A stretch of 54,892 nt of DNA. Origin: Selenomonadaceae bacterium. Lineage in GTDB: Bacteria; Bacillota; Negativicutes; Selenomonadales; Selenomonadaceae. The translations under genes and the position numbers were made by a program. Position 1 is the first letter of the stretch, and every line of letters begins with the position of its first letter. The notes under the pieces are model-generated. The model was not told where the DNA came from, did no database searches, and saw nothing but the letters and a program-made list of their open reading frames with translations. Positions 1 to 54,892 of the stretch are shown here, piece after piece. The stretch is taken from the NCBI GenBank assembly GCA_017529935.1, contig JAFXNB010000057.1, forward strand, positions 1 through 54,892, read 5' to 3'.

Positions 1-466
1 ATGCCTTTGCAATAGCCCATGCATTGGCATATGTCGTGCATGCCTCCCTACCGTTTACGGTTTTGAAACTCGTCTGCCAGAAGGCACCACCACTTTGCCG
101 GAGGGGTTTAGTCGTGCATGCCTCCCTACCGTTTACGGTTTTGAAACGCCGCGCCGATTGTTATATCCATTGCCTTATCAGCAATTTTACTGTCGTGCAT
201 GCCTCCTTACCGTTTACGGTTTTGAAACTTCATAAACAACATCGGTTTTCACCTTTTCGTTGACTTGCTTGTCGTGCATGCCTCCTTACCGTTTACGGTT
301 TTGAAACTGTTTAGCACGAGCACGCGCAAGGATTTCCTCTTTAGTCATTGTCGTGCATGCCTCCTTACCGTTTACGGTTTTGAAACACCTGTTACTATGA
401 GCTCACAGATCTTTTCCACAATATCGGGAGTCGTGCATGCCTCCCTACCGTTTACGGTTTTTGAAG
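1..466 (+). CRISPR. CRISPR array truncated by the left window edge: six 37-bp repeats (33-69, 111-147, 192-228, 271-307, 350-386, 430-466), five complete spacers of 41, 44, 42, 42 and 43 bp; bases 1-32 are a partial spacer
   Basis: Direct reading. Consensus GTCGTGCATGCCTCC(C/T)TACCGTTTACGGTTTTGAAAC. Repeats 1, 2 and 6 have C and repeats 3-5 have T at repeat position 16. The last repeat degenerates at its 3' end (..GGTTTTTGAAGG). The GAAAC 3' end and the degenerate distal repeat imply + strand transcription with the leader off-window to the left. Confidence 0.95.
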
Positions 467-476
467 GAAGAAAAAA

Positions 477-502
477 TTCTCCATTGCGGAGAGTTTTTTT
501 TT
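477..502 (+). terminator. Weak intrinsic terminator after the last CRISPR repeat
   Basis: TTCTCC-attgc-GGAGAG short stem followed by T9 (494-502). Confidence 0.35.
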
Positions 503-530
503 GTGCTAAATTGGCGGGGATGTGAGTTCG

Positions 531-899
531 ATGAAAAAAATTTTTATCAATCACACGAATCACCCGCCGGGGCGTTGGAGCGCGGAGCAAAAAACGGCGG
601 CGCAATTTTACGGTGAGGTACTGGATATTCCGTTCCCCGCAGTCGACGCCAAAGCAACGCCGGAAGAAGTCGCCGCGCTGGTCGAAGAGAATCTAAAAAT
701 AATTTTGTCGATGAAGCCCGCAGCCGTGCTTTGTCAAGGCGAATTCACGTACACTTTCGCGCTGGTCGAACGGCTAAAAAATTTGGGCGTGACAGTAGTG
801 GCGGCAACGTCCGAACGCGTGGCTACCGCAGAAATTTTGCCCGACGGCTCCACAAGGCAAGTCTCGACGTTTCGTTTCGTGCAATTCAGGGAATATTGA
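531..899 (+). CDS. Small CRISPR-accessory protein, Csx20-like (tentative family call)
   Basis: 122-aa ORF directly after the array. GGGGA lies 10 nt upstream of ATG 531 (the ORF track starts at GTG 522). Its stop TGA 897-899 is 1 nt before the ATG of the CARF-HEPN gene. The family assignment is from memory of Csx20-type sequences (..NHxNHP..W..EQ.., C-terminal ..F.F..FREY) and is unverified. Confidence 0.45.
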   Translation: MKKIFINHTNHPPGRWSAEQKTAAQFYGEVLDIPFPAVDAKATPEEVAALVEENLKIILSMKPAAVLCQGEFTYTFALVERLKNLGVTVVAATSERVATAEILPDGSTRQVSTFRFVQFREY

Positions 900-900
900 C

Positions 901-2598
901 ATGAGAAAAAATATAATGCTGGCGTTCGTTAGCCCGGTGAACGCGTTTTTTCTGGGCAAGCCGATAAATTATCCCGACATTCAAGGGCGACCGTACAGCG
1001 CGATACAAACGAACGAATCGGCAATCGTCTACGTGTCACGAATGCTGGAACCACAATCACTGGCGCAAATTTTCTTAATCGCAAGCGACTCGGTGAAGAA
1101 CGAAAAAGTTCAGCCCGAAAACGAATTCGGCGACGTGACGCATTTGGAATTTTTGCGTCGGCGAATCGCAAAGGAATTCCCACAACTGGCAGAAAAATTT
1201 TCAATCCAAAATTACTCGGAGGACGGCACAGGCTCGACAAAGCTGGAGAACAACATTTTGCAAATCGCGCAGATAGCAGACGCGGTCACGGATTTTGCAA
1301 AGAATTCGGCGGAAGTCGTCGTTCATGCGGACATGACGGGCGGCTTTCGGCACACGTCAATGTTGATGTTGTCGATAATTCAGCTGTTGAGGTATCGCGG
1401 AATAAAAATCGGCGAAGTGCTTTACTCGGAGCCGGCAAGTCGGGAAGTGTATCGTGTGACGGAAATTCAGCGCATGTTCACGTTGATAACGGGCGCAGAT
1501 GAGTTCGTCAAATTCGGGAGCGTTGAGGCTTTGAACGAATATTTCGGAGCGGAACCGCCGCCCGCCGTGAAAAATTTGCTGGAGGCGATGAATCGATTTG
1601 CCGAGGCTATAAAAATTTGCCGGACGAGCGCGATTGAAGGCGAGCTGGAAAATTTGAGCAAGCACATCAAAAATTTCCGCGAACACCCCGACCGCGATTT
1701 AAAGAGCGAACTTTTTGCGAAGATAATCGACACGATAGAGCGCGAATACGGCAAGCTTATCGACGGGGCGGCGACGCGTCTGGAGATAATTCGTTGGTGT
1801 ATGCGCAAAGGTTTTTGGCAACAGGCGATGACGCTTTGCACCGAGTGGTTGCCCGAAGAAATTATCAATCGGCGAGTCTGCATGCCGCGCGATATAACCG
1901 TCATTGAAAGTTGCACGTCGAAGGGACGTTCCGTGCACAAGAGCTGGCAACAATATTTTATAATCGACTACAGAGTTTCGGAGCAGGGCACGAATACGCG
2001 AACAGTTTGCGGAGATTTGCGCGACGCTTTGAATTCGGGCGACGCCAATCGTTTGCCGGAGCTGAAAAAATTTGTCGGAGAGTACTCTTTTGCCGAAATG
2101 GATTTCAATTCATGTGCGCGAAAAAAAATTTCGGTCAACGACTTCAAGGGCAAATATCCGACGCTTGCCGCCGTTCTGCAAATAATTTTCGACGAACGAC
2201 GCGCCAATCCGAGCTACCGACGAAATTTCTACAGCTTCTTGCAGACGGTGGACTACGCGAAAATCCCGATTTTGATTGCCGGTTTCTCGAACGAACAACT
2301 TTTGCAGGTCTTCAATATCGAACGCGACCAACCCGCTAAAAAAGATTCGACGCCCGCCGATAAGGCCGAAAATCTTTTGTACAATCGCGAACGGGAATAT
2401 CGGGAACTGTTCCGCCAAAAACGTATCAGCTTGAAGCCCGACGTTGACGCCGCGTTAAAAATCTTGCGCAACTATCACGAGATACGCCACGAGCGCAATC
2501 AAATTAATCACGCCAACGAATATTCGACGACCAAAATCCCCGAACTGCGCTGCCTCATTGAAAGTTGTCTCGCCGCGCTGGAAAAGCTCAACGCATAA
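901..2598 (+). CDS. CARF-HEPN protein, Csm6/Csx1 family (TM1812-type CARF), predicted cOA-activated RNase
   Basis: 565 aa. The N-terminal CARF signature is HADMTGGFRHTSMLM. The C-terminal HEPN Rx4H motif is RNQINH (..IRHERNQINHANE). It is adjacent to the CRISPR array. Confidence 0.8.
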   Translation: MRKNIMLAFVSPVNAFFLGKPINYPDIQGRPYSAIQTNESAIVYVSRMLEPQSLAQIFLIASDSVKNEKVQPENEFGDVTHLEFLRRRIAKEFPQLAEKFSIQNYSEDGTGSTKLENNILQIAQIADAVTDFAKNSAEVVVHADMTGGFRHTSMLMLSIIQLLRYRGIKIGEVLYSEPASREVYRVTEIQRMFTLITGADEFVKFGSVEALNEYFGAEPPPAVKNLLEAMNRFAEAIKICRTSAIEGELENLSKHIKNFREHPDRDLKSELFAKIIDTIEREYGKLIDGAATRLEIIRWCMRKGFWQQAMTLCTEWLPEEIINRRVCMPRDITVIESCTSKGRSVHKSWQQYFIIDYRVSEQGTNTRTVCGDLRDALNSGDANRLPELKKFVGEYSFAEMDFNSCARKKISVNDFKGKYPTLAAVLQIIFDERRANPSYRRNFYSFLQTVDYAKIPILIAGFSNEQLLQVFNIERDQPAKKDSTPADKAENLLYNREREYRELFRQKRISLKPDVDAALKILRNYHEIRHERNQINHANEYSTTKIPELRCLIESCLAALEKLNA

Positions 2599-2629
2599 AA
2601 AAACGCCGCTGCGCTTTCCACGCAACGGC
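2597..2629 (-). terminator. Intrinsic terminator whose U-tract lies on the minus strand
   Basis: Stem GCCGCTGCG(2605-2613)/CGCAACGGC(2621-2629) with one mismatch. On the minus strand the stem is followed directly by GTTTTTTAT. On the plus strand the T-run is separated from the stem by TAAAAAA. Confidence 0.5.
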
Positions 2630-2669
2630 TAAAAAATTTTTTTGTTGTCGTCCAAATTAACTCACCACC

Positions 2670-2729
2670 TTAGAAGAACACGTGCATACCAACCGACAAA
2701 GAAACTTCCAAATCCGGCATGAACATCAT
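2670..2729 (-). CDS. Candidate sORF, 19 aa peptide MMFMPDLEVSLSVGMHVFF
   Basis: ATG is preceded by GGGAGGTG with a 6-nt spacer. It is followed about 40 nt later by a minus-strand terminator. There is no homology evidence. Confidence 0.3.
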   Translation of the reverse strand: MMFMPDLEVSLSVGMHVFF

Positions 2730-2750
2730 AACTTTCACCTCCCAAAAAGT

Positions 2751-2813
2751 TTAGCGATCAGAAGCGAGAATCATTGAACCTGCCACGACGAATCCTGCAA
2801 TGAACCACGGCAT
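2751..2813 (-). CDS. Candidate sORF, 20 aa hydrophobic peptide MPWFIAGFVVAGSMILASDR
   Basis: ATG is preceded by AAAGGAAGTG with a 7-nt spacer. The stop abuts the SD of the next sORF. There is no homology evidence. Confidence 0.3.
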   Translation of the reverse strand: MPWFIAGFVVAGSMILASDR

Positions 2814-3113
2814 TTGAATTCACTTCCTTTCGACGACTGCCTTTGCTTGAATCTGCGATAAATATACACCCGAAAAATCGCGGCGTCATGTCAAAAATCC
2901 TGTGAATGAACTACGGAGAAAATTTCGATGCGAAAAAATTCAAAGACAATCAACAAATTTCACCGCTCGCACGCGGGCTTGAGAAAATTTTTGCGGCTGG
3001 TCTCTTACGGTTGCTATCATTGAAATCTTTTTTCCAAGCACGCAATTACGCCGCGCAGTTATGACGACTTGCTGAGGCAGATAAGATTTTTTGTCCCAGA
3101 AAAAAATTTGCAG

Positions 3114-4139
3114 ATGACGCGCCACAATAAGTATTCGTACTTCACTTTTGTCGGCGATTTTCGGCACGGCACAAGGAATTATTTTTATTCGTCGTTTCTG
3201 CTAAGGACGCTCCTGCCCGAACACTGTCTGCAAAAAATTATTCTTCTGCAAATACTTGAGGGCGCGGAACCTTTGCCGGCTACAGAAATTTTATCGCGGG
3301 CGGAACAGGTGCTGATTGACCATAAGCCCGATTGCATGGAAGCGGATTTGTTCCAAAGTTTTCGCCGCCGCCTGAATGAATTGACGGATTCGGGAGTTTT
3401 GCGCAAAGTTGAAGCGGGCGGCAAAGTCTTATATGAAAAAATCGCAAACCCGCTCGCCGAACTGTCAGCGAACGAATTGACGCTTTTAAAATCCGCACTG
3501 AAATTTTATCGGAACGTCGCGCCGATAGGGACGGCTGGCTATTTTTTGTGCGACAGCTTGAAAACTTGCACGGAATCTGCGCGGGAAATTTTTCAGTTCC
3601 GGAATAACAACTTCGCGCGAATTTTGGACGACGACATTATCTTGACGATAGTCAAAGCAATTCATCTGCGCAAAAAAATTTTGGTTGAACGCGAAAATAA
3701 ATCGCCCATGACAGTCACGCCCGTCGCCGTCGAAACAGATTTCCTCTGCTCGCGTCAATATCTGGTTGCGCTCCGGCAAAAAGAGTTGATGCGCTTGCGG
3801 ATTGAAAAAATCGCCGCGATTAAGCTCCTTAATGACGAGGGCGAAAAATTTTCTCCGTCGCGACAAAAATTGCGTGAAGTTCGCTTGCTAGTGCATTTCA
3901 AAGACGCGGACGAACGCCGCCTACGCGAAAAAATTTTGACGGAAGAATTGCCCGCGCGAATCGTCGAAGAGGCGCAAGGCGTGATCTGTATCGTTGAAAC
4001 GCCCGACCCGTTGCAGATTTATCCGCGCCTGTGGAAATTTCAACCTTGGGCGGAGATTTTGGCGGGCAAAGACGGTTTGCGCGAAAGAATGCGCCGCGAC
4101 GTTCAGGAGGTTTTAAAAAATTATGCAAAGTTTGTTTGA
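3114..4139 (+). CDS. wHTH-WYL domain transcriptional regulator (start uncertain)
   Basis: An N-terminal wHTH-like segment (..LLQILEGAEPLPATEILSRAE..) and a WYL-like core (..MTVTPVAVETDFLCSRQYLVALRQKELMRLRIEKI..). The ORF opens at TTG 3069. The first ATG (3114) has no clear SD. Confidence 0.6.
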   Translation: MTRHNKYSYFTFVGDFRHGTRNYFYSSFLLRTLLPEHCLQKIILLQILEGAEPLPATEILSRAEQVLIDHKPDCMEADLFQSFRRRLNELTDSGVLRKVEAGGKVLYEKIANPLAELSANELTLLKSALKFYRNVAPIGTAGYFLCDSLKTCTESAREIFQFRNNNFARILDDDIILTIVKAIHLRKKILVERENKSPMTVTPVAVETDFLCSRQYLVALRQKELMRLRIEKIAAIKLLNDEGEKFSPSRQKLREVRLLVHFKDADERRLREKILTEELPARIVEEAQGVICIVETPDPLQIYPRLWKFQPWAEILAGKDGLRERMRRDVQEVLKNYAKFV

Positions 4140-5061
4140 CGATACGAAAAACTCGCTCTTTCGATTGCTTTGCCAAATCGTCAACGAAATCTGCGCGGGC
4201 GGCAAATTCACTCGCAAAGAAATTCTCCGCCGAATTTTTGCCCTGCCCGAATTCATTTACCTTGAAGCACCCGAAAAAGTTCGTGAGGAAGAAATTGTCG
4301 ACGCGCTGTTCAATTTCGACGGCGACGGCTTTGCTGTGGTGCCGACGGAGAAAAAATTTTCCTTACCGATAAGCGATACGGAATGTTCGTGGTTGCGGGC
4401 GGTGCTTGCCGACGAGGAGACTGCGTTTCTTTTGCCCGCCGACTTCAGGAAAAAATTACTCGCGTGCTTGGCAAATTGCCCGCCGCTGTATGAAAAAAAT
4501 TTGTGGCGAAAACTCCGCTCCGAGCAAAATTCGGCGGCAAGAAAAAATTTTTTCGTCAACCTGTCAATTATAGTTGAAGCTCTGCGACGGCGGCGGAAAG
4601 TTTTTGTCGACGGGCAATCCGTGTCACCATGCCGCTTGGAATACGATTTATCGGCGGACAAGTACTTTCTGATTGCTTGGCGCGAAGAGGCGCGGACGAT
4701 AGAAAAAATGCCCGTCGAGGGCTTTGATACGGTCGAGTTGAGCGGGAAGCAAATCCCGGACGACACCGACGAGCGATTGGAAAATTTTTATTCGGCGCAC
4801 GTCGCGGAGGTTTCGTTGGAGGTGCAGAACACGCGCAACGCCGTCGAAAGATGTTTCGCGCTGTTCAGTTCGTTCGATAAGAAAGCTCGCCTGCAGGACG
4901 ACGGCACTTGCGTTTTGACGATAAGCTACAGCCTGCTTGACGAGGAGGAAATTTTGGAAAAAATTTTATCGTTGGGCGCGACCGTTACAATCACTGCGCC
5001 GGAAAGTATTCGCGAACGAATTCGCCAACGATTTATCGAAATAAATAATTTGTACGAATGA
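4123..5061 (+). CDS. WYL domain regulator, second paralog
   Basis: WYL-like core ..VSPCRLEYDLSADKYFLIAWREEARTIEKMPVEGF.. Its ATG overlaps the upstream WYL gene by 17 nt. Confidence 0.6.
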   Translation: MQSLFDDTKNSLFRLLCQIVNEICAGGKFTRKEILRRIFALPEFIYLEAPEKVREEEIVDALFNFDGDGFAVVPTEKKFSLPISDTECSWLRAVLADEETAFLLPADFRKKLLACLANCPPLYEKNLWRKLRSEQNSAARKNFFVNLSIIVEALRRRRKVFVDGQSVSPCRLEYDLSADKYFLIAWREEARTIEKMPVEGFDTVELSGKQIPDDTDERLENFYSAHVAEVSLEVQNTRNAVERCFALFSSFDKKARLQDDGTCVLTISYSLLDEEEILEKILSLGATVTITAPESIRERIRQRFIEINNLYE

Positions 5062-5090
5062 AAATCCCTGTCGACAATCGGCGGGGATTT
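5062..5090. terminator. Hairpin between convergent genes
   Basis: AAATCCC(5062-5068)/GGGATTT(5084-5090) with A/T runs on both sides. Confidence 0.35.
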
Positions 5091-5091
5091 T

Positions 5092-6786
5092 TCATTGCGC
5101 GGGCAAGTTGGATTCAATTTCGCTAATCGCGTCTCGCATGGTGCGGCGCAGTTTGTCAACGGTTCTAAATTCGCCGAAATCTTCGCGGGCGTGAGCACTG
5201 TGGTTGCGCTCGTCCTTTATGCGAAAATATTTGTCGACGATGCTCAAGAAATTTTCCTTAGGAATGCTGACGGCGAAAACTCCTTCGTTCAACAGCTCGT
5301 GAATCTTCAACGCCTTGGGATATTTCATGAAACCGCTACCCGTGAAATAATCCGGAACGTCGTCGTCGACCATTTTGTTGTTGAAAAATTTGGTAATGAT
5401 TTTAAGGCGTTCGTTGCCCCATTTTTTAGATTTAAGCTCTTCGTCGAGGGTGGCGAGAATTTTGCGGACGGGATTTAATTCGGGCGACGACAGCTCAAGC
5501 AAAAGTTTCGGGTCTTTGAAAATGGCGGCGAGCGTCTCCAACTGTGCGCGGAAATCTTTTTCGTCGGGGCAGTGCAAATTGAGCGGAGCCAACTTCTGAT
5601 TTAAAATCGCCAGCCACTCGTCAAAATTGAACGTCTTATCCTTAATCGCTGACCAAGTATCATTTTTTATCGTCTTGCAAAAAATTTTCCTGCCTTCGTC
5701 GAGACTTTTACCTTGCGGCTTGATTTGGCTAAACAAATAAAAAAACGGTTGGAGCCTGTCCTTGTCAGCGAGCCGCTTTAAATTTTTCATCTGCTCCGCG
5801 CTAAGAACAATTACGCCATGTTCGCCAAGATATTCGGGAATTCGTTCGGTGTAAAGAATCAAAGCCTGTTGCAAATAATCGTTATCCAAGCACCAACGAA
5901 TAACGCGTAAATCATCTTTCCGGCGCGGGAAAATCAAATCGGCGTAGTCTTTGCGGATTCGCGCAATGAACTTTTCCATTAACATATCTTCAACGTCGTC
6001 GGTCGGCGCGAAATCTTTAACGGCGTCATGCAGATTTATAATCGCCGCGCTGAATTGCCCGTAGTGGCAAAGTTTAATGGCGTCGGCGAAATCTTTCATG
6101 GCGGCAAGCAGTCGTTTAAGCGGCTCGGAGAGGTTATCGCGCTTGTTGCGGTAGTAAATATCCAAGGCATTGACGCTGCCGAAGTTGACGAATTCTTCAA
6201 CGCCCGCCATCAGCTGGAAGAGATCGTAGATATTTTGAACTTCCTCAACGGTGCCGGGCGTTTCCGCGCCTTTGTAGTTGGAGTAAAGAATTTTGTCGAT
6301 TTTCAAGCCGCTGTATTCCAAAAGGCGCGTGAGTTCAAGCATCATCATGTTGATATGACGCATGCCGCCGGTCAAGTCTAAGTGTAGAGTGACATTTTCG
6401 TCAGAGCCAACGAACTTTTGAATAACGCCTGCCATTTTCGCAACGCTTTTAAGATTTTCTTCGCCGGAGCCGTCTTCGTCGTAATCGAAAACAAAAAAGC
6501 ATTCGTCGTCGGGCAAAAATTTTTTCAAGCGTTCAAGAGAAAATTGCAAATGTGTCTTTGGCGTGCCGTCGATATTTAAAATTTTTTCGCGAACTTTTTT
6601 CGACGCGAAGATAAAAATTTTATCGACAGGAAAATCCTGCAGGAGATAGCGCAAGGCAGATTCGTTTGTGATTTGCGTTTTATCGCCCGCTATGTTTTCG
6701 TAGTCAACCTCGGATATGATAACTTTGTCGTCAACTTTTTTTGTCTTTACGTCGCTCAGGAAAAGAAGCAAAATATTTTTCTCCAT
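5092..6786 (-). CDS. Second CARF-HEPN protein, Csm6/Csx1 family
   Basis: 564 aa from ATG 6786 (MEKNILLLFLSD..), which has GGAGGA 7 nt upstream. The ORF-track start at 7050 is an unsupported extension. CARF signature HLDLTGGMRHINMMM. HEPN Rx4H motif RNHSAH (..KDERNHSAHARED). Confidence 0.8.
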   Translation of the reverse strand: MEKNILLLFLSDVKTKKVDDKVIISEVDYENIAGDKTQITNESALRYLLQDFPVDKIFIFASKKVREKILNIDGTPKTHLQFSLERLKKFLPDDECFFVFDYDEDGSGEENLKSVAKMAGVIQKFVGSDENVTLHLDLTGGMRHINMMMLELTRLLEYSGLKIDKILYSNYKGAETPGTVEEVQNIYDLFQLMAGVEEFVNFGSVNALDIYYRNKRDNLSEPLKRLLAAMKDFADAIKLCHYGQFSAAIINLHDAVKDFAPTDDVEDMLMEKFIARIRKDYADLIFPRRKDDLRVIRWCLDNDYLQQALILYTERIPEYLGEHGVIVLSAEQMKNLKRLADKDRLQPFFYLFSQIKPQGKSLDEGRKIFCKTIKNDTWSAIKDKTFNFDEWLAILNQKLAPLNLHCPDEKDFRAQLETLAAIFKDPKLLLELSSPELNPVRKILATLDEELKSKKWGNERLKIITKFFNNKMVDDDVPDYFTGSGFMKYPKALKIHELLNEGVFAVSIPKENFLSIVDKYFRIKDERNHSAHAREDFGEFRTVDKLRRTMRDAISEIESNLPAQ

Positions 6787-6888
6787 AAGATTTTCCTCCG
6801 TCAATCGTGATACCGGAAAATTCGCTTTGGAGCATAAATAATCCTTCCCTTTAGTCTTGCAGAGCATTCCACAATTTTTTTTCGTTCC

Positions 6889-6917
6889 ATGACAAACGGG
6901 AAATGATGTGTTATAGT
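6889..6917 (+). promoter_or_regulatory. Candidate sigma70-type promoter of the BREX-like operon
   Basis: -35 ATGACA (6889-6894), 17-nt spacer, extended -10 TGtTATAGT (-10 at 6912-6917), 35 nt before ATG 6953. Confidence 0.4.
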
Positions 6918-6952
6918 TTCCACGAACAAGAATTTTTTTTAGGTGATACGCG

Positions 6953-8338
6953 ATGCAAAATATTGTTAAAAATGTTGTTGAGATTGTAAAGGAAAATTTT
7001 CCAAACGGGATACGCGACGACTTTATCGACACCAACAAAGTTTTGCGCATTTATCGGACGAATCACGCGGACGAAAATATTTCGCGGAATTTTATTGCAG
7101 AAATTATTCGCGCAAACGGAATTGAGGACGGCGGACGTTTTTATTTTATCTCCGATGACAACGCAGAAAATATTCGGCAATTTCTCGACGAAATTTTAAG
7201 CGCAAATTCAATCGCCTACTACGCCAAAATTCACGAAAAGCACTCGGATTTTTTTGCCGCCATGCACATTTTTTCGCCCGACGTTTTGAGGAAAATTTTG
7301 CAAACTATTGGCGGGAATTTTTATTTTCCGGAATTCTGTTCGGCGCGGAGAGCGACGCGCCTTGATTATGTGGTTGCGAAAATTTTTACGGCGGCAGAAA
7401 ATTCTTTGTCACTCGACGACTTGCAAGAAAAGTTGCCCTACGTCCCGCCCGAAAAAATTTTGGCGGTGCTCTCCGACGTGAAAAAATATCTGCCGACGAG
7501 CGCGGGCAAGTTCATTCCCTTTTCCAGAATTCAATTCGACACCGACGAGATTAACGACGCTAAAAAGCAAATTTCTCGCCACATTGAAAAAGACGGCTAT
7601 GCTCTGCCCGAAGATTACAGTTTGGCTTCAAATTTCGCGCTCAATCCCGAACTCGCCGAAAAAGATTTGCGCAATATCATTTACGAAAAATTTTTCGCCG
7701 AAGACTTCACGCGCCGCGGAAAAAAACTTTCCGGAAAAGGTGACGACGGCAGAAAAAAATCTTCGGGCGTTGTTGAACGTATCAGAGAATTTATCGCCGA
7801 CAAAAATGAAGTGGCTGTCAAAGATATTTTCGCGCTAGATGAAACCTTAAACGATAAACCCAGCGTGGTATTTTACGCCGCGTATGAAACGATGATTCGC
7901 GTCGATAAAAATTTTTTCGTCAAAGATGCGCTGATAAATTTCGACGTTGTCGGTGTGGATGACGCTTTAACGTCCTTTGTGCAAGGCAAAATTATTTCCC
8001 TGCGCGGCGTCACGAGCTTTACGGGTTTTCCGCCGGTCGCGGGCTATTCGTGGAATTTGTTCCTGCTTGAAAGTTTTTTGCGCAAGTCCAGCCGAAAATA
8101 TTCTTTCCACAATCCCGCACCAAACAGCGCGAACGTCGGGGCGATTTATCTCAAGTCGCTGAAGTTTGAAGATTATCTCGACGTTCAAGCGGCGGTCGTC
8201 GTCCAAGAAAAAATTCCGCTCGAAAAATCCGCCGTCGAAGAATTTCTGGTTCGTCAAGGCTTCAGGGCAAACCGAATCGCCAAAGTCACTGAAAGGATAA
8301 TTGCGCGCGCAGGAAATTTACAATCCGTGAAGAATTAA
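6953..8338 (+). CDS. Hypothetical 461-aa protein, first gene of the BREX type 4-like operon
   Basis: AGGTGA SD 6 nt before the ATG. Its stop is 9 nt before brxP. I recognise no motif in it. Confidence 0.6.
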   Translation: MQNIVKNVVEIVKENFPNGIRDDFIDTNKVLRIYRTNHADENISRNFIAEIIRANGIEDGGRFYFISDDNAENIRQFLDEILSANSIAYYAKIHEKHSDFFAAMHIFSPDVLRKILQTIGGNFYFPEFCSARRATRLDYVVAKIFTAAENSLSLDDLQEKLPYVPPEKILAVLSDVKKYLPTSAGKFIPFSRIQFDTDEINDAKKQISRHIEKDGYALPEDYSLASNFALNPELAEKDLRNIIYEKFFAEDFTRRGKKLSGKGDDGRKKSSGVVERIREFIADKNEVAVKDIFALDETLNDKPSVVFYAAYETMIRVDKNFFVKDALINFDVVGVDDALTSFVQGKIISLRGVTSFTGFPPVAGYSWNLFLLESFLRKSSRKYSFHNPAPNSANVGAIYLKSLKFEDYLDVQAAVVVQEKIPLEKSAVEEFLVRQGFRANRIAKVTERIIARAGNLQSVKN

Positions 8339-8347
8339 GCCGCCATT

Positions 8348-10630
8348 ATGTACAGCTACGAATTTGACGAAGAAACCGGCGGGCTTTTGTTGAAGGACAC
8401 CGAAGCGCAGATGTCCAAGGAGCCACGTCCGGTTTACGCCGAAGGAATGAATATTTTGGGCTTCGACAGCCGCTGGCATTACGAAAATCAAAATGACGTG
8501 CCGTATCTTTGGGCGGAGGCCGGCAACTATTTTTATCGCGCGAAAAAAATTGCCGTCGTCAGGGGTGGCTCTCTTTATGAAAAGCCCGCGCTTGAGTTCG
8601 TCGAAGATGACGGCTTGCCGGAAGGTGAAACGCTCTTGCCCGTCGATTTAAAGAAGATGTCCGCGAAAAATTTTGAGCTGATGGAGAACTTGCGGCAGGC
8701 GACTATCAAGCGCATTTACAATTATTGGCGGCGTTATCAAAAGCGGCTGGATTGTTTTCACGTGGCGTTCAGCGGCGGCAAAGATAGCGTCGTCCTGCTC
8801 GATTTGGTCAAGCACGCGCTGCCCAAGGCGTCTTTTATTGTCGTCTTCGGCGATACGCACATGGAATTTCCCGACACCTATAAAATCGTCGACGCGGTGG
8901 AAAAACAATGCAAAGCTGAAGGTATCGGCTTTTATCGTGCCGCCTCGAAGATGTTGCCTGAGGAAACGTGGAAACTTTTCGGACCGCCGTCGACTGTCCT
9001 GCGCTGGTGTTGCTCCGTCCACAAAGCCGCGCCGCAAACTTTGAAGATCCGCGAGATTTTAAACAAGCCCGATTTCGTCGGCGCGGATTTCGTCGGCGTC
9101 CGTGCTCAAGAAAGCGTCAAGCGTGCCGATTATGACATTGAAAATTTCGGCATGAAACAGCGCGGGCAACTTTCCCACAACTCAATTTTGGAATGGAGCG
9201 CGGCGGAAATTTGGCTGTATATCTTCATGTACGGCTTGCCCATTAACGAAACCTACAAGAAAGGAAATTCCCGTGCGGGCTGTTTATTCTGTCCTCTTGC
9301 AAGTAGTAAAAATAATTTTTTCAAGATGCAGGGATACAAACAATCAATAGAGAAATATATCTCACTTACGTTTTCAGCTTTAAACCCAGATAACGTTGAT
9401 GATTCATATGTAAAGGGAGGTGCTTGGATAGTTCGCAGAAGTGGCAGAGATTTAAAAAATTCCGTTACCAATTACCGCGAAGAAATTTCGGGCGATTATC
9501 TTTACATCACCGTCACGGCTCCCAAAACCGACTGGCGCGAATGGATTAAAACTCTCGGCGAAGTTCCTTTTCCCTACGAGGTCAACGAGGCGGAAGATAA
9601 AAGCGTTACCGCGAAAGTCAAAGCCGTCTACAATAAAACGCCCGCCATGAAAATTTTTAAGTCGGTCTTTCACAAAGCGGCGGCATGTGTCGGTTGCGGT
9701 GTCTGCGAATCAAATTGCAGACACGGCGCAATTTCTTTCAAGGACGGTTTGCACATCGACGAAAAAAAATGCATCCACTGTCTGCAGTGCCATAGTATAG
9801 AAAATGGCTGTCATTTATATGATTCTACAAGAACTACAAAGGAAGGAGATGATGTTAAATTGAAAGGGTTAAATGTTTTTAATACCCATGCGCCAAAGTC
9901 TGAATGGATAAAATTTTTCTTTGATAAAAAGAATGATTTTTTCTCTTTAAATCAGATGGGAGCACCTCAAGTAAAAAGTTTTAAGCATTTCTTGATTGAT
10001 TCGGAATTGATAGACGGAAAAAATCTTAAAACGACAAAAACGTTTAATCTTACAGAAAAAATTGGCGTAAATAGTGCTGTGGCGTGGGGAATTCTTTTTA
10101 TCAATCTCACTTATAACAACAAGCAAATACGGTGGTATGTAGACAATATGCCGATTGGACAAAACTTTTCGGCTAGAGAAATTAAAGATAAATTAATATC
10201 TATGGAAATTTCTACTATAAATGCGACACATATCACTTCAGCGTTTAGGCGGCTGTGTGAAACTCCGCTCGGCACGGAATTAAATTTCGGGACGACGACA
10301 AGCGACGGAAAAAATCTTTCGACGCTGAGGCGCACCAAAGCAAAGATTGACGACGGGCGAGTTATCCTGTACGCGCTGTACAAATTCGCGGAGGCGACGG
10401 ACGGTTGGTATCAATTCAACTTGTCGCGGCTGATGAGCGATTCGGATTCGGTGGGCGTCAGTCCGTCAAAACTTTTCGGGCTGGAGCGCGAGGAAATGCA
10501 ACAGTTTTTGAACGGGCTGTCGGCAAATTATCCCGACTTCATCAGCGTGACGTTCACGCACGACCTTGAAAAAATTTCGCTCGTGGCGGAAAAGACTTCG
10601 CAGGACGTTTTGAATTTGTTTAACCGTTAG
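8348..10630 (+). CDS. brxP: BrxP-like PAPS-reductase/PP-loop ATP pyrophosphatase with 2x[4Fe-4S] ferredoxin motif and a C-terminal extra domain
   Basis: PP-loop HVAFSGGKDSVVLLD. Cys motifs RWCCSVHK and AGCLFCP. Ferredoxin motifs CVGCGVCESNC and CIHCLQCHS. A C-terminal domain of about 250 aa has unknown function. Confidence 0.75.
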   Translation: MYSYEFDEETGGLLLKDTEAQMSKEPRPVYAEGMNILGFDSRWHYENQNDVPYLWAEAGNYFYRAKKIAVVRGGSLYEKPALEFVEDDGLPEGETLLPVDLKKMSAKNFELMENLRQATIKRIYNYWRRYQKRLDCFHVAFSGGKDSVVLLDLVKHALPKASFIVVFGDTHMEFPDTYKIVDAVEKQCKAEGIGFYRAASKMLPEETWKLFGPPSTVLRWCCSVHKAAPQTLKIREILNKPDFVGADFVGVRAQESVKRADYDIENFGMKQRGQLSHNSILEWSAAEIWLYIFMYGLPINETYKKGNSRAGCLFCPLASSKNNFFKMQGYKQSIEKYISLTFSALNPDNVDDSYVKGGAWIVRRSGRDLKNSVTNYREEISGDYLYITVTAPKTDWREWIKTLGEVPFPYEVNEAEDKSVTAKVKAVYNKTPAMKIFKSVFHKAAACVGCGVCESNCRHGAISFKDGLHIDEKKCIHCLQCHSIENGCHLYDSTRTTKEGDDVKLKGLNVFNTHAPKSEWIKFFFDKKNDFFSLNQMGAPQVKSFKHFLIDSELIDGKNLKTTKTFNLTEKIGVNSAVAWGILFINLTYNNKQIRWYVDNMPIGQNFSAREIKDKLISMEISTINATHITSAFRRLCETPLGTELNFGTTTSDGKNLSTLRRTKAKIDDGRVILYALYKFAEATDGWYQFNLSRLMSDSDSVGVSPSKLFGLEREEMQQFLNGLSANYPDFISVTFTHDLEKISLVAEKTSQDVLNLFNR

Positions 10631-10633
10631 GGA

Positions 10634-13600
10634 GTGACGGCGTTGGTATATGAACCAAATAAATATCTGGAGTACTTCGTAATAGATGAGGGCTATTATC
10701 CCGAAATCAACGAAAGCTCCATTAAAGACCCGAAAAACAAGTGGCAATACACCTTCCCGCACAAAGATATTGTCGCGCTGATGAAGTTGACGGAGCGTGC
10801 GTTATCGCGTCTGGAAAAGAAAAGCATTTGGCTTGAAGGCTCCTACGGTACGGGCAAATCGCGTATCCTCTGGATGATGCAAAATCTTTTGTCGTGCCCC
10901 GAAGAAGACTTCGACGCCTATTTTAATGAGTATGACAACTTGCGCGGGGAAATCGATTTGCGCGAACGGCTCCGCACCCTACGCAACGGCAAAATCATCA
11001 CGGCTGCCCGCTACGCCACCGGCGACATCACCTCCGCGCAGAAATTAATTTTCGCGGTGTTTGAAAGTTTGACTGCCGCGCTCAAAAAGAACGGTTGCAA
11101 ATTCGACGGCGCAAAAACTCTGCGCGGGAAAATTGCCGGCTGGCTTGAATCCGACAAAGCAAATTTGGAAATGTTTCGCGCCAAAATTCAGAAGCCCGAA
11201 TACAGAATGAGCGCGACTTTGGCTAATCGGACGGCGGAAGAAATTATCGAGCGGCTGAAAAATCCCAACGCGACGGTTTCACAGCTTGTCGAAGATATTT
11301 TGAAACTCGGCGAGCGCGAAGGTATCCTGGCGTTCAATATCAACATGCGAGAGTTGACTGAATGGATTGCCGAAGTTATCGCCGAAAATGATTTGAAGGC
11401 GATTGTTTTATTTTGGGACGAATTCTCCAAGTTCTTTGGCAACAACCGCAACAATCTCGACGAATTTCAGCGGCTGGCGGAGCTGTCGAATATCGCGCCG
11501 TTTTACCTGTTCATCGCAACGCATAAATCGGACAGCCTTGCCGGAGAGGGCGACCAAGCCTTCCGCATTGTCAGCGACAGATTCAACCATATGAACATCA
11601 CCATGCCCGATAACATCGCGCTTGAACTTGTCGGGCACGCGCTGAAAGTCAAGGACGTTGCCCGAAATGAATGGGAATATATTTCCGCCGCGCTGAGGGA
11701 ACGCACCGCCGAACCGCGCAAAGTCGTCATGGATTACGTCAAAATTCGCGACGAGAAAGTTTTGACAGATATTTTGCCGATTCACCCGATAACCGTAATT
11801 TTGTTGAAAAATCTTGCGTCGTACTTCGCCTCCAATCAACGGAGTATTTTTAATTTTATAAAGAACAGCGACCCGAATATTAAAGCATTCCAAGATTTTA
11901 TCGCGACGAAAAGTCCCGAAGACGGCGACCTTTTGACGATAGATTATCTGTGGAACTTTTTTTATGAGAGCGGCACGGACGAACACGGCGGCAACGTCGG
12001 ACGCATGAATTTAAAGCCGTCAATCCGCGCAATTCTCGACTCCTACGCGCTCAACAAAGATAATCTGAACCTCGACGAGCAAGCCGTTTTGAAGACAATT
12101 TTGCTGTTCCAAGCGATTGATCAAGAATCCGGCGGCAGCGTTGCTATTTTCCGCCCGACGGAAAAAAATTTGGAGCTGGCGTTCACCGGCGTCGCTGACA
12201 TGGAAAACGGACGCGCCGTCACTATCGCCAATGATTTGTTGCGCAAGGAAATTTTATTCAAGAAGCCGAGCAAGCCGGGCGAGGCGGATACTTTCGCGGC
12301 AATGGCATTGGGCGGCGATTTCGCGGAAATTGAACGGCTGAAAAAATCTATCGCCGATAACGTGAGGACTGCTGAACTTGTCGAAAGTGCCAGATTGCTT
12401 GAAACGATAACTCTGACGGCGGCGCAAAAATGCCGCTACGTTTTGCACGCCGTGACCGCCGATAATTTCACGTTGACGATAAACCGAATCACCAACGAAA
12501 AGGAAAATTATCAAATTAAAGCGGTCGTCTGCTTTGCCCGCAACGAGGACGAGCAAAATAAAATTTACAATCTCCTAAACGGCGCGCTCCGCAACGAACG
12601 CTATCACGGGCTGGTTTTTATTGACGCCACGTCGAATTTGATAAGCCGCGAAGTTTTTACGCGCTGGGTTGAAAACGCCGCCAACGAAAAATATTGGCGC
12701 AACAAAGAACCTTCCCTCGCCGACAAAATGAAAAACAACGCCGCCGATTGTCTCAAGGAATGGTACAATTCCTTTGCGGGCGGCTCTTTTGTTTACTACG
12801 CCGCGACGAAAAATGCTAGCGACGAACGCAGAGGAATTTCCTGCCAAAGCGCGGACAAAATCACCGACGAACTTAAGGACAACGTGCGCCGCCTTTATCC
12901 CTATTCCTTCGACAACGCAAATATCACCGACACGCTTTTTTTGTCTACTAATTTGAAACGGCTTTCCGAGGCGGGAATAAAGCAGGAAGAATTTTCCATG
13001 CTCAAGGCGAATTCGATTAAAGTTGTCCTGCGCGACGCGTGGCAGATGTCAGAAAAATATTGGGAAGTTTATCCGCAGGCAAATATTTCGCGCTTGAAAA
13101 TTGAACTCGACGCGCTGATTAAAAGTGCGATTGAAAGTAACTCAAGTATATCCTTTGACGATATTTTTAGCTGGCTGATTGAACGCGGCTTCATGCCGGT
13201 GAATATTTACGCGTTCCTCACGGGCTTTTTGCTGAAAGAATACGCCGGCGACCCGTACCGATTCAGCGCGGGGCTTGACGGCAATTTTGGCGGCGCGATG
13301 AGCGTTGCGAAGTTGGCGGAGTGTATCGGCGATAGCATTAAACAAACACAGACTCCCACAAGAAATTATCGCCCGAAATATTTGGAGATCATGTCGCCAA
13401 ATCAGCGGCAGTTCATGTTATTTGCGACGGAAATTTTTGGCGTGGCGGAAGATGTCTCCGTTGAGCAGAGCGCGCAGAAACTCCGCTTGAAATTCAAAAA
13501 TTTAGGTTATCCGCTGTGGTGCTACGTCGAGGCGGCGGACGACTATTATAAAAATTTTTTAGGTTGGCTGGCGGATATTGCCAATTCAAAACAAGCGGTC

Positions 13601-14845
13601 AGTGTTTCGGCGTTGGCGGAGCGTGCCGGACAATTTTTATTGAACAATCCCGCCGCCTTTCACGACTTGAAACTTTTCTTGACGGCGCAAAAAGGTCGCG
13701 AAATTTTTACCGGCTTCGTGAAAGATTTTGAAGACGGAATAATTTTTGACTTGGCGCAGAAAATCGGAATAGAAAATCCCGTTGCGGAATGTCAACGGCG
13801 AGTGACTTCAGGCGACGGCATTTGGCTACACGATAAAGAGACCGCGATAGACGATTTGCAAAAATTGATTGTCGATTGGGAGATTGTCGCTGAAAGTCAC
13901 AAATTCGGCATTGACGGGAAATCGCTCAATGCTTGCGTAAAAAATTGGGCGGATTATTGCCGATTCAATTTGAAAATTCCCGCCGACGTAATGGGCGATT
14001 ATTATCCGGCGATAAAAGATTTCTTCGCGCTTTTGAAAGAATTATCCGAACGCGGAGAAATTCCGCAAAGCAAAAGGGATTTTTTTTTATGCCGACTTAT
14101 CGACGCCGCCGAAATTATTCGCGACGCACTTTCCGAGCCGATAAAAATTTTGCGCGAAAAATATTCTTATCAGCTCAGCGGCTTGAATGACGAGGAAATT
14201 AAAGACTTGCATAGTTGTTTGCCGAACAGTTCATTCACCGATTCGCACGGTCGCTATCATAAAACAGTTGATGATTTCGCGAAGAAGATAAAAAGCAAGC
14301 AGCTGAAAAATACGCTCGTGGATTTGTGGGGTAAAGTTGCCAGCAATAATTCTCCGCGTGAATGGTCGAAAATTCATCGCACGCCGATTTTGGCAATGGT
14401 GCCGCACTCGGAGCAGGATGCCGCCCGAAAAATTTTTAATATCGTGATGACGAATGCGCCGGAAGAAAAAGATGTTCAATTCGCGATTGATTATCTGGAA
14501 AAGCAGCCGCCGTATTTCGCCGCGCTCAATGATAAACGGCAAATTGAAGCGGCTTTCCGCAAGGCGATTATCGACGAAGATTATCGCGTTTTGCTGGACG
14601 ACAACGACGAAGTTCGCGACGAGCTGGAGTTGAAATTTCCCGGCGACGCTTATCAATGGTATTCAAATGTTCGCGTGAAAGAAATCGTTAAAAAATTTGC
14701 CGAGAATAAATATTACAGCGGCGGGGCTTATGACAAATTAATTGCGCGAGTTATGCGCATGTCTAATGAAGACGCAAAAAAACTTTTGGTTGCATTGTTG
14801 AATAAAAATTTTGAGGTCGGCTTGAAACTTTTGAGGGAGCCTTGA
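10634..14845 (+). CDS. brxC: BrxC/PglY-like large P-loop ATPase
   Basis: 1403 aa. Walker A is GSYGTGKSR and Walker B-like is IVLFWDEFSKF. It sits between brxP and pglZ. The start could be GTG 10634 or TTG 10643. Confidence 0.75.
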   Translation: MTALVYEPNKYLEYFVIDEGYYPEINESSIKDPKNKWQYTFPHKDIVALMKLTERALSRLEKKSIWLEGSYGTGKSRILWMMQNLLSCPEEDFDAYFNEYDNLRGEIDLRERLRTLRNGKIITAARYATGDITSAQKLIFAVFESLTAALKKNGCKFDGAKTLRGKIAGWLESDKANLEMFRAKIQKPEYRMSATLANRTAEEIIERLKNPNATVSQLVEDILKLGEREGILAFNINMRELTEWIAEVIAENDLKAIVLFWDEFSKFFGNNRNNLDEFQRLAELSNIAPFYLFIATHKSDSLAGEGDQAFRIVSDRFNHMNITMPDNIALELVGHALKVKDVARNEWEYISAALRERTAEPRKVVMDYVKIRDEKVLTDILPIHPITVILLKNLASYFASNQRSIFNFIKNSDPNIKAFQDFIATKSPEDGDLLTIDYLWNFFYESGTDEHGGNVGRMNLKPSIRAILDSYALNKDNLNLDEQAVLKTILLFQAIDQESGGSVAIFRPTEKNLELAFTGVADMENGRAVTIANDLLRKEILFKKPSKPGEADTFAAMALGGDFAEIERLKKSIADNVRTAELVESARLLETITLTAAQKCRYVLHAVTADNFTLTINRITNEKENYQIKAVVCFARNEDEQNKIYNLLNGALRNERYHGLVFIDATSNLISREVFTRWVENAANEKYWRNKEPSLADKMKNNAADCLKEWYNSFAGGSFVYYAATKNASDERRGISCQSADKITDELKDNVRRLYPYSFDNANITDTLFLSTNLKRLSEAGIKQEEFSMLKANSIKVVLRDAWQMSEKYWEVYPQANISRLKIELDALIKSAIESNSSISFDDIFSWLIERGFMPVNIYAFLTGFLLKEYAGDPYRFSAGLDGNFGGAMSVAKLAECIGDSIKQTQTPTRNYRPKYLEIMSPNQRQFMLFATEIFGVAEDVSVEQSAQKLRLKFKNLGYPLWCYVEAADDYYKNFLGWLADIANSKQAVSVSALAERAGQFLLNNPAAFHDLKLFLTAQKGREIFTGFVKDFEDGIIFDLAQKIGIENPVAECQRRVTSGDGIWLHDKETAIDDLQKLIVDWEIVAESHKFGIDGKSLNACVKNWADYCRFNLKIPADVMGDYYPAIKDFFALLKELSERGEIPQSKRDFFLCRLIDAAEIIRDALSEPIKILREKYSYQLSGLNDEEIKDLHSCLPNSSFTDSHGRYHKTVDDFAKKIKSKQLKNTLVDLWGKVASNNSPREWSKIHRTPILAMVPHSEQDAARKIFNIVMTNAPEEKDVQFAIDYLEKQPPYFAALNDKRQIEAAFRKAIIDEDYRVLLDDNDEVRDELELKFPGDAYQWYSNVRVKEIVKKFAENKYYSGGAYDKLIARVMRMSNEDAKKLLVALLNKNFEVGLKLLREP

Positions 14846-14847
14846 GC

Positions 14848-16713
14848 ATGGAAATTTTGAGTATCGAGGACGCCGTAAAAAAGATTCGCATTTATTTAAG
14901 TCGAGACACATTACTCCCATACTTTTTCATTTCGGACGGCGCGACGGAGTTCAAAAAAACTTTTGGCGACTTCGAGCAAATTCATATTTCGGACTTTTGC
15001 GCGGGAGATTTTTTTGTTGATACGGATTGGCTTATCGACAAGCTGAACGCGCTGACCCGTGACGCGCTAGTTTTTGGCTTAGGCGAATACATTTACTTCA
15101 CCGCGCAGGAAAATATTTTGCGGACGTTGCAGGACAAAAATTTTAATCGGAAAGTTATCTTCGTCTGTCGAGGCATTGCCAATTTGCTGGAGCGTCTCGC
15201 CGACGAAGATTTTAAATTTCGCACGAATCAGATTTGCCGCGTCGGAGGCAAAGTAAATTTTTCCGTCGTGAAATACAATCCCGCGCTAAATTTCCCGACC
15301 GACGCCCAAAATTTTTCCGAACTGTTGAAGCTTTTAGAGGGCGGCAAAACTTCGGCGACTGTGCAAACAAATTTGCCGCTCGTGAACGTCAAGGAGATAA
15401 ATAATTTTTACGACGCGATAAAAAATCGGGAGCCGCAATTCAACATTTCGCCAGACGCGCTGAACGATTCGCAGTGGCAAGAATATTTCTTCGACGAAAA
15501 CTGCGACGGCTATCCGCCCGAACATTGGCGAACTTTCGCGGCGGGTTTCAAGAATAAAATTTCCAATCCGTATTTGCGCTACGTTTTTGCCGATTCCGCG
15601 AATTTCGAGGCGTATCGTAAAAATTTATTTTTCGCGTTGCTTGACGTTGACGGAAAAGTTTTCGAGGAATTTTATTCGTTGCGGAAAGTTGCCGTCAAAA
15701 ATATTTCGTCGCCGTATCTTGCAGAATATCTTGAGCGGCTGAAAACTTTCCTCGACGCCGTGAAATATCTGACGGACAACACCGCCGAAGAGCGTCGCGC
15801 GATGATTGAGACCGTGCAGGGCAAGGAAAAAATCCCCGACGCCTTCAAGAAAAATTATCCGGCGATGAATGATTATTTGGCGGACTTCGATTTTGGCGAC
15901 GCGGAGGTTACGAATTATTTTCGGCGGTACAAGAAAATTAAGCTGTGCAACGTCGACGATGAAACTTTTAAAAATCGCGTTCGGGAGCTGGCGACGCAAA
16001 GACCCTACAATAAATTCGAGACGCGACAGAAAATTTTAGACGACGCGGATAAAAATGCAAAACTCTATTGGTTAGACGCGCTCGGCGTGGAGTTTTTAGG
16101 ATATATTAAAGCGCGGGCGATTCAACTTGAACTTTCTGCGGCGATTAAAATTGCGCGTGCCGAATTGCCGACGCTGACTTCCCAAAATAAAATTTTCTAC
16201 GACGATTGGCGCGGCGATAAATTCGATAAAAATTCCGCGCTTGACGAATTGAAACATTCGCCCGAAAAATTTGGCGCGCCGATTTACATTGACGACGAGC
16301 TTAAAATTATCGACGACGTGCTTGCGGAAATAAAAAATTCTCTGGCGAATCACGACGCCGAAAAAATTATTCTGACTTCAGACCACGGAGCGAGCCGTCT
16401 TGCCGTCACGTTCGGGCGCGAAAATAAATTCAAGATGAATTCCGGCGGCGAACACGGCGGACGATGTTGCCCGATAAACGCGCTTGACGAAAAGCCGACT
16501 TGCGCAACGGAGGAAAATGGCTGGTGGGTTTTGGCGAATTACGACAGATTTGCGGGCGGGCGATTGGCTTCAGTGGAAGTTCACGGCGGCGCGACTTTGG
16601 AAGAAATTTTGATTCCCGTGATTGAATTCAGCTTGCAAGGCGCGGACGATGAAGTTAAAATTTCCGAGCCGCAAGAAAAATCTGATGAGGCTTTTGATTT
16701 TCTTTTGGATTGA
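14848..16713 (+). CDS. pglZ: PglZ alkaline-phosphatase-fold protein
   Basis: Motifs ..ILTSDHGASRL.., ..GEHGG.., ..VHGGATLEEILIPVIEF. ATG 14848 has GAGGGAG 8 nt upstream. The ORF track starts at TTG 14842, overlapping the brxC stop. Confidence 0.75.
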   Translation: MEILSIEDAVKKIRIYLSRDTLLPYFFISDGATEFKKTFGDFEQIHISDFCAGDFFVDTDWLIDKLNALTRDALVFGLGEYIYFTAQENILRTLQDKNFNRKVIFVCRGIANLLERLADEDFKFRTNQICRVGGKVNFSVVKYNPALNFPTDAQNFSELLKLLEGGKTSATVQTNLPLVNVKEINNFYDAIKNREPQFNISPDALNDSQWQEYFFDENCDGYPPEHWRTFAAGFKNKISNPYLRYVFADSANFEAYRKNLFFALLDVDGKVFEEFYSLRKVAVKNISSPYLAEYLERLKTFLDAVKYLTDNTAEERRAMIETVQGKEKIPDAFKKNYPAMNDYLADFDFGDAEVTNYFRRYKKIKLCNVDDETFKNRVRELATQRPYNKFETRQKILDDADKNAKLYWLDALGVEFLGYIKARAIQLELSAAIKIARAELPTLTSQNKIFYDDWRGDKFDKNSALDELKHSPEKFGAPIYIDDELKIIDDVLAEIKNSLANHDAEKIILTSDHGASRLAVTFGRENKFKMNSGGEHGGRCCPINALDEKPTCATEENGWWVLANYDRFAGGRLASVEVHGGATLEEILIPVIEFSLQGADDEVKISEPQEKSDEAFDFLLD

Positions 16714-16725
16714 CGGGTGCTGATT

Positions 16726-18165
16726 ATGGAAGAACGATTAAGAAAAATTTTCTCCGACATGGTCGTCTACAAGGACTTGAAGAACAGCAATTTTTTTTCC
16801 GCGCTGAGTTTGCCGTCGTTCATGCGCGATTGGCTTTTGCGACGATTCGAGGACGCGGACGGGTAATTTGACGCGGATGAACTTTCCGATTTCGTGCGGC
16901 GATTCATTCCGAAGAAAGACGATTGGAAGGCGATTAAAAGCCGCATTGTCATGGATAACGAGCATGTTAAGTTGCTGGCGAAAATTTCCGTTGAGATTGA
17001 CATTGCAACTGGCGCGGCGTCATTTTCCTTGCCGGATTTCGGACTTTCAGCGAAAGAAACGATGATTGACGAAAATATTTGGTACCTCTACAAAGATGAA
17101 CTGATTGGCGGGCGCGAGGTTTGGGGCATGATTCAGCTGGGCTATCGTCCGCCCGATTATGATGCGCGACCGAAAATCCCCGGCAAAATTCGGTTGCTGA
17201 AGTTTAAAAATTTTTGCCCGTATAAAATTGATTTGGACTTTTACAAAGACGCGCGGAAAAATTTTTCGTTCGATGAGTGGTTGCAAATTTTGTTGGGCGC
17301 GATAGACTACAACGCGGCGGGCTACGAGCGTGAGGAAGAAAAATTGACAATGCTGACGCGGCTGTTGCCGTTCGTGGAGAAGCGATTAAATCTGATTGAA
17401 CTTGCGCCGAAGGGAACGGGCAAATCTTACGTCTTCGGGCAAATCAGTCGGTTCGGTTGGTTGTCGAGCGGCGGAATCATGAGCCGAGCCAAAATGTTTT
17501 ACGACATGCAGAAACGCCAGGAAGGTTTAGTTGCTTACAATGATTTCGTGACGCTGGACGAAGTGCAGACGATTTCTTTCAAGGACACGGACGAGATGCG
17601 CGCCGCTTTGAAGGGTTTTTTGGAGAACGGAGTTTACACGGTGGGCAACCACTCCAACAACGCCGACGCGGGAGTTGTCTTGAGCGGCAACATTGCAAAG
17701 GCGACAATGGACATGGACGGCGCGGCGAATATGTTCGACGAACTGCCGACGGTTTTTCACGAATCCGCGCTGATTGAACGCTTTCACGGCTTCATTAAGG
17801 GTTGGAATATTCCGCGCATGAACGACGACATGAAAATTTGCGGCTGGGCTTTGAACTCCGAATATTTTTGCTCAATCCTCCACGAACTGCGCGAAGATGT
17901 CAGTTATCGGGCGATTGTCGACAAGCTAGTTAAGGTGCCCGATAAAGCCGACACGCGAGACACCGCCGCGATTAAACGGATTGCCACGGCGTACTTGAAA
18001 TTATTTTTCCCTAACGTCCGCCGCGCCGAAGAAGTCGACAAAAAACTTTTCAACCGCTACTGTCTGGAGCGTGCCTGCCAAATGCGCTCGACGATTAGAA
18101 AACAGCTTGCCCTGCTTGACGTTGAATATGCCGGCAAAAATATTCCGAGTTTCGAGGTAATTTAA
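16726..18165 (+). pseudogene. brxL: BrxL-like (Lon-related AAA) gene interrupted by an in-frame TAA at codon 47 (16864-16866)
   Basis: ATG 16726 encodes MEERLRKIFSDMVVYKDLKNSNFFSALSLPSFMRDWLLRRFEDADG, then TAA, then the same frame continues FDADELSDFVRRFIPKK.. to 18165. Walker A is APKGTGKSY and Walker B is FVTLDEVQ. Confidence 0.7.
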
Positions 18166-18372
18166 TTGGCTAAGAAAAATTTCGACTGCATTGCTTGCGG
18201 CAAACACGCGCTGACCAAAAATGAAATCGGCATAAACAAAAAACTCTTGGGCGCGAAGTCCAAGAATTTTTATTGCATTGAATGCCTAGCAAATTTTTTG
18301 GAAGTGGAGCCGCAAGATATTTTAGACAAGATTGAGGATTTTAAAAATGACGGCTGCAAACTCTTTGAATAA
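18166..18372 (+). CDS. 68-aa Zn-ribbon protein (CxxC..CxxC)
   Basis: The TTG start immediately follows the brxL stop, with GAGGT 7 nt upstream. Motifs are CIACG and CIEC. Its 3' end overlaps the desulfurase start by 26 nt. Confidence 0.55.
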   Translation: MAKKNFDCIACGKHALTKNEIGINKKLLGAKSKNFYCIECLANFLEVEPQDILDKIEDFKNDGCKLFE

Positions 18373-19483
18373 AATCATTTACGCCGACAACGCCGCGACG
18401 ACCAAACTTGACGACGACGCGCTGGCTTTGATGATTGACCTGCAGAAAAACTTTTTTGCGAATCCTTCGTCGGCTTATAAGCTCTCTCGTCCGCTGAAAA
18501 AAATTTTGCGTGATTCGCGGGAAAAAATCGCCGCTTGTATCAATGCTGAGCCGCAAGAAATTATTTTCACGTCGGGCGGCATGGAAAGCGATAATTGGGC
18601 GATAAAATCTTCCGTGCTCGCGAACTTGAACGAACGCCCGAATATTATCACTTCCGCCATTGAACACAAAGCAATTTTGAATTCGTGTGCGGCGATGAAA
18701 AATTTGGGCTGTAGCGTGACGAAATTGCCCGTCGATAAATTTGGCACGGTCAATCCCGCTGACTTGCAGAAAAAAATTTTGCCGCAGACGAAAATTATTT
18801 CCGTCATGCTCGCCAACAACGAAGTTGGCACGATTCAGCCGATTAAAAATTTGGCGGAAATTGCACACGCGGCAGGGAAAATTTTTCATACGGACGCGGT
18901 GCAAGCCGTCGGACACATTCCCGTTGACGTGAAATTTTTGGGCGTGGATATGCTCTCCGCCTCCGCGCACAAGTTCAACGGTCCAAAGGGAATTGGATTT
19001 TTATGCATTCGCGACGGGCTAAAAATTTTGCCTTACATTGACGGCGGCGCACAAGAATTTTCTCGGCGGGCGGGAACGGAAAATATTCCTGCGATTGCGG
19101 CGATGGCTCTTGCACTTGAAAAAAATTGCCGCGACATGGAAATTAACGCCGAAAAACTTTCCGCCTGTACAAAAATTCTGCTCGACCAACTGCGGAGCAC
19201 TGACGTTGATTTTATTTTGAACGGCGGCGAAAATCGGTTGCCGGGGCATTTAAGTTTGTCGTTTAAAGATTGTGACGGCGAAGCTTTAATGCACCGGCTC
19301 GATTTGAAAAATATTTGCGTGTCTACTGGCTCGGCTTGCAACTCTCAACAAACAAAAATTTCTCACGTCTTAAAAGCTCTAAAAATTTCCGAAGATTACA
19401 TTCGCGGAACAATTAGAATAACTTTTGGCAAAGAAAATTCCTGCGACGACGCAAAAATTATTGGCAAGAATTTAAATTGTTAG
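18347..19483 (+). CDS. PLP-dependent cysteine desulfurase (NifS/IscS/DndA class)
   Basis: ..YADNAATTKLD.. and the PLP-lysine motif SASAHKFNGPKGIGFL, with ..STGSACNS.. (active-site Cys region). Confidence 0.8.
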   Translation: MTAANSLNKIIYADNAATTKLDDDALALMIDLQKNFFANPSSAYKLSRPLKKILRDSREKIAACINAEPQEIIFTSGGMESDNWAIKSSVLANLNERPNIITSAIEHKAILNSCAAMKNLGCSVTKLPVDKFGTVNPADLQKKILPQTKIISVMLANNEVGTIQPIKNLAEIAHAAGKIFHTDAVQAVGHIPVDVKFLGVDMLSASAHKFNGPKGIGFLCIRDGLKILPYIDGGAQEFSRRAGTENIPAIAAMALALEKNCRDMEINAEKLSACTKILLDQLRSTDVDFILNGGENRLPGHLSLSFKDCDGEALMHRLDLKNICVSTGSACNSQQTKISHVLKALKISEDYIRGTIRITFGKENSCDDAKIIGKNLNC

Positions 19484-19486
19484 CTC

Positions 19487-22468
19487 TCAAAAGGTTGCTG
19501 ACGGAAATATTTTGGTGCAGGTTGAATTTACTCGCATTTCACGATATATGATGTCGCTAAGAGCGCACATAATGGCATTATATTTTGCTTGGTCTTCAAA
19601 CAGGTTGGCATAGCTGCTTTGCGATTCCATATAGCTATTTTGCGCCGTCGTATGAAATATTTTTGGGAAAATGCTTTCTTTAAAAATCAAAGGATCGCTG
19701 GTTTTCGCCATGTTCTGCAATTTGGTATCGTTCATGAGCGTTGTCATCAGTGTTCCGACTAGCACCCTATCAGCATTTGTAAATTTACCTTTGTACTGCT
19801 CGTTTATCTTCTTGATAACTTCATCAAGCGGTTGTTTTTCTTCAGATTTAGCTGAACTTTTAGCAGTGGCAGGAGTATAGGAGCCAGATTCCTCTTTAAG
19901 CGTAATTGCGCCTTCAAAAGTTTTTTGTAGCTTGTAATATTCCAGTTGCAGTTTACCTTCAAGGTCAATCATCTGCATTTTGTCGGGCGGAATAAGCTTT
20001 ATCAAGTAGCTCAGGAAAATATATTCCTTGTGCAAATCTTCATCAAACATGCGCACGACTTGAGCAATGTAGCCGTACCATTTAATCATGTTGCGGCACA
20101 AGCGGCGGAAGTTGTAACGCTCGTCGGGATTTAACTTGTTATAACGGTCGGCAACGGGTTTTAAAATACTTGTCATGCGTCCCATATTACTTTTGCCGAA
20201 ATATTCCTTGGCAAAGAAATTAATATCTTCATCGGAGTAAACGCAATGGCCGCGTAAATTTTTTTGCACTTGATAAAGTAAATCGGTGTTGATTTCACAG
20301 TCCAGCATAGTTTCTTGATAGAACGGCTGAAATGCTTCCAAAATATCTTCTTGCGAGTTTATGAAGTCCAAAACAAAAGTATCGAGTTTGCCTTGATAAG
20401 TACGATTCAGCCGCGAAAGAGTTTGTACGGCTTTCACGCCGCGCAACTTTTTATCAACAATCATTGTGTGCAACAGCGGTTCATCAAAGCCCGTCTGATA
20501 TTTCTCCGCGACAATGAGTATATCAAAGTTCTCGTGGAACTCGGCTTTAGTCTGTGATTCGCCGATATGGCTACCGTCTTTGCGGACGTTTAATTTTGGT
20601 TCGGTGTATTCCGCGCCGCCGTCGGGCACGGAGCCGGAGAAGGCAACAAGTACCCCAATATCATAGCCCTTTTCCGCAATATAACGCTTGCACTCGTGGA
20701 AATATTTTATCGCCGCAAGCCGCGAAGAAGTAACAACCATCATTTTGCCATGTCCGCCAATTTTATGCCGCGTCGTCTCCAAAAAAGTTTCAACGATAAT
20801 TTTTGTTTTCTGGCTGATGTTGTACGGGTGCAACTCTTCAAACTTGCGGATAACTTTTGCGGCGCGATGGCTCGGCAACTCTGGATTATCCTTAACCGTC
20901 TTTGCAATCTTAAAGCAAGTGTCGTAGGCCATGTAATTTTGCAGAACGTCCAAAATAAATCCTTCCTCGATTGCCTGCCGCATTGAATAAATGTGGAACG
21001 GGTGAAAGCTTCCGTCCGCGTGCTCCGTGCCGAAAATTTCAAGTGTCGTCGGCTTGGGCGTCGCGGTAAAGGCAAAGAACGAAAGATTTTTGTGCTTGCC
21101 GTGAGCAATCATCTCTTTAACAAGTTTATCGGTCGGGTCAATCTCCGCGTCGCCTTCAAGCTCGGCATATTCCCGCAAAGCGTCTTCAGTGTCAGCCAAC
21201 GCCGTCTTTAACTTCAAAGCTGATGAGCCCGTTTGGGATGAGTGCGCCTCATCTACGATGACGGCAAAATTTTTTCCTTTAACGCTGTCCACTTCTTGAT
21301 ATATGACGGGAAATTTTTGCAAGGTCGTAACGATGATTCGAGCACCAGAGTTGATAGCGTCGCGAAGGTTGCGGCTATTTTTATTTTCTCCGATTGTCTC
21401 TACTGCTCCCAATGTATGGTCAAAGCCGCTAATCGTCTCTTGTAATTGCGTGTCGAGAACTGTCCTATCAGTTACGACGATGACGCTTGCAAAAATTGCG
21501 TTATTGTTTTTGTCGTGCAGAGAGGCCAGCCGATAAGCCGTCCAAGCTATCGAATTCGACTTGCCCGAGCCCGCCGAATGTTGAATCAAATAATTTTGCC
21601 CCGCGCCGTATTTGGTGACGTGTGCTATTATTTTCCTTACCACGTCCAATTGATGATAACGCGGAAAGATTAGCTTATTTTTTTCGACGTGAATGAACTT
21701 TTGCAGAATATCAATCATGCTGTCCTTTTGAAAGACTTGCTCCCAAAGATAAGCCGTCGGGTAGCCGCTATCGTTCGGAGGATTGCCTTTGCCGCCGTCA
21801 TGCCCCGCGCCGTTGCTCCCTTGATTGAACGGCAGAAAATATGTCTCCTTGCCCGCAAGCTTCGTCGTCATCCAAACTTCCAAATGGTCGACGGCAAAAT
21901 ATCCCAGAATCCGCTTGTTGAATTGAAAACAAATTTCTCGCGGGTCGCGGTCGTATGTCCATTGCCTTTTAGCGTCGTCGACGTTTTGCCCCGTGTATTG
22001 ATTCTTCAGCTCGAACGCAAAAATCGGAATGCCGTTGAGCACGAGCACCATGTCAACGCTTTTATTGTTGTCGGAGCTGTAATGCCATTGACGATAACAG
22101 GCAACATGATTCTTGGCGTAGAGGGCGACCGCCGTTTGATTTAATGATGATTCGGGCTTGAAGTAGCAGACACGAAATTTTATTCCGCGATGTTTGAAGC
22201 CGTGTCGCAAAACATAAACCAACCCGCTCATATCGCAAGCATTATTGAACGCCGCGCAGAATTTCCGCACAGTGTCCGATTTGTTGACGTTCTCAAAGCG
22301 CGTCCACTCTCGCGGCTGAGTCTTCCGAATAAAATTTATCAGCGTGTCGACGTAAAGTCCTGCCCGCGCGTCGTAGGTGTCGTCGCCTTTGACGTAACCG
22401 CCGGTCGCCGACAAAAAAGCCGCTTCGATGTCCTCTTCAAAGCGGCGTTCGTTCAAATCGCCGTTCAT
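19487..22468 (-). CDS. hsdR: Type I restriction enzyme R subunit
   Basis: 993 aa. Nuclease D..ELK ([18 protein letters not shown]), helicase motif [11 protein letters not shown] and motif [12 protein letters not shown]. Confidence 0.9.
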
Positions 22469-23628
22469 GTCGGTGCCTCCTTTTTGCCCGTGACGTATTC
22501 AAAGATTAATGATTTTTTCAGACTTTCAAGCTCGGTCACAAGTCCTCCCTTCTTCTTGATGAGTGAATCTATCGCCGCTGTTTTCCCGTCCAGATATGCG
22601 GCGATTTCTTTTTGCTCGTCAAGCGGCGGAATTGAAACTTTAAAATTTAGTAGCTTAGTATTGTTCACACTCGGCACCGTGCTATTATTGTCAAACCAAC
22701 TCATATTAATACATTTGCTAAGATAAAGAAGATAACGAAGAAAATCCTTTCTTTTCGGCACAAGAGCTTGAGTGTTATTGTCTATACAGCAATTAACCAG
22801 ATTAATCTTTCGATGATTTTTTGTGAGCGCAGCTCCGATTTTAGCCATAATGATTGAACCTTTTGGAACGATGTTAAATCGATTGTTATCAACGACAGAT
22901 TGAGAAACCCAGTTAGAAGCTGTTTCTACGTAATCGCCCTCGCCGTTTATATCGCTGACTTTGCAAAAAGGATAATCGCCTGATGTGTTCCCTTGTAATA
23001 TGTCGGGGAATCCGTTGCCACCTATGATTGAAAAAATGTATTTTAGCTTGATAACTTCCCAATCGGCAGGAATATCGCCGAGCCACTCAATACCGCTATC
23101 CTTCATGGGGTGGGCGGCTCTTATGCCTTTGGTTACAGCTCGCGTGATGATTGCTTGCTTGAGCTTTTTATATTCCACGATTGAAGCGCGGGTTTTCTCG
23201 ACGATTGAATCAATGCGCGCGCACTTGTCGTCAAGGAAAGCGGCAATGCGCTGTTGCTCGTCTAAGCTAACATATCTGATTTCGCGATTGCCATACTCCG
23301 AAAAGTAAACATGTGGTATCGTAGTTTTATCAACGTCCCCGCCCAAGTCCAGACTTTGAATGATGTACTTCAGCCAATCGATATTTGCCAGCTCGTTAGG
23401 AACAATGTAAGCCAACGTACTCAAGAGCGAAGTGTAACTTTCATATTTGCGCACCCTGCCGACGCCAGCTCCGTCTTTCACTATGCTAAGATAAGGCACG
23501 GCAACCTCGTATTTGTCCAAATAGCCGACTAAACCGCTTGCCCCATATACTTTGTATTGTCCTTCGCTTTTAACTGCAGATTGCGCAAGAGAATTTGAGA
23601 AGGACGAACACAAATACTTCAACCTCAT
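22465..23628 (-). CDS. hsdS: Type I restriction-modification S (specificity) subunit
   Basis: 387 aa with two TRD-like halves separated by conserved helices (..[12 protein letters not shown].. and ..[12 protein letters not shown]..). ATGA overlap with hsdR. Confidence 0.85.
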
Positions 23629-23631
23629 TTG

Positions 23632-25392
23632 TCAGCCCTCCTTATCGAACAGAGCTTGCAAGTCGGCAGAAATATTTTCTTCCAGAGCCGTGACGCGAGC
23701 TAAAATTTCTTCGACGGGTTCGGGCGGCTGATACTCGTAAAAATATCTCGTCATGGGAATTTCGTACCCAACTTTAGTTTTCTTATCGTCAATCCAAGCG
23801 TCGGGAGCATAAGGCAAAACTTCGCGGCGGAAATATTCTTCAATGTCCTCCGTCATCGGGACGTTTTCAAAGTCGCGGCGGGCAGCGTCGGCAACGGGCT
23901 TTCCTCTCTTCATGACGGGCTTGCCGTGCTCATCGAGTTGCGGGCGTTCGACGGTGATTTTATAGTAGCCGAAGTCCTCCACGTTAAAAATTTTGCTGTG
24001 GCAGTGAACACCAGTTTTGTCGCCGTAAACAGAATCGGGCTTGAATTCTGCATAAGCCTGAACGATAAGGCGGCGGCAGTGGTCGGTAATGTCGTTGCGT
24101 TTGGTGCCGATACTCTTGCGGCGCGGCTCGTAACAGTGGCTTGCGTCGATTAGCTGAACTTTTCCTGCGCGGTCGGTCGGCTTGTCCTTTGAACAAATCC
24201 AAATGTAAGTTGCAATGCCCGTGTTCATGAATTGGTCGGTGCTTAGCTGAACGATAGCATCAAGCCAATCATTTTCCAGAATGTAGCGGCGAATTTCACT
24301 GGAACCGCTGCCAGCGTCACCGGAGAAGAGCGGCGAGCCGTTTTGAATGATCGCCATTTTGCCTGTTGGTTTCAACTTGGAAAGACCGTTGAGGACAAAG
24401 AGTTGTTGACCGTCAGAAATTTTCGGCAAGCCTGGTGCAAAGCGTCCGAGTTCGCCGAGCTTGTGTTCAGTTTCAACAGCTTTTTGCTCCTTTTTCCAGT
24501 CGTCGCCAAAAGGCGGATTGCTGATACAATATTGGAAGGTGTAGCCGCTGAACTTATCCTCGGAGAGCGTGTCGCCGAATCGCATATTATTCGTTTCACC
24601 GCCGCGAATCAACATATCAGCTTTGGCAATGGCGAAGGTTGCCTTATTATACTCTTGCCCGAAACAAATAACTTCGACATCGGGGTTAATGTCGCGAATT
24701 CGTTCTTCCATGCAGGAAAGCATTTGACTCGTTCCCATTGTCATATCGTATACGGTGACGCTGCCCGCGTGATTCAAATCGGCGCCGAAAATCAGCAGGT
24801 CGGTCATGAGATAAACAATGTCGCGGCTGGTAAAATGTTCTCCTGCTTCTTCATTGTAACTTTCGCTGAAACGGCGCACCAAATCTTCAAAGATGTAGCC
24901 GCAATCTACAGCACTAATCTTGTCGGCACCGAGATAACCTTTCGGGCTATTAAATTCTTTAATCGTCAGATAGAGCGTATTGCTCTCCACCATGCGTTTA
25001 ATAACGTTATCAAAATCGAATTTGGAAAGCACGTCTTGCACATTGCCGGAAAAGCCCGTCAGATAATCGCGGAAGTTGACTTCGATGTTTTCCGGGTCAG
25101 CAAGCAACTTATCAAAAGTAAATTTGCTGGTGTTGTAGAACTGGTAGCCGGCAGCACGAGTCAGAAAACCTTCAATGACTGCGAGTTTTTTAACTTCTTC
25201 GTAAGTGTCTTGAACTTGTTGCCATGTGGGTAGCAAACAATCATGAAATCGTTTAACGACCGTCATCGGAAGAATAACAAGCCCATATTCATGCGGCTTA
25301 AATGGTCCGCGCAAAATATCTGCCACATTCCAAATCATTGTAGCTTTTTCCGCTATATTCGTTCCCACCACATTAATTTTATCCGTCGTCAT
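23632..25392 (-). CDS. hsdM: Type I R-M N6-adenine DNA methyltransferase M subunit
   Basis: 586 aa. Motif IV is CISNPPFG. The stop is 3 nt before the hsdS start. Confidence 0.9.
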   Translation of the reverse strand: MTTDKINVVGTNIAEKATMIWNVADILRGPFKPHEYGLVILPMTVVKRFHDCLLPTWQQVQDTYEEVKKLAVIEGFLTRAAGYQFYNTSKFTFDKLLADPENIEVNFRDYLTGFSGNVQDVLSKFDFDNVIKRMVESNTLYLTIKEFNSPKGYLGADKISAVDCGYIFEDLVRRFSESYNEEAGEHFTSRDIVYLMTDLLIFGADLNHAGSVTVYDMTMGTSQMLSCMEERIRDINPDVEVICFGQEYNKATFAIAKADMLIRGGETNNMRFGDTLSEDKFSGYTFQYCISNPPFGDDWKKEQKAVETEHKLGELGRFAPGLPKISDGQQLFVLNGLSKLKPTGKMAIIQNGSPLFSGDAGSGSSEIRRYILENDWLDAIVQLSTDQFMNTGIATYIWICSKDKPTDRAGKVQLIDASHCYEPRRKSIGTKRNDITDHCRRLIVQAYAEFKPDSVYGDKTGVHCHSKIFNVEDFGYYKITVERPQLDEHGKPVMKRGKPVADAARRDFENVPMTEDIEEYFRREVLPYAPDAWIDDKKTKVGYEIPMTRYFYEYQPPEPVEEILARVTALEENISADLQALFDKEG

Positions 25393-25520
25393 TCAAGAAA
25401 ATCTCCTTCTTTAAGAAGTTTCGCTATTGAGTTGCTCATAAGCAGCAAAATAGCCGAAGTAATCAAGAAGGTGCTGAGAAAATCCCAGCACCTTTAGTCA
25501 TTTATTTTTTTAGCGTCAAA

Positions 25521-26057
25521 TTATTTCTTGTCGGGTTCAATAGCGGGAGTCGTCGAAATTTTTTCGGGTACAATGTCGATTGTTTTTTCTGTGGGCTTTT
25601 CTAAGTCCAGAGTGTCAGCGGGGGCGGCGAGTGCTTCGCGGTATTCTTCGAGCTTCTTGTCCTTTTGGAGGACTTCGTCGTCAGCGGATTTGGGCTTTTC
25701 AATCGGGAAGGTGATGACCTTCAAGGCCTGAATCGTCTTCCACGCGCCAGCTTCAAGGAGCGTTGCGTCGCGCAGGTCGCTTTCGTTAGCGCATTTGTGC
25801 CATTTGCCTTCTTCGTCGCGGAAATACATCTCGAATTCAAGCTGGAAATGTTTTTCGTCGGCGTATTTTATGCTGAACTTGCCCGCGCTGTATTCAAGAC
25901 CGCGAGCCTCGTATTTTTTAATCGTGTCGTCAAGGCGCGGCGAGACAACGTCGGAAATTTTCTCAAGCGTCATGTTCGGGCGGAACAAGTCGACAAAGAA
26001 ATTCTTAGCCGCCTCGACCAAATCGGCGACCATCTCAATTTTATTTTCCAATGCCAT
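25521..26057 (-). CDS. Hypothetical protein, 178 aa
   Basis: Long ORF on the same strand as its neighbours. No motif recognised. Acidic, low-complexity C-terminus. Confidence 0.5.
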   Translation of the reverse strand: MALENKIEMVADLVEAAKNFFVDLFRPNMTLEKISDVVSPRLDDTIKKYEARGLEYSAGKFSIKYADEKHFQLEFEMYFRDEEGKWHKCANESDLRDATLLEAGAWKTIQALKVITFPIEKPKSADDEVLQKDKKLEEYREALAAPADTLDLEKPTEKTIDIVPEKISTTPAIEPDKK

Positions 26058-26072
26058 TTCAATTCACCTCGC

Positions 26073-26420
26073 TCAAACGCTAAGCTCAAGTTCTTTCTCG
26101 TAGCGGTCGGTAACGTCTTTCTCTTTGGCGGACAAGCCTTCCTTAGCCCACGCAGGAACTTCGGACTCGTCAATTTCGCGGACGGTGGTCTTCTCGACCC
26201 ATTTGCCGTTCTCTTTGTAATAAAGGCGGTGGACAAGGCGCATGACATTTCCTTCCACGCTGGAGAAAAGTTTCGCCGCATAGTCAACGATACCGGTTTC
26301 TTTGAGTGCCGTTTGGAGTTTAGGCAGGAATTCTTTCAGCCAGCCCTCGATTTCTTGCCAATTCGCTACGACGATTGCGCCGCCGACAAGAGCTCCCAAT
26401 CCAATTAAAACAGGAATCAT
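26073..26420 (-). CDS. Hypothetical N-terminally membrane-anchored protein, 115 aa
   Basis: N-terminal hydrophobic helix MIPVLIGLGALVGGAIVVA. It lies 15 nt upstream of the 178-aa ORF. Confidence 0.5.
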   Translation of the reverse strand: MIPVLIGLGALVGGAIVVANWQEIEGWLKEFLPKLQTALKETGIVDYAAKLFSSVEGNVMRLVHRLYYKENGKWVEKTTVREIDESEVPAWAKEGLSAKEKDVTDRYEKELELSV

Positions 26421-26474
26421 TTATATCAACCTCCCAATTTAAAATGCACGCATATTTTAAACGAAAAATTTTAT

Positions 26475-26849
26475 TCAAGCAAGTTCAATTTGCAACGGGT
26501 CTGCGCCGTATTTATTCCAACCGCCCGTGCCCGGCATGACGAAAATATAAACCAGGAAAAATATATTGACAACCGGAACTAAGGCGAGAAGCAACCACCA
26601 GCCGCTTTTGTTTAAGTCGTGCAGGCGGCGGACAGAAATCATCATGCTACCGATACCCGCGATAAACGACCAAATTCCCGTCGGCACCGTGACCAAAACG
26701 CTTTGCGGATCGCCCGATAAAAAGCCGCCGATAAAGCCTAAAATAAATCCCACGACTGCCGACACCAGCAGCCAAGTAAAATAAAACTTATAAAAGCTCA
26801 GGCGATTGAGCCGCCCTTCTGTCGTGTAAACTTTGTTCAACAATTCCAT
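26475..26849 (-). CDS. DUF805 (YhaH/YhaI-like) inner membrane protein
   Basis: Start ATG 26849 (MELLNKVYTTEGRLNR..) with a GGAGGA SD. Signature RRLHDLNKSGWW. The ORF-track start at 27119 is an unsupported extension. Confidence 0.75.
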   Translation of the reverse strand: MELLNKVYTTEGRLNRLSFYKFYFTWLLVSAVVGFILGFIGGFLSGDPQSVLVTVPTGIWSFIAGIGSMMISVRRLHDLNKSGWWLLLALVPVVNIFFLVYIFVMPGTGGWNKYGADPLQIELA

Positions 26850-26866
26850 AAAATTTTCCTCCGTGT

Positions 26867-27232
26867 TTAATTTTGTAGCGGGTCTGCGCCGTATTGATTG
26901 TAACCAGCCGTGCCCTCCTTGAAGAACAGATAAACCATAAAAATTAATCCGACGACGGGAATGAAACTGACCAGGAAAAATGCGCCGTTTTTGTTTAAGT
27001 CGTGCAGGCGGCGCACCATGAGCATACACGCGCCCGCCGTCGCCAAGACCGCCCAAGTTACCGTTATCATTTTTACCAAGGTTCCGTTCGGGTCGCCCGT
27101 CAAAAGCGTCGCCATGCACGAAGTCACGAAAGTCGCCGTCGCGCCCATTATCGTCACCGCGATATAATATTTAAAAAATCGTCCGCGATTGAGCCGTCCC
27201 TCCGTCGTGAAAAATTTTTGGAGTATGTTCAT
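26867..27232 (-). CDS. DUF805 inner membrane protein, tandem paralog
   Basis: MNILQKFFTTEGRLNR.. and RRLHDLNKNG. Confidence 0.75.
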   Translation of the reverse strand: MNILQKFFTTEGRLNRGRFFKYYIAVTIMGATATFVTSCMATLLTGDPNGTLVKMITVTWAVLATAGACMLMVRRLHDLNKNGAFFLVSFIPVVGLIFMVYLFFKEGTAGYNQYGADPLQN

Positions 27233-27327
27233 GAAAAATTCCTCCTTACGTTCTATTGTTACAACAAGAATTTTATTTATTCATCTGCAAATTGCCTCGT
27301 TATCATTTCGCCTTGAACTGCGCCACG

Positions 27328-27469
27328 TCACTGACCCTCGAAAAAAATTCCCTCCGCCATGGAGGGCTTTTTTATTTTATTTTGCATGCTACCACCTCCG
27401 CAATTTGGCACTTTGCAATTCAAGATGTTAATTTAATTAAATTGTAGCATATACAGCAGAGGTTTACAA
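27328..27469 (-). promoter_or_regulatory. Leader of the DUF805 pair: promoter, SD-preceded 19-codon sORF and an intrinsic terminator inside the sORF
   Basis: -35 TTGTAA (27469-27464), 17-nt spacer, -10 TACAAT (27446-27441). GGAGGTGGTAGC-ATG at 27387 encodes MQNKIKKPSMAEGIFFEGQ (to 27328). The hairpin is CCCTCC(27350-55)/GGAGGG(27361-66), flanked by an A-run and a T-run. Confidence 0.45.
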
Positions 27470-27571
27470 TAGCAGCGCGGCGGCTATAAAATTAAAATCA
27501 TTTTAAGCGAAACTTTTTGCGCGGGCAAGATTTTATGATATAATCGCGGCGAAAGGAGCGAAAAATTTTTT

Positions 27572-28309
27572 ATGAAAGATATTCTCGATGTCCACGTCCA
27601 CACGACGGCGAGCGGGCACGCGTACAGCACGTTTGGCGAGTGCATTGCGGCGGCCAAGAAAAAAAATTTGGAGCTGATTGGTATCGCCGACCATGCGCCG
27701 AGCGTCCCTGGCGTGTCGCACAGTTTCTACTTTGCAAATTTTAAAGTCATTCCCCGCGAGGCTTACGGGATAAAAGTTGCAATGGGCGCGGAGCTGAATA
27801 TAATCGACTATTCAGGGAGCACCGACTTGCCCGCGCAACTTTTGAAGAAGCTTGACTACGCGATAGCCAGCTTGCACAGAGAATGTATTAACACGGGCAG
27901 CGTAGCGGAGAACACGGCGGCGATAATCGGCGCAATGAGAAATCCGCACGTCGTGATAATCGGGCACCCCGACAATCCGCAATTCCCCGCCGACTTGGAC
28001 GCCGTAGCCCGCGCCGCCGCCGATAATCGCGTCCTGCTCGAAATCAACAACAGTTCCTACTTCCCGACGGGACACCGCGCAGGTTCGGCTGAAAATGCTA
28101 AGTTGATGTTGGCGGCGTGCAAAAAATACGGCGCGGCTGTCATCATGGGTTCCGATTCGCATATCGATTTGGACGTCGGCAATCACACGCTAAGTCAAAA
28201 AGTTTTGGCGGAAAATAATTTCCCCGCCGAGCTGGTCGTCAATTCAAGCGTCGAAAAATTTTTTGAGTGTGTCAAGTACAGGAAATCACTTGCACCGAAA
28301 GGAGCGTAA
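27572..28309 (+). CDS. ycdX: PHP-family phosphatase YcdX-like
   Basis: 245 aa with DVHVHTTASGHAYST.., ..IADHAP.., ..LLEINNSSY.., ..GSDSH.. These match my recollection of E. coli YcdX. Confidence 0.8.
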   Translation: MKDILDVHVHTTASGHAYSTFGECIAAAKKKNLELIGIADHAPSVPGVSHSFYFANFKVIPREAYGIKVAMGAELNIIDYSGSTDLPAQLLKKLDYAIASLHRECINTGSVAENTAAIIGAMRNPHVVIIGHPDNPQFPADLDAVARAAADNRVLLEINNSSYFPTGHRAGSAENAKLMLAACKKYGAAVIMGSDSHIDLDVGNHTLSQKVLAENNFPAELVVNSSVEKFFECVKYRKSLAPKGA

Positions 28310-28314
28310 CCGAT

Positions 28315-29775
28315 TTGTTGGTTCACGAAATTATAAACAACGGACAGAGCGAAGCCATCGCAATCGTCGACGAGGGACGGCAGATAACCTACGCCGCGCT
28401 CAAGCAGGGCATAAAAAAATATCGCAACCGCCTCTATGAACTGGGCATTCGTCAAGGCGACCGCGTCGGGATTTTCTCCCGCAATAGTTTGGAATTCGTC
28501 TACGCTTACATGGCAACGGCGTCGCTGGGCGCAATCAACGTCCCGATAAATTTTCAGCTCAGCACGCGCGAGACCGCTTACATTTTGCAGGACGCCGGCG
28601 TCGAACATTTGCTGACTTATGAGCCGCTGACCTTCGAGGAGCCGCTTAATGTCGTTCAACATGACATTGCGACGTTCGGCGATAAAATTTCTCCCGACGC
28701 ACCCGAATTGCCCGCCGATTTTAGCGAGAATAATCCCTGCGTCATAATCTACACTTCCGGCACGACCGGCAATCCTAAAGGCGCAGTCTTGTCGCATAAA
28801 AATCTTGTCTGCAATACCCGCCAATGCGAAGTTTTCAAATGCCACAGCAAATGCAAAGTTCTCTGCGTCCTGCCGATGTATCATTGCTTCGGTTGGACTT
28901 GCGTCGTGCTCAATACTTTCTATCGCGGCGCGGAACTTGATGTTATGCGCGTGTTCAAACCCAAAGATATGGTTGACATGGTGCGCGACCTTGAAATCAC
29001 CGACATTATTATTGTCCCGTCGATTTTCAAGTTGGTCACCGGAATTGCCAAGCCCGAAGATTTTAAGAGCGTGCGATTTTTCATGCGCGGCGGCACGACT
29101 TTACCAGATAAAATTGTCGAAGAGTTCAAGAAAAAATTCAACAGGAAGATTGCGGAAGGTTACGGACTTTCCGAGGCGTCGCCGGCTGTTTTCCTCACCA
29201 CCCACGGCGAAGAACGGCAAGGCTCCTGCGGTAAATTGCTTGAGGGCACGGAAGTTCGGCTGGTCGACGAGGACGGCAACGACGTGGCTCCGGGCGAAGT
29301 CGGCGAAGTTTTGGTGCGCGGCGGTCAAGTCATGCTCGGCTACTGGAACAATCCAAAAGCTACGGCGGAAGCTCTCGACGCGGACGGCTGGCTCCACACC
29401 GGCGACGTTGGCAAAGTCGACGCGGACGGCTATTATTATATCGTCAGCCGAATCAAGGAAATGATTATCAGCATGGGCGAAAATATTTATCCGCGCGAAG
29501 TCGAAGAGGTCGTTTATCAGTTCAAAGGCATTAAGGACGCGGCGGTTATCGGCGTCGATGACAAATTGCGCGGGCAAGTCGGCGCGTGTTTCTTTGACGT
29601 GCAGGACGGCGCGACGGTCGACATTCGCGAGCTTAAGAAGTTCCTGCAGAAAAATCTTGCGCTGTATAAAGTTCCCCGCGAATTCAAACAAATAGCTGAA
29701 ATGCCGCGCACGTCCACGGGCAAAATCGCCAAACGAAAAATTTTGGAAGATTATCTTGCGGCGAAAGGGCTTTGA
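28315..29775 (+). CDS. AMP-forming acyl-CoA ligase (FadD-like)
   Basis: AMP-binding motif IIYTSGTTGNPKGAVLSHKNL. The likely start is TTG 28315, 10 nt after GGAG. The ORF-track start at 28267 overlaps ycdX. Confidence 0.8.
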   Translation: MLVHEIINNGQSEAIAIVDEGRQITYAALKQGIKKYRNRLYELGIRQGDRVGIFSRNSLEFVYAYMATASLGAINVPINFQLSTRETAYILQDAGVEHLLTYEPLTFEEPLNVVQHDIATFGDKISPDAPELPADFSENNPCVIIYTSGTTGNPKGAVLSHKNLVCNTRQCEVFKCHSKCKVLCVLPMYHCFGWTCVVLNTFYRGAELDVMRVFKPKDMVDMVRDLEITDIIIVPSIFKLVTGIAKPEDFKSVRFFMRGGTTLPDKIVEEFKKKFNRKIAEGYGLSEASPAVFLTTHGEERQGSCGKLLEGTEVRLVDEDGNDVAPGEVGEVLVRGGQVMLGYWNNPKATAEALDADGWLHTGDVGKVDADGYYYIVSRIKEMIISMGENIYPREVEEVVYQFKGIKDAAVIGVDDKLRGQVGACFFDVQDGATVDIRELKKFLQKNLALYKVPREFKQIAEMPRTSTGKIAKRKILEDYLAAKGL

Positions 29776-29776
29776 C

Positions 29777-30340
29777 ATGAAAAAATTTTTAGCGGCGTTG
29801 GCAGTGCTGTTTACGTTGTCCGCGCAGGTCGAAGCGATTCCCTTCACGCGCACGCAACTTGATAACATTTTCGCGGGCGCGAGGCAAGTGCAAAGTGATT
29901 CGACGTTCGATTTAAATGCCGAGACGTTCAAGGAAAAATTCAACGCGACGATTGTGCCGATACTCAAAAACGCCATGGGTCGCGACGACGTTTCAGAGAT
30001 GGAGTATCTCTTTTTGATTAAGGATTACAAAATTATCGGCGAGACTTTCGTGAACATGTTCGGCGATTATCGGCTGATGGTCGTCGGGAACTGCGCGGCG
30101 GACGGCAAATTTAAATCGCTGAGTTTCTGCTACACGACGCCCGAAGAACGCGACGAATCGATTTTTACAATCTGGCTGTTGTCGGCGTTCGTTAAAAGTA
30201 TCGCGCCCGAAGTTGACCCGCAAACTTTGATGAACGAGCTGACAGCGGAAAATTCTTCGGGCAACGTCGTCAAGGGCAATGTGGAGTTTTCAATCGCGGC
30301 GGACGGCAACTTAAATACATTAACGGCGCGTCCCAAATGA
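29777..30340 (+). CDS. Secreted hypothetical protein
   Basis: Signal peptide MKKFLAALAVLFTLSAQVEA. The ATG is 1 nt after the ligase stop. Confidence 0.6.
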   Translation: MKKFLAALAVLFTLSAQVEAIPFTRTQLDNIFAGARQVQSDSTFDLNAETFKEKFNATIVPILKNAMGRDDVSEMEYLFLIKDYKIIGETFVNMFGDYRLMVVGNCAADGKFKSLSFCYTTPEERDESIFTIWLLSAFVKSIAPEVDPQTLMNELTAENSSGNVVKGNVEFSIAADGNLNTLTARPK

Positions 30341-31134
30341 ATAATTTTATCGTGACGACGACGCGCAAACCCGACTTTGCTACAGAAAATTTAGCGGCGG
30401 AACTTTCCTTGAAATTCGGCAGAAAATTCGTCAGGCGCGAGGATTTTTCCTTCGACACGCTGAAAAAAATTCACGGCGCGGAAAATATTTTGCTCGTCAA
30501 GAAAAATTCGCTCAGTATCGTCACGGCGGACGGCGAATTATTTTTTCACCCGAACACCGCGCACTTGCGAATTAAAAATCTGCGCGGCGGCGAGGGCGAC
30601 CGATTGATTGACGCGCTGAAAATTTCCGCCGGCTCGAAAGTTTTGGATTGCACGCTGGGCTTAGGCTCCGACGCCATTGTCGCAAGTTTTATCGCGGGCG
30701 AGACGGGCAAAATCGTCGCGCTGGAAATTAATCCGTTAATCGCGGAAATCGTTCGCCACGGCTTGAAAAATTTTTCCGACGACAGCCCGCACATTTTGCA
30801 AGCCATGCGCCGAATCGAAGTTATCAACGCCGATTGCGGAGAATTTTTAAAGAACTGCGCGGCTAATTCGTTCGACGCGGTTTATTTCGACCCGATGTTC
30901 CGCCGCCCGATTAAAAAAAGTTCCGGACTTAATCCGATTCGCCCACTCGCCGATAATCGCCCGCTTACCGAAAAAATTATCCGTGAAGCGTGCCGCGTGG
31001 CAAAATTCCGCGTCGTCATGAAGGAACATTCAGGTAGCGGCGAATTTGAGCGGCTCGGCTTTAAAATTTTAGACGGAGGAAAATATAGCTCGGTTGCCTT
31101 CGGCGCGATTGAGCTTACTGATAGAAATGTTTGA
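30337..31134 (+). CDS. rsmJ: Class I SAM-dependent methyltransferase, RsmJ (DUF548) family
   Basis: VLDCTLGLGSDAIVAS, AVYFDPMFRRP and FRVVMKEH align with the E. coli RsmJ motifs VVDATAGLGRDAFVLA, VVYLDPMFPH and KRVVVKRP. Confidence 0.6.
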   Translation: MNNFIVTTTRKPDFATENLAAELSLKFGRKFVRREDFSFDTLKKIHGAENILLVKKNSLSIVTADGELFFHPNTAHLRIKNLRGGEGDRLIDALKISAGSKVLDCTLGLGSDAIVASFIAGETGKIVALEINPLIAEIVRHGLKNFSDDSPHILQAMRRIEVINADCGEFLKNCAANSFDAVYFDPMFRRPIKKSSGLNPIRPLADNRPLTEKIIREACRVAKFRVVMKEHSGSGEFERLGFKILDGGKYSSVAFGAIELTDRNV

Positions 31135-32056
31135 CAGAGAAATTTTGCAGTATAAAATCGGCGGCTTGCTGTACATGCCCGCCTTCCAAAAAAATATCGT
31201 CCGGAAAATCGCAGAAAAAAAATTGCCGCATTTGACTTCAGCGGCTTTTTGTTTGGAAGATTCAATCCGCGACGAATCACTCGACGAGGCGGAAAAATCT
31301 TTGCAATTTATTCTGCGCGAACTCGAAAACTCGGAAAATTTGCCGCTAATCTTCGTCAGAATTCGTTCGCCGCGCCATTTGGAAATTTTCCACGACAAAA
31401 TCGGCTCGCGCTCGAAAATTTTAACGGGCTACATTCTGCCGAAATTCGACATGAGCAACGCAGGCGCATTTATCGAACTCGCCAAGCAAATAAAACTGCC
31501 CGTTATGCCCACGCTTGAAACTAATCGCGTTGCCAGCCTTTTGACGCGCCGCACGGAACTTTTATCGCTTAAACAAGCCCTAGACGAAATTAAAATTATC
31601 GTGCTCAATATCCGCGTCGGCGTCAACGATTTTTGCAATATTTACGGGCTGCGACGCAACGTCAATCAGACGATTTACGATTTGGGGATTGTTCGCGACG
31701 TGCTGATTGACATTCTGAACGTTTTCGGCGGAGATTACGTCGTTGCCGGCTCGGTGTGGAATTATTTCAGCGGCGCACTTTGGGCGGACGGCTTGCGCAA
31801 AGAAATTTTCCTCGACAGAGCCAACGGTTTTATCGGCAAAAGCGCGATTCACCCTGCGCAGTTGCCGATTATTTTTGACGGCTTGAAGGTCAGCCGCGCA
31901 AATTTCGACGACGCAAAGCAGATTCTGAATTGGCAATCGTCAACGCACGGCGTGCTTAAAAGTGTCGACGGCTCGCGCATGAACGAAATTAATTGCCACA
32001 CGAATTGGGCGCGGCGGATTAAAATTCTCGGCGAACTTTACGGGGTGATTGAATGA
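31127..32056 (+). CDS. HpcH/HpaI aldolase / citrate lyase beta (CitE)-like protein
   Basis: ..AAFCLEDSI.. and ..GKSAIHPAQLP.. ATG 31127 overlaps the previous stop by 8 nt. Confidence 0.6.
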   Translation: MFDREILQYKIGGLLYMPAFQKNIVRKIAEKKLPHLTSAAFCLEDSIRDESLDEAEKSLQFILRELENSENLPLIFVRIRSPRHLEIFHDKIGSRSKILTGYILPKFDMSNAGAFIELAKQIKLPVMPTLETNRVASLLTRRTELLSLKQALDEIKIIVLNIRVGVNDFCNIYGLRRNVNQTIYDLGIVRDVLIDILNVFGGDYVVAGSVWNYFSGALWADGLRKEIFLDRANGFIGKSAIHPAQLPIIFDGLKVSRANFDDAKQILNWQSSTHGVLKSVDGSRMNEINCHTNWARRIKILGELYGVIE

Positions 32057-33147
32057 TTTACACAGCCGACGACGTGTTAAAAGTCGCCAAAAGATTAAAC
32101 AACGCGCGGCGCAATTATTTGCTGGTCAATCCGTTGCAGGGCAAACATTTGCTGACGAAACCGACCGACGCGCTGGCGATGATGGACGCGCTCGGATTGA
32201 AAGTTGCGGAAAAATTCCCTGCGGCGCGTTTAGTTATCGGCTTCGCAGAGACGGCAACGGCTATCGGCGCGGTCGTCGCGAAAAATATTTCTGACGAGTG
32301 TTTTTATCTGCAAACGACGCGGGAAAATTTTGCGGGCGAGTTCGTGGAATTTTTAGAGGAGCACAGTCACGCGCCCGAACAAAAACTTTTTGCCGAAAAT
32401 CTTTCCGCGCTGATTGAGGCGACGTCCGAAATTATTTTTGTCGACGACGAACTTTCCACGGGCAAAACTCTTTTAAACATCGTCCGCCAACTCAAAAATA
32501 AATTCCCCGCGCTAAATGATAAAAAAATCTGCGCGGCGTCGATAATTAATCGTTTATCGGAGGAAAATATTAGAAATTTAGCTGATGAAAATATTTCTTG
32601 CGTCTATCTCGTAAAGATTGATAAAAATTTTGACGCGGAAAGTTTTTCCGTCACGGCGGCGCGTGCAGTAACTCCGATTGGCGAAAATATTTCGGCGCAC
32701 AAAATAAATTTCTCCGCTGACCCACGGCGCGGCGTTAAAATCGGCGAATATTTTAATCAGTGCGCTGAAATCGTTGATATTATAAATCGCGAAGATATTT
32801 CGGGCGAAATTTTAATTTTAGGCACGGAAGAATTTATGTTGCCCGCGATTGTTGCCGGAAAAAAGTTGGAAGAAAATTTTTCCGTTTTTACGCACTCGAC
32901 GACGCGTAGCCCGATTGGAATTTGCGACGTTGAAAATTATCCGATTCGCGAAGGTTTTAAGCTCCGCAGTTTTTACGATTCGACGCGCACGACGTTTATT
33001 TACAACTTGAAACGTTACGACGCGGCAATTATCGTGACTGATGCCGAAAATTTTTCTGCGGGGCTTGAAGATTTAATTTCTGCGTTGAAAATTCACGGCG
33101 TCGACAAAATTTTTTTCGTGGAGGTTAAAAATGTTCGGGACGTATAA
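32053..33147 (+). CDS. Phosphoribosyltransferase-domain protein
   Basis: PRPP-binding loop IIFVDDELSTGKTL. ATGA overlap with the upstream gene. Confidence 0.7.
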   Translation: MIYTADDVLKVAKRLNNARRNYLLVNPLQGKHLLTKPTDALAMMDALGLKVAEKFPAARLVIGFAETATAIGAVVAKNISDECFYLQTTRENFAGEFVEFLEEHSHAPEQKLFAENLSALIEATSEIIFVDDELSTGKTLLNIVRQLKNKFPALNDKKICAASIINRLSEENIRNLADENISCVYLVKIDKNFDAESFSVTAARAVTPIGENISAHKINFSADPRRGVKIGEYFNQCAEIVDIINREDISGEILILGTEEFMLPAIVAGKKLEENFSVFTHSTTRSPIGICDVENYPIREGFKLRSFYDSTRTTFIYNLKRYDAAIIVTDAENFSAGLEDLISALKIHGVDKIFFVEVKNVRDV

Positions 33148-34177
33148 GCCGCAAGACGTGACAATTTTATTAAAAGACATCAGCGGGCTTGTAAAACCGA
33201 TTGGAACGCGCGAACGCGAAAAATTAATTCAATCGGGGCGGCACTATTCGGAAATGTTGCCGCTGGAGTATGAGCCGTCGGTAAAATATTTGCGGGCGTA
33301 CTTCGACGCGCTAAATCGCTACGCAAAAATCACCGCCGCCGCCGTCGCAAGCGTGGCTGAAAAAATTTTCGCTGACAAGGGCAACAAAATCGCGCTGGTT
33401 TCACTCGCAAGGGCTGGAACGCCGATTGGGATATTGATTAAGCACTATTTAGAGCAAAAATTAGCGTGCGAAGTCGTTCATTATACAATTTCGATTATTC
33501 GCGGCGTCGGTATCGACAAAAACGCCGTGAATTTTATTTTGAAACGCCACAAGCCCGAAGAAATTCAATTCGTCGACGGGTGGACGGGCAAGGGCGCAAT
33601 TCAACGCGAATTAACCAGCGCAATGAAAAATTTTCCGCAAATTAATTCTGGATTAGCTGTTTTGAGTGACCCGGCGGGCGTTGCTGAAAAATGCGGCACT
33701 CACGAAGATTTTTTAATCGCAAGCTCCTGTTTGAACTCGACGGTTAGCGGACTTTTGAGCCGAACTTTTTTGCGCAAGGATATTATCGGCGCGGAAGATT
33801 TTCACGGCGCGGCATTTTATAAAGAATTAGAGGAAAAAGATTTAACGTATCAATTTATCGATTCTATCGAGAAAAATTTTGATGATTTTCCAGAAATAAT
33901 TGATTCAAAATTGGAATTTAACAGCGGACTTGATGAAGTTAAAAAAATCGCCGCCGACTTTAAAATCGACGACGTGAATTTAATCAAGCCGAGTATCGGG
34001 GAGGCAACGCGCGTTTTATTGCGCCGTTTGCCGTGGAAAATTTTAGTTCAGAGCCTTAACGATAAGAATTTGGAACATTTATATCAGCTTGCGGAGGAGA
34101 AAGGCGTAAAATTGGAAATTTATCCGCTGAAAAACTACAAAGCGTGCGGATTAATTCAGAAAATCGCCGATAATTGA
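33131..34177 (+). CDS. StiP-like protein (annotated cysteine protease StiP; PRTase-like plus PELOTA-type C-terminus in Ter-associated clusters)
   Basis: ..LVSLARAGTPIGILIKHY.. and ..FVDGWTGKGAI.. It overlaps the upstream gene by 17 nt. The family call is from memory and unverified. Confidence 0.5.
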   Translation: MFGTYKPQDVTILLKDISGLVKPIGTREREKLIQSGRHYSEMLPLEYEPSVKYLRAYFDALNRYAKITAAAVASVAEKIFADKGNKIALVSLARAGTPIGILIKHYLEQKLACEVVHYTISIIRGVGIDKNAVNFILKRHKPEEIQFVDGWTGKGAIQRELTSAMKNFPQINSGLAVLSDPAGVAEKCGTHEDFLIASSCLNSTVSGLLSRTFLRKDIIGAEDFHGAAFYKELEEKDLTYQFIDSIEKNFDDFPEIIDSKLEFNSGLDEVKKIAADFKIDDVNLIKPSIGEATRVLLRRLPWKILVQSLNDKNLEHLYQLAEEKGVKLEIYPLKNYKACGLIQKIADN

Positions 34178-34178
34178 C

Positions 34179-34868
34179 ATGAAAATACTTTTTGCTTGCG
34201 ATTTGGACAACACGTTGATTCATTCCTATAAAAAACGCCGCGCCGACGATATTTGCGTCGAAATTTACGACGGACACGAACAAAGTTTTATTTCGCCGCG
34301 TGCTTTGGAGTTAGTAAAGAAAATTGCCGCGCAGATTTTATTTGTGCCCGTTACGACGCGTTCAATCGCTCAATATCGCAGAATTTTTTGGACGGAGGAT
34401 TTTCGTCCGCGTCAAGCTGTCGTCACGAACGGCGCATTCCTTTTGGACGGCGATAACCAAGAAAATTTTTTAAAAAAAGTCGTCGCGCCCTACGAAGCGG
34501 AATTGAAACTTCAGCACGAAAATTTTTCCGATAATCCCGCGTTCGATATTTGCCGCATCGTCGACGAAAGTTTTTTATATTTGCGCTGTCGAGATGACAT
34601 TGACGCCGATAAAATTTCCTTCGACACGAGCTTGACGGTTCAGGGCGCGAACAAAAAATTTTATCTCTTCCCGCCCGAACTCAATAAGGGCGCGGCTTTG
34701 GAGCGGCTGATTGAAAAATTTTCGCCCGATAAAACTTTTGCGGCGGGAGATTCTGTCATTGATACGCCGATGTTGGAAGTGGCGGATATTTCGTTCGGCA
34801 AAGGTTTTATCGAATTCTCCGACGCCGAAGATTTCCTCGAAAAGATTCTCCGCGCCGCGTGTGTGTGA
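34179..34868 (+). CDS. HAD-superfamily phosphatase
   Basis: Motif I FACDLDNTLIHS (DxDxT). It starts 1 nt after the upstream stop. Confidence 0.7.
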   Translation: MKILFACDLDNTLIHSYKKRRADDICVEIYDGHEQSFISPRALELVKKIAAQILFVPVTTRSIAQYRRIFWTEDFRPRQAVVTNGAFLLDGDNQENFLKKVVAPYEAELKLQHENFSDNPAFDICRIVDESFLYLRCRDDIDADKISFDTSLTVQGANKKFYLFPPELNKGAALERLIEKFSPDKTFAAGDSVIDTPMLEVADISFGKGFIEFSDAEDFLEKILRAACV

Positions 34869-35052
34869 CAGCCAATCCCGTAAAAATTCAAAATCGCCGT
34901 CAATCGCTCAAATGTGACAATCGAACGGCGTTTTTTATTTTTTTGCGCCAAAATCGGGTTCAAACTGCTCATTTTCCTTGCCGCGCCACAAAATTTCTTT
35001 TACAATCGCCACAACGTAAGACAAAAAACTTTTCGGGAGGAGGAAATTTTAA

Positions 35053-35845
35053 ATGACACCGGTTGAGCGCAGAATTTTAATCAAAGTCTCGACGATGTAC
35101 TACCTCGAACACATGAAACAAACCGAAATTGCTAAACGCCTCGGCGTTGAACGCACGACTATTAGCAAACATTTAAAACGTGCCCTCGACCAAGGAATTG
35201 TGACCATAACCGTTGCCAACAAAAATTTTGAGGACATTGAATCAGCCATGGAAAAGCGTTTCGGGTTGAAGGAATGCTTCATTGTGCCGCGCAGCTATGA
35301 CCTCCTCGCCGTCAAACAGGCAATGGGTCGCGCGGGACTTCAACTTTTGCGCAGAAGTTCCGCAGATTGATTCGGATTTTGTTCCTTTGGACGGAGAACC
35401 GGAGAATATCGACAGCGAATTGCACGTGAACACGCTTTGCTACGAATTTGCGCGGGCGTTCGGCGGTCGTTGCCATTATATTTACGCGCCGGTCATCACT
35501 CGCACGGCTGAAATCATAAATGCTATCGTTCAGGACGCAAACTACGAAAAAATTTCCGACTTCTGGAAGAAATTGGACATCGGGCTTGTCGGTATCGGCG
35601 CGCCTGTTAAATCGTCGAATCTCGTTTGGATGGGCGAATTCGGTCGGCAAGCGATTGAATCTCTTTCAAGAACCGGCACTGTTGTCGAAATTTGCTCGGT
35701 TTTCTTCGACAAGAACGGTCGCGAAGTCAAAACGGATTTTTCAGACCGAATTATCGGCGTAGATCTCGACACGCTTAGAAATTTGAATTATTCAATCGGT
35801 ATGGCGGCGTCGCGTGAAAAAGTTACAGCGATTATGGGCGCGTGC
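35053..35845 (+). pseudogene. SorC/DeoR-type sugar-binding transcriptional regulator, frameshifted with an internal deletion and 3'-truncated
   Basis: The HTH ..HMKQTEIAKRLGVERTTISKHLKRA.. lies in frame A, which stops at 35370. The sugar-binding part ..DSDFVPLDGEP..YIYAPV..DIGLVGIGA.. continues in another frame. The usual ..GvswGrT.. segment is absent, and homology ends near 35845 at the cassette boundary. Confidence 0.65.
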
Positions 35846-36161
35846 GTCGAGTTTCGAGTCTGTGTTTGTAAAAACATTCACGCGAACAAAATTTTTGCGT
35901 CCGATTGATTTGCGCGGAAAATTCCTTGCCGCAATGAAGGCACGCGCGGATTTCTCGGCGTTTCAAAGCGGCGGCGGCGCATTCTGGCGAACAATGCTTG
36001 CGGTGTTTGCTCACAACGTCCGAAAAAATTTTGCCGCAGACTTCGCACGTTTTAATTTCGACAGCGCGGGTTCGTTCAGCGATTTTTTTACACTTCGCAG
36101 AGCAATAGGTATTATTGCTACGATTTGCGGCTTCGTACTCTCGACTTTCCTTGTGCTTCAT
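35832..36161 (-). CDS. Zn-ribbon-rich small protein (109 aa)
   Basis: ATG 36161 behind GGAGGCGTTATC. Three C..C/CS.EC units (YCSAKC; CEVCGK..HCSPEC; CLHCGK..FCSRECF). The last codons read into host sequence. Confidence 0.55.
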   Translation of the reverse strand: MKHKESREYEAANRSNNTYCSAKCKKIAERTRAVEIKTCEVCGKIFSDVVSKHRKHCSPECAAAALKRREIRACLHCGKEFSAQINRTQKFCSRECFYKHRLETRRTRP

Positions 36162-36330
36162 GATAACGCCTCCAAATTTTTGACAAACAGCCGACGAAAC
36201 GTTAAAATGAACGCGGAAGACGCCTCGACGGCTCGTGACAGATTCTAACATTGTCATTGTAGCTTATCGGAGCGTTTTCCGCAATATAAGAAATTTTTCA
36301 AGCCGATTGTTCACGCAGTCGGCTTTTTGT
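35832..36330 (-). mobile_element. Cassette 1 (about 0.5 kb): shared promoter/hairpin 5'-UTR module plus Zn-ribbon cargo gene, inserted between the sorC-like 3' end and the srlA remnant
   Basis: 36147-36285 is homologous to 37071-37208 and the distal hairpin 36301-36329 to 37211-37237. The flanks are truncated host genes. Boundaries are approximate. Confidence 0.45.
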
Positions 36331-36511
36331 TTATCTCGGCATTGCAAACGGAATCACGACGCTTGGACTAAATCACGTCGACCTTGCACTAAGATATTTG
36401 CTTATCGGTATCGTGATAAACTTCCTGCGCGGCTGGGGCACGGACTTCACGACGACTTATGTGCAAAAACAGCAGGGAATTTCGTTGAGCAAGCAGCTCA
36501 AGACGGCTTAA
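36329..36511 (+). pseudogene. srlA: 3' remnant of PTS glucitol/sorbitol EIIC (SrlA)
   Basis: Translates to VYLGIANGITTLGLNHVDLALRYLLIGIVINFLRGWGTDFTTTYVQKQQGISLSKQLKTA*. This matches the C-terminal third of E. coli SrlA (..FVYLGIASGLTTL..NFFRGWVTDLTT..). The N-terminal roughly 125 codons are missing. Confidence 0.7.
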
Positions 36512-36523
36512 GGAGGATTTAAC

Positions 36524-36725
36524 ATGGCTGATTATAAAGCGGTAGTCGTCAAAGCGGGCAGCGGCGGCTTCGGCGGACCCTTGACACTTATTCCCGACGG
36601 CAAAAAAAATAAAGTCGTCAACATTACCGGCGGCGTCATGTCCAAAGTCGCTGAACGGCTCGCTGAAATGACAGGTTGCGAACTCGTCGACGGATTTAAA
36701 ACGCGCGTGCCCGATGATGAGATTC
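36524..36725 (+). pseudogene. srlE: 5' remnant of PTS glucitol/sorbitol EIIBC (SrlE)
   Basis: MADYKAVVVKAGSGGFGGPLTLIPDGKKNKVVNITGG..ELVDGFKTRVPDDEI matches the SrlE N-terminus (..KGTGGWGGPL..IDGFK..). Homology stops where cassette 2 begins. Confidence 0.7.
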
Positions 36726-37085
36726 TTGTATCCGAACGTGAAGTTTTTGGTGGTCAGATTTCGGCAAAGCAACAAGATTCGAGATGTCGTTGTTGTTTTT
36801 GTCAAAGTCTACATGATGAATATCGTAACCGTCAGGAATTTCTCCATTGTAGCACGTCCATATAAACCTATGCAGACTAATCAACTTAAAATAACGACTT
36901 TCACTGCGCGGAGCTTTACTCGAATTAAAAATCAATCCGTTGAATTTCTGGTGCTTATCGTCGAGGACTTCAACTGTCAGCATGTTTCCTTCGACTTTAG
37001 CAATCATTTCTTCGACGGCGAACGATTCTTGCGGCGTTTCGACAGACTTGCGCAGGAGCTTGAAAAGTTTTTCGCGGTGTTTCAT
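36696..37085 (-). CDS. HNH homing-type endonuclease (129 aa)
   Basis: ..SLHRFIWTCYNGEIPDGYDIHHVDFDKNNNDISNLVALPKSDHQKLH.. is the HNH motif. The C-terminal roughly 10 codons read into the srlE antisense sequence. Confidence 0.7.
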   Translation of the reverse strand: MKHREKLFKLLRKSVETPQESFAVEEMIAKVEGNMLTVEVLDDKHQKFNGLIFNSSKAPRSESRYFKLISLHRFIWTCYNGEIPDGYDIHHVDFDKNNNDISNLVALPKSDHQKLHVRIQESHHRARAF

Positions 37086-37238
37086 GATAACGCCTCCAAA
37101 TTTTTGACAAACAACCGACGAGACGTTAAAATAAATGCAAGAAGACGTCTCGACGGCTTTGGTTGATTAGACATCACCATTGTAGCTTATCGGGGCGTCT
37201 TCTGCAATGTTCGATTGTCAATCAGTCGATTTTTTTTC
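36726..37238 (-). mobile_element. Cassette 2 (about 0.5 kb): the same promoter/hairpin 5'-UTR module plus HNH endonuclease cargo, replacing the middle of srlE
   Basis: It shares the 5' module with cassette 1, including the first codons MKH(K/R)E. It is flanked by srlE N- and C-terminal fragments. Boundaries are approximate. Confidence 0.45.
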
Positions 37239-37490
37239 GCGTTCGTCTCAATGTTAATCGGCGTTCAGATTGGTGAAGGCAATATCCCGCCGCATTTGGC
37301 ATTGCCCGCGCTGTTTGCAATAAATGCGCAGTGTGCTTGCGACTTCGTGCCCGTCGGTCTCGGTTTAGCGGAGGCTGAAACGGAAACTGTCGAAGTTGGC
37401 GTGCCTTCCGTGCTGTATTCAAGATTTATCACCGATCCCGTGTCAGTTATCCTCGCGTGGCTCGCTAGTTTCGGGCTTTACGAATCATAA
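37239..37490 (+). pseudogene. srlE: 3' remnant of SrlE
   Basis: [58 protein letters not shown].. matches the E. coli SrlE C-terminus ([41 protein letters not shown]). Confidence 0.75.
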
Positions 37491-37546
37491 TTTCAAAAAA
37501 AATAGGTCTTGCGACCATAAAATTATAAAAGGCAGGTAATTATACA

Positions 37547-38755
37547 ATGGCAGAAAAGATTTATTCAAGTAAAATCGTCGAGCTGGACGGTCAAGTCAAA
37601 GATTTCATCGCGGCGGCAAATATGCTCATCATGTTCGACGAGGCGATGGCTCTGCCCGAATTACGCGACGCTTACGTTATGCACACCGGCAACGAACTCA
37701 CCGGCATGATTAAACCCGGCGACGTGTACAAAATTGCGGGCAACGAATTTAAAATTATCAAAGTCGGCTCCGAAGTCCAGAAAAATTTGATGAATCTCAG
37801 TCACATTACGATTAAATTCGACGGCGGCGAGGGCGAATTGCTCGAAGGCTCCGTTCACGTCGAAAATAAACCCGTTCCCGAACTTCGCGCGGGAGAAATG
37901 ATCGAAATTTTCAACGCGGCGGACAAAAAAGTTGCTGACGGCTCGTGGCTCGGTCTCAAAGGCAAAACTGCGGTCGTAACCGGCGCGGCAAGCGGTATCG
38001 GCAAGGCTGTTGCTCAAGCTTTCCTCGATAACTGCGCAAATGTCGTCGTCTGCGACTTCAATCCCAACGAACCGGAGTTCAATCTCAACGAAAACAGCGG
38101 AAAAGTTAAATATGTCATCACAAACGTCGCTGAAACCGCAAGTGTCGAAGCAATGGTTAAGACTGCGCTTGAAACTTTCGACAAAATCGATATTCTCGTC
38201 AACAATGCCGGCATAAATATCCCCTGCTTGCTTGTCGACCCCAAAGATCCGCACGGAAAGTACGAACTCAACGAAAAAATCTACGATAAAGTCACCGGCG
38301 TTAATATTAAAGGCGTTTATCTCGTCGCGCAGGCTGTCGGTCATGAAATGGTTAAGGCTGGCGGCGGCGTTATCATCAATATGAGCAGCGAATCGGGCTT
38401 GGAAGGCTCCGAAGGTCAAAGTATCTACGCCGCGACCAAAAATGCCGTCAACAGTTTCACTCGCAGCTGGGCAAAAGAGCTTGGCAAGTACAATGTGCGC
38501 GTCGTCGGCATGGCTCCCGGCATTATGGAGGCGACCGGTCTTAGAACTTTGGCTTATGAAGAGGCTTTGGCATACACGCGCGGCATTACCGTCGACGATT
38601 TGCGCAAAGGTTACAGCTCAACCAAAACTACGCCCCTCGGACGCAGTGGAAAACTCTCCGAAGTCGCCGATGATGTCGTTTTCCTCGCAAGTGATCGCGC
38701 TTCTTACGTCGACGGCGTCACTGTGAACGTTGCGGGCGGAAAAACTCGCGGATAA
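37547..38755 (+). CDS. Fusion of PTS glucitol EIIA (SrlB) and SDR sorbitol-6-phosphate dehydrogenase (SrlD-type)
   Basis: Residues 1 to about 122 resemble SrlB (..NLMNLSHITIKFDGGEGELLEGSVHVE..). Then comes an SDR with GKTAVVTGAASGIGKA and the catalytic YAATKNAV, in a single 402-aa ORF. Confidence 0.75.
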   Translation: MAEKIYSSKIVELDGQVKDFIAAANMLIMFDEAMALPELRDAYVMHTGNELTGMIKPGDVYKIAGNEFKIIKVGSEVQKNLMNLSHITIKFDGGEGELLEGSVHVENKPVPELRAGEMIEIFNAADKKVADGSWLGLKGKTAVVTGAASGIGKAVAQAFLDNCANVVVCDFNPNEPEFNLNENSGKVKYVITNVAETASVEAMVKTALETFDKIDILVNNAGINIPCLLVDPKDPHGKYELNEKIYDKVTGVNIKGVYLVAQAVGHEMVKAGGGVIINMSSESGLEGSEGQSIYAATKNAVNSFTRSWAKELGKYNVRVVGMAPGIMEATGLRTLAYEEALAYTRGITVDDLRKGYSSTKTTPLGRSGKLSEVADDVVFLASDRASYVDGVTVNVAGGKTRG

Positions 38756-38787
38756 GCAACTTTTCCTTACCACCCCCCAAAAAATTT

Positions 38788-38826
38788 AAAAACTCTCAGG
38801 CATTGTGCTTGAGAGTTCTTTTTTTA
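38788..38826. terminator. Bidirectional intrinsic terminator between convergent genes
   Basis: AACTCTCAGG(38791-38800)/CTTGAGAGTT(38808-38817), 9 of 10 paired, A-run before and T-run after. Confidence 0.6.
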
Positions 38827-41800
38827 ATCGTCTAGAAATTTTATCGCGGCGTCTTCGCTCTGTTCGATAGCGATTTCGACCGCTTTTTTCGCTCTGAATA
38901 AAAGTTTTTCCGATTCGCGGCGCAGTTTGAACGATTCAGACACCTGCGCGGCGATTTTTTCTTGCAATTCTTCTGATACCACCGGCAACGGCAAATTTAA
39001 AACGTCTTCGTCTTTTATTACGGGATATGACGTCCCGACATTGTATTTTAACATTAATTCGCGATAAATTTTCGTCCGTAGTAAAACTTGCAACACTTCT
39101 ACTGAAAATTTTACGCTTGAACGTAAAACCGCAAATGCTCCGCTAACTAGCAAATTATTTTCGCGTAAAATCGATACCGCGCCGCGATTCGGTCGAACTT
39201 TTGATACTAAAACGTCATTTTCTCGCGTCATTATCTTTGCATTTTCGGGTAATTCGTCCGTTGAAATCTTATTCGCCACCGCTACGCCGTTTGAAATATT
39301 TACGTCGCCTATCTCAATGTAATTGTAAAAATCTGCGCGGCGGTCGCAAATATCTTTAACGAGTTTAAAAAAATCCTTCACACGTCGCCCGCTAGACAAT
39401 TCCGCTAACTTTTTTTCTATGTCGTCGTATTTTGGCTGATAAAATTCTGCGTCAAGGCGTCCGCTAAAGCCAAATGACGTGCTGAAACTTTTTATCGCGA
39501 CGTTTTCGCTACTCGGTTTAAAATTTTCCAAGTTCAATGCCGCTGACAACATTTTTTCCGCCGCGTGATAGTTTTCGTCGGCTCGCTCGCTCAATTTGAA
39601 CGCCGATTGAACGATTTCTTTTATTTTTGCCTGAAAATCTTTCGATACAATCGGAATTGGCATATTTCGTATCTTTTCCAACGATAAACCTTGCTGAACC
39701 ATGCCAGTTTTATTGCGTTGCATCCAATCTTGACCAAATTTTGAATTCAAATAAGCCAACAAGTATTCCGAGCAAATTAAATTGCATTCAAGTTTTACTC
39801 TTGCAACGTCTTGGTCGAGATTCGCAGGCAAAATTTTTTCAAAAACTAATGCGCAACAGCCAACTGTCCCTCGTGTGCTGATAATAATGTCATTTTCTTT
39901 CAATGAAGAACGTTTATTGTTATAGTCCACCCATTTTGCTACAGTTTCAGCACCGTCAATGTCTGCAAACCAATTTTTAGCATTTTTTGCCGTTAGCATG
40001 TGAATATTTGAATTGTTATCGACTTCGTGATAGCCGTGCTGTCCATCTGAGACCAAAGCTAACTCATAAATCATCATGTTTTTAAATTTTGAGACGTTTA
40101 ATTCATCATGAAGATATTTTTTTAAGAAATACTCGCTGTCGACGCGAAAATCTTTGTTCGCCGCGCAGATTGACAAGAAAATCTCTGTAAATTCAAGCTC
40201 CTCCGACAAAATTTTATATTTAGCGGCGTCGAAGGAGCTATTTTCAAAAAAACTTAAGCCCTCACGCTTTGCAAACTCAATAAAAGCCTCAGCGATGCCG
40301 TCGCGGGTCTTTCCGTCGTGATTAAAAAGGTCGTGCTTAACGATTGTGTGATTATGGTCGTCGCGCAGGAGTTTTTCGCCGTCAGTTTCCAAAATTTTCT
40401 CGCCGGAATTATCTTTTGAGGGTTCGCGCATTGTCGCAAAGAAAATTGGGTAATCATCGCGGCGCGGACAAAGTTTTTCGTCCCATTTCTGCACAAAAAG
40501 CACGCTAGTTTTCGTTCCGGTGTGCGGTTTGAAAACATTTCCGTGCAAACCGACTACAGCAAGAATTCTGCAGCGTTCAGCAATAAAATCGCGAATATAT
40601 TTATCGCTTGAGTTATTAAAACGCCCTTGCGGCAAAATAATCGCCATTCGCCCGCCAGATTTTAGAAAATTAAGGTTGCGTTCAATAAAAAGTATGTCGC
40701 GCCCGACCTTTGATTGATATTTTCCGCGAAAATTCTTGCCGAGTTCGTATTTAGTAATAATTCTGCTCTCTTTAATGTCGCCCGCGAACGGCGGATTAGC
40801 CATTACAATATCAAAATTGAAATGCGAATTGTCATTTTTAGCGGCGCGGAGTTTGCGCAAACCTTTCCAGCCGTCATTGTAAATATCTAGCCAATCTTCA
40901 TCAATAATTTCGTTCCAGCGTTCATAATCGAGCGTATTTAGGTGTAAAACGTTAGTTTTTCCGTCGCCGGCGATTAAATTCAGCATTCTAGCCACGCGAA
41001 CAGTCTTTTCATCGAAATCAATCGCGAAAATATTCTTTCTAACGTAGTCTTCGCACTCTTGCGGCTTAATTTCGAGGCTAAAAAGATGACTTTGCGGGAT
41101 ATTTTTTGCGGCTAAAATGTTTTTCCATACAAAAAAAGTGGTATGAACGGGAAAACCGCACGAACCAGCCGCAGTATCGATCATAGTTTCGTTAATTTTA
41201 GGATTTAGCATGCGAACGCACATATCAATAACGTAACGCGGCGTAAAAAATTGCCCTTTCTCGCCTTTTTGCGATTTAGTCATCAAATATTCAAAAGCGT
41301 CGTCGATAACGTCGAGATTTGAGTTAAAAAGCTTCACATTTTGCAGAGAGGACACGCAAATAGCCAAATGCGACGGCGTGAGCTTAATTTTATCATCTTC
41401 GGCGAATATTCCCGCCCATTTTTGCTTTGCGCGGTCGAAAAGTTCTTGAATAGTTTCTTTTAATTGGCTATCGCTCTCTCCGTAGTTCCAAAACTCCAAA
41501 ATTCTGGATTTATCGCGCCCGCCGAGCATTTCGTCGAAAAGTTTAGTATAAATCAGCTTAAAAACCTCTTCAAAAACGTCGACTCCGGCATTAGCGAGCA
41601 CTTCGTCTTCAAGTTCGCGGATTAAATCGGCTAGAGTTTTATTTTCGCGCAAAAGTTTATCATCGGCGATTAAATTAGCGATAGTGCGGCGTTCGCGGAG
41701 AATATCTTTTAATTTTTGCCCGGATTTAGGAATATCTGGAATATCTTCAAAGTAATTCGGGTCTTTTCGGTGATAAAAAGAGATTTTTTCGCCGTTAGAC

Positions 41801-42216
41801 CAAACGCCCATAGTTGAACCGGTCGCGTTGCAGTAAGATTTGAGCTGTTCTTTGCCGTCTTTGAGCTTAGGCTTCTTAACTTCGACGATAATATATTCGA
41901 CAGTCGGATTATTCGGTTCAAAAATGACAATATCGGCGCGTTTAGTCTCTCTACCGAATTTAATTGGGTGTTCGACAGCCATTTGAGCGATTTTATAGCC
42001 GTAATCGTCGATTAATTTGCGAATAAACATTTGTCGAACGGCTTCTTCTGGCGTGAGGCGAATTTCTTTGCCGCGAACGAGGCATTTAATAAAAAAAGTG
42101 GGTTTACCGCGAATAATTTTGGTATAAGCATTAGTTTCGAGGAAATTTATTTGCGCTGGGGAGAAAATAGTAGATTTGTGAGTTGAATCGGAGAAAAATT
42201 TATCAGAAACGAGCAT
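38824..42216 (-). CDS. Single-chain R-M-S restriction-modification enzyme (type IIB/IIG-like): PD-ExK nuclease plus N6-adenine MTase plus two HsdS-like TRDs
   Basis: Nuclease ..ADIVIFEP..EYIIVEVKKPK. MTase motif I IDTAAGSCGF and motif IV VMANPPFAG. There are two C-terminal TRD/conserved-helix units. The start is placed at ATG 42216 (MLVSDKF..) behind GGAGGTGG. ATG 42243 in the ORF track lacks an SD. Confidence 0.8.
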   Translation of the reverse strand: MLVSDKFFSDSTHKSTIFSPAQINFLETNAYTKIIRGKPTFFIKCLVRGKEIRLTPEEAVRQMFIRKLIDDYGYKIAQMAVEHPIKFGRETKRADIVIFEPNNPTVEYIIVEVKKPKLKDGKEQLKSYCNATGSTMGVWSNGEKISFYHRKDPNYFEDIPDIPKSGQKLKDILRERRTIANLIADDKLLRENKTLADLIRELEDEVLANAGVDVFEEVFKLIYTKLFDEMLGGRDKSRILEFWNYGESDSQLKETIQELFDRAKQKWAGIFAEDDKIKLTPSHLAICVSSLQNVKLFNSNLDVIDDAFEYLMTKSQKGEKGQFFTPRYVIDMCVRMLNPKINETMIDTAAGSCGFPVHTTFFVWKNILAAKNIPQSHLFSLEIKPQECEDYVRKNIFAIDFDEKTVRVARMLNLIAGDGKTNVLHLNTLDYERWNEIIDEDWLDIYNDGWKGLRKLRAAKNDNSHFNFDIVMANPPFAGDIKESRIITKYELGKNFRGKYQSKVGRDILFIERNLNFLKSGGRMAIILPQGRFNNSSDKYIRDFIAERCRILAVVGLHGNVFKPHTGTKTSVLFVQKWDEKLCPRRDDYPIFFATMREPSKDNSGEKILETDGEKLLRDDHNHTIVKHDLFNHDGKTRDGIAEAFIEFAKREGLSFFENSSFDAAKYKILSEELEFTEIFLSICAANKDFRVDSEYFLKKYLHDELNVSKFKNMMIYELALVSDGQHGYHEVDNNSNIHMLTAKNAKNWFADIDGAETVAKWVDYNNKRSSLKENDIIISTRGTVGCCALVFEKILPANLDQDVARVKLECNLICSEYLLAYLNSKFGQDWMQRNKTGMVQQGLSLEKIRNMPIPIVSKDFQAKIKEIVQSAFKLSERADENYHAAEKMLSAALNLENFKPSSENVAIKSFSTSFGFSGRLDAEFYQPKYDDIEKKLAELSSGRRVKDFFKLVKDICDRRADFYNYIEIGDVNISNGVAVANKISTDELPENAKIMTRENDVLVSKVRPNRGAVSILRENNLLVSGAFAVLRSSVKFSVEVLQVLLRTKIYRELMLKYNVGTSYPVIKDEDVLNLPLPVVSEELQEKIAAQVSESFKLRRESEKLLFRAKKAVEIAIEQSEDAAIKFLDD

Positions 42217-42277
42217 CAGACCACCTCCAAACGTTTTTTCCATTATAAATCATGCGTCAAGAGCAAAATTATTGTTT

Positions 42278-42414
42278 GAAATCGTTTTGAAGTGGTTTTG
42301 AGCGTCTGAAACCGGTTTGAAGTGGTTTTGAGCGTCTGAAACCGGTTTGAAGTGGTTTTGAGCGTCTGAAACCGTTTTGAAGTGATTTTGAGCGTCTGAA
42401 ACCGGTTTTGAGGT
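42278..42414. repeat. About 4.5 tandem copies of a 30-bp unit (GAAACCGGTTTGAAGTGGTTTTGAGCGTCT)
   Basis: Copies lie at 42278-42307, 42308-42337, 42338-42367 (identical to the previous copy), 42368-42397, with a partial copy at 42398-42414. Each unit contains two GGTTT(T)GA(A/G) sub-repeats 10 nt apart. Confidence 0.95.
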
Positions 42415-42468
42415 CGATTTTTGGGCGCGATTTACATTTTCCACGTACATGGAATTTGTAAAACGGGC

Positions 42469-42500
42469 AAAAAAAAATCCCTCGACGGGCAGTTGAGGGG
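42469..42500 (-). terminator. Intrinsic terminator after the histidine kinase gene
   Basis: Minus-strand stem CCCTCAAC/GTCGAGGG with one mismatch, followed by T9. Confidence 0.6.
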
Positions 42501-42505
42501 TAAAT

Positions 42506-43798
42506 TTATTTTTTTAGGTTAGCTTTAAGCTCGACGGTGAATTTTGTACCTTCGCCGAACTGGGAAATGACAGAAATTTTCCCGTCGTGAAGTTTGGCGA
42601 TTTCGGCGGCGATAGCAAGTCCAAGCCCGTTGCCGCCCATTTCGCGCGAGCGTGCTTTGTCGACGCGGTAAAATCTCTCGAAAACCTTATCCAAATTTTC
42701 GGGCGCGATGCCGACGCCGTTATCGATTACGGAAAAAATCGCGCGGGCGTCGTCAGCCTTTTCCAACTTAACGAGCACCGCGCCGCCTTCGGGCGTGTAT
42801 TTAATCGCGTTGTCGACCAAAATTATCGCCAGCTGTTTAATTTTCTGTTCGTCAGCGTTAATCATGGCTTTGCGGAAATTTTCGCCGCCGAGCCGGATAT
42901 TTTTTTTCTCAGCGATTGGCGTCATCGTTCGGATAACTTGCTTTAAAATTTCCGTCAAATCGAGCCGCTGAATTTTAAATTTGAGCGCGTTGTTATCGGA
43001 GCGGGCGACCATTAGCAAATCGCTGACCAAATTTGTCATTTTCTTGACTTCGCTCTTTAAATCTTCCAAAACTTGCCGCAAGAACGGATTTTGTATCGAC
43101 GGATCCGCCAAAAGCAAATCCGCTGACGCCATGACGACTGCCAGCGGCGTTCTAAGTTCGTGCGAGGCGTCCGCCGCGAATTGTTTCTGCTTGTCGTAGG
43201 CTTCCTTGAGCGGCACCAACGCCCTGCCCGCCATGTAGTAGCCGATTGCCGAGGCGATTAGCACCGCGACGAAACCCAGCAAGACTTGCGCGTAAGTTGC
43301 CTTTTGAAGTCCCGAATAAAGTGCGGTGACATCTTTGCCGACGTAAAGCGTTTGGACGGCGTTATCCGTGACAATTTTTTTTGAAGTCATCATCACGGTT
43401 GAAAGTTGCCCGGTCTCGTTGGAGTGGCGGAAAACTTCGACTTCGCCCTCGTCAATGTCCCAGCTTTCGATAACGTCAAGCACGAATTGCTCCAGCCTGA
43501 ACGACGCCCGCTCAAAACGCACCAACTGCTTATCCGCGTTGAAAATGTAGAAAAATAATCGGTCGTTGACGCTTTTGTAGTAGCGATTTTCGTCGACGGC
43601 GGCATTTGGATTCTTCAAATAAAAAGTTTGCGTTTCAGCCACGCCGCTTGCCGCGTCCGATAGCTCCTGCGCCTGTTCGGAAAACATTGACTAGTTCATT
43701 GCCATATGCACGACGAAAATTATTAACGCCATGAAAAGGCACATGATAAGCGCGTAGGCAAAGGCTAATTGTTTGCGACTGCGCCCAAAAATTTCCAT
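42506..43798 (-). pseudogene. Sensor histidine kinase with an in-frame TAG at codon 36 (43693-43691)
   Basis: ATG 43798 overlaps the regulator stop (TAATG) and encodes MEIFGRSRKQLAFAYALIMCLFMALIIFVVHMAMN (TM1). This is followed by TAG, TCA, then ATG 43687 in the same frame. Also present are the H-box ADASHELRTPL and the G-box GGNGLGLAIA. Confidence 0.65.
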
Positions 43799-44472
43799 TA
43801 TGCCTCCAAACGATAGCCGATACCGCGCACAGTTTTAATCGAAATGCTCCCGTCGACTTCCATGAGTTTCTTGCGCAAAATTTTCATGTAGGAATCGATG
43901 TTGTTGGAAGTTATATCGCGTTCAAGCCCCCAAATTCGGTCGAGGATAATATCGCGGGGCACGACGACGCCGAGATTTTGCGCCAGCAGGTCAAAGATTT
44001 GGAATTCGCGCGGAGACAGCTGGATAACTTGATCGTGCTTCTTTAAAATTTTAGTCGTGCGGTTTAGTGTGAAGTCGCCGATTTCGATAACTTCCTGCTG
44101 AATTATTTGCGTGGAGCGTCTGCCGAGTGCGCGGAGCCGAGCTAAAAGTTCATCGAATTCAAACGGCTTGACAAGATAATCGTCCGCGCCGGCGTCCAAG
44201 CCCATAACGCGATCTTCCACGGTGTCTTTGGCGGTGAGCATGATAATCGCCCGTTCGTAGCCAGCCTCGCGCAGTTGCCGGCAAGCCTCAAGCCCGCTGA
44301 CATTTGGCATCATCCAATCCAAAATCAAAATGTCGTATTCGGAGTACATGGCGTATTCAAAAATGTCCGCGCCGTTTGTTATCCACTCGACGTTGAATTT
44401 ATTTTGCTGGAGCATGTACTCAATCAATTTGCCGAGGCGGCTGTCGTCTTCGGCGAGCAGAATTCTCATCAT
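43798..44472 (-). CDS. OmpR/PhoB-family response regulator
   Basis: Receiver MMRILLAEDDS..ILDWMMP. Winged helix ..LSPREFQIFDLL..VRGIGYRLE. The start ATG 44472 is 10 nt after GGGAG. Confidence 0.85.
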   Translation of the reverse strand: MMRILLAEDDSRLGKLIEYMLQQNKFNVEWITNGADIFEYAMYSEYDILILDWMMPNVSGLEACRQLREAGYERAIIMLTAKDTVEDRVMGLDAGADDYLVKPFEFDELLARLRALGRRSTQIIQQEVIEIGDFTLNRTTKILKKHDQVIQLSPREFQIFDLLAQNLGVVVPRDIILDRIWGLERDITSNNIDSYMKILRKKLMEVDGSISIKTVRGIGYRLEA

Positions 44473-44480
44473 CTGTTTAT

Positions 44481-44533
44481 CACTCCCGAAAATTTTTTCA
44501 TGATTATAACAGGTAATTTCAAAAAGCACAATT
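44481..44533 (-). promoter_or_regulatory. Promoter/5'-leader copy A (upstream of the response regulator)
   Basis: A 53-nt block near-identical to 46290-46342. On the minus strand it contains the extended -10 TGTTATAAT (TATAAT 44508-44503) and the SD GGGAG. Confidence 0.55.
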
Positions 44534-44559
44534 TAACGGGCGCAAATTTCACAACGTCA

Positions 44560-44590
44560 AATAAAAAAGCCCTGACTTTTCGCCAAGGTT
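44560..44590 (-). terminator. Intrinsic terminator after the ABC transporter gene
   Basis: Minus-strand stem CCUUGGC/GUCAGGG (with G-U pairs) followed by CTTTTTTATTT. Confidence 0.45.
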
Positions 44591-44600
44591 AATTTTCTTT

Positions 44601-46280
44601 TCAAATTGTCCTCAACTTCCAACTGCCGCCGCTTAAATTTAATTCTTTGTCGTGCAGTGCGAAAAGAGTTGAACGATGACCCACGCTTACAATTCCGGCG
44701 TTCGGCAAATGTTTTCTTATTAAGTCGTACATGATTTTTTCTCGCGGCTCGTCCAATGCCGAAGTTGATTCGTCCAAGAAAATCCAATTCGGCTTGAACA
44801 AAAGCACTCGCGCAAATGCAATCCGCTGTTGTTCGCCCAATGAAAGTATCCTGCTCCAATCGTCTGTTTCGTCGAGCCTGTCTGTGAATTTTTCCAAATC
44901 CGTCAAGCGCAAAACTTCTTTGATTTTTTCGTCGGAATTCGGCTCCGCTTCAAGCGGATAATAAATCGTTTGGCGTAAAGTTCCGAGCGGCAAATACGGG
45001 TGTTGCGATAAAAATAATTTCCCGACTTTTCCGGACGAGAAAATTTTTCCGCTGCCGAAAGGCCATATTCCCGAAATTGTTCGGAGCAAAGTCGATTTTC
45101 CGCAACCGGAGCCGCCGGTAATCAAAAGCCGCGTGCCCCGCGTCAATTCGATATTGCAATCTTTCAGCAAAGTTTGTCCGTTCGGCAAAGCAACTTGTAA
45201 ATTTTCCGCAGAAAAATTTTCGTCGGGAACTTTGATTTGTTCGACTTCGCTTTTAATCGAAAGAGCCTTTTCCATGTTGTCGGTGAACTCGGAAAGACGG
45301 CGCACAACCGATGCCAATGCCGCCAAAGATTCATAAGCGTCTACAAAAAAGTTCAAGGAATTTCTCAGCTGTTCAAATGCGGCGATGGTTTCCATTAAGC
45401 CGCCAAATTGAATTTCTCCCGAAAAAAATTTCGGCGTGGCAACTATTATCGGCGCGACGTTCCCGACCTGCCCATAAGAATTTGTGTAAAAGTCCAACAG
45501 CTTATTTCGCCGCATAAGTTTCCAATAATTTGAAATGACGTTCGCAAAACGCTCTTGAAAATTTTTCTTCTCGACCTCTTCGCCGCCGTAAAAGGCAATG
45601 CTCTCCGAATTTTCACGGACACGCATCATGCTGAAACGAAAATCCGCCTCGTAACGTTGTTGATTAAAATTCAGCGGTATGAGTTCGCGACCGATAATGT
45701 GCGTCAAAAAAGTTCCGACAGCCGCGTAAATCAAACAGCACCAAACCATATAGCCCTGAATTTCCACGCCGAAAATTTCTATCGCGCCGGACAATTCCCA
45801 TAACACGGTAGCAAATGCAAACAAACTTGCCAGCCTTCGAGTAATTCCGCTCAAAAGTGACATCGTTATCGCGACAAATTGTTCAATGTCTTCGGAAATT
45901 CGCTGGTCGGGGTTATCGGTTTTGCCGCCCGAAACTTGTATTCGATAATAAGCCTGATTTTTCATCCACTTATCAACGTATTGCGTCGTCATCCATGTAC
46001 GCCATTTTATATGCAACATTTTTGTCAAGTAAACCATGTAGGTTGCAATCAACGTGAACACCGCCGCCAAAATTATAAATTCCGACAGCTTTGACCAAAA
46101 AGTTGCCAAGTCTCGATTTTCCAAGACATTAAAAAATTCTCCGTTCCAATGAACGACCCGAACTTCAATCGCGACCATTGCCAAATTCATCGCAATCACT
46201 ATGACGAAAAGTCCGCGCGCCTTCCATTTTTCTTCAGAGCACCAATAGCCCTTGAAAAGGTTCCAAAATGCTTTAATCAT
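44601..46280 (-). CDS. Fused permease-ATPase ABC transporter, YddA/SbmA-BacA-like
   Basis: Walker A GGSGCGKST, signature LSLGEQQRIAFARV, Walker B IFLDESTSALD. The start ATG 46280 (MIKAFWNL..) is 9 nt after GGGAGGTG. Confidence 0.8.
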   Translation of the reverse strand: MIKAFWNLFKGYWCSEEKWKARGLFVIVIAMNLAMVAIEVRVVHWNGEFFNVLENRDLATFWSKLSEFIILAAVFTLIATYMVYLTKMLHIKWRTWMTTQYVDKWMKNQAYYRIQVSGGKTDNPDQRISEDIEQFVAITMSLLSGITRRLASLFAFATVLWELSGAIEIFGVEIQGYMVWCCLIYAAVGTFLTHIIGRELIPLNFNQQRYEADFRFSMMRVRENSESIAFYGGEEVEKKNFQERFANVISNYWKLMRRNKLLDFYTNSYGQVGNVAPIIVATPKFFSGEIQFGGLMETIAAFEQLRNSLNFFVDAYESLAALASVVRRLSEFTDNMEKALSIKSEVEQIKVPDENFSAENLQVALPNGQTLLKDCNIELTRGTRLLITGGSGCGKSTLLRTISGIWPFGSGKIFSSGKVGKLFLSQHPYLPLGTLRQTIYYPLEAEPNSDEKIKEVLRLTDLEKFTDRLDETDDWSRILSLGEQQRIAFARVLLFKPNWIFLDESTSALDEPREKIMYDLIRKHLPNAGIVSVGHRSTLFALHDKELNLSGGSWKLRTI

Positions 46281-46289
46281 TAGTCCGGG

Positions 46290-46342
46290 CACCTCCCGAA
46301 AATTTTTTCATGATTATAACAGGTATTTCAAAAAGCACAATT
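46290..46342 (-). promoter_or_regulatory. Promoter/5'-leader copy B (upstream of the ABC transporter)
   Basis: The same block as 44481-44533 with one indel and a few substitutions. TATAAT lies at 46318-46313. Confidence 0.55.
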
Positions 46343-46395
46343 CAAGCGTTGATATTGGCGGCGTCAACTTCTATAATGGAGAAAAATTTTTTTTT

Positions 46396-46601
46396 GAACT
46401 CGCCGTGCTTGATTTTGGAGATTTGCCTCCGAAATCTGCGCGGAAAAGCTGTTTGGAGGAATTTTTTTAGACTTGCGCGCTTGATTTTGGAGATTTACCG
46501 TCGAAATCTGCGCGGAAAAGTTGTTTGGAGGAATTTTTTTGGTAGAAGAGACAAAAAATAAACTCGCCGCGCTTGATTTTGGCGAATTGCCCGCCGAAAT
46601 C
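46396..46601 (+). repeat. Tandem triplication of the 5' end of the downstream gene (73-bp, 72-bp and a diverged third copy)
   Basis: Copies 46396-46468 and 46469-46540 each contain ..CTTGATTTTGGAGATTT(G/A)CC..GAAATCTGCGCGGAAAAG..GTTTGGAGGAATTTTTTT. The third copy (46561-46601 core) is the real coding start ..LAALDFGELPAEI.. Confidence 0.85.
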
Positions 46602-47192
46602 GAGGGTTTCACGCTGAAAAAAGTTTTCGCGGAGGACGGCGACAAATTTATTTTCTTTATCTGCGCCGACGACGCGACACATTGCGCTTTGACGATTTAT
46701 TTTCACGAAGAGACGCGCGAGTTTAAAATTCGGCAGAAAATCGGCTTGACGGAGTTTTGTTTGACTAATTTTTTCACGGAGGACTTTGAACACTTTAAAA
46801 AGCTGCTTGACGCCCAACTTGTTGGCGTTTTGAAAGATTTACGCGAGATTCTACGCAAAGAGCCGAATATTTTCCTGCGCGAGAAGAAAATCGACGCGTG
46901 GAGCTACGGAAAAAGTCTTCCCGCGACTTTTGAGGGCTTTGAACTGTTTATCAGCCCCGCCGCGCCCGTCGAAGTCACGAACGGCTCGTTTATCATCATT
47001 AATTACGCTGACTTCAAGATTAACAGCGATTTTGTTCTTTACTACAACATTTACAGCGACGAATTCAGCGGCGAACGGCGAATCAACGGCGCACCCGAAA
47101 TTACCTACGCTTTCGACGCGAAAACACTGGAGGAGCTGGAAGATAAGCTTAAAAATAATTTGTCCGCCGAACTTCGCGCGATTCGGCAATAA
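46539..47192 (+). CDS. Hypothetical protein (about 217 aa)
   Basis: Long ORF. TTG 46539 lies 6 nt after GGAGGA (the ORF track starts at TTG 46521). No motif recognised. Confidence 0.5.
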   Translation: MVEETKNKLAALDFGELPAEIEGFTLKKVFAEDGDKFIFFICADDATHCALTIYFHEETREFKIRQKIGLTEFCLTNFFTEDFEHFKKLLDAQLVGVLKDLREILRKEPNIFLREKKIDAWSYGKSLPATFEGFELFISPAAPVEVTNGSFIIINYADFKINSDFVLYYNIYSDEFSGERRINGAPEITYAFDAKTLEELEDKLKNNLSAELRAIRQ

Positions 47193-47336
47193 AAAAATCC
47201 CCGCCCGCTTTAAAAGCGGGGGAACAGCGGTCGCGATTAACTAATCGAAATTTTTAACATTGTCGCCGCGCATTTACAAAAAAAAACTCCCGTCAAATGA
47301 TTTGGCGGGAGAGAATTTTTATTTTAAGAAAGGAGA

Positions 47337-48722
47337 TTAGCGTTTGTAAGCGGTGACTTGCTTGTAATGTTTCTTGAAGAATTCTTCGGCGACTTGCGGG
47401 AAGAGCGCGTAGCTGAGAACGTCTTCATCAGTCGGGTTGAGGAAGCCTTTGTTAATCAATTCGTCCTTGAATTGCGCGAAAGTTTCGCCCTTCGCGTCTT
47501 CGACGGAGCAATCGTCGATGATTTGGTTTGCGGGGACTTTGAGCGTCTTGATAATGAAATCGCGGTCGACGGGCACGGGCGTGCGTCCGAATTTGCCGCG
47601 AACCATATCTTTAAATTCGTTCGGAACGAGTTTATAGCGTTCGCCCGCCATGACGTTCATAGTTGCTTGCGTGCCGACGATTTGGCTTGACGGCGTGACG
47701 AGCGGCGGATAACCGGCGTCAGCGCGGACACGCGGCATTTCGTCGAGTAAGTCTTGATATTTATCTTCCATGCCGGCTTCTTTGAGTTGGTTGGCGAGAT
47801 TGGAGAGCATGCCGCCGGGGATTTGGAAGTCGAGAACGTTGACGTTGATGTCGAAGTAGCCTTTCAGCCCGAATTCTTTAATAAGCTCCGCCTTGACGCC
47901 GAGGAAATGTTTCGCGATTGGAGTCATGGCTTGACGGTCGAGTTTAGTGTCGCGTTCGTGACCGGCTAACATGGCGACGATTGTCTCCGTGCAAGGCTGG
48001 GACGTGTCGCTGGAGAACGGAGAGAGCGCGCAGTCAACGATATCAACGCCCGCTTCAATCGCCTTAAGATAAGTTGCGTGACCGAAGCCGCTCGTGCAGT
48101 GCGTGTGCAATTCAACGGGAATATCCAAGCCGGCTTTAAGTTTCTTAACGAGGTCGTCGGCGGCGTAGGGCGCGAGCAAGCCGGACATATCTTTAATACA
48201 GACGCTGTGGCAACCCATTTCCTGAAGTTCCTTCGCCAGCTCAACGAACATTTCATTTGTATGGACGGGGCTAATCGTGTAGACGAGGCAACCTTGGACT
48301 TCGGGCTTTTCGGGGCAAGCGAGCGCGGCTTTAATCGCGACGCGCAGATTGCGAACGTCGTTAAGGGCGTCGAAAATGCGGAAGACGCCGATACCGTGCG
48401 CCGAGGCGTGCTGAACGAATTTTTCTACCACGTAGTTTGAATAGTGATTGTAGCCGAGCAAGTTTTGCCCGCGCAGGAGCATTTGAATTGGCGTGTTCTT
48501 GAGGTTAGCCTTAAGTTTATCGAGACGTTCCCACGGGTCTTCGTCCAAAAATCTCAGGCAGCTGTCGAAAGTCGCGCCGCCCCATGCTTCCAGAGCTTTA
48601 TAGCCGATTTTGTCGAGACTGGCAAGCATCGGCTCCATTTGACGATAGCGCATGCGCGTGGCAAGTAGCGATTGATGCCCGTCGCGCAAGACTGTTTCCA
48701 TAATTTGAAGCGGTTTCGCCAT
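47337..48722 (-). CDS. Carboxyltransferase subunit (OadA / PycB / transcarboxylase 5S type) lacking a biotinyl domain
   Basis: 461 aa with N-terminal ..IMETVLRDGHQSLLATRM.. TIM-barrel carboxyltransferase signature. There is no C-terminal ..AMKM.. biotin motif. Confidence 0.75.
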   Translation of the reverse strand: MAKPLQIMETVLRDGHQSLLATRMRYRQMEPMLASLDKIGYKALEAWGGATFDSCLRFLDEDPWERLDKLKANLKNTPIQMLLRGQNLLGYNHYSNYVVEKFVQHASAHGIGVFRIFDALNDVRNLRVAIKAALACPEKPEVQGCLVYTISPVHTNEMFVELAKELQEMGCHSVCIKDMSGLLAPYAADDLVKKLKAGLDIPVELHTHCTSGFGHATYLKAIEAGVDIVDCALSPFSSDTSQPCTETIVAMLAGHERDTKLDRQAMTPIAKHFLGVKAELIKEFGLKGYFDINVNVLDFQIPGGMLSNLANQLKEAGMEDKYQDLLDEMPRVRADAGYPPLVTPSSQIVGTQATMNVMAGERYKLVPNEFKDMVRGKFGRTPVPVDRDFIIKTLKVPANQIIDDCSVEDAKGETFAQFKDELINKGFLNPTDEDVLSYALFPQVAEEFFKKHYKQVTAYKR

Positions 48723-48907
48723 AAAGTCATCTCTCCTTTAAAATAATATTCCAACGTTGAAACGATTATAGATTTTCTTTTTTGCAATGTCAATCGGCGC
48801 GGCGAAATTTATAAATGAAACTTATGCTATTATTCCTCGACTACAATCGAACTTCGCGGCGGGAAATTTTTTGGTGATTGATTCACTGAAAAAAATCTGT
48901 AAAGATA

Positions 48908-48936
48908 TTGGCAAGCGGCGGCAGATTATGTATAAT
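48908..48936 (+). promoter_or_regulatory. Candidate minCDE promoter
   Basis: -35 TTGGCA (48908-13), 17-nt spacer, -10 TATAAT (48931-36). Confidence 0.5.
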
Positions 48937-48975
48937 GCACGCGGAATCATTTTTAATTCATAGGCGGTGATAAAC

Positions 48976-49620
48976 ATGAGTGACATAGTTACGATTAAGG
49001 GGCTTAAGTACGGCTTGCAGCTGACTTTCGAGAAGGGCGCAACATTCGACGACGTGAAGGCAAACCTGCTTGACAAGCTCCAATCGGGCAACGGATTTTT
49101 TATTCGCGGGACAACGGTTTTCGTTCCGAAGGGCTACTTTGCCGAAGAACAGAACGAAGCTTTGCGCAAAATGTTTCATCGGCACGGAATGCTTTTCAGC
49201 ACAGAATTGAAACGCCCGAATCTTGCGCCGCCGTCACGCGACACGTCCTCTAAAGCTCCCGCGCAGAAATTTAAAGAGAGCGTCGAGGAAGCTCAGAAAA
49301 TGATGGTAATAAATCATACAGTTCGCGGCGGGCAGGAGGTTAAGGCAAATTGCTCCGTGCTGATTTGCGGCAACGTCAACCCCGGCGCACAAGTCATCGC
49401 GGGCGGTTCGATTGACATTCGCGGCACGTGCAGGGGCTTCGTTCACGCGGGAGCTTTCGGCGACAAAACGGCGTGCGTCGTGGCGGATAGGCTCATGCCC
49501 GTTCAAATTCGCATTGCCGACTTGGTTGCACGCGCGCCCGATGAAGACGTTAAAGCCAGCCAAGCCGAACGCGCCATGATTAAGGACAACATGATTATTT
49601 TTGAACCCGTTGCGCGGTAA
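48976..49620 (+). CDS. minC: Septum site-determining protein MinC
   Basis: C-terminal beta-helix ..VRGGQEVKANCSVLICGNVNPGAQVIAGGSIDIRG.. It lies upstream of minD. Confidence 0.85.
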   Translation: MSDIVTIKGLKYGLQLTFEKGATFDDVKANLLDKLQSGNGFFIRGTTVFVPKGYFAEEQNEALRKMFHRHGMLFSTELKRPNLAPPSRDTSSKAPAQKFKESVEEAQKMMVINHTVRGGQEVKANCSVLICGNVNPGAQVIAGGSIDIRGTCRGFVHAGAFGDKTACVVADRLMPVQIRIADLVARAPDEDVKASQAERAMIKDNMIIFEPVAR

Positions 49621-49647
49621 AATTTTTTCTACGGAAGGGAAAATTAT

Positions 49648-50439
49648 ATGAGTCAGATTTTAGTAATAACGTCGGGCAAAGGCGGCGTCGGCAAGACGAC
49701 AACCACGGCAAATATCGGCGTCGGGCTTGCCATGCGCGGTCACAAAGTCGCGTTGATTGACACGGACACGGGGCTTCGCAACCTTGACCTTTTGCTCGGC
49801 TTGGAAAATCGCATTTTGTATGATCTTGTCGACGTGACGAGCGGGCGCGTTGCCTACAAAAAAGCCCTCGTCCGCCACAAAAAGTATGAAAATCTTTATC
49901 TCCTGCCCACGTCGCAAATTAAGGACAAGTCCGCCTTCAATCCCGAACAGCTCGTGACCCTCTGCGACGAAATGAAAAAGGAATTCGATTTTATCATAAT
50001 CGATTGTCCCGCAGGAATTGAACAGGGCTTTAAGACGGCGATTGCCGCCGCCGATACCGCGATTGTCGTGACTATGCCCGAAATTTCAGCCGTTCGCGAC
50101 GCGGACAAAATTATCGGCGAACTCGGTCGCGCGGATAAGGAAAATGTCAAGCTTATCGTCAACAGAATTCGTCCGCAGATGGTTGAAAAGGGCGATATGC
50201 TCGACATGGGCGACATTGACGAAATTTTATCGGTCGCGTGTATAGGGCAAGTTCCCGACGACGAAAACGTTGTCGTCGCCACAAATCGCGGTGAGCCCGT
50301 TATCACGATGAGCGGCTCGACGGCTGGGCAAGCGTACAAAAATATCGTTGCCCGACTGTGCGGCGAGAACGTCCCCTTCCTCAAACCGCAAAAGGAAGGC
50401 TTCTTCGCCCGGCTGAAAAAACTTTTCGGCTTGCTGTAA
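49648..50439 (+). CDS. minD: Septum site-determining ATPase MinD
   Basis: Deviant Walker A ITSGKGGVGKTT, 263 aa. Confidence 0.95.
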   Translation: MSQILVITSGKGGVGKTTTTANIGVGLAMRGHKVALIDTDTGLRNLDLLLGLENRILYDLVDVTSGRVAYKKALVRHKKYENLYLLPTSQIKDKSAFNPEQLVTLCDEMKKEFDFIIIDCPAGIEQGFKTAIAAADTAIVVTMPEISAVRDADKIIGELGRADKENVKLIVNRIRPQMVEKGDMLDMGDIDEILSVACIGQVPDDENVVVATNRGEPVITMSGSTAGQAYKNIVARLCGENVPFLKPQKEGFFARLKKLFGLL

Positions 50440-50451
50440 GGAGGGCTGTCC

Positions 50452-50718
50452 ATGCTTGACGTTTTAAAAAGAGTCTTCGGCATGTCCGAAAAAAAATCGG
50501 GTGCGGTCGCCAAGGAACGTTTGCAAGTGGTGCTTATTCACGACCGCGCCAGCATTTCGCCGGAAATTATGGAAAAGATTAAGGAAGAAATTATAACCGT
50601 TTTATCTAAGTACATGAACATAAACCGCACGGAGATGGAAATTGCGCTTGAAAATGATTCCGATTCGGTTGCGCTCGTCGCCAATATCCCCGTCAACTCC
50701 ATGCGTCACGCCAGATAA
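50452..50718 (+). CDS. minE: Cell division topological specificity factor MinE
   Basis: 88 aa with ..SGAVAKERLQVVLIHDR.. It is followed by a terminator hairpin and T-run (about 50727-50755). Confidence 0.9.
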   Translation: MLDVLKRVFGMSEKKSGAVAKERLQVVLIHDRASISPEIMEKIKEEIITVLSKYMNINRTEMEIALENDSDSVALVANIPVNSMRHAR

Positions 50719-50836
50719 AAAATTTTGAGCGGTCAAAGCGGCCGCTCTTTTTTTGCCTTGATTAGTGCCGCACTTTCTTGTAAAATAAGCGCGTTACCGA
50801 AGACTCTTTCCTGGGTAACAGGAGGAGGTGTTATTT

Positions 50837-50917
50837 ATGCTGACGGTATTCGTCGTGACGGTCGCAGCAAATGTTGTATCGTACTTCATTTGCAAGTGGC
50901 TTGACCGCCGCAGGTAA
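50837..50917 (+). CDS. Type I toxin candidate, Fst-like 26-aa hydrophobic peptide MLTVFVVTVAANVVSYFICKWLDRRR
   Basis: Promoter TTGATT(50758)-17 nt-TAAAAT(50781). SD GGAGGAGGTG. Single TM segment plus basic tail. Terminator 50955-50990. Confidence 0.65.
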   Translation: MLTVFVVTVAANVVSYFICKWLDRRR

Positions 50918-50945
50918 CAAAAGCCCGTGGTTATCGTTACTCTAC

Positions 50946-51029
50946 AAAACGAGCGAAAACCCCCGATAGCTGGTCGGGGGTTTTCTTTTGTTAATCATGC
51001 TGACGGTCAAATTGGTTTCCTCTAAATAC
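50946..51029 (-). ncRNA. Candidate antitoxin sRNA 1 (convergent, shares the bidirectional terminator)
   Basis: Minus-strand promoter TTGCAA(51064-51059)-17 nt-TAAACT(51041-51036). The transcript contains ACCGUCAGCAU, complementary to the toxin start region AUGCUGACGGU. Ends are approximate. Confidence 0.5.
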
Positions 51030-51173
51030 GCCTAAAGTTTAGCACACGCTGAAAATTTTTGCAAGGGGGAACTCAGCGGAGTCGCCGCCTTGATTCAAAA
51101 AATATTTCCGTGTAAAATCAGCATGTCGGTCACGGACGACCCCCAATCGCCATAATAAAAGGAGGTGGCGAGT

Positions 51174-51254
51174 GTGTTTGAACAGTTCGTTATAACTGTC
51201 GCAGCAGGCGTGGTAACGCACCTCATCTGCAAGTGGCTCGACAGTCGTAAGTGA
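51174..51254 (+). CDS. Type I toxin candidate copy 2: (GTG)FEQFVITVAAGVVTHLICKWLDSRK
   Basis: Promoter TTGATT(51090)-17 nt-TAAAAT(51113). SD GGAGGTGG. GTG start aligned to the ATG of copy 3. Terminator 51293-51327. Confidence 0.6.
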   Translation: MFEQFVITVAAGVVTHLICKWLDSRK

Positions 51255-51283
51255 CCAAGAGCACGTGGTTATCGTTAATCTAT

Positions 51284-51363
51284 AAAACGAGCGAAAACCC
51301 TCGGCGGCAACCGGGGGTTTTCTTTTGACGAGTATGTTTGAACTAAGTTACTTTCATAAGTGC
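51284..51363 (-). ncRNA. Candidate antitoxin sRNA 2
   Basis: Promoter TTGCAA(51398-51393)-17 nt-TAAACT(51375-51370). It contains GUUCAAACAUACUCG, complementary (with one G-U) to the toxin TIR CGAGUGUGUUUGAAC. Confidence 0.5.
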
Positions 51364-51507
51364 ATTTAAAGTTTAACACGTCGATAAAATTTTTGCAAGT
51401 GGGAACTCAGCGGAGCTGCCGCCTTGATTCAAAAAATATTTTCGTGTAAAATCAGCATGTCGGTCACGGACAACCTCCAATCTCGCCGGCGAAAGGAGGT
51501 GGCGGGC

Positions 51508-51588
51508 ATGCTGGAGCAGTTCGTAGTAACTGTCGCAGCGGGTGTGGTAACGTACCTCATCTGCAAGTGGCTCGACAGTCGTAAGTGA
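51508..51588 (+). CDS. Type I toxin candidate copy 3: MLEQFVVTVAAGVVTYLICKWLDSRK
   Basis: Promoter TTGATT(51424)-17 nt-TAAAAT(51447). SD GGAGGTGG. Terminator 51627-51660. Confidence 0.65.
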   Translation: MLEQFVVTVAAGVVTYLICKWLDSRK

Positions 51589-51617
51589 CCAAGAGCACGT
51601 GGTTATCGTTAATCTAT

Positions 51618-51696
51618 AAAACGAGCGAAAACCCCCGATAGCAGTCGGGGGTTTTCTTTTGGCGATCATGCTGGAACTAGTTACTTTCGTAAGTAC
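51618..51696 (-). ncRNA. Candidate antitoxin sRNA 3
   Basis: Promoter TTGCAA(51731-51726)-17 nt-TAAACT(51708-51703). It contains UCCAGCAUGAUC, complementary to the toxin start CAUGCUGGA. Confidence 0.5.
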
Positions 51697-51812
51697 AGCT
51701 GAAGTTTAACACGTCGATAAAATTTTTGCAATAGTAAAATCAAAGGAGCCGCCGATTTCTCGGAGACTCCCGTTATTTACGTTATAAGATTGTTTCGGTT
51801 GAAAGTGACGGC

Positions 51813-53243
51813 TTAGAAGAAGAACTCAACACGACCGAAGAGGCGTTCCGCATCGCCAGGGCCGGTGATGTATTTGCCCTTGAAGTACTTCGCGAGGACA
51901 ACGATTCTATCCATCGGTGCCCAGCTTGCGCCTGCGACGAAGCCCTTGGTGCCGGCATAAGCGTCATCCCAGTTAATACCGCAGAGGGAGGTGTTGGAGC
52001 CGAGTTCTTTATAACCAGCCCAGACAGCCCATTGACCCTTCTTGGTGTTCTGGTTGCCGCCGCCGTAGAGGTCGCCGTAACGAACGAGTGCCTGCCAAGA
52101 TCTCTTCTCGTAGTCGGCTTTAGAGTTGCGTGCATATGCGCCCCAGATTTGCGCTTTGCCAAGTCTCCAACCGGCGTTGATAGTCCAGATTTGAGCCTTG
52201 TCGGTGTCGCCCTTCTTGCTGTAGAAGTAGTTGGGAACGTAATCTTCGCCCTTGGTATATTCTCCGATAGCTTGGAAATCCTTGTCTTTGATAGCGTAGT
52301 AGCCCAAGCCGCCGAAGAGACCTTTTGCACCCGGGTCGTACTGAAGGTTGATACCAACGAAGCTGGAAGTATGTTTGCTGTCGCTACCGAGTCTGCCAGT
52401 TGCTTCTTCCCAGCGATCGTTTGCGCTAACGCCGTCTTGACGTCCGTTCCAAGAACCTGCATTGCGGATAGCACCGTTTACTTTGTCAGCCCTAAGACGA
52501 CCGCCGTAGATAGTAGCTCTCAAGCCGTTTGCGAGTTTGCCGAAGGTAATCTCACCGCCGGTGTATTCAGTATCCCAGATGATACCGTCTTCATTGGTGT
52601 AGAGGGGTTGACGACCGACTTTAACTTGGAAGTTGTCGTAGTCACCTTGTGCCCAACCACGAACCAGTTCAAAGTTGCTGGAGGTGTCATGGCTCAAGTC
52701 GACGTGTGCGTCAATACGAGCGCGGAGCGTCCAGTGGTCGTTGACGTAAGCGATAGGCTCGAAGCGGAAGATCCAGTCGTCTTGTTTAACGCGGGTGTGC
52801 TCGCTGGTGCTGTGGTGACGGTTACGCTGGTCAGCCCAAACGTTGTCGGTTCTGTGGTTCTTGTAGGTGTACTCGATTTTGCCCTGCCAGACAACTTTGT
52901 CAGCATACTTTTCGAGTTCAGCTACGCGAACGCCGAGAGCGTCGAGTTCATCACGGAATTCAGCCGCGAGGCGGTCGAGTTCGGCTTTGTTTGCGCCGGT
53001 CGGGTTCTTCGCCATGGCTTTAGCAATCATCTGCGCCATTTCGTAACGGGTGATGTTGCGGTCGCCGCGATAGGTGCCGTCGCCGTAACCTTCGATAACG
53101 CCTTCAGCCGCCAATTTGGAAACCGAGTTGTAAGCCCAGTGACCAGCCGGAACATCGCTGAACGGATTGGCTGCTGCCGATACACTTGCACTTGCGCTGA
53201 CGACAAACGCCGCTGCCAATGCTGCTGCTACTGACTTCTTCAT
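51813..53243 (-). CDS. SLH-domain outer-membrane porin (OmpM/Mep45-like)
   Basis: Start ATG 53243 behind AAGGAGGA. Signal peptide MKKSVAAALAAAFVVSASASVSA, SLH ..FSDVPAGHWAYNSVSKLAAEGVIEGYGDGTYRGD.., a coiled coil, a beta-barrel and the C-terminal ..RVEFFF. Confidence 0.8.
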   Translation of the reverse strand: MKKSVAAALAAAFVVSASASVSAAANPFSDVPAGHWAYNSVSKLAAEGVIEGYGDGTYRGDRNITRYEMAQMIAKAMAKNPTGANKAELDRLAAEFRDELDALGVRVAELEKYADKVVWQGKIEYTYKNHRTDNVWADQRNRHHSTSEHTRVKQDDWIFRFEPIAYVNDHWTLRARIDAHVDLSHDTSSNFELVRGWAQGDYDNFQVKVGRQPLYTNEDGIIWDTEYTGGEITFGKLANGLRATIYGGRLRADKVNGAIRNAGSWNGRQDGVSANDRWEEATGRLGSDSKHTSSFVGINLQYDPGAKGLFGGLGYYAIKDKDFQAIGEYTKGEDYVPNYFYSKKGDTDKAQIWTINAGWRLGKAQIWGAYARNSKADYEKRSWQALVRYGDLYGGGNQNTKKGQWAVWAGYKELGSNTSLCGINWDDAYAGTKGFVAGASWAPMDRIVVLAKYFKGKYITGPGDAERLFGRVEFFF

Positions 53244-53646
53244 TTTGAACATCCTCCTTAAAGGTGTCACTCAAGAAAGTTTACTTCGGATGACTTTCCT
53301 GACTTGGCTCGGAAGTTGTTCAAAATTGAGTGTCCGTGTTTCCTCAACTCTTCCGGACTTCGTTTGCCTTGTCCCTCAAGTCGCCGCAATAATAGCGCAG
53401 AAATTTTCGCCTGTCAAGCCTCTTGAAAAAAATTTTTATTGTTGTTTTCATGTTAGTTTCATGTTATAATTTAAAATTTTCTTTCAGGTATTTTTCAAGC
53501 AGAACTTATCAACCTTAGCCCCAGAGAAAATTTGCCGTAAATCATTTTTGTATGCAGATATTATTCAGATTCAGCACGCGGAAACAAAAAGAGCCTCCGA
53601 TTTTTCGGAAGCTCCTCCCTGAATATTTTCTGTGGGAATTTGTTAA

Positions 53647-54892
53647 TTAGAAGAAGAACTCGACGCGCCCGAAGATATGGCGGGCTTTGCCGCGACCGTT
53701 GCGATAGATGCCGTCGGTGATGTATTTGCCGTCGAAGTATTTCGCGATTAAGCCGATATTTTTGAACGGTGCCCAAGACGCGCCGATAACAAAACCGCGG
53801 GTGCCGCGCAAAGCGTCTTCTGCGGTGGGCGCGAAGGAAACGTTGGTGCCTTGGCTGCGGTAGCCGGCGAAGACGTTCCACTGACCTTTTTCGGGGGCGT
53901 CGTCGTAGTCGCCGTAGCTAAGTTCAGCCTGCCAAGCTTTATTCTCAAAGTCGGCTTTGGTATTCCGAGCGTACACGCCCTGAAGTGACAAAAGTTCGGT
54001 GAACTTATAGCCGAGATTGACCGTCCAAATACTCGCTTTGGAATAAGCTTTGCGGCTGTGTTCGCTATCAAAATCGAGGCTTTCGGCAACGCCTCTCCTC
54101 AAGTAATTGTTTCTGCTCCAAGCAAGATCGTCGTCTTTGATATAGTAGTAGCCCGCGCCGCCGAAAAGACCTTTATCGCCCTGGTCGTAATCGACTCTCA
54201 AGCCGACAACCGTCGCGGGGTCGTCCTCGGTGGTATTTTCGCCGTAAACGCCGCCGCCGACGCCGTCAGCCTTGACGCGACCGCCCGTGACGTTGAATTT
54301 CCATTTGCTGCCGTAAGTAATGGAGCCGCCCGAAATTTCCGTATCCCACATGAGTCCGGCTTCGCCTTCGGGGTAGAATTCAAAGCGACCGACTTTAAGA
54401 TTTAATTTGTCGTAATCGCCTTCAGCCCACGCGCGCTTGAGTTCAAAGTTGGTTGTCTCATCTTTTTTCATGTCGGCTTCGGCATCAAGGCGGGCATTAA
54501 CTGTCCAATGGTCGTTGACGTAAGCTTTAGGCTCAAGGCGGAAGATAAACCCGTTGGCGGTGTCTTTTGTCTTCTTGCCGCTATTTTCGGGGTCGGTTTT
54601 CGTTTGTTCGTAGGTATACTCAATCTTGCCCTGCCAAACAACTTTATCGGCGTATTTTTCCAGCTCGGCTACGCGAACGCCCAGTGCGTCAAGCTCCTCA
54701 CGGAATTCAGCGGCGAGTCTGTCGAGTTCGGCTTTGTTCGCGCCGGTAGGATTTTTCGCCATGGCTTTAGCAATCATCTGCGCCATTTCGTAGCGGGTAA
54801 TGTTGCGGTCGCCGCGATAGGTGCCGTCGCCGTAACCTTCGATGACGCCTTCAGCCGCCAATTTTGAAACGGAATTGTAAGCCCAATGCCCC
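53647..54892 (-). CDS. Second SLH/OmpM-like porin, 5'-truncated by the right window edge
   Basis: The same SLH/coiled-coil N-terminal region (..HWAYNSVSKLAAEGVIEGYGDGTYRGD..AELEKYADKVVWQGKIEYTY..), a diverged barrel, and the same ..RVEFFF end. The reading frame stays open to base 54892. Confidence 0.8.
   Translation of the reverse strand, partial: GHWAYNSVSKLAAEGVIEGYGDGTYRGDRNITRYEMAQMIAKAMAKNPTGANKAELDRLAAEFREELDALGVRVAELEKYADKVVWQGKIEYTYEQTKTDPENSGKKTKDTANGFIFRLEPKAYVNDHWTVNARLDAEADMKKDETTNFELKRAWAEGDYDKLNLKVGRFEFYPEGEAGLMWDTEISGGSITYGSKWKFNVTGGRVKADGVGGGVYGENTTEDDPATVVGLRVDYDQGDKGLFGGAGYYYIKDDDLAWSRNNYLRRGVAESLDFDSEHSRKAYSKASIWTVNLGYKFTELLSLQGVYARNTKADFENKAWQAELSYGDYDDAPEKGQWNVFAGYRSQGTNVSFAPTAEDALRGTRGFVIGASWAPFKNIGLIAKYFDGKYITDGIYRNGRGKARHIFGRVEFFF

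Follow-up and report, generated by a model that had tools for sequence, protein, structure and literature searches.

A type 4 BREX cassette of a rumen Selenomonadaceae bacterium that probably marks self DNA by phosphorothioation

Positions 6953-19483 of the window, by which we mean the whole 54,892-nt stretch of Selenomonadaceae DNA that was analyzed, most likely hold a seven-gene type 4 BREX that uses DNA phosphorothioation (PT) as its self mark, as judged from sequence homology. The region consists of seven co-directional, tightly packed reading frames, and all seven genes are real, though the frame of brxL is interrupted. In gene order, profile searches identify an unannotated 461-aa protein (here p461), BrxP, BrxC, a BREX-4 PglZ, a short Lon-less BrxL, a 68-aa zinc-ribbon protein and a NifS/DndA-like cysteine desulfurase. 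Because type 4 phosphorothioation and the desulfurase/zinc-finger pair were published between 2024 and 2026, this locus is another example rather than a new system, namely a further, well-preserved one from a rumen Selenomonadaceae. The features of the region are as follows:

6889..6917, + strand: promoter-like site, with ATGACA, a 17-nt spacer, TATAGT and a TG extension (10/12 consensus matches; a consensus match only)
6953..8338, + strand: p461, the first gene, 461 aa, of an unannotated family; a predicted tandem winged-helix array
8348..10630, + strand: brxP; PADLOC BrxP PDLC02510 at 1.9e-237, residues 1-758 against profile positions 1-775 of 779
10634..14845, + strand: brxC, a 1403-aa P-loop ATPase (BrxC/PglY; SspC homologue); PADLOC BrxC PDLC02485 at 9.1e-235 over its full length
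14842..16713, + strand: pglZ of the BREX-4 type, with a TTG start at 14842, or a start at 14848 as called publicly
16726..18165, + strand: brxL, a short MCM-like AAA+ form without Lon; PADLOC BrxL PDLC02505 at 1e-194 downstream of the stop and at 1.7e-15 over the 46 aa that precede it
16864-16866, + strand: in-frame TAA at brxL codon 47, the T at 16864 being A (AAA, Lys) in two public assemblies of this organism and in close relatives
18166..18372, + strand: zinc-ribbon protein, 68 aa, with two successive CxxC motifs, a body of three helices and, at the C-terminus, a conserved GCxLF with Cys64
18347..19483, + strand: class I (NifS/IscS/DndA-like) PLP cysteine desulfurase, with a 26-nt overlap with the zinc-ribbon gene; Pfam Aminotran_5 at 1.1e-74

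The intergenic spacings are 9, 3, -4 (or 2), 12, 0 and -26 nt in gene order. An earlier reading of this DNA from the sequence only had listed the same seven co-directional frames with these spacings, and the open reading frame coordinates bear it out except for the frame of brxL. Upstream, the promoter-like site lies within a 166-nt divergent intergenic region, and the gene downstream of the desulfurase is a convergent hsdR. The operon had also been described as lacking a DNA methyltransferase, and this is indeed the case: none of the seven proteins has a Pfam methyltransferase domain or the motif [NDS]PP[YFW], and the nearest N6_Mtase belongs to a separate, convergent type I hsdM (23632-25392).

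The assignment to type 4 BREX is carried by PADLOC and NCBIfam matches, which corroborate the earlier naming of BrxP, BrxC, PglZ and BrxL. BrxP comprises a PP-loop/PAPS-reductase-like domain (aa 139-317), a cysteine-rich 4Fe-4S-type region (aa 447-488) and a C-terminal DUF4007/SspB-like domain (aa ~516-758). In Pfam, it matches PAPS_reduct (2e-28) as well as Fer4, and in PADLOC, its residues 130-316 match SspD (1e-13) and DndC (1.4e-8), in agreement with the proposal that BrxP is SspD-like. The final ~250 aa had been taken for an extra domain that might resemble SspB. The resemblance is supported by a match to DUF4007 (PF13182, the SspB family) when the C-terminal 260 aa are scanned alone (E 2.2e-6, 27.5 bits against a cut-off of 27), but the domain is no addition, as it falls within the canonical BrxP profile; the SspB module is thus present as a domain fused to BrxP and not as a separate gene. 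Of two CxxCxxCxxxC motifs attributed to BrxP, the first is present (CVGCGVCESNC at residue 447), whereas the second is in fact Cx2Cx2Cx6C.

BrxC, for which the public annotation places the start at 10643, also matches five SspC models in PADLOC (1.9e-21 to 2e-6), far below its scores against the BrxC models. With these matches, the ATPase and PAPS-reductase genes both fall inside the BrxC/BrxP/Ssp families. PglZ scores 338.6 bits against NCBIfam NF033445, 'BREX-4 system phosphatase PglZ' (cut-off of 140), and 2.9e-83 against PADLOC PglZ, with Pfam DUF7863 and DUF7864 in its N-terminal part. The catalytic motifs are intact throughout: the PP-loop of BrxP (SGGKDS at residue 142) and its cysteine clusters, the Walker A motif of BrxC (GSYGTGKS at residue 69), and the PLP lysine (SAHK 206) and active-site cysteine (GSAC 328) of the desulfurase.

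Type 4 BREX had been described as mechanistically uncharacterized, which is out of date: Yuan et al. (bioRxiv 2024, preprint of June; Nat Commun 2026; PMC12914056) showed experimentally that it makes phosphorothioate DNA. In their study, BrxP fuses SspD to SspB (DUF4007), BrxC is homologous to SspC, PT is synthesized by BrxP and BrxC together with a desulfurase, and PT dinucleotides depend on brxC, with brxZ and brxL dispensable for modification. The proposal that a sulfur mark takes the place of PglX methylation is supported here by the combination of BREX-4, SspD/DndC, SspC and DUF4007 matches with a linked desulfurase. One might instead suppose that BrxP, BrxC and the desulfurase install some other sulfur modification, such as a thiolated base, rather than a backbone phosphorothioate, since tRNA thiolases are also found among the PP-loop enzymes with Fe-S clusters and the NCBIfam DndC model (TIGR03183) is matched below threshold (24.4 bits against a cut-off of 290.4). 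However, PT dinucleotides have been measured in several brxPCZL strains and are lost on deletion of brxC (PMC12914056), and homology to DUF4007/SspB and SspC links the system to the Ssp machinery for PT, such that we consider a different modification extremely improbable.

For backbone phosphorothioation, we propose the following division of labor. The operon-encoded PLP desulfurase would withdraw sulfur from cysteine and carry it as a persulfide. This sulfur would then be placed on a non-bridging phosphate oxygen, within short motifs of the host DNA, by BrxP acting with the SspC-like BrxC; BrxP would serve here as a DndC/SspD-type PP-loop ATP pyrophosphatase that also has a cysteine-rich Fe-S-type region and, fused to it, a DNA-binding domain similar to DUF4007/SspB. 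We infer this placement by homology, and it has been shown experimentally for a Bacteroides type 4 BREX. The arm that blocks unmarked incoming DNA is probably made up of PglZ and the Lon-less, MCM-like BrxL, to judge from the analogous type 1 BREX.

The desulfurase matches the DndA and SspA models of PADLOC almost equally (1.7e-122 and 4e-122, respectively), while its best curated match is NifS (TIGR03402), and housekeeping desulfurases can substitute in Dnd, Ssp and BREX-4 systems (PMC12914056). These points, along with the 8 of 55 informative loci that have no linked copy, would fit a housekeeping NifS/IscS that merely adjoins the BREX genes and has no dedicated part in the system. Against this, the protein falls below the NCBIfam equivalog cut-offs for NifS (414 vs. 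530.75 bits), IscS (281 vs. 548 and 263 vs. 643) and DndA (cut-off of 480), its gene overlaps the preceding one by 26 nt, and no NifU/IscU scaffold gene adjoins it, its neighbors being the zinc-ribbon gene and the convergent hsdR. Furthermore, a desulfurase occupies the same operon position in 47/55 informative loci across many phyla, which shows a recurrent linkage to brxP-brxC-pglZ-brxL, and the genes flanking the window's operon recur in none of the 80 surveyed loci. Chromosomal synteny is therefore not what keeps the desulfurase in place, as it would for a housekeeping gene, and a housekeeping identity is very unlikely. Its absence from 8/55 loci nevertheless indicates that it is not obligatory in cis.

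A second question is what the desulfurase supplies. It may mainly build or maintain the Fe-S cluster(s) of BrxP rather than donate sulfur directly to DNA, or it may do both, as the two 4Fe-4S-type cysteine clusters of BrxP would allow; You et al., listed among the references of PMC12914056, also count in its favor. We regard this as possible but somewhat unlikely, as the desulfurases of Dnd and Ssp are treated as the sulfur donor for PT in the text of a comparative survey that reviews them (PMC12839542). Both roles could coexist, and the sequence gives no means of telling one from the other.

To place the operon among its relatives, we draw on a survey of 80 loci, in which the counts for single genes refer to informative loci; one Pfam scan covered 51 sequences. 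The loci come from Bacillota, Bacteroidota, Spirochaetota, Planctomycetota, Chloroflexota, Desulfobacterota, Lentisphaerota, Kiritimatiellota, Synergistota, Nitrospirota and Verrucomicrobiota, and one is archaeal (a Methanoregula). All seven genes occur in the same order and orientation in 44 of the 56 loci long enough to show them, a conservation far beyond chance. In one locus (L012), there is an apparent inversion spanning pglZ and brxL. A recombinase-type switch was considered for it and rejected, as the junctions carry no convincing inverted repeats, and for the same reason the inversion may be a misassembly.

Not all core genes of type 4 BREX have an intact frame in the window copy, the exception being brxL. 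Its product matches TIGR02688 (384 bits, cut-off of 329) and spans the short BrxL profiles (about 450-480 positions) end to end. Earlier called a BrxL-like Lon/AAA protein, it retains the BrxL and AAA parts of that description but loses the Lon part, as its only Pfam domains are BrxL_N and BrxL_ATPase. The gene had also been taken for an open frame, which it is not, and it is because codon 47 reads TAA that the program-made list of open reading frames gives only 16894-18165 for brxL.

This nonsense codon raises the prospect that the system of this genome is decaying or is a modification-only remnant in which the restriction arm has been lost and the writing of PT persists. Such an outcome has parallels among the Selenomonadaceae relatives, in which restriction genes are repeatedly missing while brxP, brxC and the zinc-ribbon gene are kept: both pglZ and brxL are deleted in one locus (L009), brxL is deleted in three (L015, L033 and L047), and pglZ is truncated in another (L056). 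It would also be compatible with the dispensability of brxZ and brxL for PT synthesis (PMC12914056). Yet in L056, brxP and p461 are disrupted as well, which points to general decay rather than selective loss. Moreover, codon 47 reads AAA in two public assemblies of this organism, with a called BrxL of 482 aa, and AAA, AAT or AAC in six relatives. Over 20.2 kb, the window and the public contig differ at five single bases, the T at 16864 among them, and we found no independent record of a truncated 423-aa BrxL product, so that the nonsense allele is attested by the window alone. In light of the AAA in the public assemblies and the lack of a truncated product on record, the T could represent either an error in the sequence or a rare variant, and we judge it unlikely that the system is a remnant. 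If the T is real, the window copy would still modify DNA but would be impaired for exclusion.

Beyond the core genes, the cassette includes two proteins of proposed accessory function. The first, p461, yields no sequence match in Pfam, PADLOC, NCBIfam or PDB, and a profile of its family finds nothing below E 0.67 among all PDB chains. Its AlphaFold2 model (pLDDT 88) most closely matches tandem winged-helix proteins in Foldseek, including UFL1 (2.4e-6) and the C-terminus of SelB, and p461 is accordingly predicted to be a tandem winged-helix array. The family comprises 1361 cluster representatives and has no Pfam entry. A module of ~450 aa is conserved, with a C-terminal core that includes F359, P360, W367, N368 and LLES, and in most lineages, this module is preceded by N-terminal heads that vary and that come from domains for binding DNA or reading modified DNA (HARE-HTH, RNA polymerase alpha CTD, sigma region 4, the McrB N-terminal domain, DUF4357 and ankyrin repeats). 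A PADLOC scan of the long N-terminal extensions of four p461 homologues gave only one weak match, to PglW/MzaA, and a tblastn search of 72,556 plasmids with p461 gave none. The idea that p461 is a diverged copy of the DUF4007/BrxA-like domain of BrxP was rejected (profile-profile probability of 0.5%, E 0.13).

In 69/71 informative loci, the gene directly upstream of brxP is a p461 homologue, and p461 is thus a conserved part of the type 4 BREX cassette. This conserved linkage and the predicted winged-helix fold had been missed by the sequence-only reading. We found no description of p461 in PMC12914056, and the text and supplement indexes of PMC12839542 make no mention of a conserved gene upstream of brxP, though the gene-neighborhood figures of that paper may draw it. 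From its fold and gene linkage, we propose that p461 may serve as a DNA-binding subunit for targeting or sensing. Tentatively, it could determine where phosphorothioate is written, or it could read marked versus unmarked DNA.

The second, the zinc-ribbon protein, is encoded directly 3' of brxL in every informative locus (55/55) and is likewise a conserved part of the cassette. Its AlphaFold2 model (pLDDT 79) has no significant Foldseek match, the best being weak hits to sigma-region-4-like HTH folds (E 0.56). These are compatible with a published remark that the zinc-finger protein of type 4 loci is 'HTH-like' but prove nothing. From its fold and gene linkage, we propose that it may be a partner in sulfur transfer or a regulator.

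When compared with published type 4 BREX systems, the locus agrees with the comparative survey (PMC12839542, NAR 2026), as far as its text and supplement indexes go, in having BrxP with a PAPS-reductase domain, an Fe-S region and DUF4007, together with BrxC, PglZ and a Lon-less BrxL. It also has the linked cysteine desulfurase and small zinc-finger protein that recur in type 4 loci according to that text, and the one point on which it goes beyond that text and those indexes is p461 upstream of brxP. The brxPCZL operon of Bacteroides salyersiae (PMC12914056) shares the SspD-SspB-fused BrxP, the SspC-like BrxC and the synthesis of PT by these two proteins and a desulfurase. However, in that operon mcrA separates brxP from brxC, a further unnamed gene is present, and the desulfurase is supplied in trans (SufS), whereas here there is no McrA, and the desulfurase and zinc-ribbon genes lie inside the operon.

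Similar relationships extend to the other systems with related chemistry. SspABCD has counterparts here to each of its parts, in the form of the SspA-like desulfurase, DUF4007 (SspB), the SspC-like ATPase and the SspD-like PP-loop enzyme, but SspB and SspD are fused and the ATPase scores far better as BrxC. In place of the restriction partners SspE or SspFGH, for which PADLOC finds no match among the seven proteins, there are PglZ and BrxL. The locus shares with DndABCDE-DndFGH a NifS-like desulfurase and a PAPS-reductase-like Fe-S enzyme, whereas the match to DndC is weak by both PADLOC and NCBIfam, and neither database identifies homologues of DndB, DndD, DndE or DndFGH in the operon. Finally, type 1 BREX (brxA-brxB-brxC-pglX-pglZ-brxL) likewise has BrxC and PglZ, its BrxL shares the N-terminal and AAA+ domains of the one here, and by analogy its defense logic of a self mark and exclusion of unmarked DNA would be the same. 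Here, in contrast, the PglX methyltransferase is absent, BrxL ends without a Lon-like C-terminal domain, and methylation would give way to sulfur chemistry.

Being compact and bringing along a sulfur donor of its own, the locus is a good candidate for heterologous reconstitution, and p461 and the zinc-ribbon protein offer conserved entry points to how type 4 BREX systems choose their motifs and sense unmarked DNA.

The seven co-directional reading frames described by the sequence-only reading were all found in the window, and the same intergenic spacings were obtained on checking the frames:

6953-8338, forward strand: reading frame of p461, the 461-aa product of the first gene
8348-10630, forward strand: reading frame of brxP
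10634-14845, forward strand: reading frame of brxC
14842-16713, forward strand: reading frame of pglZ
16726-18165, forward strand: reading frame of brxL, interrupted at codon 47
18166-18372, forward strand: reading frame of the zinc-ribbon gene (68-aa product)
18347-19483, forward strand: reading frame of the desulfurase gene

With the exception of the interrupted brxL, the original observation is real. The proposed absence of a methyltransferase holds at the level of both motif and domain, as neither [NDS]PP[YFW] nor a methyltransferase domain was found in any of the seven proteins. BrxP carries SGGKDS at residue 142 and, at residue 447, one of two claimed Cx2Cx2Cx3C clusters; the other, at residue 475, is instead Cx2Cx2Cx6C. 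BrxC has a Walker A motif (GSYGTGKS) at residue 69, while the desulfurase has its PLP lysine in SAHK (residue 206) and its catalytic cysteine in GSAC (residue 328).

Profile searches place five of the products in known families. BrxP matches the PADLOC BrxP profile (1.9e-237) over all 779 positions, and therefore its C-terminal domain, previously read as an addition, is canonical BrxP. The suggested SspB likeness of this domain is borne out: when scanned alone, the C-terminal 260 aa match Pfam DUF4007, the SspB family (E 2.2e-6, 27.5 bits, cut-off 27). The view of BrxP as SspD-like likewise agrees with PADLOC matches to SspD (1e-13) and DndC (1.4e-8). BrxC matches its own PADLOC model (9.1e-235) as well as five SspC models (best 1.9e-21), and PglZ matches both PADLOC PglZ (2.9e-83) and the NCBIfam "BREX-4 system phosphatase PglZ" model (338.6 bits, cut-off 140). 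BrxL, which had been described as a BrxL-like Lon/AAA protein, is indeed BrxL, with matches to the 482-position short model of PADLOC (1e-194) and to the NCBIfam short model TIGR02688 (384 bits, cut-off 329); since its only Pfam domains are BrxL_N and BrxL_ATPase, it lacks a Lon protease domain. The desulfurase is a class I enzyme with a DndA/SspA-like match in PADLOC (~1e-122). In NCBIfam, its scores do not reach the curated cut-offs set for the NifS, DndA and IscS equivalogs, and it is thus a member of none of the housekeeping equivalogs. For p461 and the zinc-ribbon protein, no match was found in Pfam, PADLOC or NCBIfam.

These assignments support the interpretation of the operon as a sulfur-marking type 4 BREX, a system that is already known. 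The description of type 4 as uncharacterised is out of date, as work on its phosphorothioate (PT) modification has been published by Yuan et al. (PMC12914056; bioRxiv June 2024, Nat Commun January 2026). In that study, PT dinucleotides are present in strains carrying brxPCZL and are abolished by deletion of brxC, the modification is independent of brxZ and brxL, and an unnamed gene, Bs02795, is dispensable for PT synthesis. BrxP is described there as "effectively a SspD-SspB fusion protein" and BrxC as an SspC homologue. A comparative survey (PMC12839542; NAR January 2026) resolves BrxP into an alpha+beta domain, a 4Fe-4S-type cysteine region and DUF4007, and reports a cysteine desulfurase in 255 of 457 type 4 taxa (56%), terming it "potentially the sixth core component". 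Every element of the sulfur-marking proposal is correct and is already contained in these two papers. By homology to systems in which these steps have been shown, the desulfurase persulfide would supply sulfur, and BrxP with BrxC would write phosphorothioate at short motifs. PglZ and BrxL might act to keep out unmarked DNA, with the winged-helix protein p461 and the zinc-ribbon protein possibly assisting in targeting, sensing or sulfur relay.

From an alignment of 13 BrxP homologues as the seed, 80 loci were fetched from one-genome-per-species contigs, and their genes were counted by tblastn with the window's proteins. The loci span Bacillota, Bacteroidota, Spirochaetota, Planctomycetota, Chloroflexota, Desulfobacterota, Lentisphaerota, Kiritimatiellota, Mycoplasmatota, Synergistota, Nitrospirota, Armatimonadota, Verrucomicrobiota and Abditibacteriota, as well as a Methanoregula. 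Of the 56 loci long enough to hold the whole operon, 44 carry all seven genes in a single orientation. In 55 loci, the sequence continues for 1.5 kb or more past brxL; the zinc-ribbon gene comes after brxL in every one of these (55/55), and the desulfurase gene in 47. This recurrent linkage (85%) is higher than the published 56%, probably because our loci are the closest BrxP relatives. By tblastn, the upstream neighbour genes of the window occur in none of the 80 loci. The constant gene set and differing upstream neighbours indicate that the cassette moves as a unit. The refuting condition named in the sequence-only reading is thereby answered, as the desulfurase is not a housekeeping gene conserved at this position. 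Where the desulfurase is absent, the operon usually ends with the zinc-ribbon gene. In one such locus (L060, 20428-22050), an OLD-family nuclease (AAA_15 ATPase and TOPRIM) directly follows the zinc-ribbon gene.

That the zinc-ribbon gene is linked in all informative loci, above the desulfurase, suggests that its product is not merely a desulfurase accessory. A cross-phylum alignment shows a conserved CxxC, a second CxxC and a C-terminal GCxLF, the last of which holds a fifth conserved cysteine besides the four zinc ligands; the protein is possibly a persulfide acceptor. Its model is a zinc knuckle wrapped around three helices (pLDDT 79), for which a Foldseek search gave no significant match.

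The sequence-only reading passed over a stop in brxL: in the window, codon 47 is TAA (16864-16866), with T instead of A turning Lys47 into a stop, and for this reason an ORF lister reports brxL only as 16894-18165. In six relatives, this codon is AAA, AAT or AAC. It is AAA in the public contig (ENA ERZ28018745 k141_1489246, 66,566 bp) and in a second assembly of the same organism (ERZ28653946), both with a called 482-aa BrxL. Only five single-base differences (at 521, 3021, 3986, 7960 and 16864) separate the window and the public contig across 20.2 kb. Window positions 1-429 do not align to that contig, and the remainder matches at 99.98%. No record of a truncated BrxL product was found in databases, and the T at 16864 may be either a real variant or a sequence error.

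Restriction genes are also lost among Selenomonadaceae relatives. Locus L009 is missing pglZ and nearly all of brxL; L015, L033 and L047 are missing brxL, with L033 also lacking the desulfurase; and in L056, pglZ is truncated and brxP and p461 are disrupted. brxC and the zinc-ribbon gene are retained throughout these five loci, four of which (all but L056) also have an intact brxP. Such recurrent loss could mean that the restriction arm is costly or that the system is used for modification only. In a further locus (L012, 15410-16483), we observe an apparent inversion that takes in the end of pglZ together with codons 1-285 of brxL; convincing flanking inverted repeats were not found, and the metagenome-assembled genome may be misassembled here.

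The operon is located in a defence island. Genes noted around it in the window are:

901-2598 (forward), 3069-4139 (forward), 4123-5061 (forward), 5092-6786 (reverse): two CARF-HEPN (Csx1/Csm6-like) genes flanking two WYL genes, one with WCX
19487-25392, reverse strand: complete type I restriction-modification system (hsdR 993 aa, hsdS 387 aa, hsdM 586 aa), convergent with the operon
28267-29775: AMP-binding enzyme
32053-34177, forward strand: PRTase_2/TRSP protein, then StiP cysteine-protease/PELOTA_1 protein
38824-42243, reverse strand: type IIG-like fused restriction-modification gene, single chain of 1139 aa (HSDR_N_2, N6_Mtase/Eco57I, Methylase_S)

The CARF-HEPN/WYL cluster, a type III CRISPR accessory or signalling cluster, lies immediately upstream of the BREX operon in divergent orientation; for the ORF of 652 aa reported at 5092-7050, a start at 6786 is most likely. 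Further upstream, beyond the point where the alignment with window bases 1-429 fails, the public contig carries cas2, cas1 and MJ1673/MJ1674-like genes. On the other side, the hsdR stop codon is 3 nt from that of the desulfurase. The type IIG-like gene is a further defence gene of the same island, and the PRTase_2/TRSP-StiP pair is a tellurite-resistance-like stress or conflict module.

A p461 homologue stands directly upstream of brxP in 69 of the 71 loci with room for it, usually at a distance of 1-17 nt. Outside Selenomonadaceae, p461 corresponds to the C-terminal ~450 aa of larger proteins (540-1400 aa). When 1.84 billion cluster representatives were searched with a profile, 1361 family members were recovered, including 851 below 1e-30; nearly all of the 150 members listed have the module at the C-terminus, preceded by an N-terminal extension of 0 to ~970 aa. 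Among 51 longer members scanned, most extensions have no Pfam match, and the heads recognised are HARE-HTH (6), RNA polymerase alpha C-terminal domain (5) and sigma-70 region 4 (5), and more rarely ankyrin repeats (2), the McrB N-terminal DNA-binding domain (1) and DUF4357 (1). The AlphaFold2 model of p461 is confident (pLDDT 88) with loosely packed domains (pTM 0.51), and is built from repeated helix-helix-helix-hairpin units. No relative was found by sequence in the PDB, and the best Foldseek matches are tandem winged-helix proteins: UFL1 (2.4e-6), the SelB C-terminus, Rpc5, ESCRT-II and ScpB. A kinship with the DUF4007 domain of BrxP was also considered, and no relationship was detectable. 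In the searchable text and supplement indexes of PMC12914056 and PMC12839542, which do not extend to the neighbourhood figures, p461 was not found; Bs02795 of Yuan et al. could be its homologue. We infer that p461 may be a conserved adaptor that binds DNA and carries exchangeable sensor heads; it would then be a candidate target selector or reader of the modification state. This unannotated winged-helix family is the one lead from the locus worth keeping.

What the first reader, a model, noticed from the sequence alone, without database searches (positions are those of the whole stretch)
50758..51731. Three tandem Fst/par-like type I toxin-antitoxin modules downstream of minE
Seen: three units of about 310-330 bp each contain five elements. 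(i) A plus-strand promoter TTGATT-17nt-TAAAAT. (ii) A strong SD and a 26-codon ORF encoding a single hydrophobic helix with a conserved ..ICKWLD(R/S)R(R/K) tail. (iii) A GC-rich bidirectional terminator (AAAACCCCCG..CGGGGGTTTT). (iv) A convergent minus-strand promoter TTGCAA-17nt-TAAACT about 75-85 nt beyond the terminator. (v) Within that antisense transcript, a 9-15-nt segment complementary to the toxin's own start-codon region. This arises from plus-strand direct repeats: ATGCTGACGGT at 50837 and 50997, CGAGT(G/A)TGTTTGAAC at 51169 and 51331, and CATGCTGGA at 51507 and 51667. The complementary segment differs between copies but co-varies with its cognate toxin start. Established: this is the architecture of the pAD1 par (Fst RNA I/RNA II) family, with convergent RNAs sharing a terminator and pairing through direct repeats at the translation initiation region. 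The ..WL..R+ tail is Fst-like. The ORF track misses these genes. Whether this family is already catalogued in diderm Firmicutes I cannot tell.
Basis: partly seen in the sequence, partly recalled or inferred. Interest (0 to 1): 0.65.

Follow-up and report, generated by a model that had tools for sequence, protein, structure and literature searches.

The report
Three tandem Fst-like toxin-antitoxin modules
Between minE and an outer-membrane porin gene of a rumen Selenomonadaceae bacterium lie three unannotated copies of a known kind of RNA-controlled toxin gene (Fst type), so this is a solid but ordinary find that extends the family to double-membraned Firmicutes.

Summary
Window 50758-51731 holds three ~333-bp units. 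Each has a sense promoter, a Shine-Dalgarno site (SD), a 26-codon ORF, a hairpin terminator, a convergent minus-strand promoter, and a 16-19-nt copy of the toxin's own start region inside the predicted ~80-nt antisense RNA.

Cognate RNA pairs are predicted to bind at -30 to -37 kcal/mol; non-cognate pairs reach only -13 to -25.

A genome scan found 232 relatives, all with an invariant CKWLD motif, in Selenomonadaceae, Veillonella, Lachnospiraceae, Streptococcus and others. Across 98 ORFs the terminator, the covarying repeat and the convergent promoter recur. The invariant residues use all synonymous codons, so the ORF is translated.

The family matches the Streptococcus pneumoniae Fst-A/B clade. 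Rfam "sRNA" SpF66 hits relatives above threshold, and its consensus encodes ...YFVCKWLDGKE. That locus has published evidence of toxicity and of an antisense RNA.

The window's copies fall below every curated protein and RNA threshold, and the peptides are absent from protein databases.

Verdict: real par/Fst-type type I toxin-antitoxin modules, new members of a known kind. Transcripts and toxicity are untested here.

The parts
50758..50786 (+). Unit 1 sense (toxin mRNA) promoter, TTGATT-17-TAAAAT
   Evidence: invariant in the three-unit alignment
50793..50990 (+). Unit 1 predicted toxin mRNA (RNA I-like, ~198 nt). SD AGGAGGAGG at 50820-50828 is predicted to sit inside a hairpin. The 5' GUUACC (50793-50798) is complementary to GGUAAC (50913-50918), which spans the stop codon.
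   Evidence: Ends are inferred from the promoter and terminator. Fold; P(SD paired) 0.97.
50837..50917 (+). Unit 1 toxin ORF, 26 aa: MLTVFVVTVAANVVSYFICKWLDRRR
   Evidence: identical peptide in L001
50955..50985 (.). Unit 1 bidirectional terminator hairpin; the loop UAGCUGG contains a YUNR (CUGG)
   Evidence: flagged on both strands; I1
50945..51029 (-). Unit 1 predicted antitoxin RNA (RNA II-like, ~85 nt). It carries the complement of 50829-50847, encoded at 50989-51007.
   Evidence: D2; cognate -29.6 kcal/mol
51036..51064 (-). Unit 1 antitoxin promoter, TTGCAA-17-TAAACT
   Evidence: hexamers invariant; family-wide strand bias
51090..51118 (+). Unit 2 sense promoter
51125..51327 (+). Unit 2 predicted toxin mRNA. 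SD AGGAGG at 51160-51165; 5' GGUCAC (51128-51133) is complementary to GUGACC (51251-51256) over the stop codon.
51174..51254 (+). Unit 2 toxin ORF (GTG start), 26 aa: MFEQFVITVAAGVVTHLICKWLDSRK
51293..51322 (.). Unit 2 terminator hairpin (one mismatch in the stem)
   Evidence: I3
51283..51363 (-). Unit 2 predicted antitoxin RNA (~81 nt); complement of 51166-51183, encoded at 51326-51343
   Evidence: D3; cognate -34.0 kcal/mol
51370..51398 (-). Unit 2 antitoxin promoter, TTGCAA-17-TAAACT
51424..51452 (+). Unit 3 sense promoter
51459..51661 (+). Unit 3 predicted toxin mRNA. SD GGAGG at 51495-51499, with an upstream anti-SD ACCUCC. 5' GGUCAC (51463-51468) is complementary to GUGACC (51585-51590).
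51508..51588 (+). Unit 3 toxin ORF, 26 aa: MLEQFVVTVAAGVVTYLICKWLDSRK
51627..51656 (.). Unit 3 terminator hairpin
   Evidence: I2
51617..51696 (-). Unit 3 predicted antitoxin RNA (~80 nt); complement of 51500-51515, encoded at 51660-51675, plus a second shorter block
   Evidence: D4; cognate -37.3 kcal/mol
51703..51731 (-). Unit 3 antitoxin promoter, TTGCAA-17-TAAACT

Best explanation
These are three tandem, chromosomal, par/Fst-type type I toxin-antitoxin modules.

Each unit makes a ~200-nt mRNA from a moderate sigma-70-type promoter. The mRNA encodes a 26-residue, single-helix membrane peptide with a hydrophobic N-terminus, an invariant C-K-W-L-D motif and a basic tail.

A convergent promoter 3' of the gene makes an ~80-nt antisense RNA that ends in the same hairpin terminator. 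This RNA overlaps the mRNA 3' end. Its 5' half carries the complement of the mRNA's own start-codon region, because that region is repeated in direct orientation just after the terminator.

Pairing of the antisense RNA from about -9 to +20/+37 around the start codon blocks ribosome loading. The peptide is therefore made only when the antisense RNA falls relative to the mRNA. The three antitoxins are partly orthogonal, because the repeat sequence differs between units.

Shown: the sequence elements, their conservation and covariation, and homology to the S. pneumoniae Fst-A/B (SpF66) clade. Inferred: transcript ends, translation block, toxicity and biological role.
For: Anatomy is shown.

Duplex energies: cognate -29.6, -34.0 and -37.3 kcal/mol; non-cognate -12.6 to -25.4. 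None of 500 shuffles reached the cognate value.

Relatives: 232 in one-genome-per-species contigs, of which 80 were fetched.

Across 98 ORFs:
- A terminator is present in 94.
- The start-region/downstream direct-repeat score averages 12.4 for cognate pairs and 6.5 for non-cognate pairs (99th percentile 11). The cognate is the best match in 54 of 98.
- The order terminator < repeat < convergent promoter holds in 76 of 94, with a median predicted antisense RNA of 83 nt.
- A promoter match of at least 10 of 12 is found on the minus strand in 55 of 97 segments, against 3 on the plus strand and 4 in shuffles.

Translation: the invariant CKWLD uses all 6 Leu codons and both the Lys and Asp codons.

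Link to a studied system:
- Rfam SpF66 hits relatives at 44-82 bits (gathering score 42), including Veillonella.
- Its consensus encodes MSLILELVLTIIADVIAGIILYFVCKWLDGKE.
- hhalign of the family against that peptide gives 98% probability, E 1e-13.
- F66 lies between SP2168 and SP2169 and was detected by northern blot (PMC3395615). Fozo et al. place the tandem Fst-A/B ORFs between fcsR and adcA and report toxicity and a 65-75-nt antisense RNA (PMC2887945).

The peptide fits the Fst/Ldr signature: Trp between the TM helix and a charged tail, and TXXXG in units 2 and 3 (PMC7472228).

The orthologous locus L001 (minD-minE-3 units-ompM) shows parallel changes in the start region and the repeat.
Against: - There is no stranded transcript evidence for this organism. 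Metatranscriptome contigs cover the units, but they are unstranded, shallow, and sometimes span the predicted promoters.
- The window's antisense promoters match only 8 of 12 consensus positions.
- No curated model reaches its threshold on the window's peptides or RNAs: Fst NF033608 16 bits against a cut-off of 26; Ldr 15 against 27; SpF66 30.6 against 42.
- A profile of the family does not reach pAD1 Fst itself.
- SD sequestration is predicted for unit 1 but not for units 2 and 3 in the isolated 5' UTR.
- Toxicity is untested.
Confidence: 0.85

Rival explanations
1. The architecture is the same, but the antisense RNA acts mainly through the ~40-nt perfect 3' overlap at the terminator. This would trigger duplex cleavage and mRNA decay, as in TxpA/RatA-type systems, rather than blocking translation at the start codon.
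For: The strongest predicted duplex is the 3' overlap, -87 to -92 kcal/mol. Overlap is inherent to convergent transcription through one terminator.
Against: The start-region repeat is conserved in position and covaries with its cognate start region across the family. That is hard to explain if it had no role. In par and fst-Sm the repeats are the functional pairing sites (PMC7472228, PMC3543317).
Confidence: 0.1
2. These are antisense-regulated small membrane proteins with a non-toxic physiological role, such as modulating a membrane complex. They would not be a toxin-antitoxin pair in the addiction or growth-arrest sense.
For: The invariant C-K-W-L-D motif suggests a specific partner rather than generic membrane damage. 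No toxicity data exist for this clade outside S. pneumoniae Fst-B expressed in E. coli.
Against: There is homology to a clade member that stops growth and lowers colony counts when over-produced (PMC2887945). Tight dual control by an antisense RNA and tandem amplification are typical of type I toxins.
Confidence: 0.08
3. The units are inert tandem intergenic repeats, and the ORFs, promoters and complementarity are incidental.
For: Unit copy number varies between strains, and an empty site exists.
Against: The peptide is conserved across many Firmicutes families with synonymous codon turnover. Single-copy loci have the same layout. There is a strong strand bias of promoter-like sites.
Confidence: 0.02

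Closest known systems
S. pneumoniae Fst-A/Fst-B loci (sRNAs F66/F67 = srn502/srn503; Rfam RF02442 SpF66_sRNA)
   Same: Same peptide clade: the SpF66 consensus encodes ...YFVCKWLDGKE, and hhalign gives 98%. Both are tandem copies in an intergenic region with a ~200-240-nt mRNA. Fozo et al. detected a 65-75-nt RNA antisense to the 3' end (PMC2887945).
   Different: The window peptides are shorter (26 aa against 32) and have T-XXX-G/N instead of D-XXX-G. At the RNA level the window scores only 30.6 bits or less against SpF66, and no Selenomonadaceae locus reaches the gathering score. The host is a diderm Firmicute.
par of Enterococcus faecalis plasmid pAD1 (Fst, RNA I/RNA II)
   Same: Convergent promoters, a shared bidirectional terminator, direct repeats that give pairing over the start codon, similar RNA sizes, and a small hydrophobic peptide with a charged tail (PMC7472228).
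   Different: The window locus is chromosomal and triplicated. Sequence similarity to Fst is only marginal (hhalign 7% probability, with ICKWLD aligned to ISRVLD). There is one long repeat, plus a weak second block in units 2 and 3, rather than two clear repeats DRa and DRb. A U-turn motif is present in the terminator loop of unit 1 only.
fst-Sm/srSm of Streptococcus mutans
   Same: A chromosomal intergenic module with a ~200-nt mRNA, a ~70-nt antisense RNA, and direct repeats overlapping the start codon (PMC3543317).
   Different: [quoted passage not shown] The window peptides have Thr at that place and a CKWLD motif.
SprA1/SprA1AS (PepA1) of Staphylococcus aureus and Ldr/Rdl of enterobacteria
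   Same: These are members of the same Fst/Ldr superfamily signature: a TM helix, a conserved Trp and a basic tail. There is a weak Ldr_toxin hit at E 0.02.
   Different: Ldr/Rdl has a different RNA layout, with the antisense RNA 5' of the ORF. There is no threshold-level similarity.
Clostridioides difficile type I toxins (NCBIfam NF047374)
   Same: Sub-threshold N-terminal similarity in 16 of 60 family members. Both are Firmicutes type I toxins.
   Different: Those toxins are about 50 aa long. Scores are far below the cut-off (16 against 60 bits).

Membership tests
Fst/Ldr toxin superfamily (peptide) | Short peptide with one N-terminal hydrophobic transmembrane helix | tested here: met
   26 aa; residues 2-19 are hydrophobic in all three units
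Fst/Ldr toxin superfamily (peptide) | [quoted passage not shown] | tested here: met
   W21 followed by D-(R/S)-R-(R/K). W is invariant in 60 of 60 family members.
Fst/Ldr toxin superfamily (peptide) | P/D/S/T-XXX-G(C) motif within the helix (PMC7472228) | tested here: inconclusive
   Units 2 and 3 have T8-V-A-A-G12. Unit 1 has T8-V-A-A-N12. The family consensus is (S/T)VxA(G/N/S/D).
Fst/Ldr toxin superfamily (peptide) | Score at or above the curated cut-off of an Fst or Ldr HMM (NF033608, PF13955, PF13940) | tested here: not met
   The best results on the window peptides are 16.1 bits against 26 (NF033608) and 15.3 against 27 (Ldr). Across the family, 14 of 60 members reach E<=0.1, with a best E of 1e-4.
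Fst/Ldr toxin superfamily (peptide) | Homology to an experimentally studied member | tested here: met
   hhalign of the family against the peptide encoded by the SpF66 consensus (S. pneumoniae fcsR-adcA locus): 98.1%, E 1e-13 (PMC3395615; PMC2887945)
Fst/Ldr toxin superfamily (peptide) | Growth arrest or killing on over-expression | not testable with these tools
   Needs an experiment
par-type (RNA I/RNA II) locus | Convergent promoters flanking the toxin gene | tested here: met
   Sense promoters match 9 of 12 positions and antisense promoters 8 of 12 in the window. The family-wide minus-strand bias is 55 of 97 against 3 of 97. These are consensus matches only.
par-type (RNA I/RNA II) locus | Shared bidirectional intrinsic terminator | tested here: met
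   (94 of 98 family loci). The minus-strand T tract is weak (GCUCGUUUU).
par-type (RNA I/RNA II) locus | Direct repeats transcribed from both strands, giving antisense complementarity at the translation initiation region | tested here: met
   One 16-19-nt block per unit, plus a weaker second block in units 2 and 3.
par-type (RNA I/RNA II) locus | [quoted passage not shown] | tested here: inconclusive
   A 5'-end/stop-codon helix shows 3 of 6 compensatory pairs between unit 1 and units 2/3 (sequence). Family-wide, the best partner of the 5' end lies at the stop codon in 28 of 74 mRNAs against about 14 expected. P(SD paired) is 0.81 against 0.63 family-wide, but only 0.2 for units 2 and 3.
par-type (RNA I/RNA II) locus | Two stable transcripts of about 200 nt and 65-85 nt | not testable with these tools
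   Only unstranded metatranscriptome contigs were available. No reads were found for a relative.
Rfam RF02442 SpF66_sRNA | Bit score at or above the gathering score (42) | tested here: not met
   Window unit 1 scores 30.6 bits (E 6e-5), unit 2 scores 17.2, and unit 3 is not listed. Relatives in Streptococcus, Veillonella and others score 44-82 bits. No Selenomonadaceae locus passes.

The most novel reading that the evidence does not exclude
The CKWLD peptides would form a distinct, very widespread and almost wholly unannotated subfamily of Fst-like toxins. Their strictly invariant Cys-Lys-Trp-Leu-Asp motif would reflect a specific conserved target or a Cys-dependent oligomer, rather than generic membrane damage. 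The tandem arrays, with mutually orthogonal antitoxins and presence/absence variation, would serve a selectable role such as phage defence in gut and rumen Firmicutes, including diderm lineages.
Probability: 0.2. Interest if true: 0.6.

Novelty: new member of a known kind. Interest (0 to 1): 0.35.

Why it matters
This gives a clean, testable annotation for three genes that gene callers and curated models miss. It shows that Fst-type type I toxin-antitoxin modules occur in Negativicutes (Selenomonadaceae, Veillonella). No paper in the held literature reports them there.

It also shows that the Rfam "sRNA" family SpF66 is in fact a toxin mRNA family with members across many Firmicutes families.

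The set of about 100 loci with covarying toxin start regions and antitoxin repeats is a ready-made natural experiment on how antisense specificity evolves in tandem paralogues.

None of this changes the concept of type I systems.

Tried and rejected
A 40-aa family member found only 8 unnamed proteins.
- A profile search of PDB sequences gave no hit, not even to Fst.
- tblastn of the 26-aa peptide against the plasmid and phage collections found nothing. Sensitivity for so short a query is low, so this says little. IMG/VR did give 25 loci.
- RNA-seq and size-fractionated ncRNA-seq raw reads labelled as the species of L066 (S. sanguinis) laid no reads on that locus, so the strain probably lacks it.
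- A text search for "SpF66" returned malaria-vaccine papers.
- MAFFT plus RNAalifold on 70 toxin mRNAs did not align the UTRs well. It recovered only an ORF-internal hairpin and the terminator. I therefore did not build a covariance model.
- Sub-threshold Rfam hits (BSnc120, rnk leaders, His leader, OrzO-P and others) are terminator look-alikes and were dismissed.
- I considered a leader peptide or attenuator for a downstream gene. I rejected this because each ORF has its own terminator and the next gene is convergent.

Full report
**1. What is in the sequence**

Window 50758-51731 consists of three head-to-tail units that are 84% identical column by column. Each unit has the following parts.

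- A plus-strand TTGATT-17-TAAAAT promoter-like site (50758, 51090, 51424).
- A strong Shine-Dalgarno (SD) sequence and a 26-codon ORF: 50837-50917, 51174-51254 (GTG start) and 51508-51588.
- A G+C-rich hairpin followed by a T run: 50955-50985, 51293-51322 and 51627-51656.
- A minus-strand TTGCAA-17-TAAACT site: 51064-51036, 51398-51370 and 51731-51703.
- Between terminator and minus-strand promoter, a direct-repeat copy of the ORF's own start region: 16-19 nt, 88-89% identical, always 160 nt downstream (D2-D4).

The minus-strand promoters match only 8 of 12 consensus positions. However, both hexamers are invariant between units while the spacer differs. Upstream lie minC, minD and minE; downstream, on the other strand, lies an SLH-domain OmpM-like gene.

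**2. Is the antisense complementarity specific?**

I took transcript ends from the promoter and terminator positions. I then removed the trivially complementary 3' overlap. The 5' part of each predicted antisense RNA pairs with its own toxin mRNA from about -9 to +20/+37 around the start codon.

- Cognate pairs: -29.6, -34.0 and -37.3 kcal/mol.
- The six non-cognate pairs: -12.6 to -25.4 kcal/mol.
- None of 500 shuffles reached the cognate value.

Units 2 and 3 also have a second, weaker block of complementarity further into the ORF.

**3. Relatives**

A scan of one genome per species with the three peptides found 232 relatives, and I fetched 80 loci. They come from rumen and gut Selenomonadaceae, Quinella and Selenomonas infelix. 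They also come from Veillonella, many Lachnospiraceae, Enterocloster/Hungatella and Anaerococcus, and from Gemella, Catonella and Streptococcus sanguinis.

All carry an invariant C-K-W-L-D motif near the C-terminus. Many are in tandem arrays of two to four. Across 93 distinct ORF sequences the invariant residues are written with all six Leu codons and with both Lys, Asp and Cys codons. The ORF is therefore under selection as a protein.

L001 is a goat Selenomonadaceae MAG. It has the same minD-minE-three units-ompM layout, and its MinE is 99% identical.

**4. Family-wide test of the architecture**

These figures are for 98 ORFs.

- A terminator follows the stop codon in 94.
- The best ungapped match between a start region and the 200 nt downstream averages 12.4 for cognate pairs and 6.5 for non-cognate pairs (99th percentile 11). 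The cognate is the single best partner in 54 of 98 cases. One outlier, L014 at 2410, is simply the next tandem unit.
- The order terminator, repeat, convergent promoter holds in 76 of 94 loci. The median predicted antisense RNA is 83 nt.
- Promoter-like sites matching at least 10 of 12 positions occur just beyond the repeat on the minus strand in 55 of 97 segments. On the plus strand there are 3, and in shuffles 4.

So the repeat is conserved as a feature while its sequence tracks the cognate start region.

**5. Structure of the toxin mRNA (weaker evidence)**

- The 5' end is complementary to the stop-codon region. Unit 1 has GUUACC/GGUAAC and units 2 and 3 have GGUCAC/GUGACC, so three of six pairs are changed on both sides (sequence).
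- Family-wide, the best partner of the 5' end falls within 12 nt of the stop codon in 28 of 74 mRNAs, against about 14 expected.
- The SD core is predicted paired with probability 0.81, against 0.63 for shuffled upstream sequence. In the window this holds for unit 1 (0.97) but not for units 2 and 3 (0.2).

I count these features as suggestive only.

**6. What family is it?**

Curated protein models do not reach their thresholds. NCBIfam Fst (NF033608) gives 16 bits against a cut-off of 26. Pfam Ldr_toxin gives 15 against 27. The C. difficile type I toxin model gives 16 against 60. Even so, among 60 family members the two commonest NCBIfam hits are these two type I toxin models. A family profile does not find Fst in the PDB, and it aligns with pAD1 Fst only marginally.

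The decisive link came from Rfam.

- The best sub-threshold hit in the window was SpF66_sRNA, on the plus strand of unit 1 (30.6 bits, gathering score 42).
- The same model hits relatives above threshold: S. sanguinis at 82 bits, Veillonella at 44-60, and two others.
- The model consensus encodes MSLILELVLTIIADVIAGIILYFVCKWLDGKE.
- That peptide aligns with the family profile at 98% probability, E 1e-13.

F66 is a northern-validated 239-nt RNA lying between SP2168 and SP2169 in S. pneumoniae TIGR4, with F67 next to it (PMC3395615). Fozo et al. describe the tandem Fst-A/Fst-B ORFs as lying between fcsR and adcA. There they showed a 65-75-nt antisense RNA and toxicity of Fst-B in E. coli (PMC2887945). 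The neighbouring F67 is annotated in PneumoBrowse2 as part of an Fst-family type I system (PMC12323649).

That F66/F67 and Fst-A/B are the same locus is my inference. It rests on the matching description and on the D-XXX-G motif that PMC7472228 assigns to one S. pneumoniae clade. I could not read the R6 genome itself.

The window peptides also fit the published superfamily signature: a helix, a conserved Trp and a charged tail, with TXXXG in units 2 and 3 (PMC7472228).

**7. How it most likely works**

By analogy with par and fst-Sm (PMC7472228, PMC3543317), the antisense RNA first meets the mRNA at the complementary terminator region. It then pairs across the start-codon repeat and blocks ribosome loading. 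The peptide is made only when antisense RNA levels fall.

The elements and their covariation are shown here. Transcript ends, the translation block, relative RNA stability and toxicity are inferred. A variant mechanism, decay triggered at the 3' overlap, cannot be excluded.

**8. Transcript evidence**

Rumen and gut metatranscriptome contigs cover the units or close variants. They are unstranded and shallow. Some span predicted promoters (for example 51022-51172 with no mismatch). That could be read-through or DNA carry-over. This evidence is inconclusive.

**9. How well is the family catalogued?**

Nine of ten exact family peptides, including the window's, are absent from a 15-billion-protein collection. 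A 40-aa member finds only eight unnamed proteins. No Selenomonadaceae locus reaches the SpF66 gathering score. The held literature has no paper that reports type I systems in Veillonella, Selenomonas or Negativicutes. A search for the motif ICKWLD finds nothing, although sequences printed in figures are not searchable.

**10. Verdict**

These are new, divergent and unannotated members of a known kind: the S. pneumoniae-type clade of Fst/par type I toxin-antitoxin systems. Here they are triplicated in a diderm Firmicute. The find is useful for annotation and as a natural data set on antitoxin specificity, but it would not surprise a specialist.

Noticed in passing
window 50755-51736: Contigs in two public runs (X28, X30) join 50755 directly to 51736, with 12 other letters between. 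This is an empty site that lacks the whole three-unit array. Other joints (50785>51385, 50964>51736, 51666>51016, 51666>50824) indicate strains with fewer or more units. The array is therefore a copy-number and presence/absence polymorphism.
   Followed up: partly
Rfam RF02442 (SpF66_sRNA); L066:2939-3164, L037:2948-3153, L049, L055, L071, L019, L018: The Rfam family listed as a Streptococcus sRNA is a protein-coding toxin mRNA. Its consensus holds an SD, an AUG and a 32-codon ORF ending ...YFVCKWLDGKE. It also hits Veillonella and clostridial loci above the gathering score.
   Followed up: yes
window 50861-50895 and the equivalent in units 2 and 3 (alignment A4 columns 100-113 / 139-158): A hairpin inside the ORF is kept across the family with compensatory changes, for example GCAAAUG/CAUUUGC against GCAGGUG/CACCUGC. 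As a result the codon for residue 12 (N or G) covaries with the codons for residues 16-17 (YF or HL). This could reflect RNA structure or helix packing in the peptide.
   Followed up: partly
window 51747-51775 (minus strand), 51078-51089, 51412-51423: A probable terminator hairpin for the convergent ompM-like gene is GGAGUCUCCGA-GAAA-UCGGCGGCUCC followed by UUUGAUUUU. One arm of it (GGAG(T/C)CGCCGCC) recurs at the two unit junctions. This hints at where the duplications were joined.
   Followed up: no
L081-L105 (IMG/VR contigs): 25 predicted viral or prophage contigs carry CKWLD peptides, often near a contig end. Some members of the family therefore ride on mobile elements.
   Followed up: no
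window 51373-51669 (minus strand): A 98-codon ORF runs antisense across unit 3, and a 60-codon one runs across unit 2 (51039-51221). They are not conserved between units, and a gene caller could wrongly pick them instead of the 26-codon toxin ORFs.
   Followed up: no
window 51022-51183: Metatranscriptome contigs with 0-1 mismatches (X26 51022-51172, X25 51052-51183) span the unit 2 promoter. The simple two-transcript model does not predict this. Read-through of the unit 1 terminator, a longer antisense transcript, or DNA carry-over are all possible.
   Followed up: no
L049, L050, L055 (Veillonella, peptide MLDLVILLIVSIMANVISYFICKWLDSN(S/N)K): These Veillonella loci match SpF66 above threshold. 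Yet they show only a weak start-region repeat in the searched window (score 7-8), and their best convergent promoter lies further away (~stop+170-180). Their antitoxin may be arranged differently.
   Followed up: no
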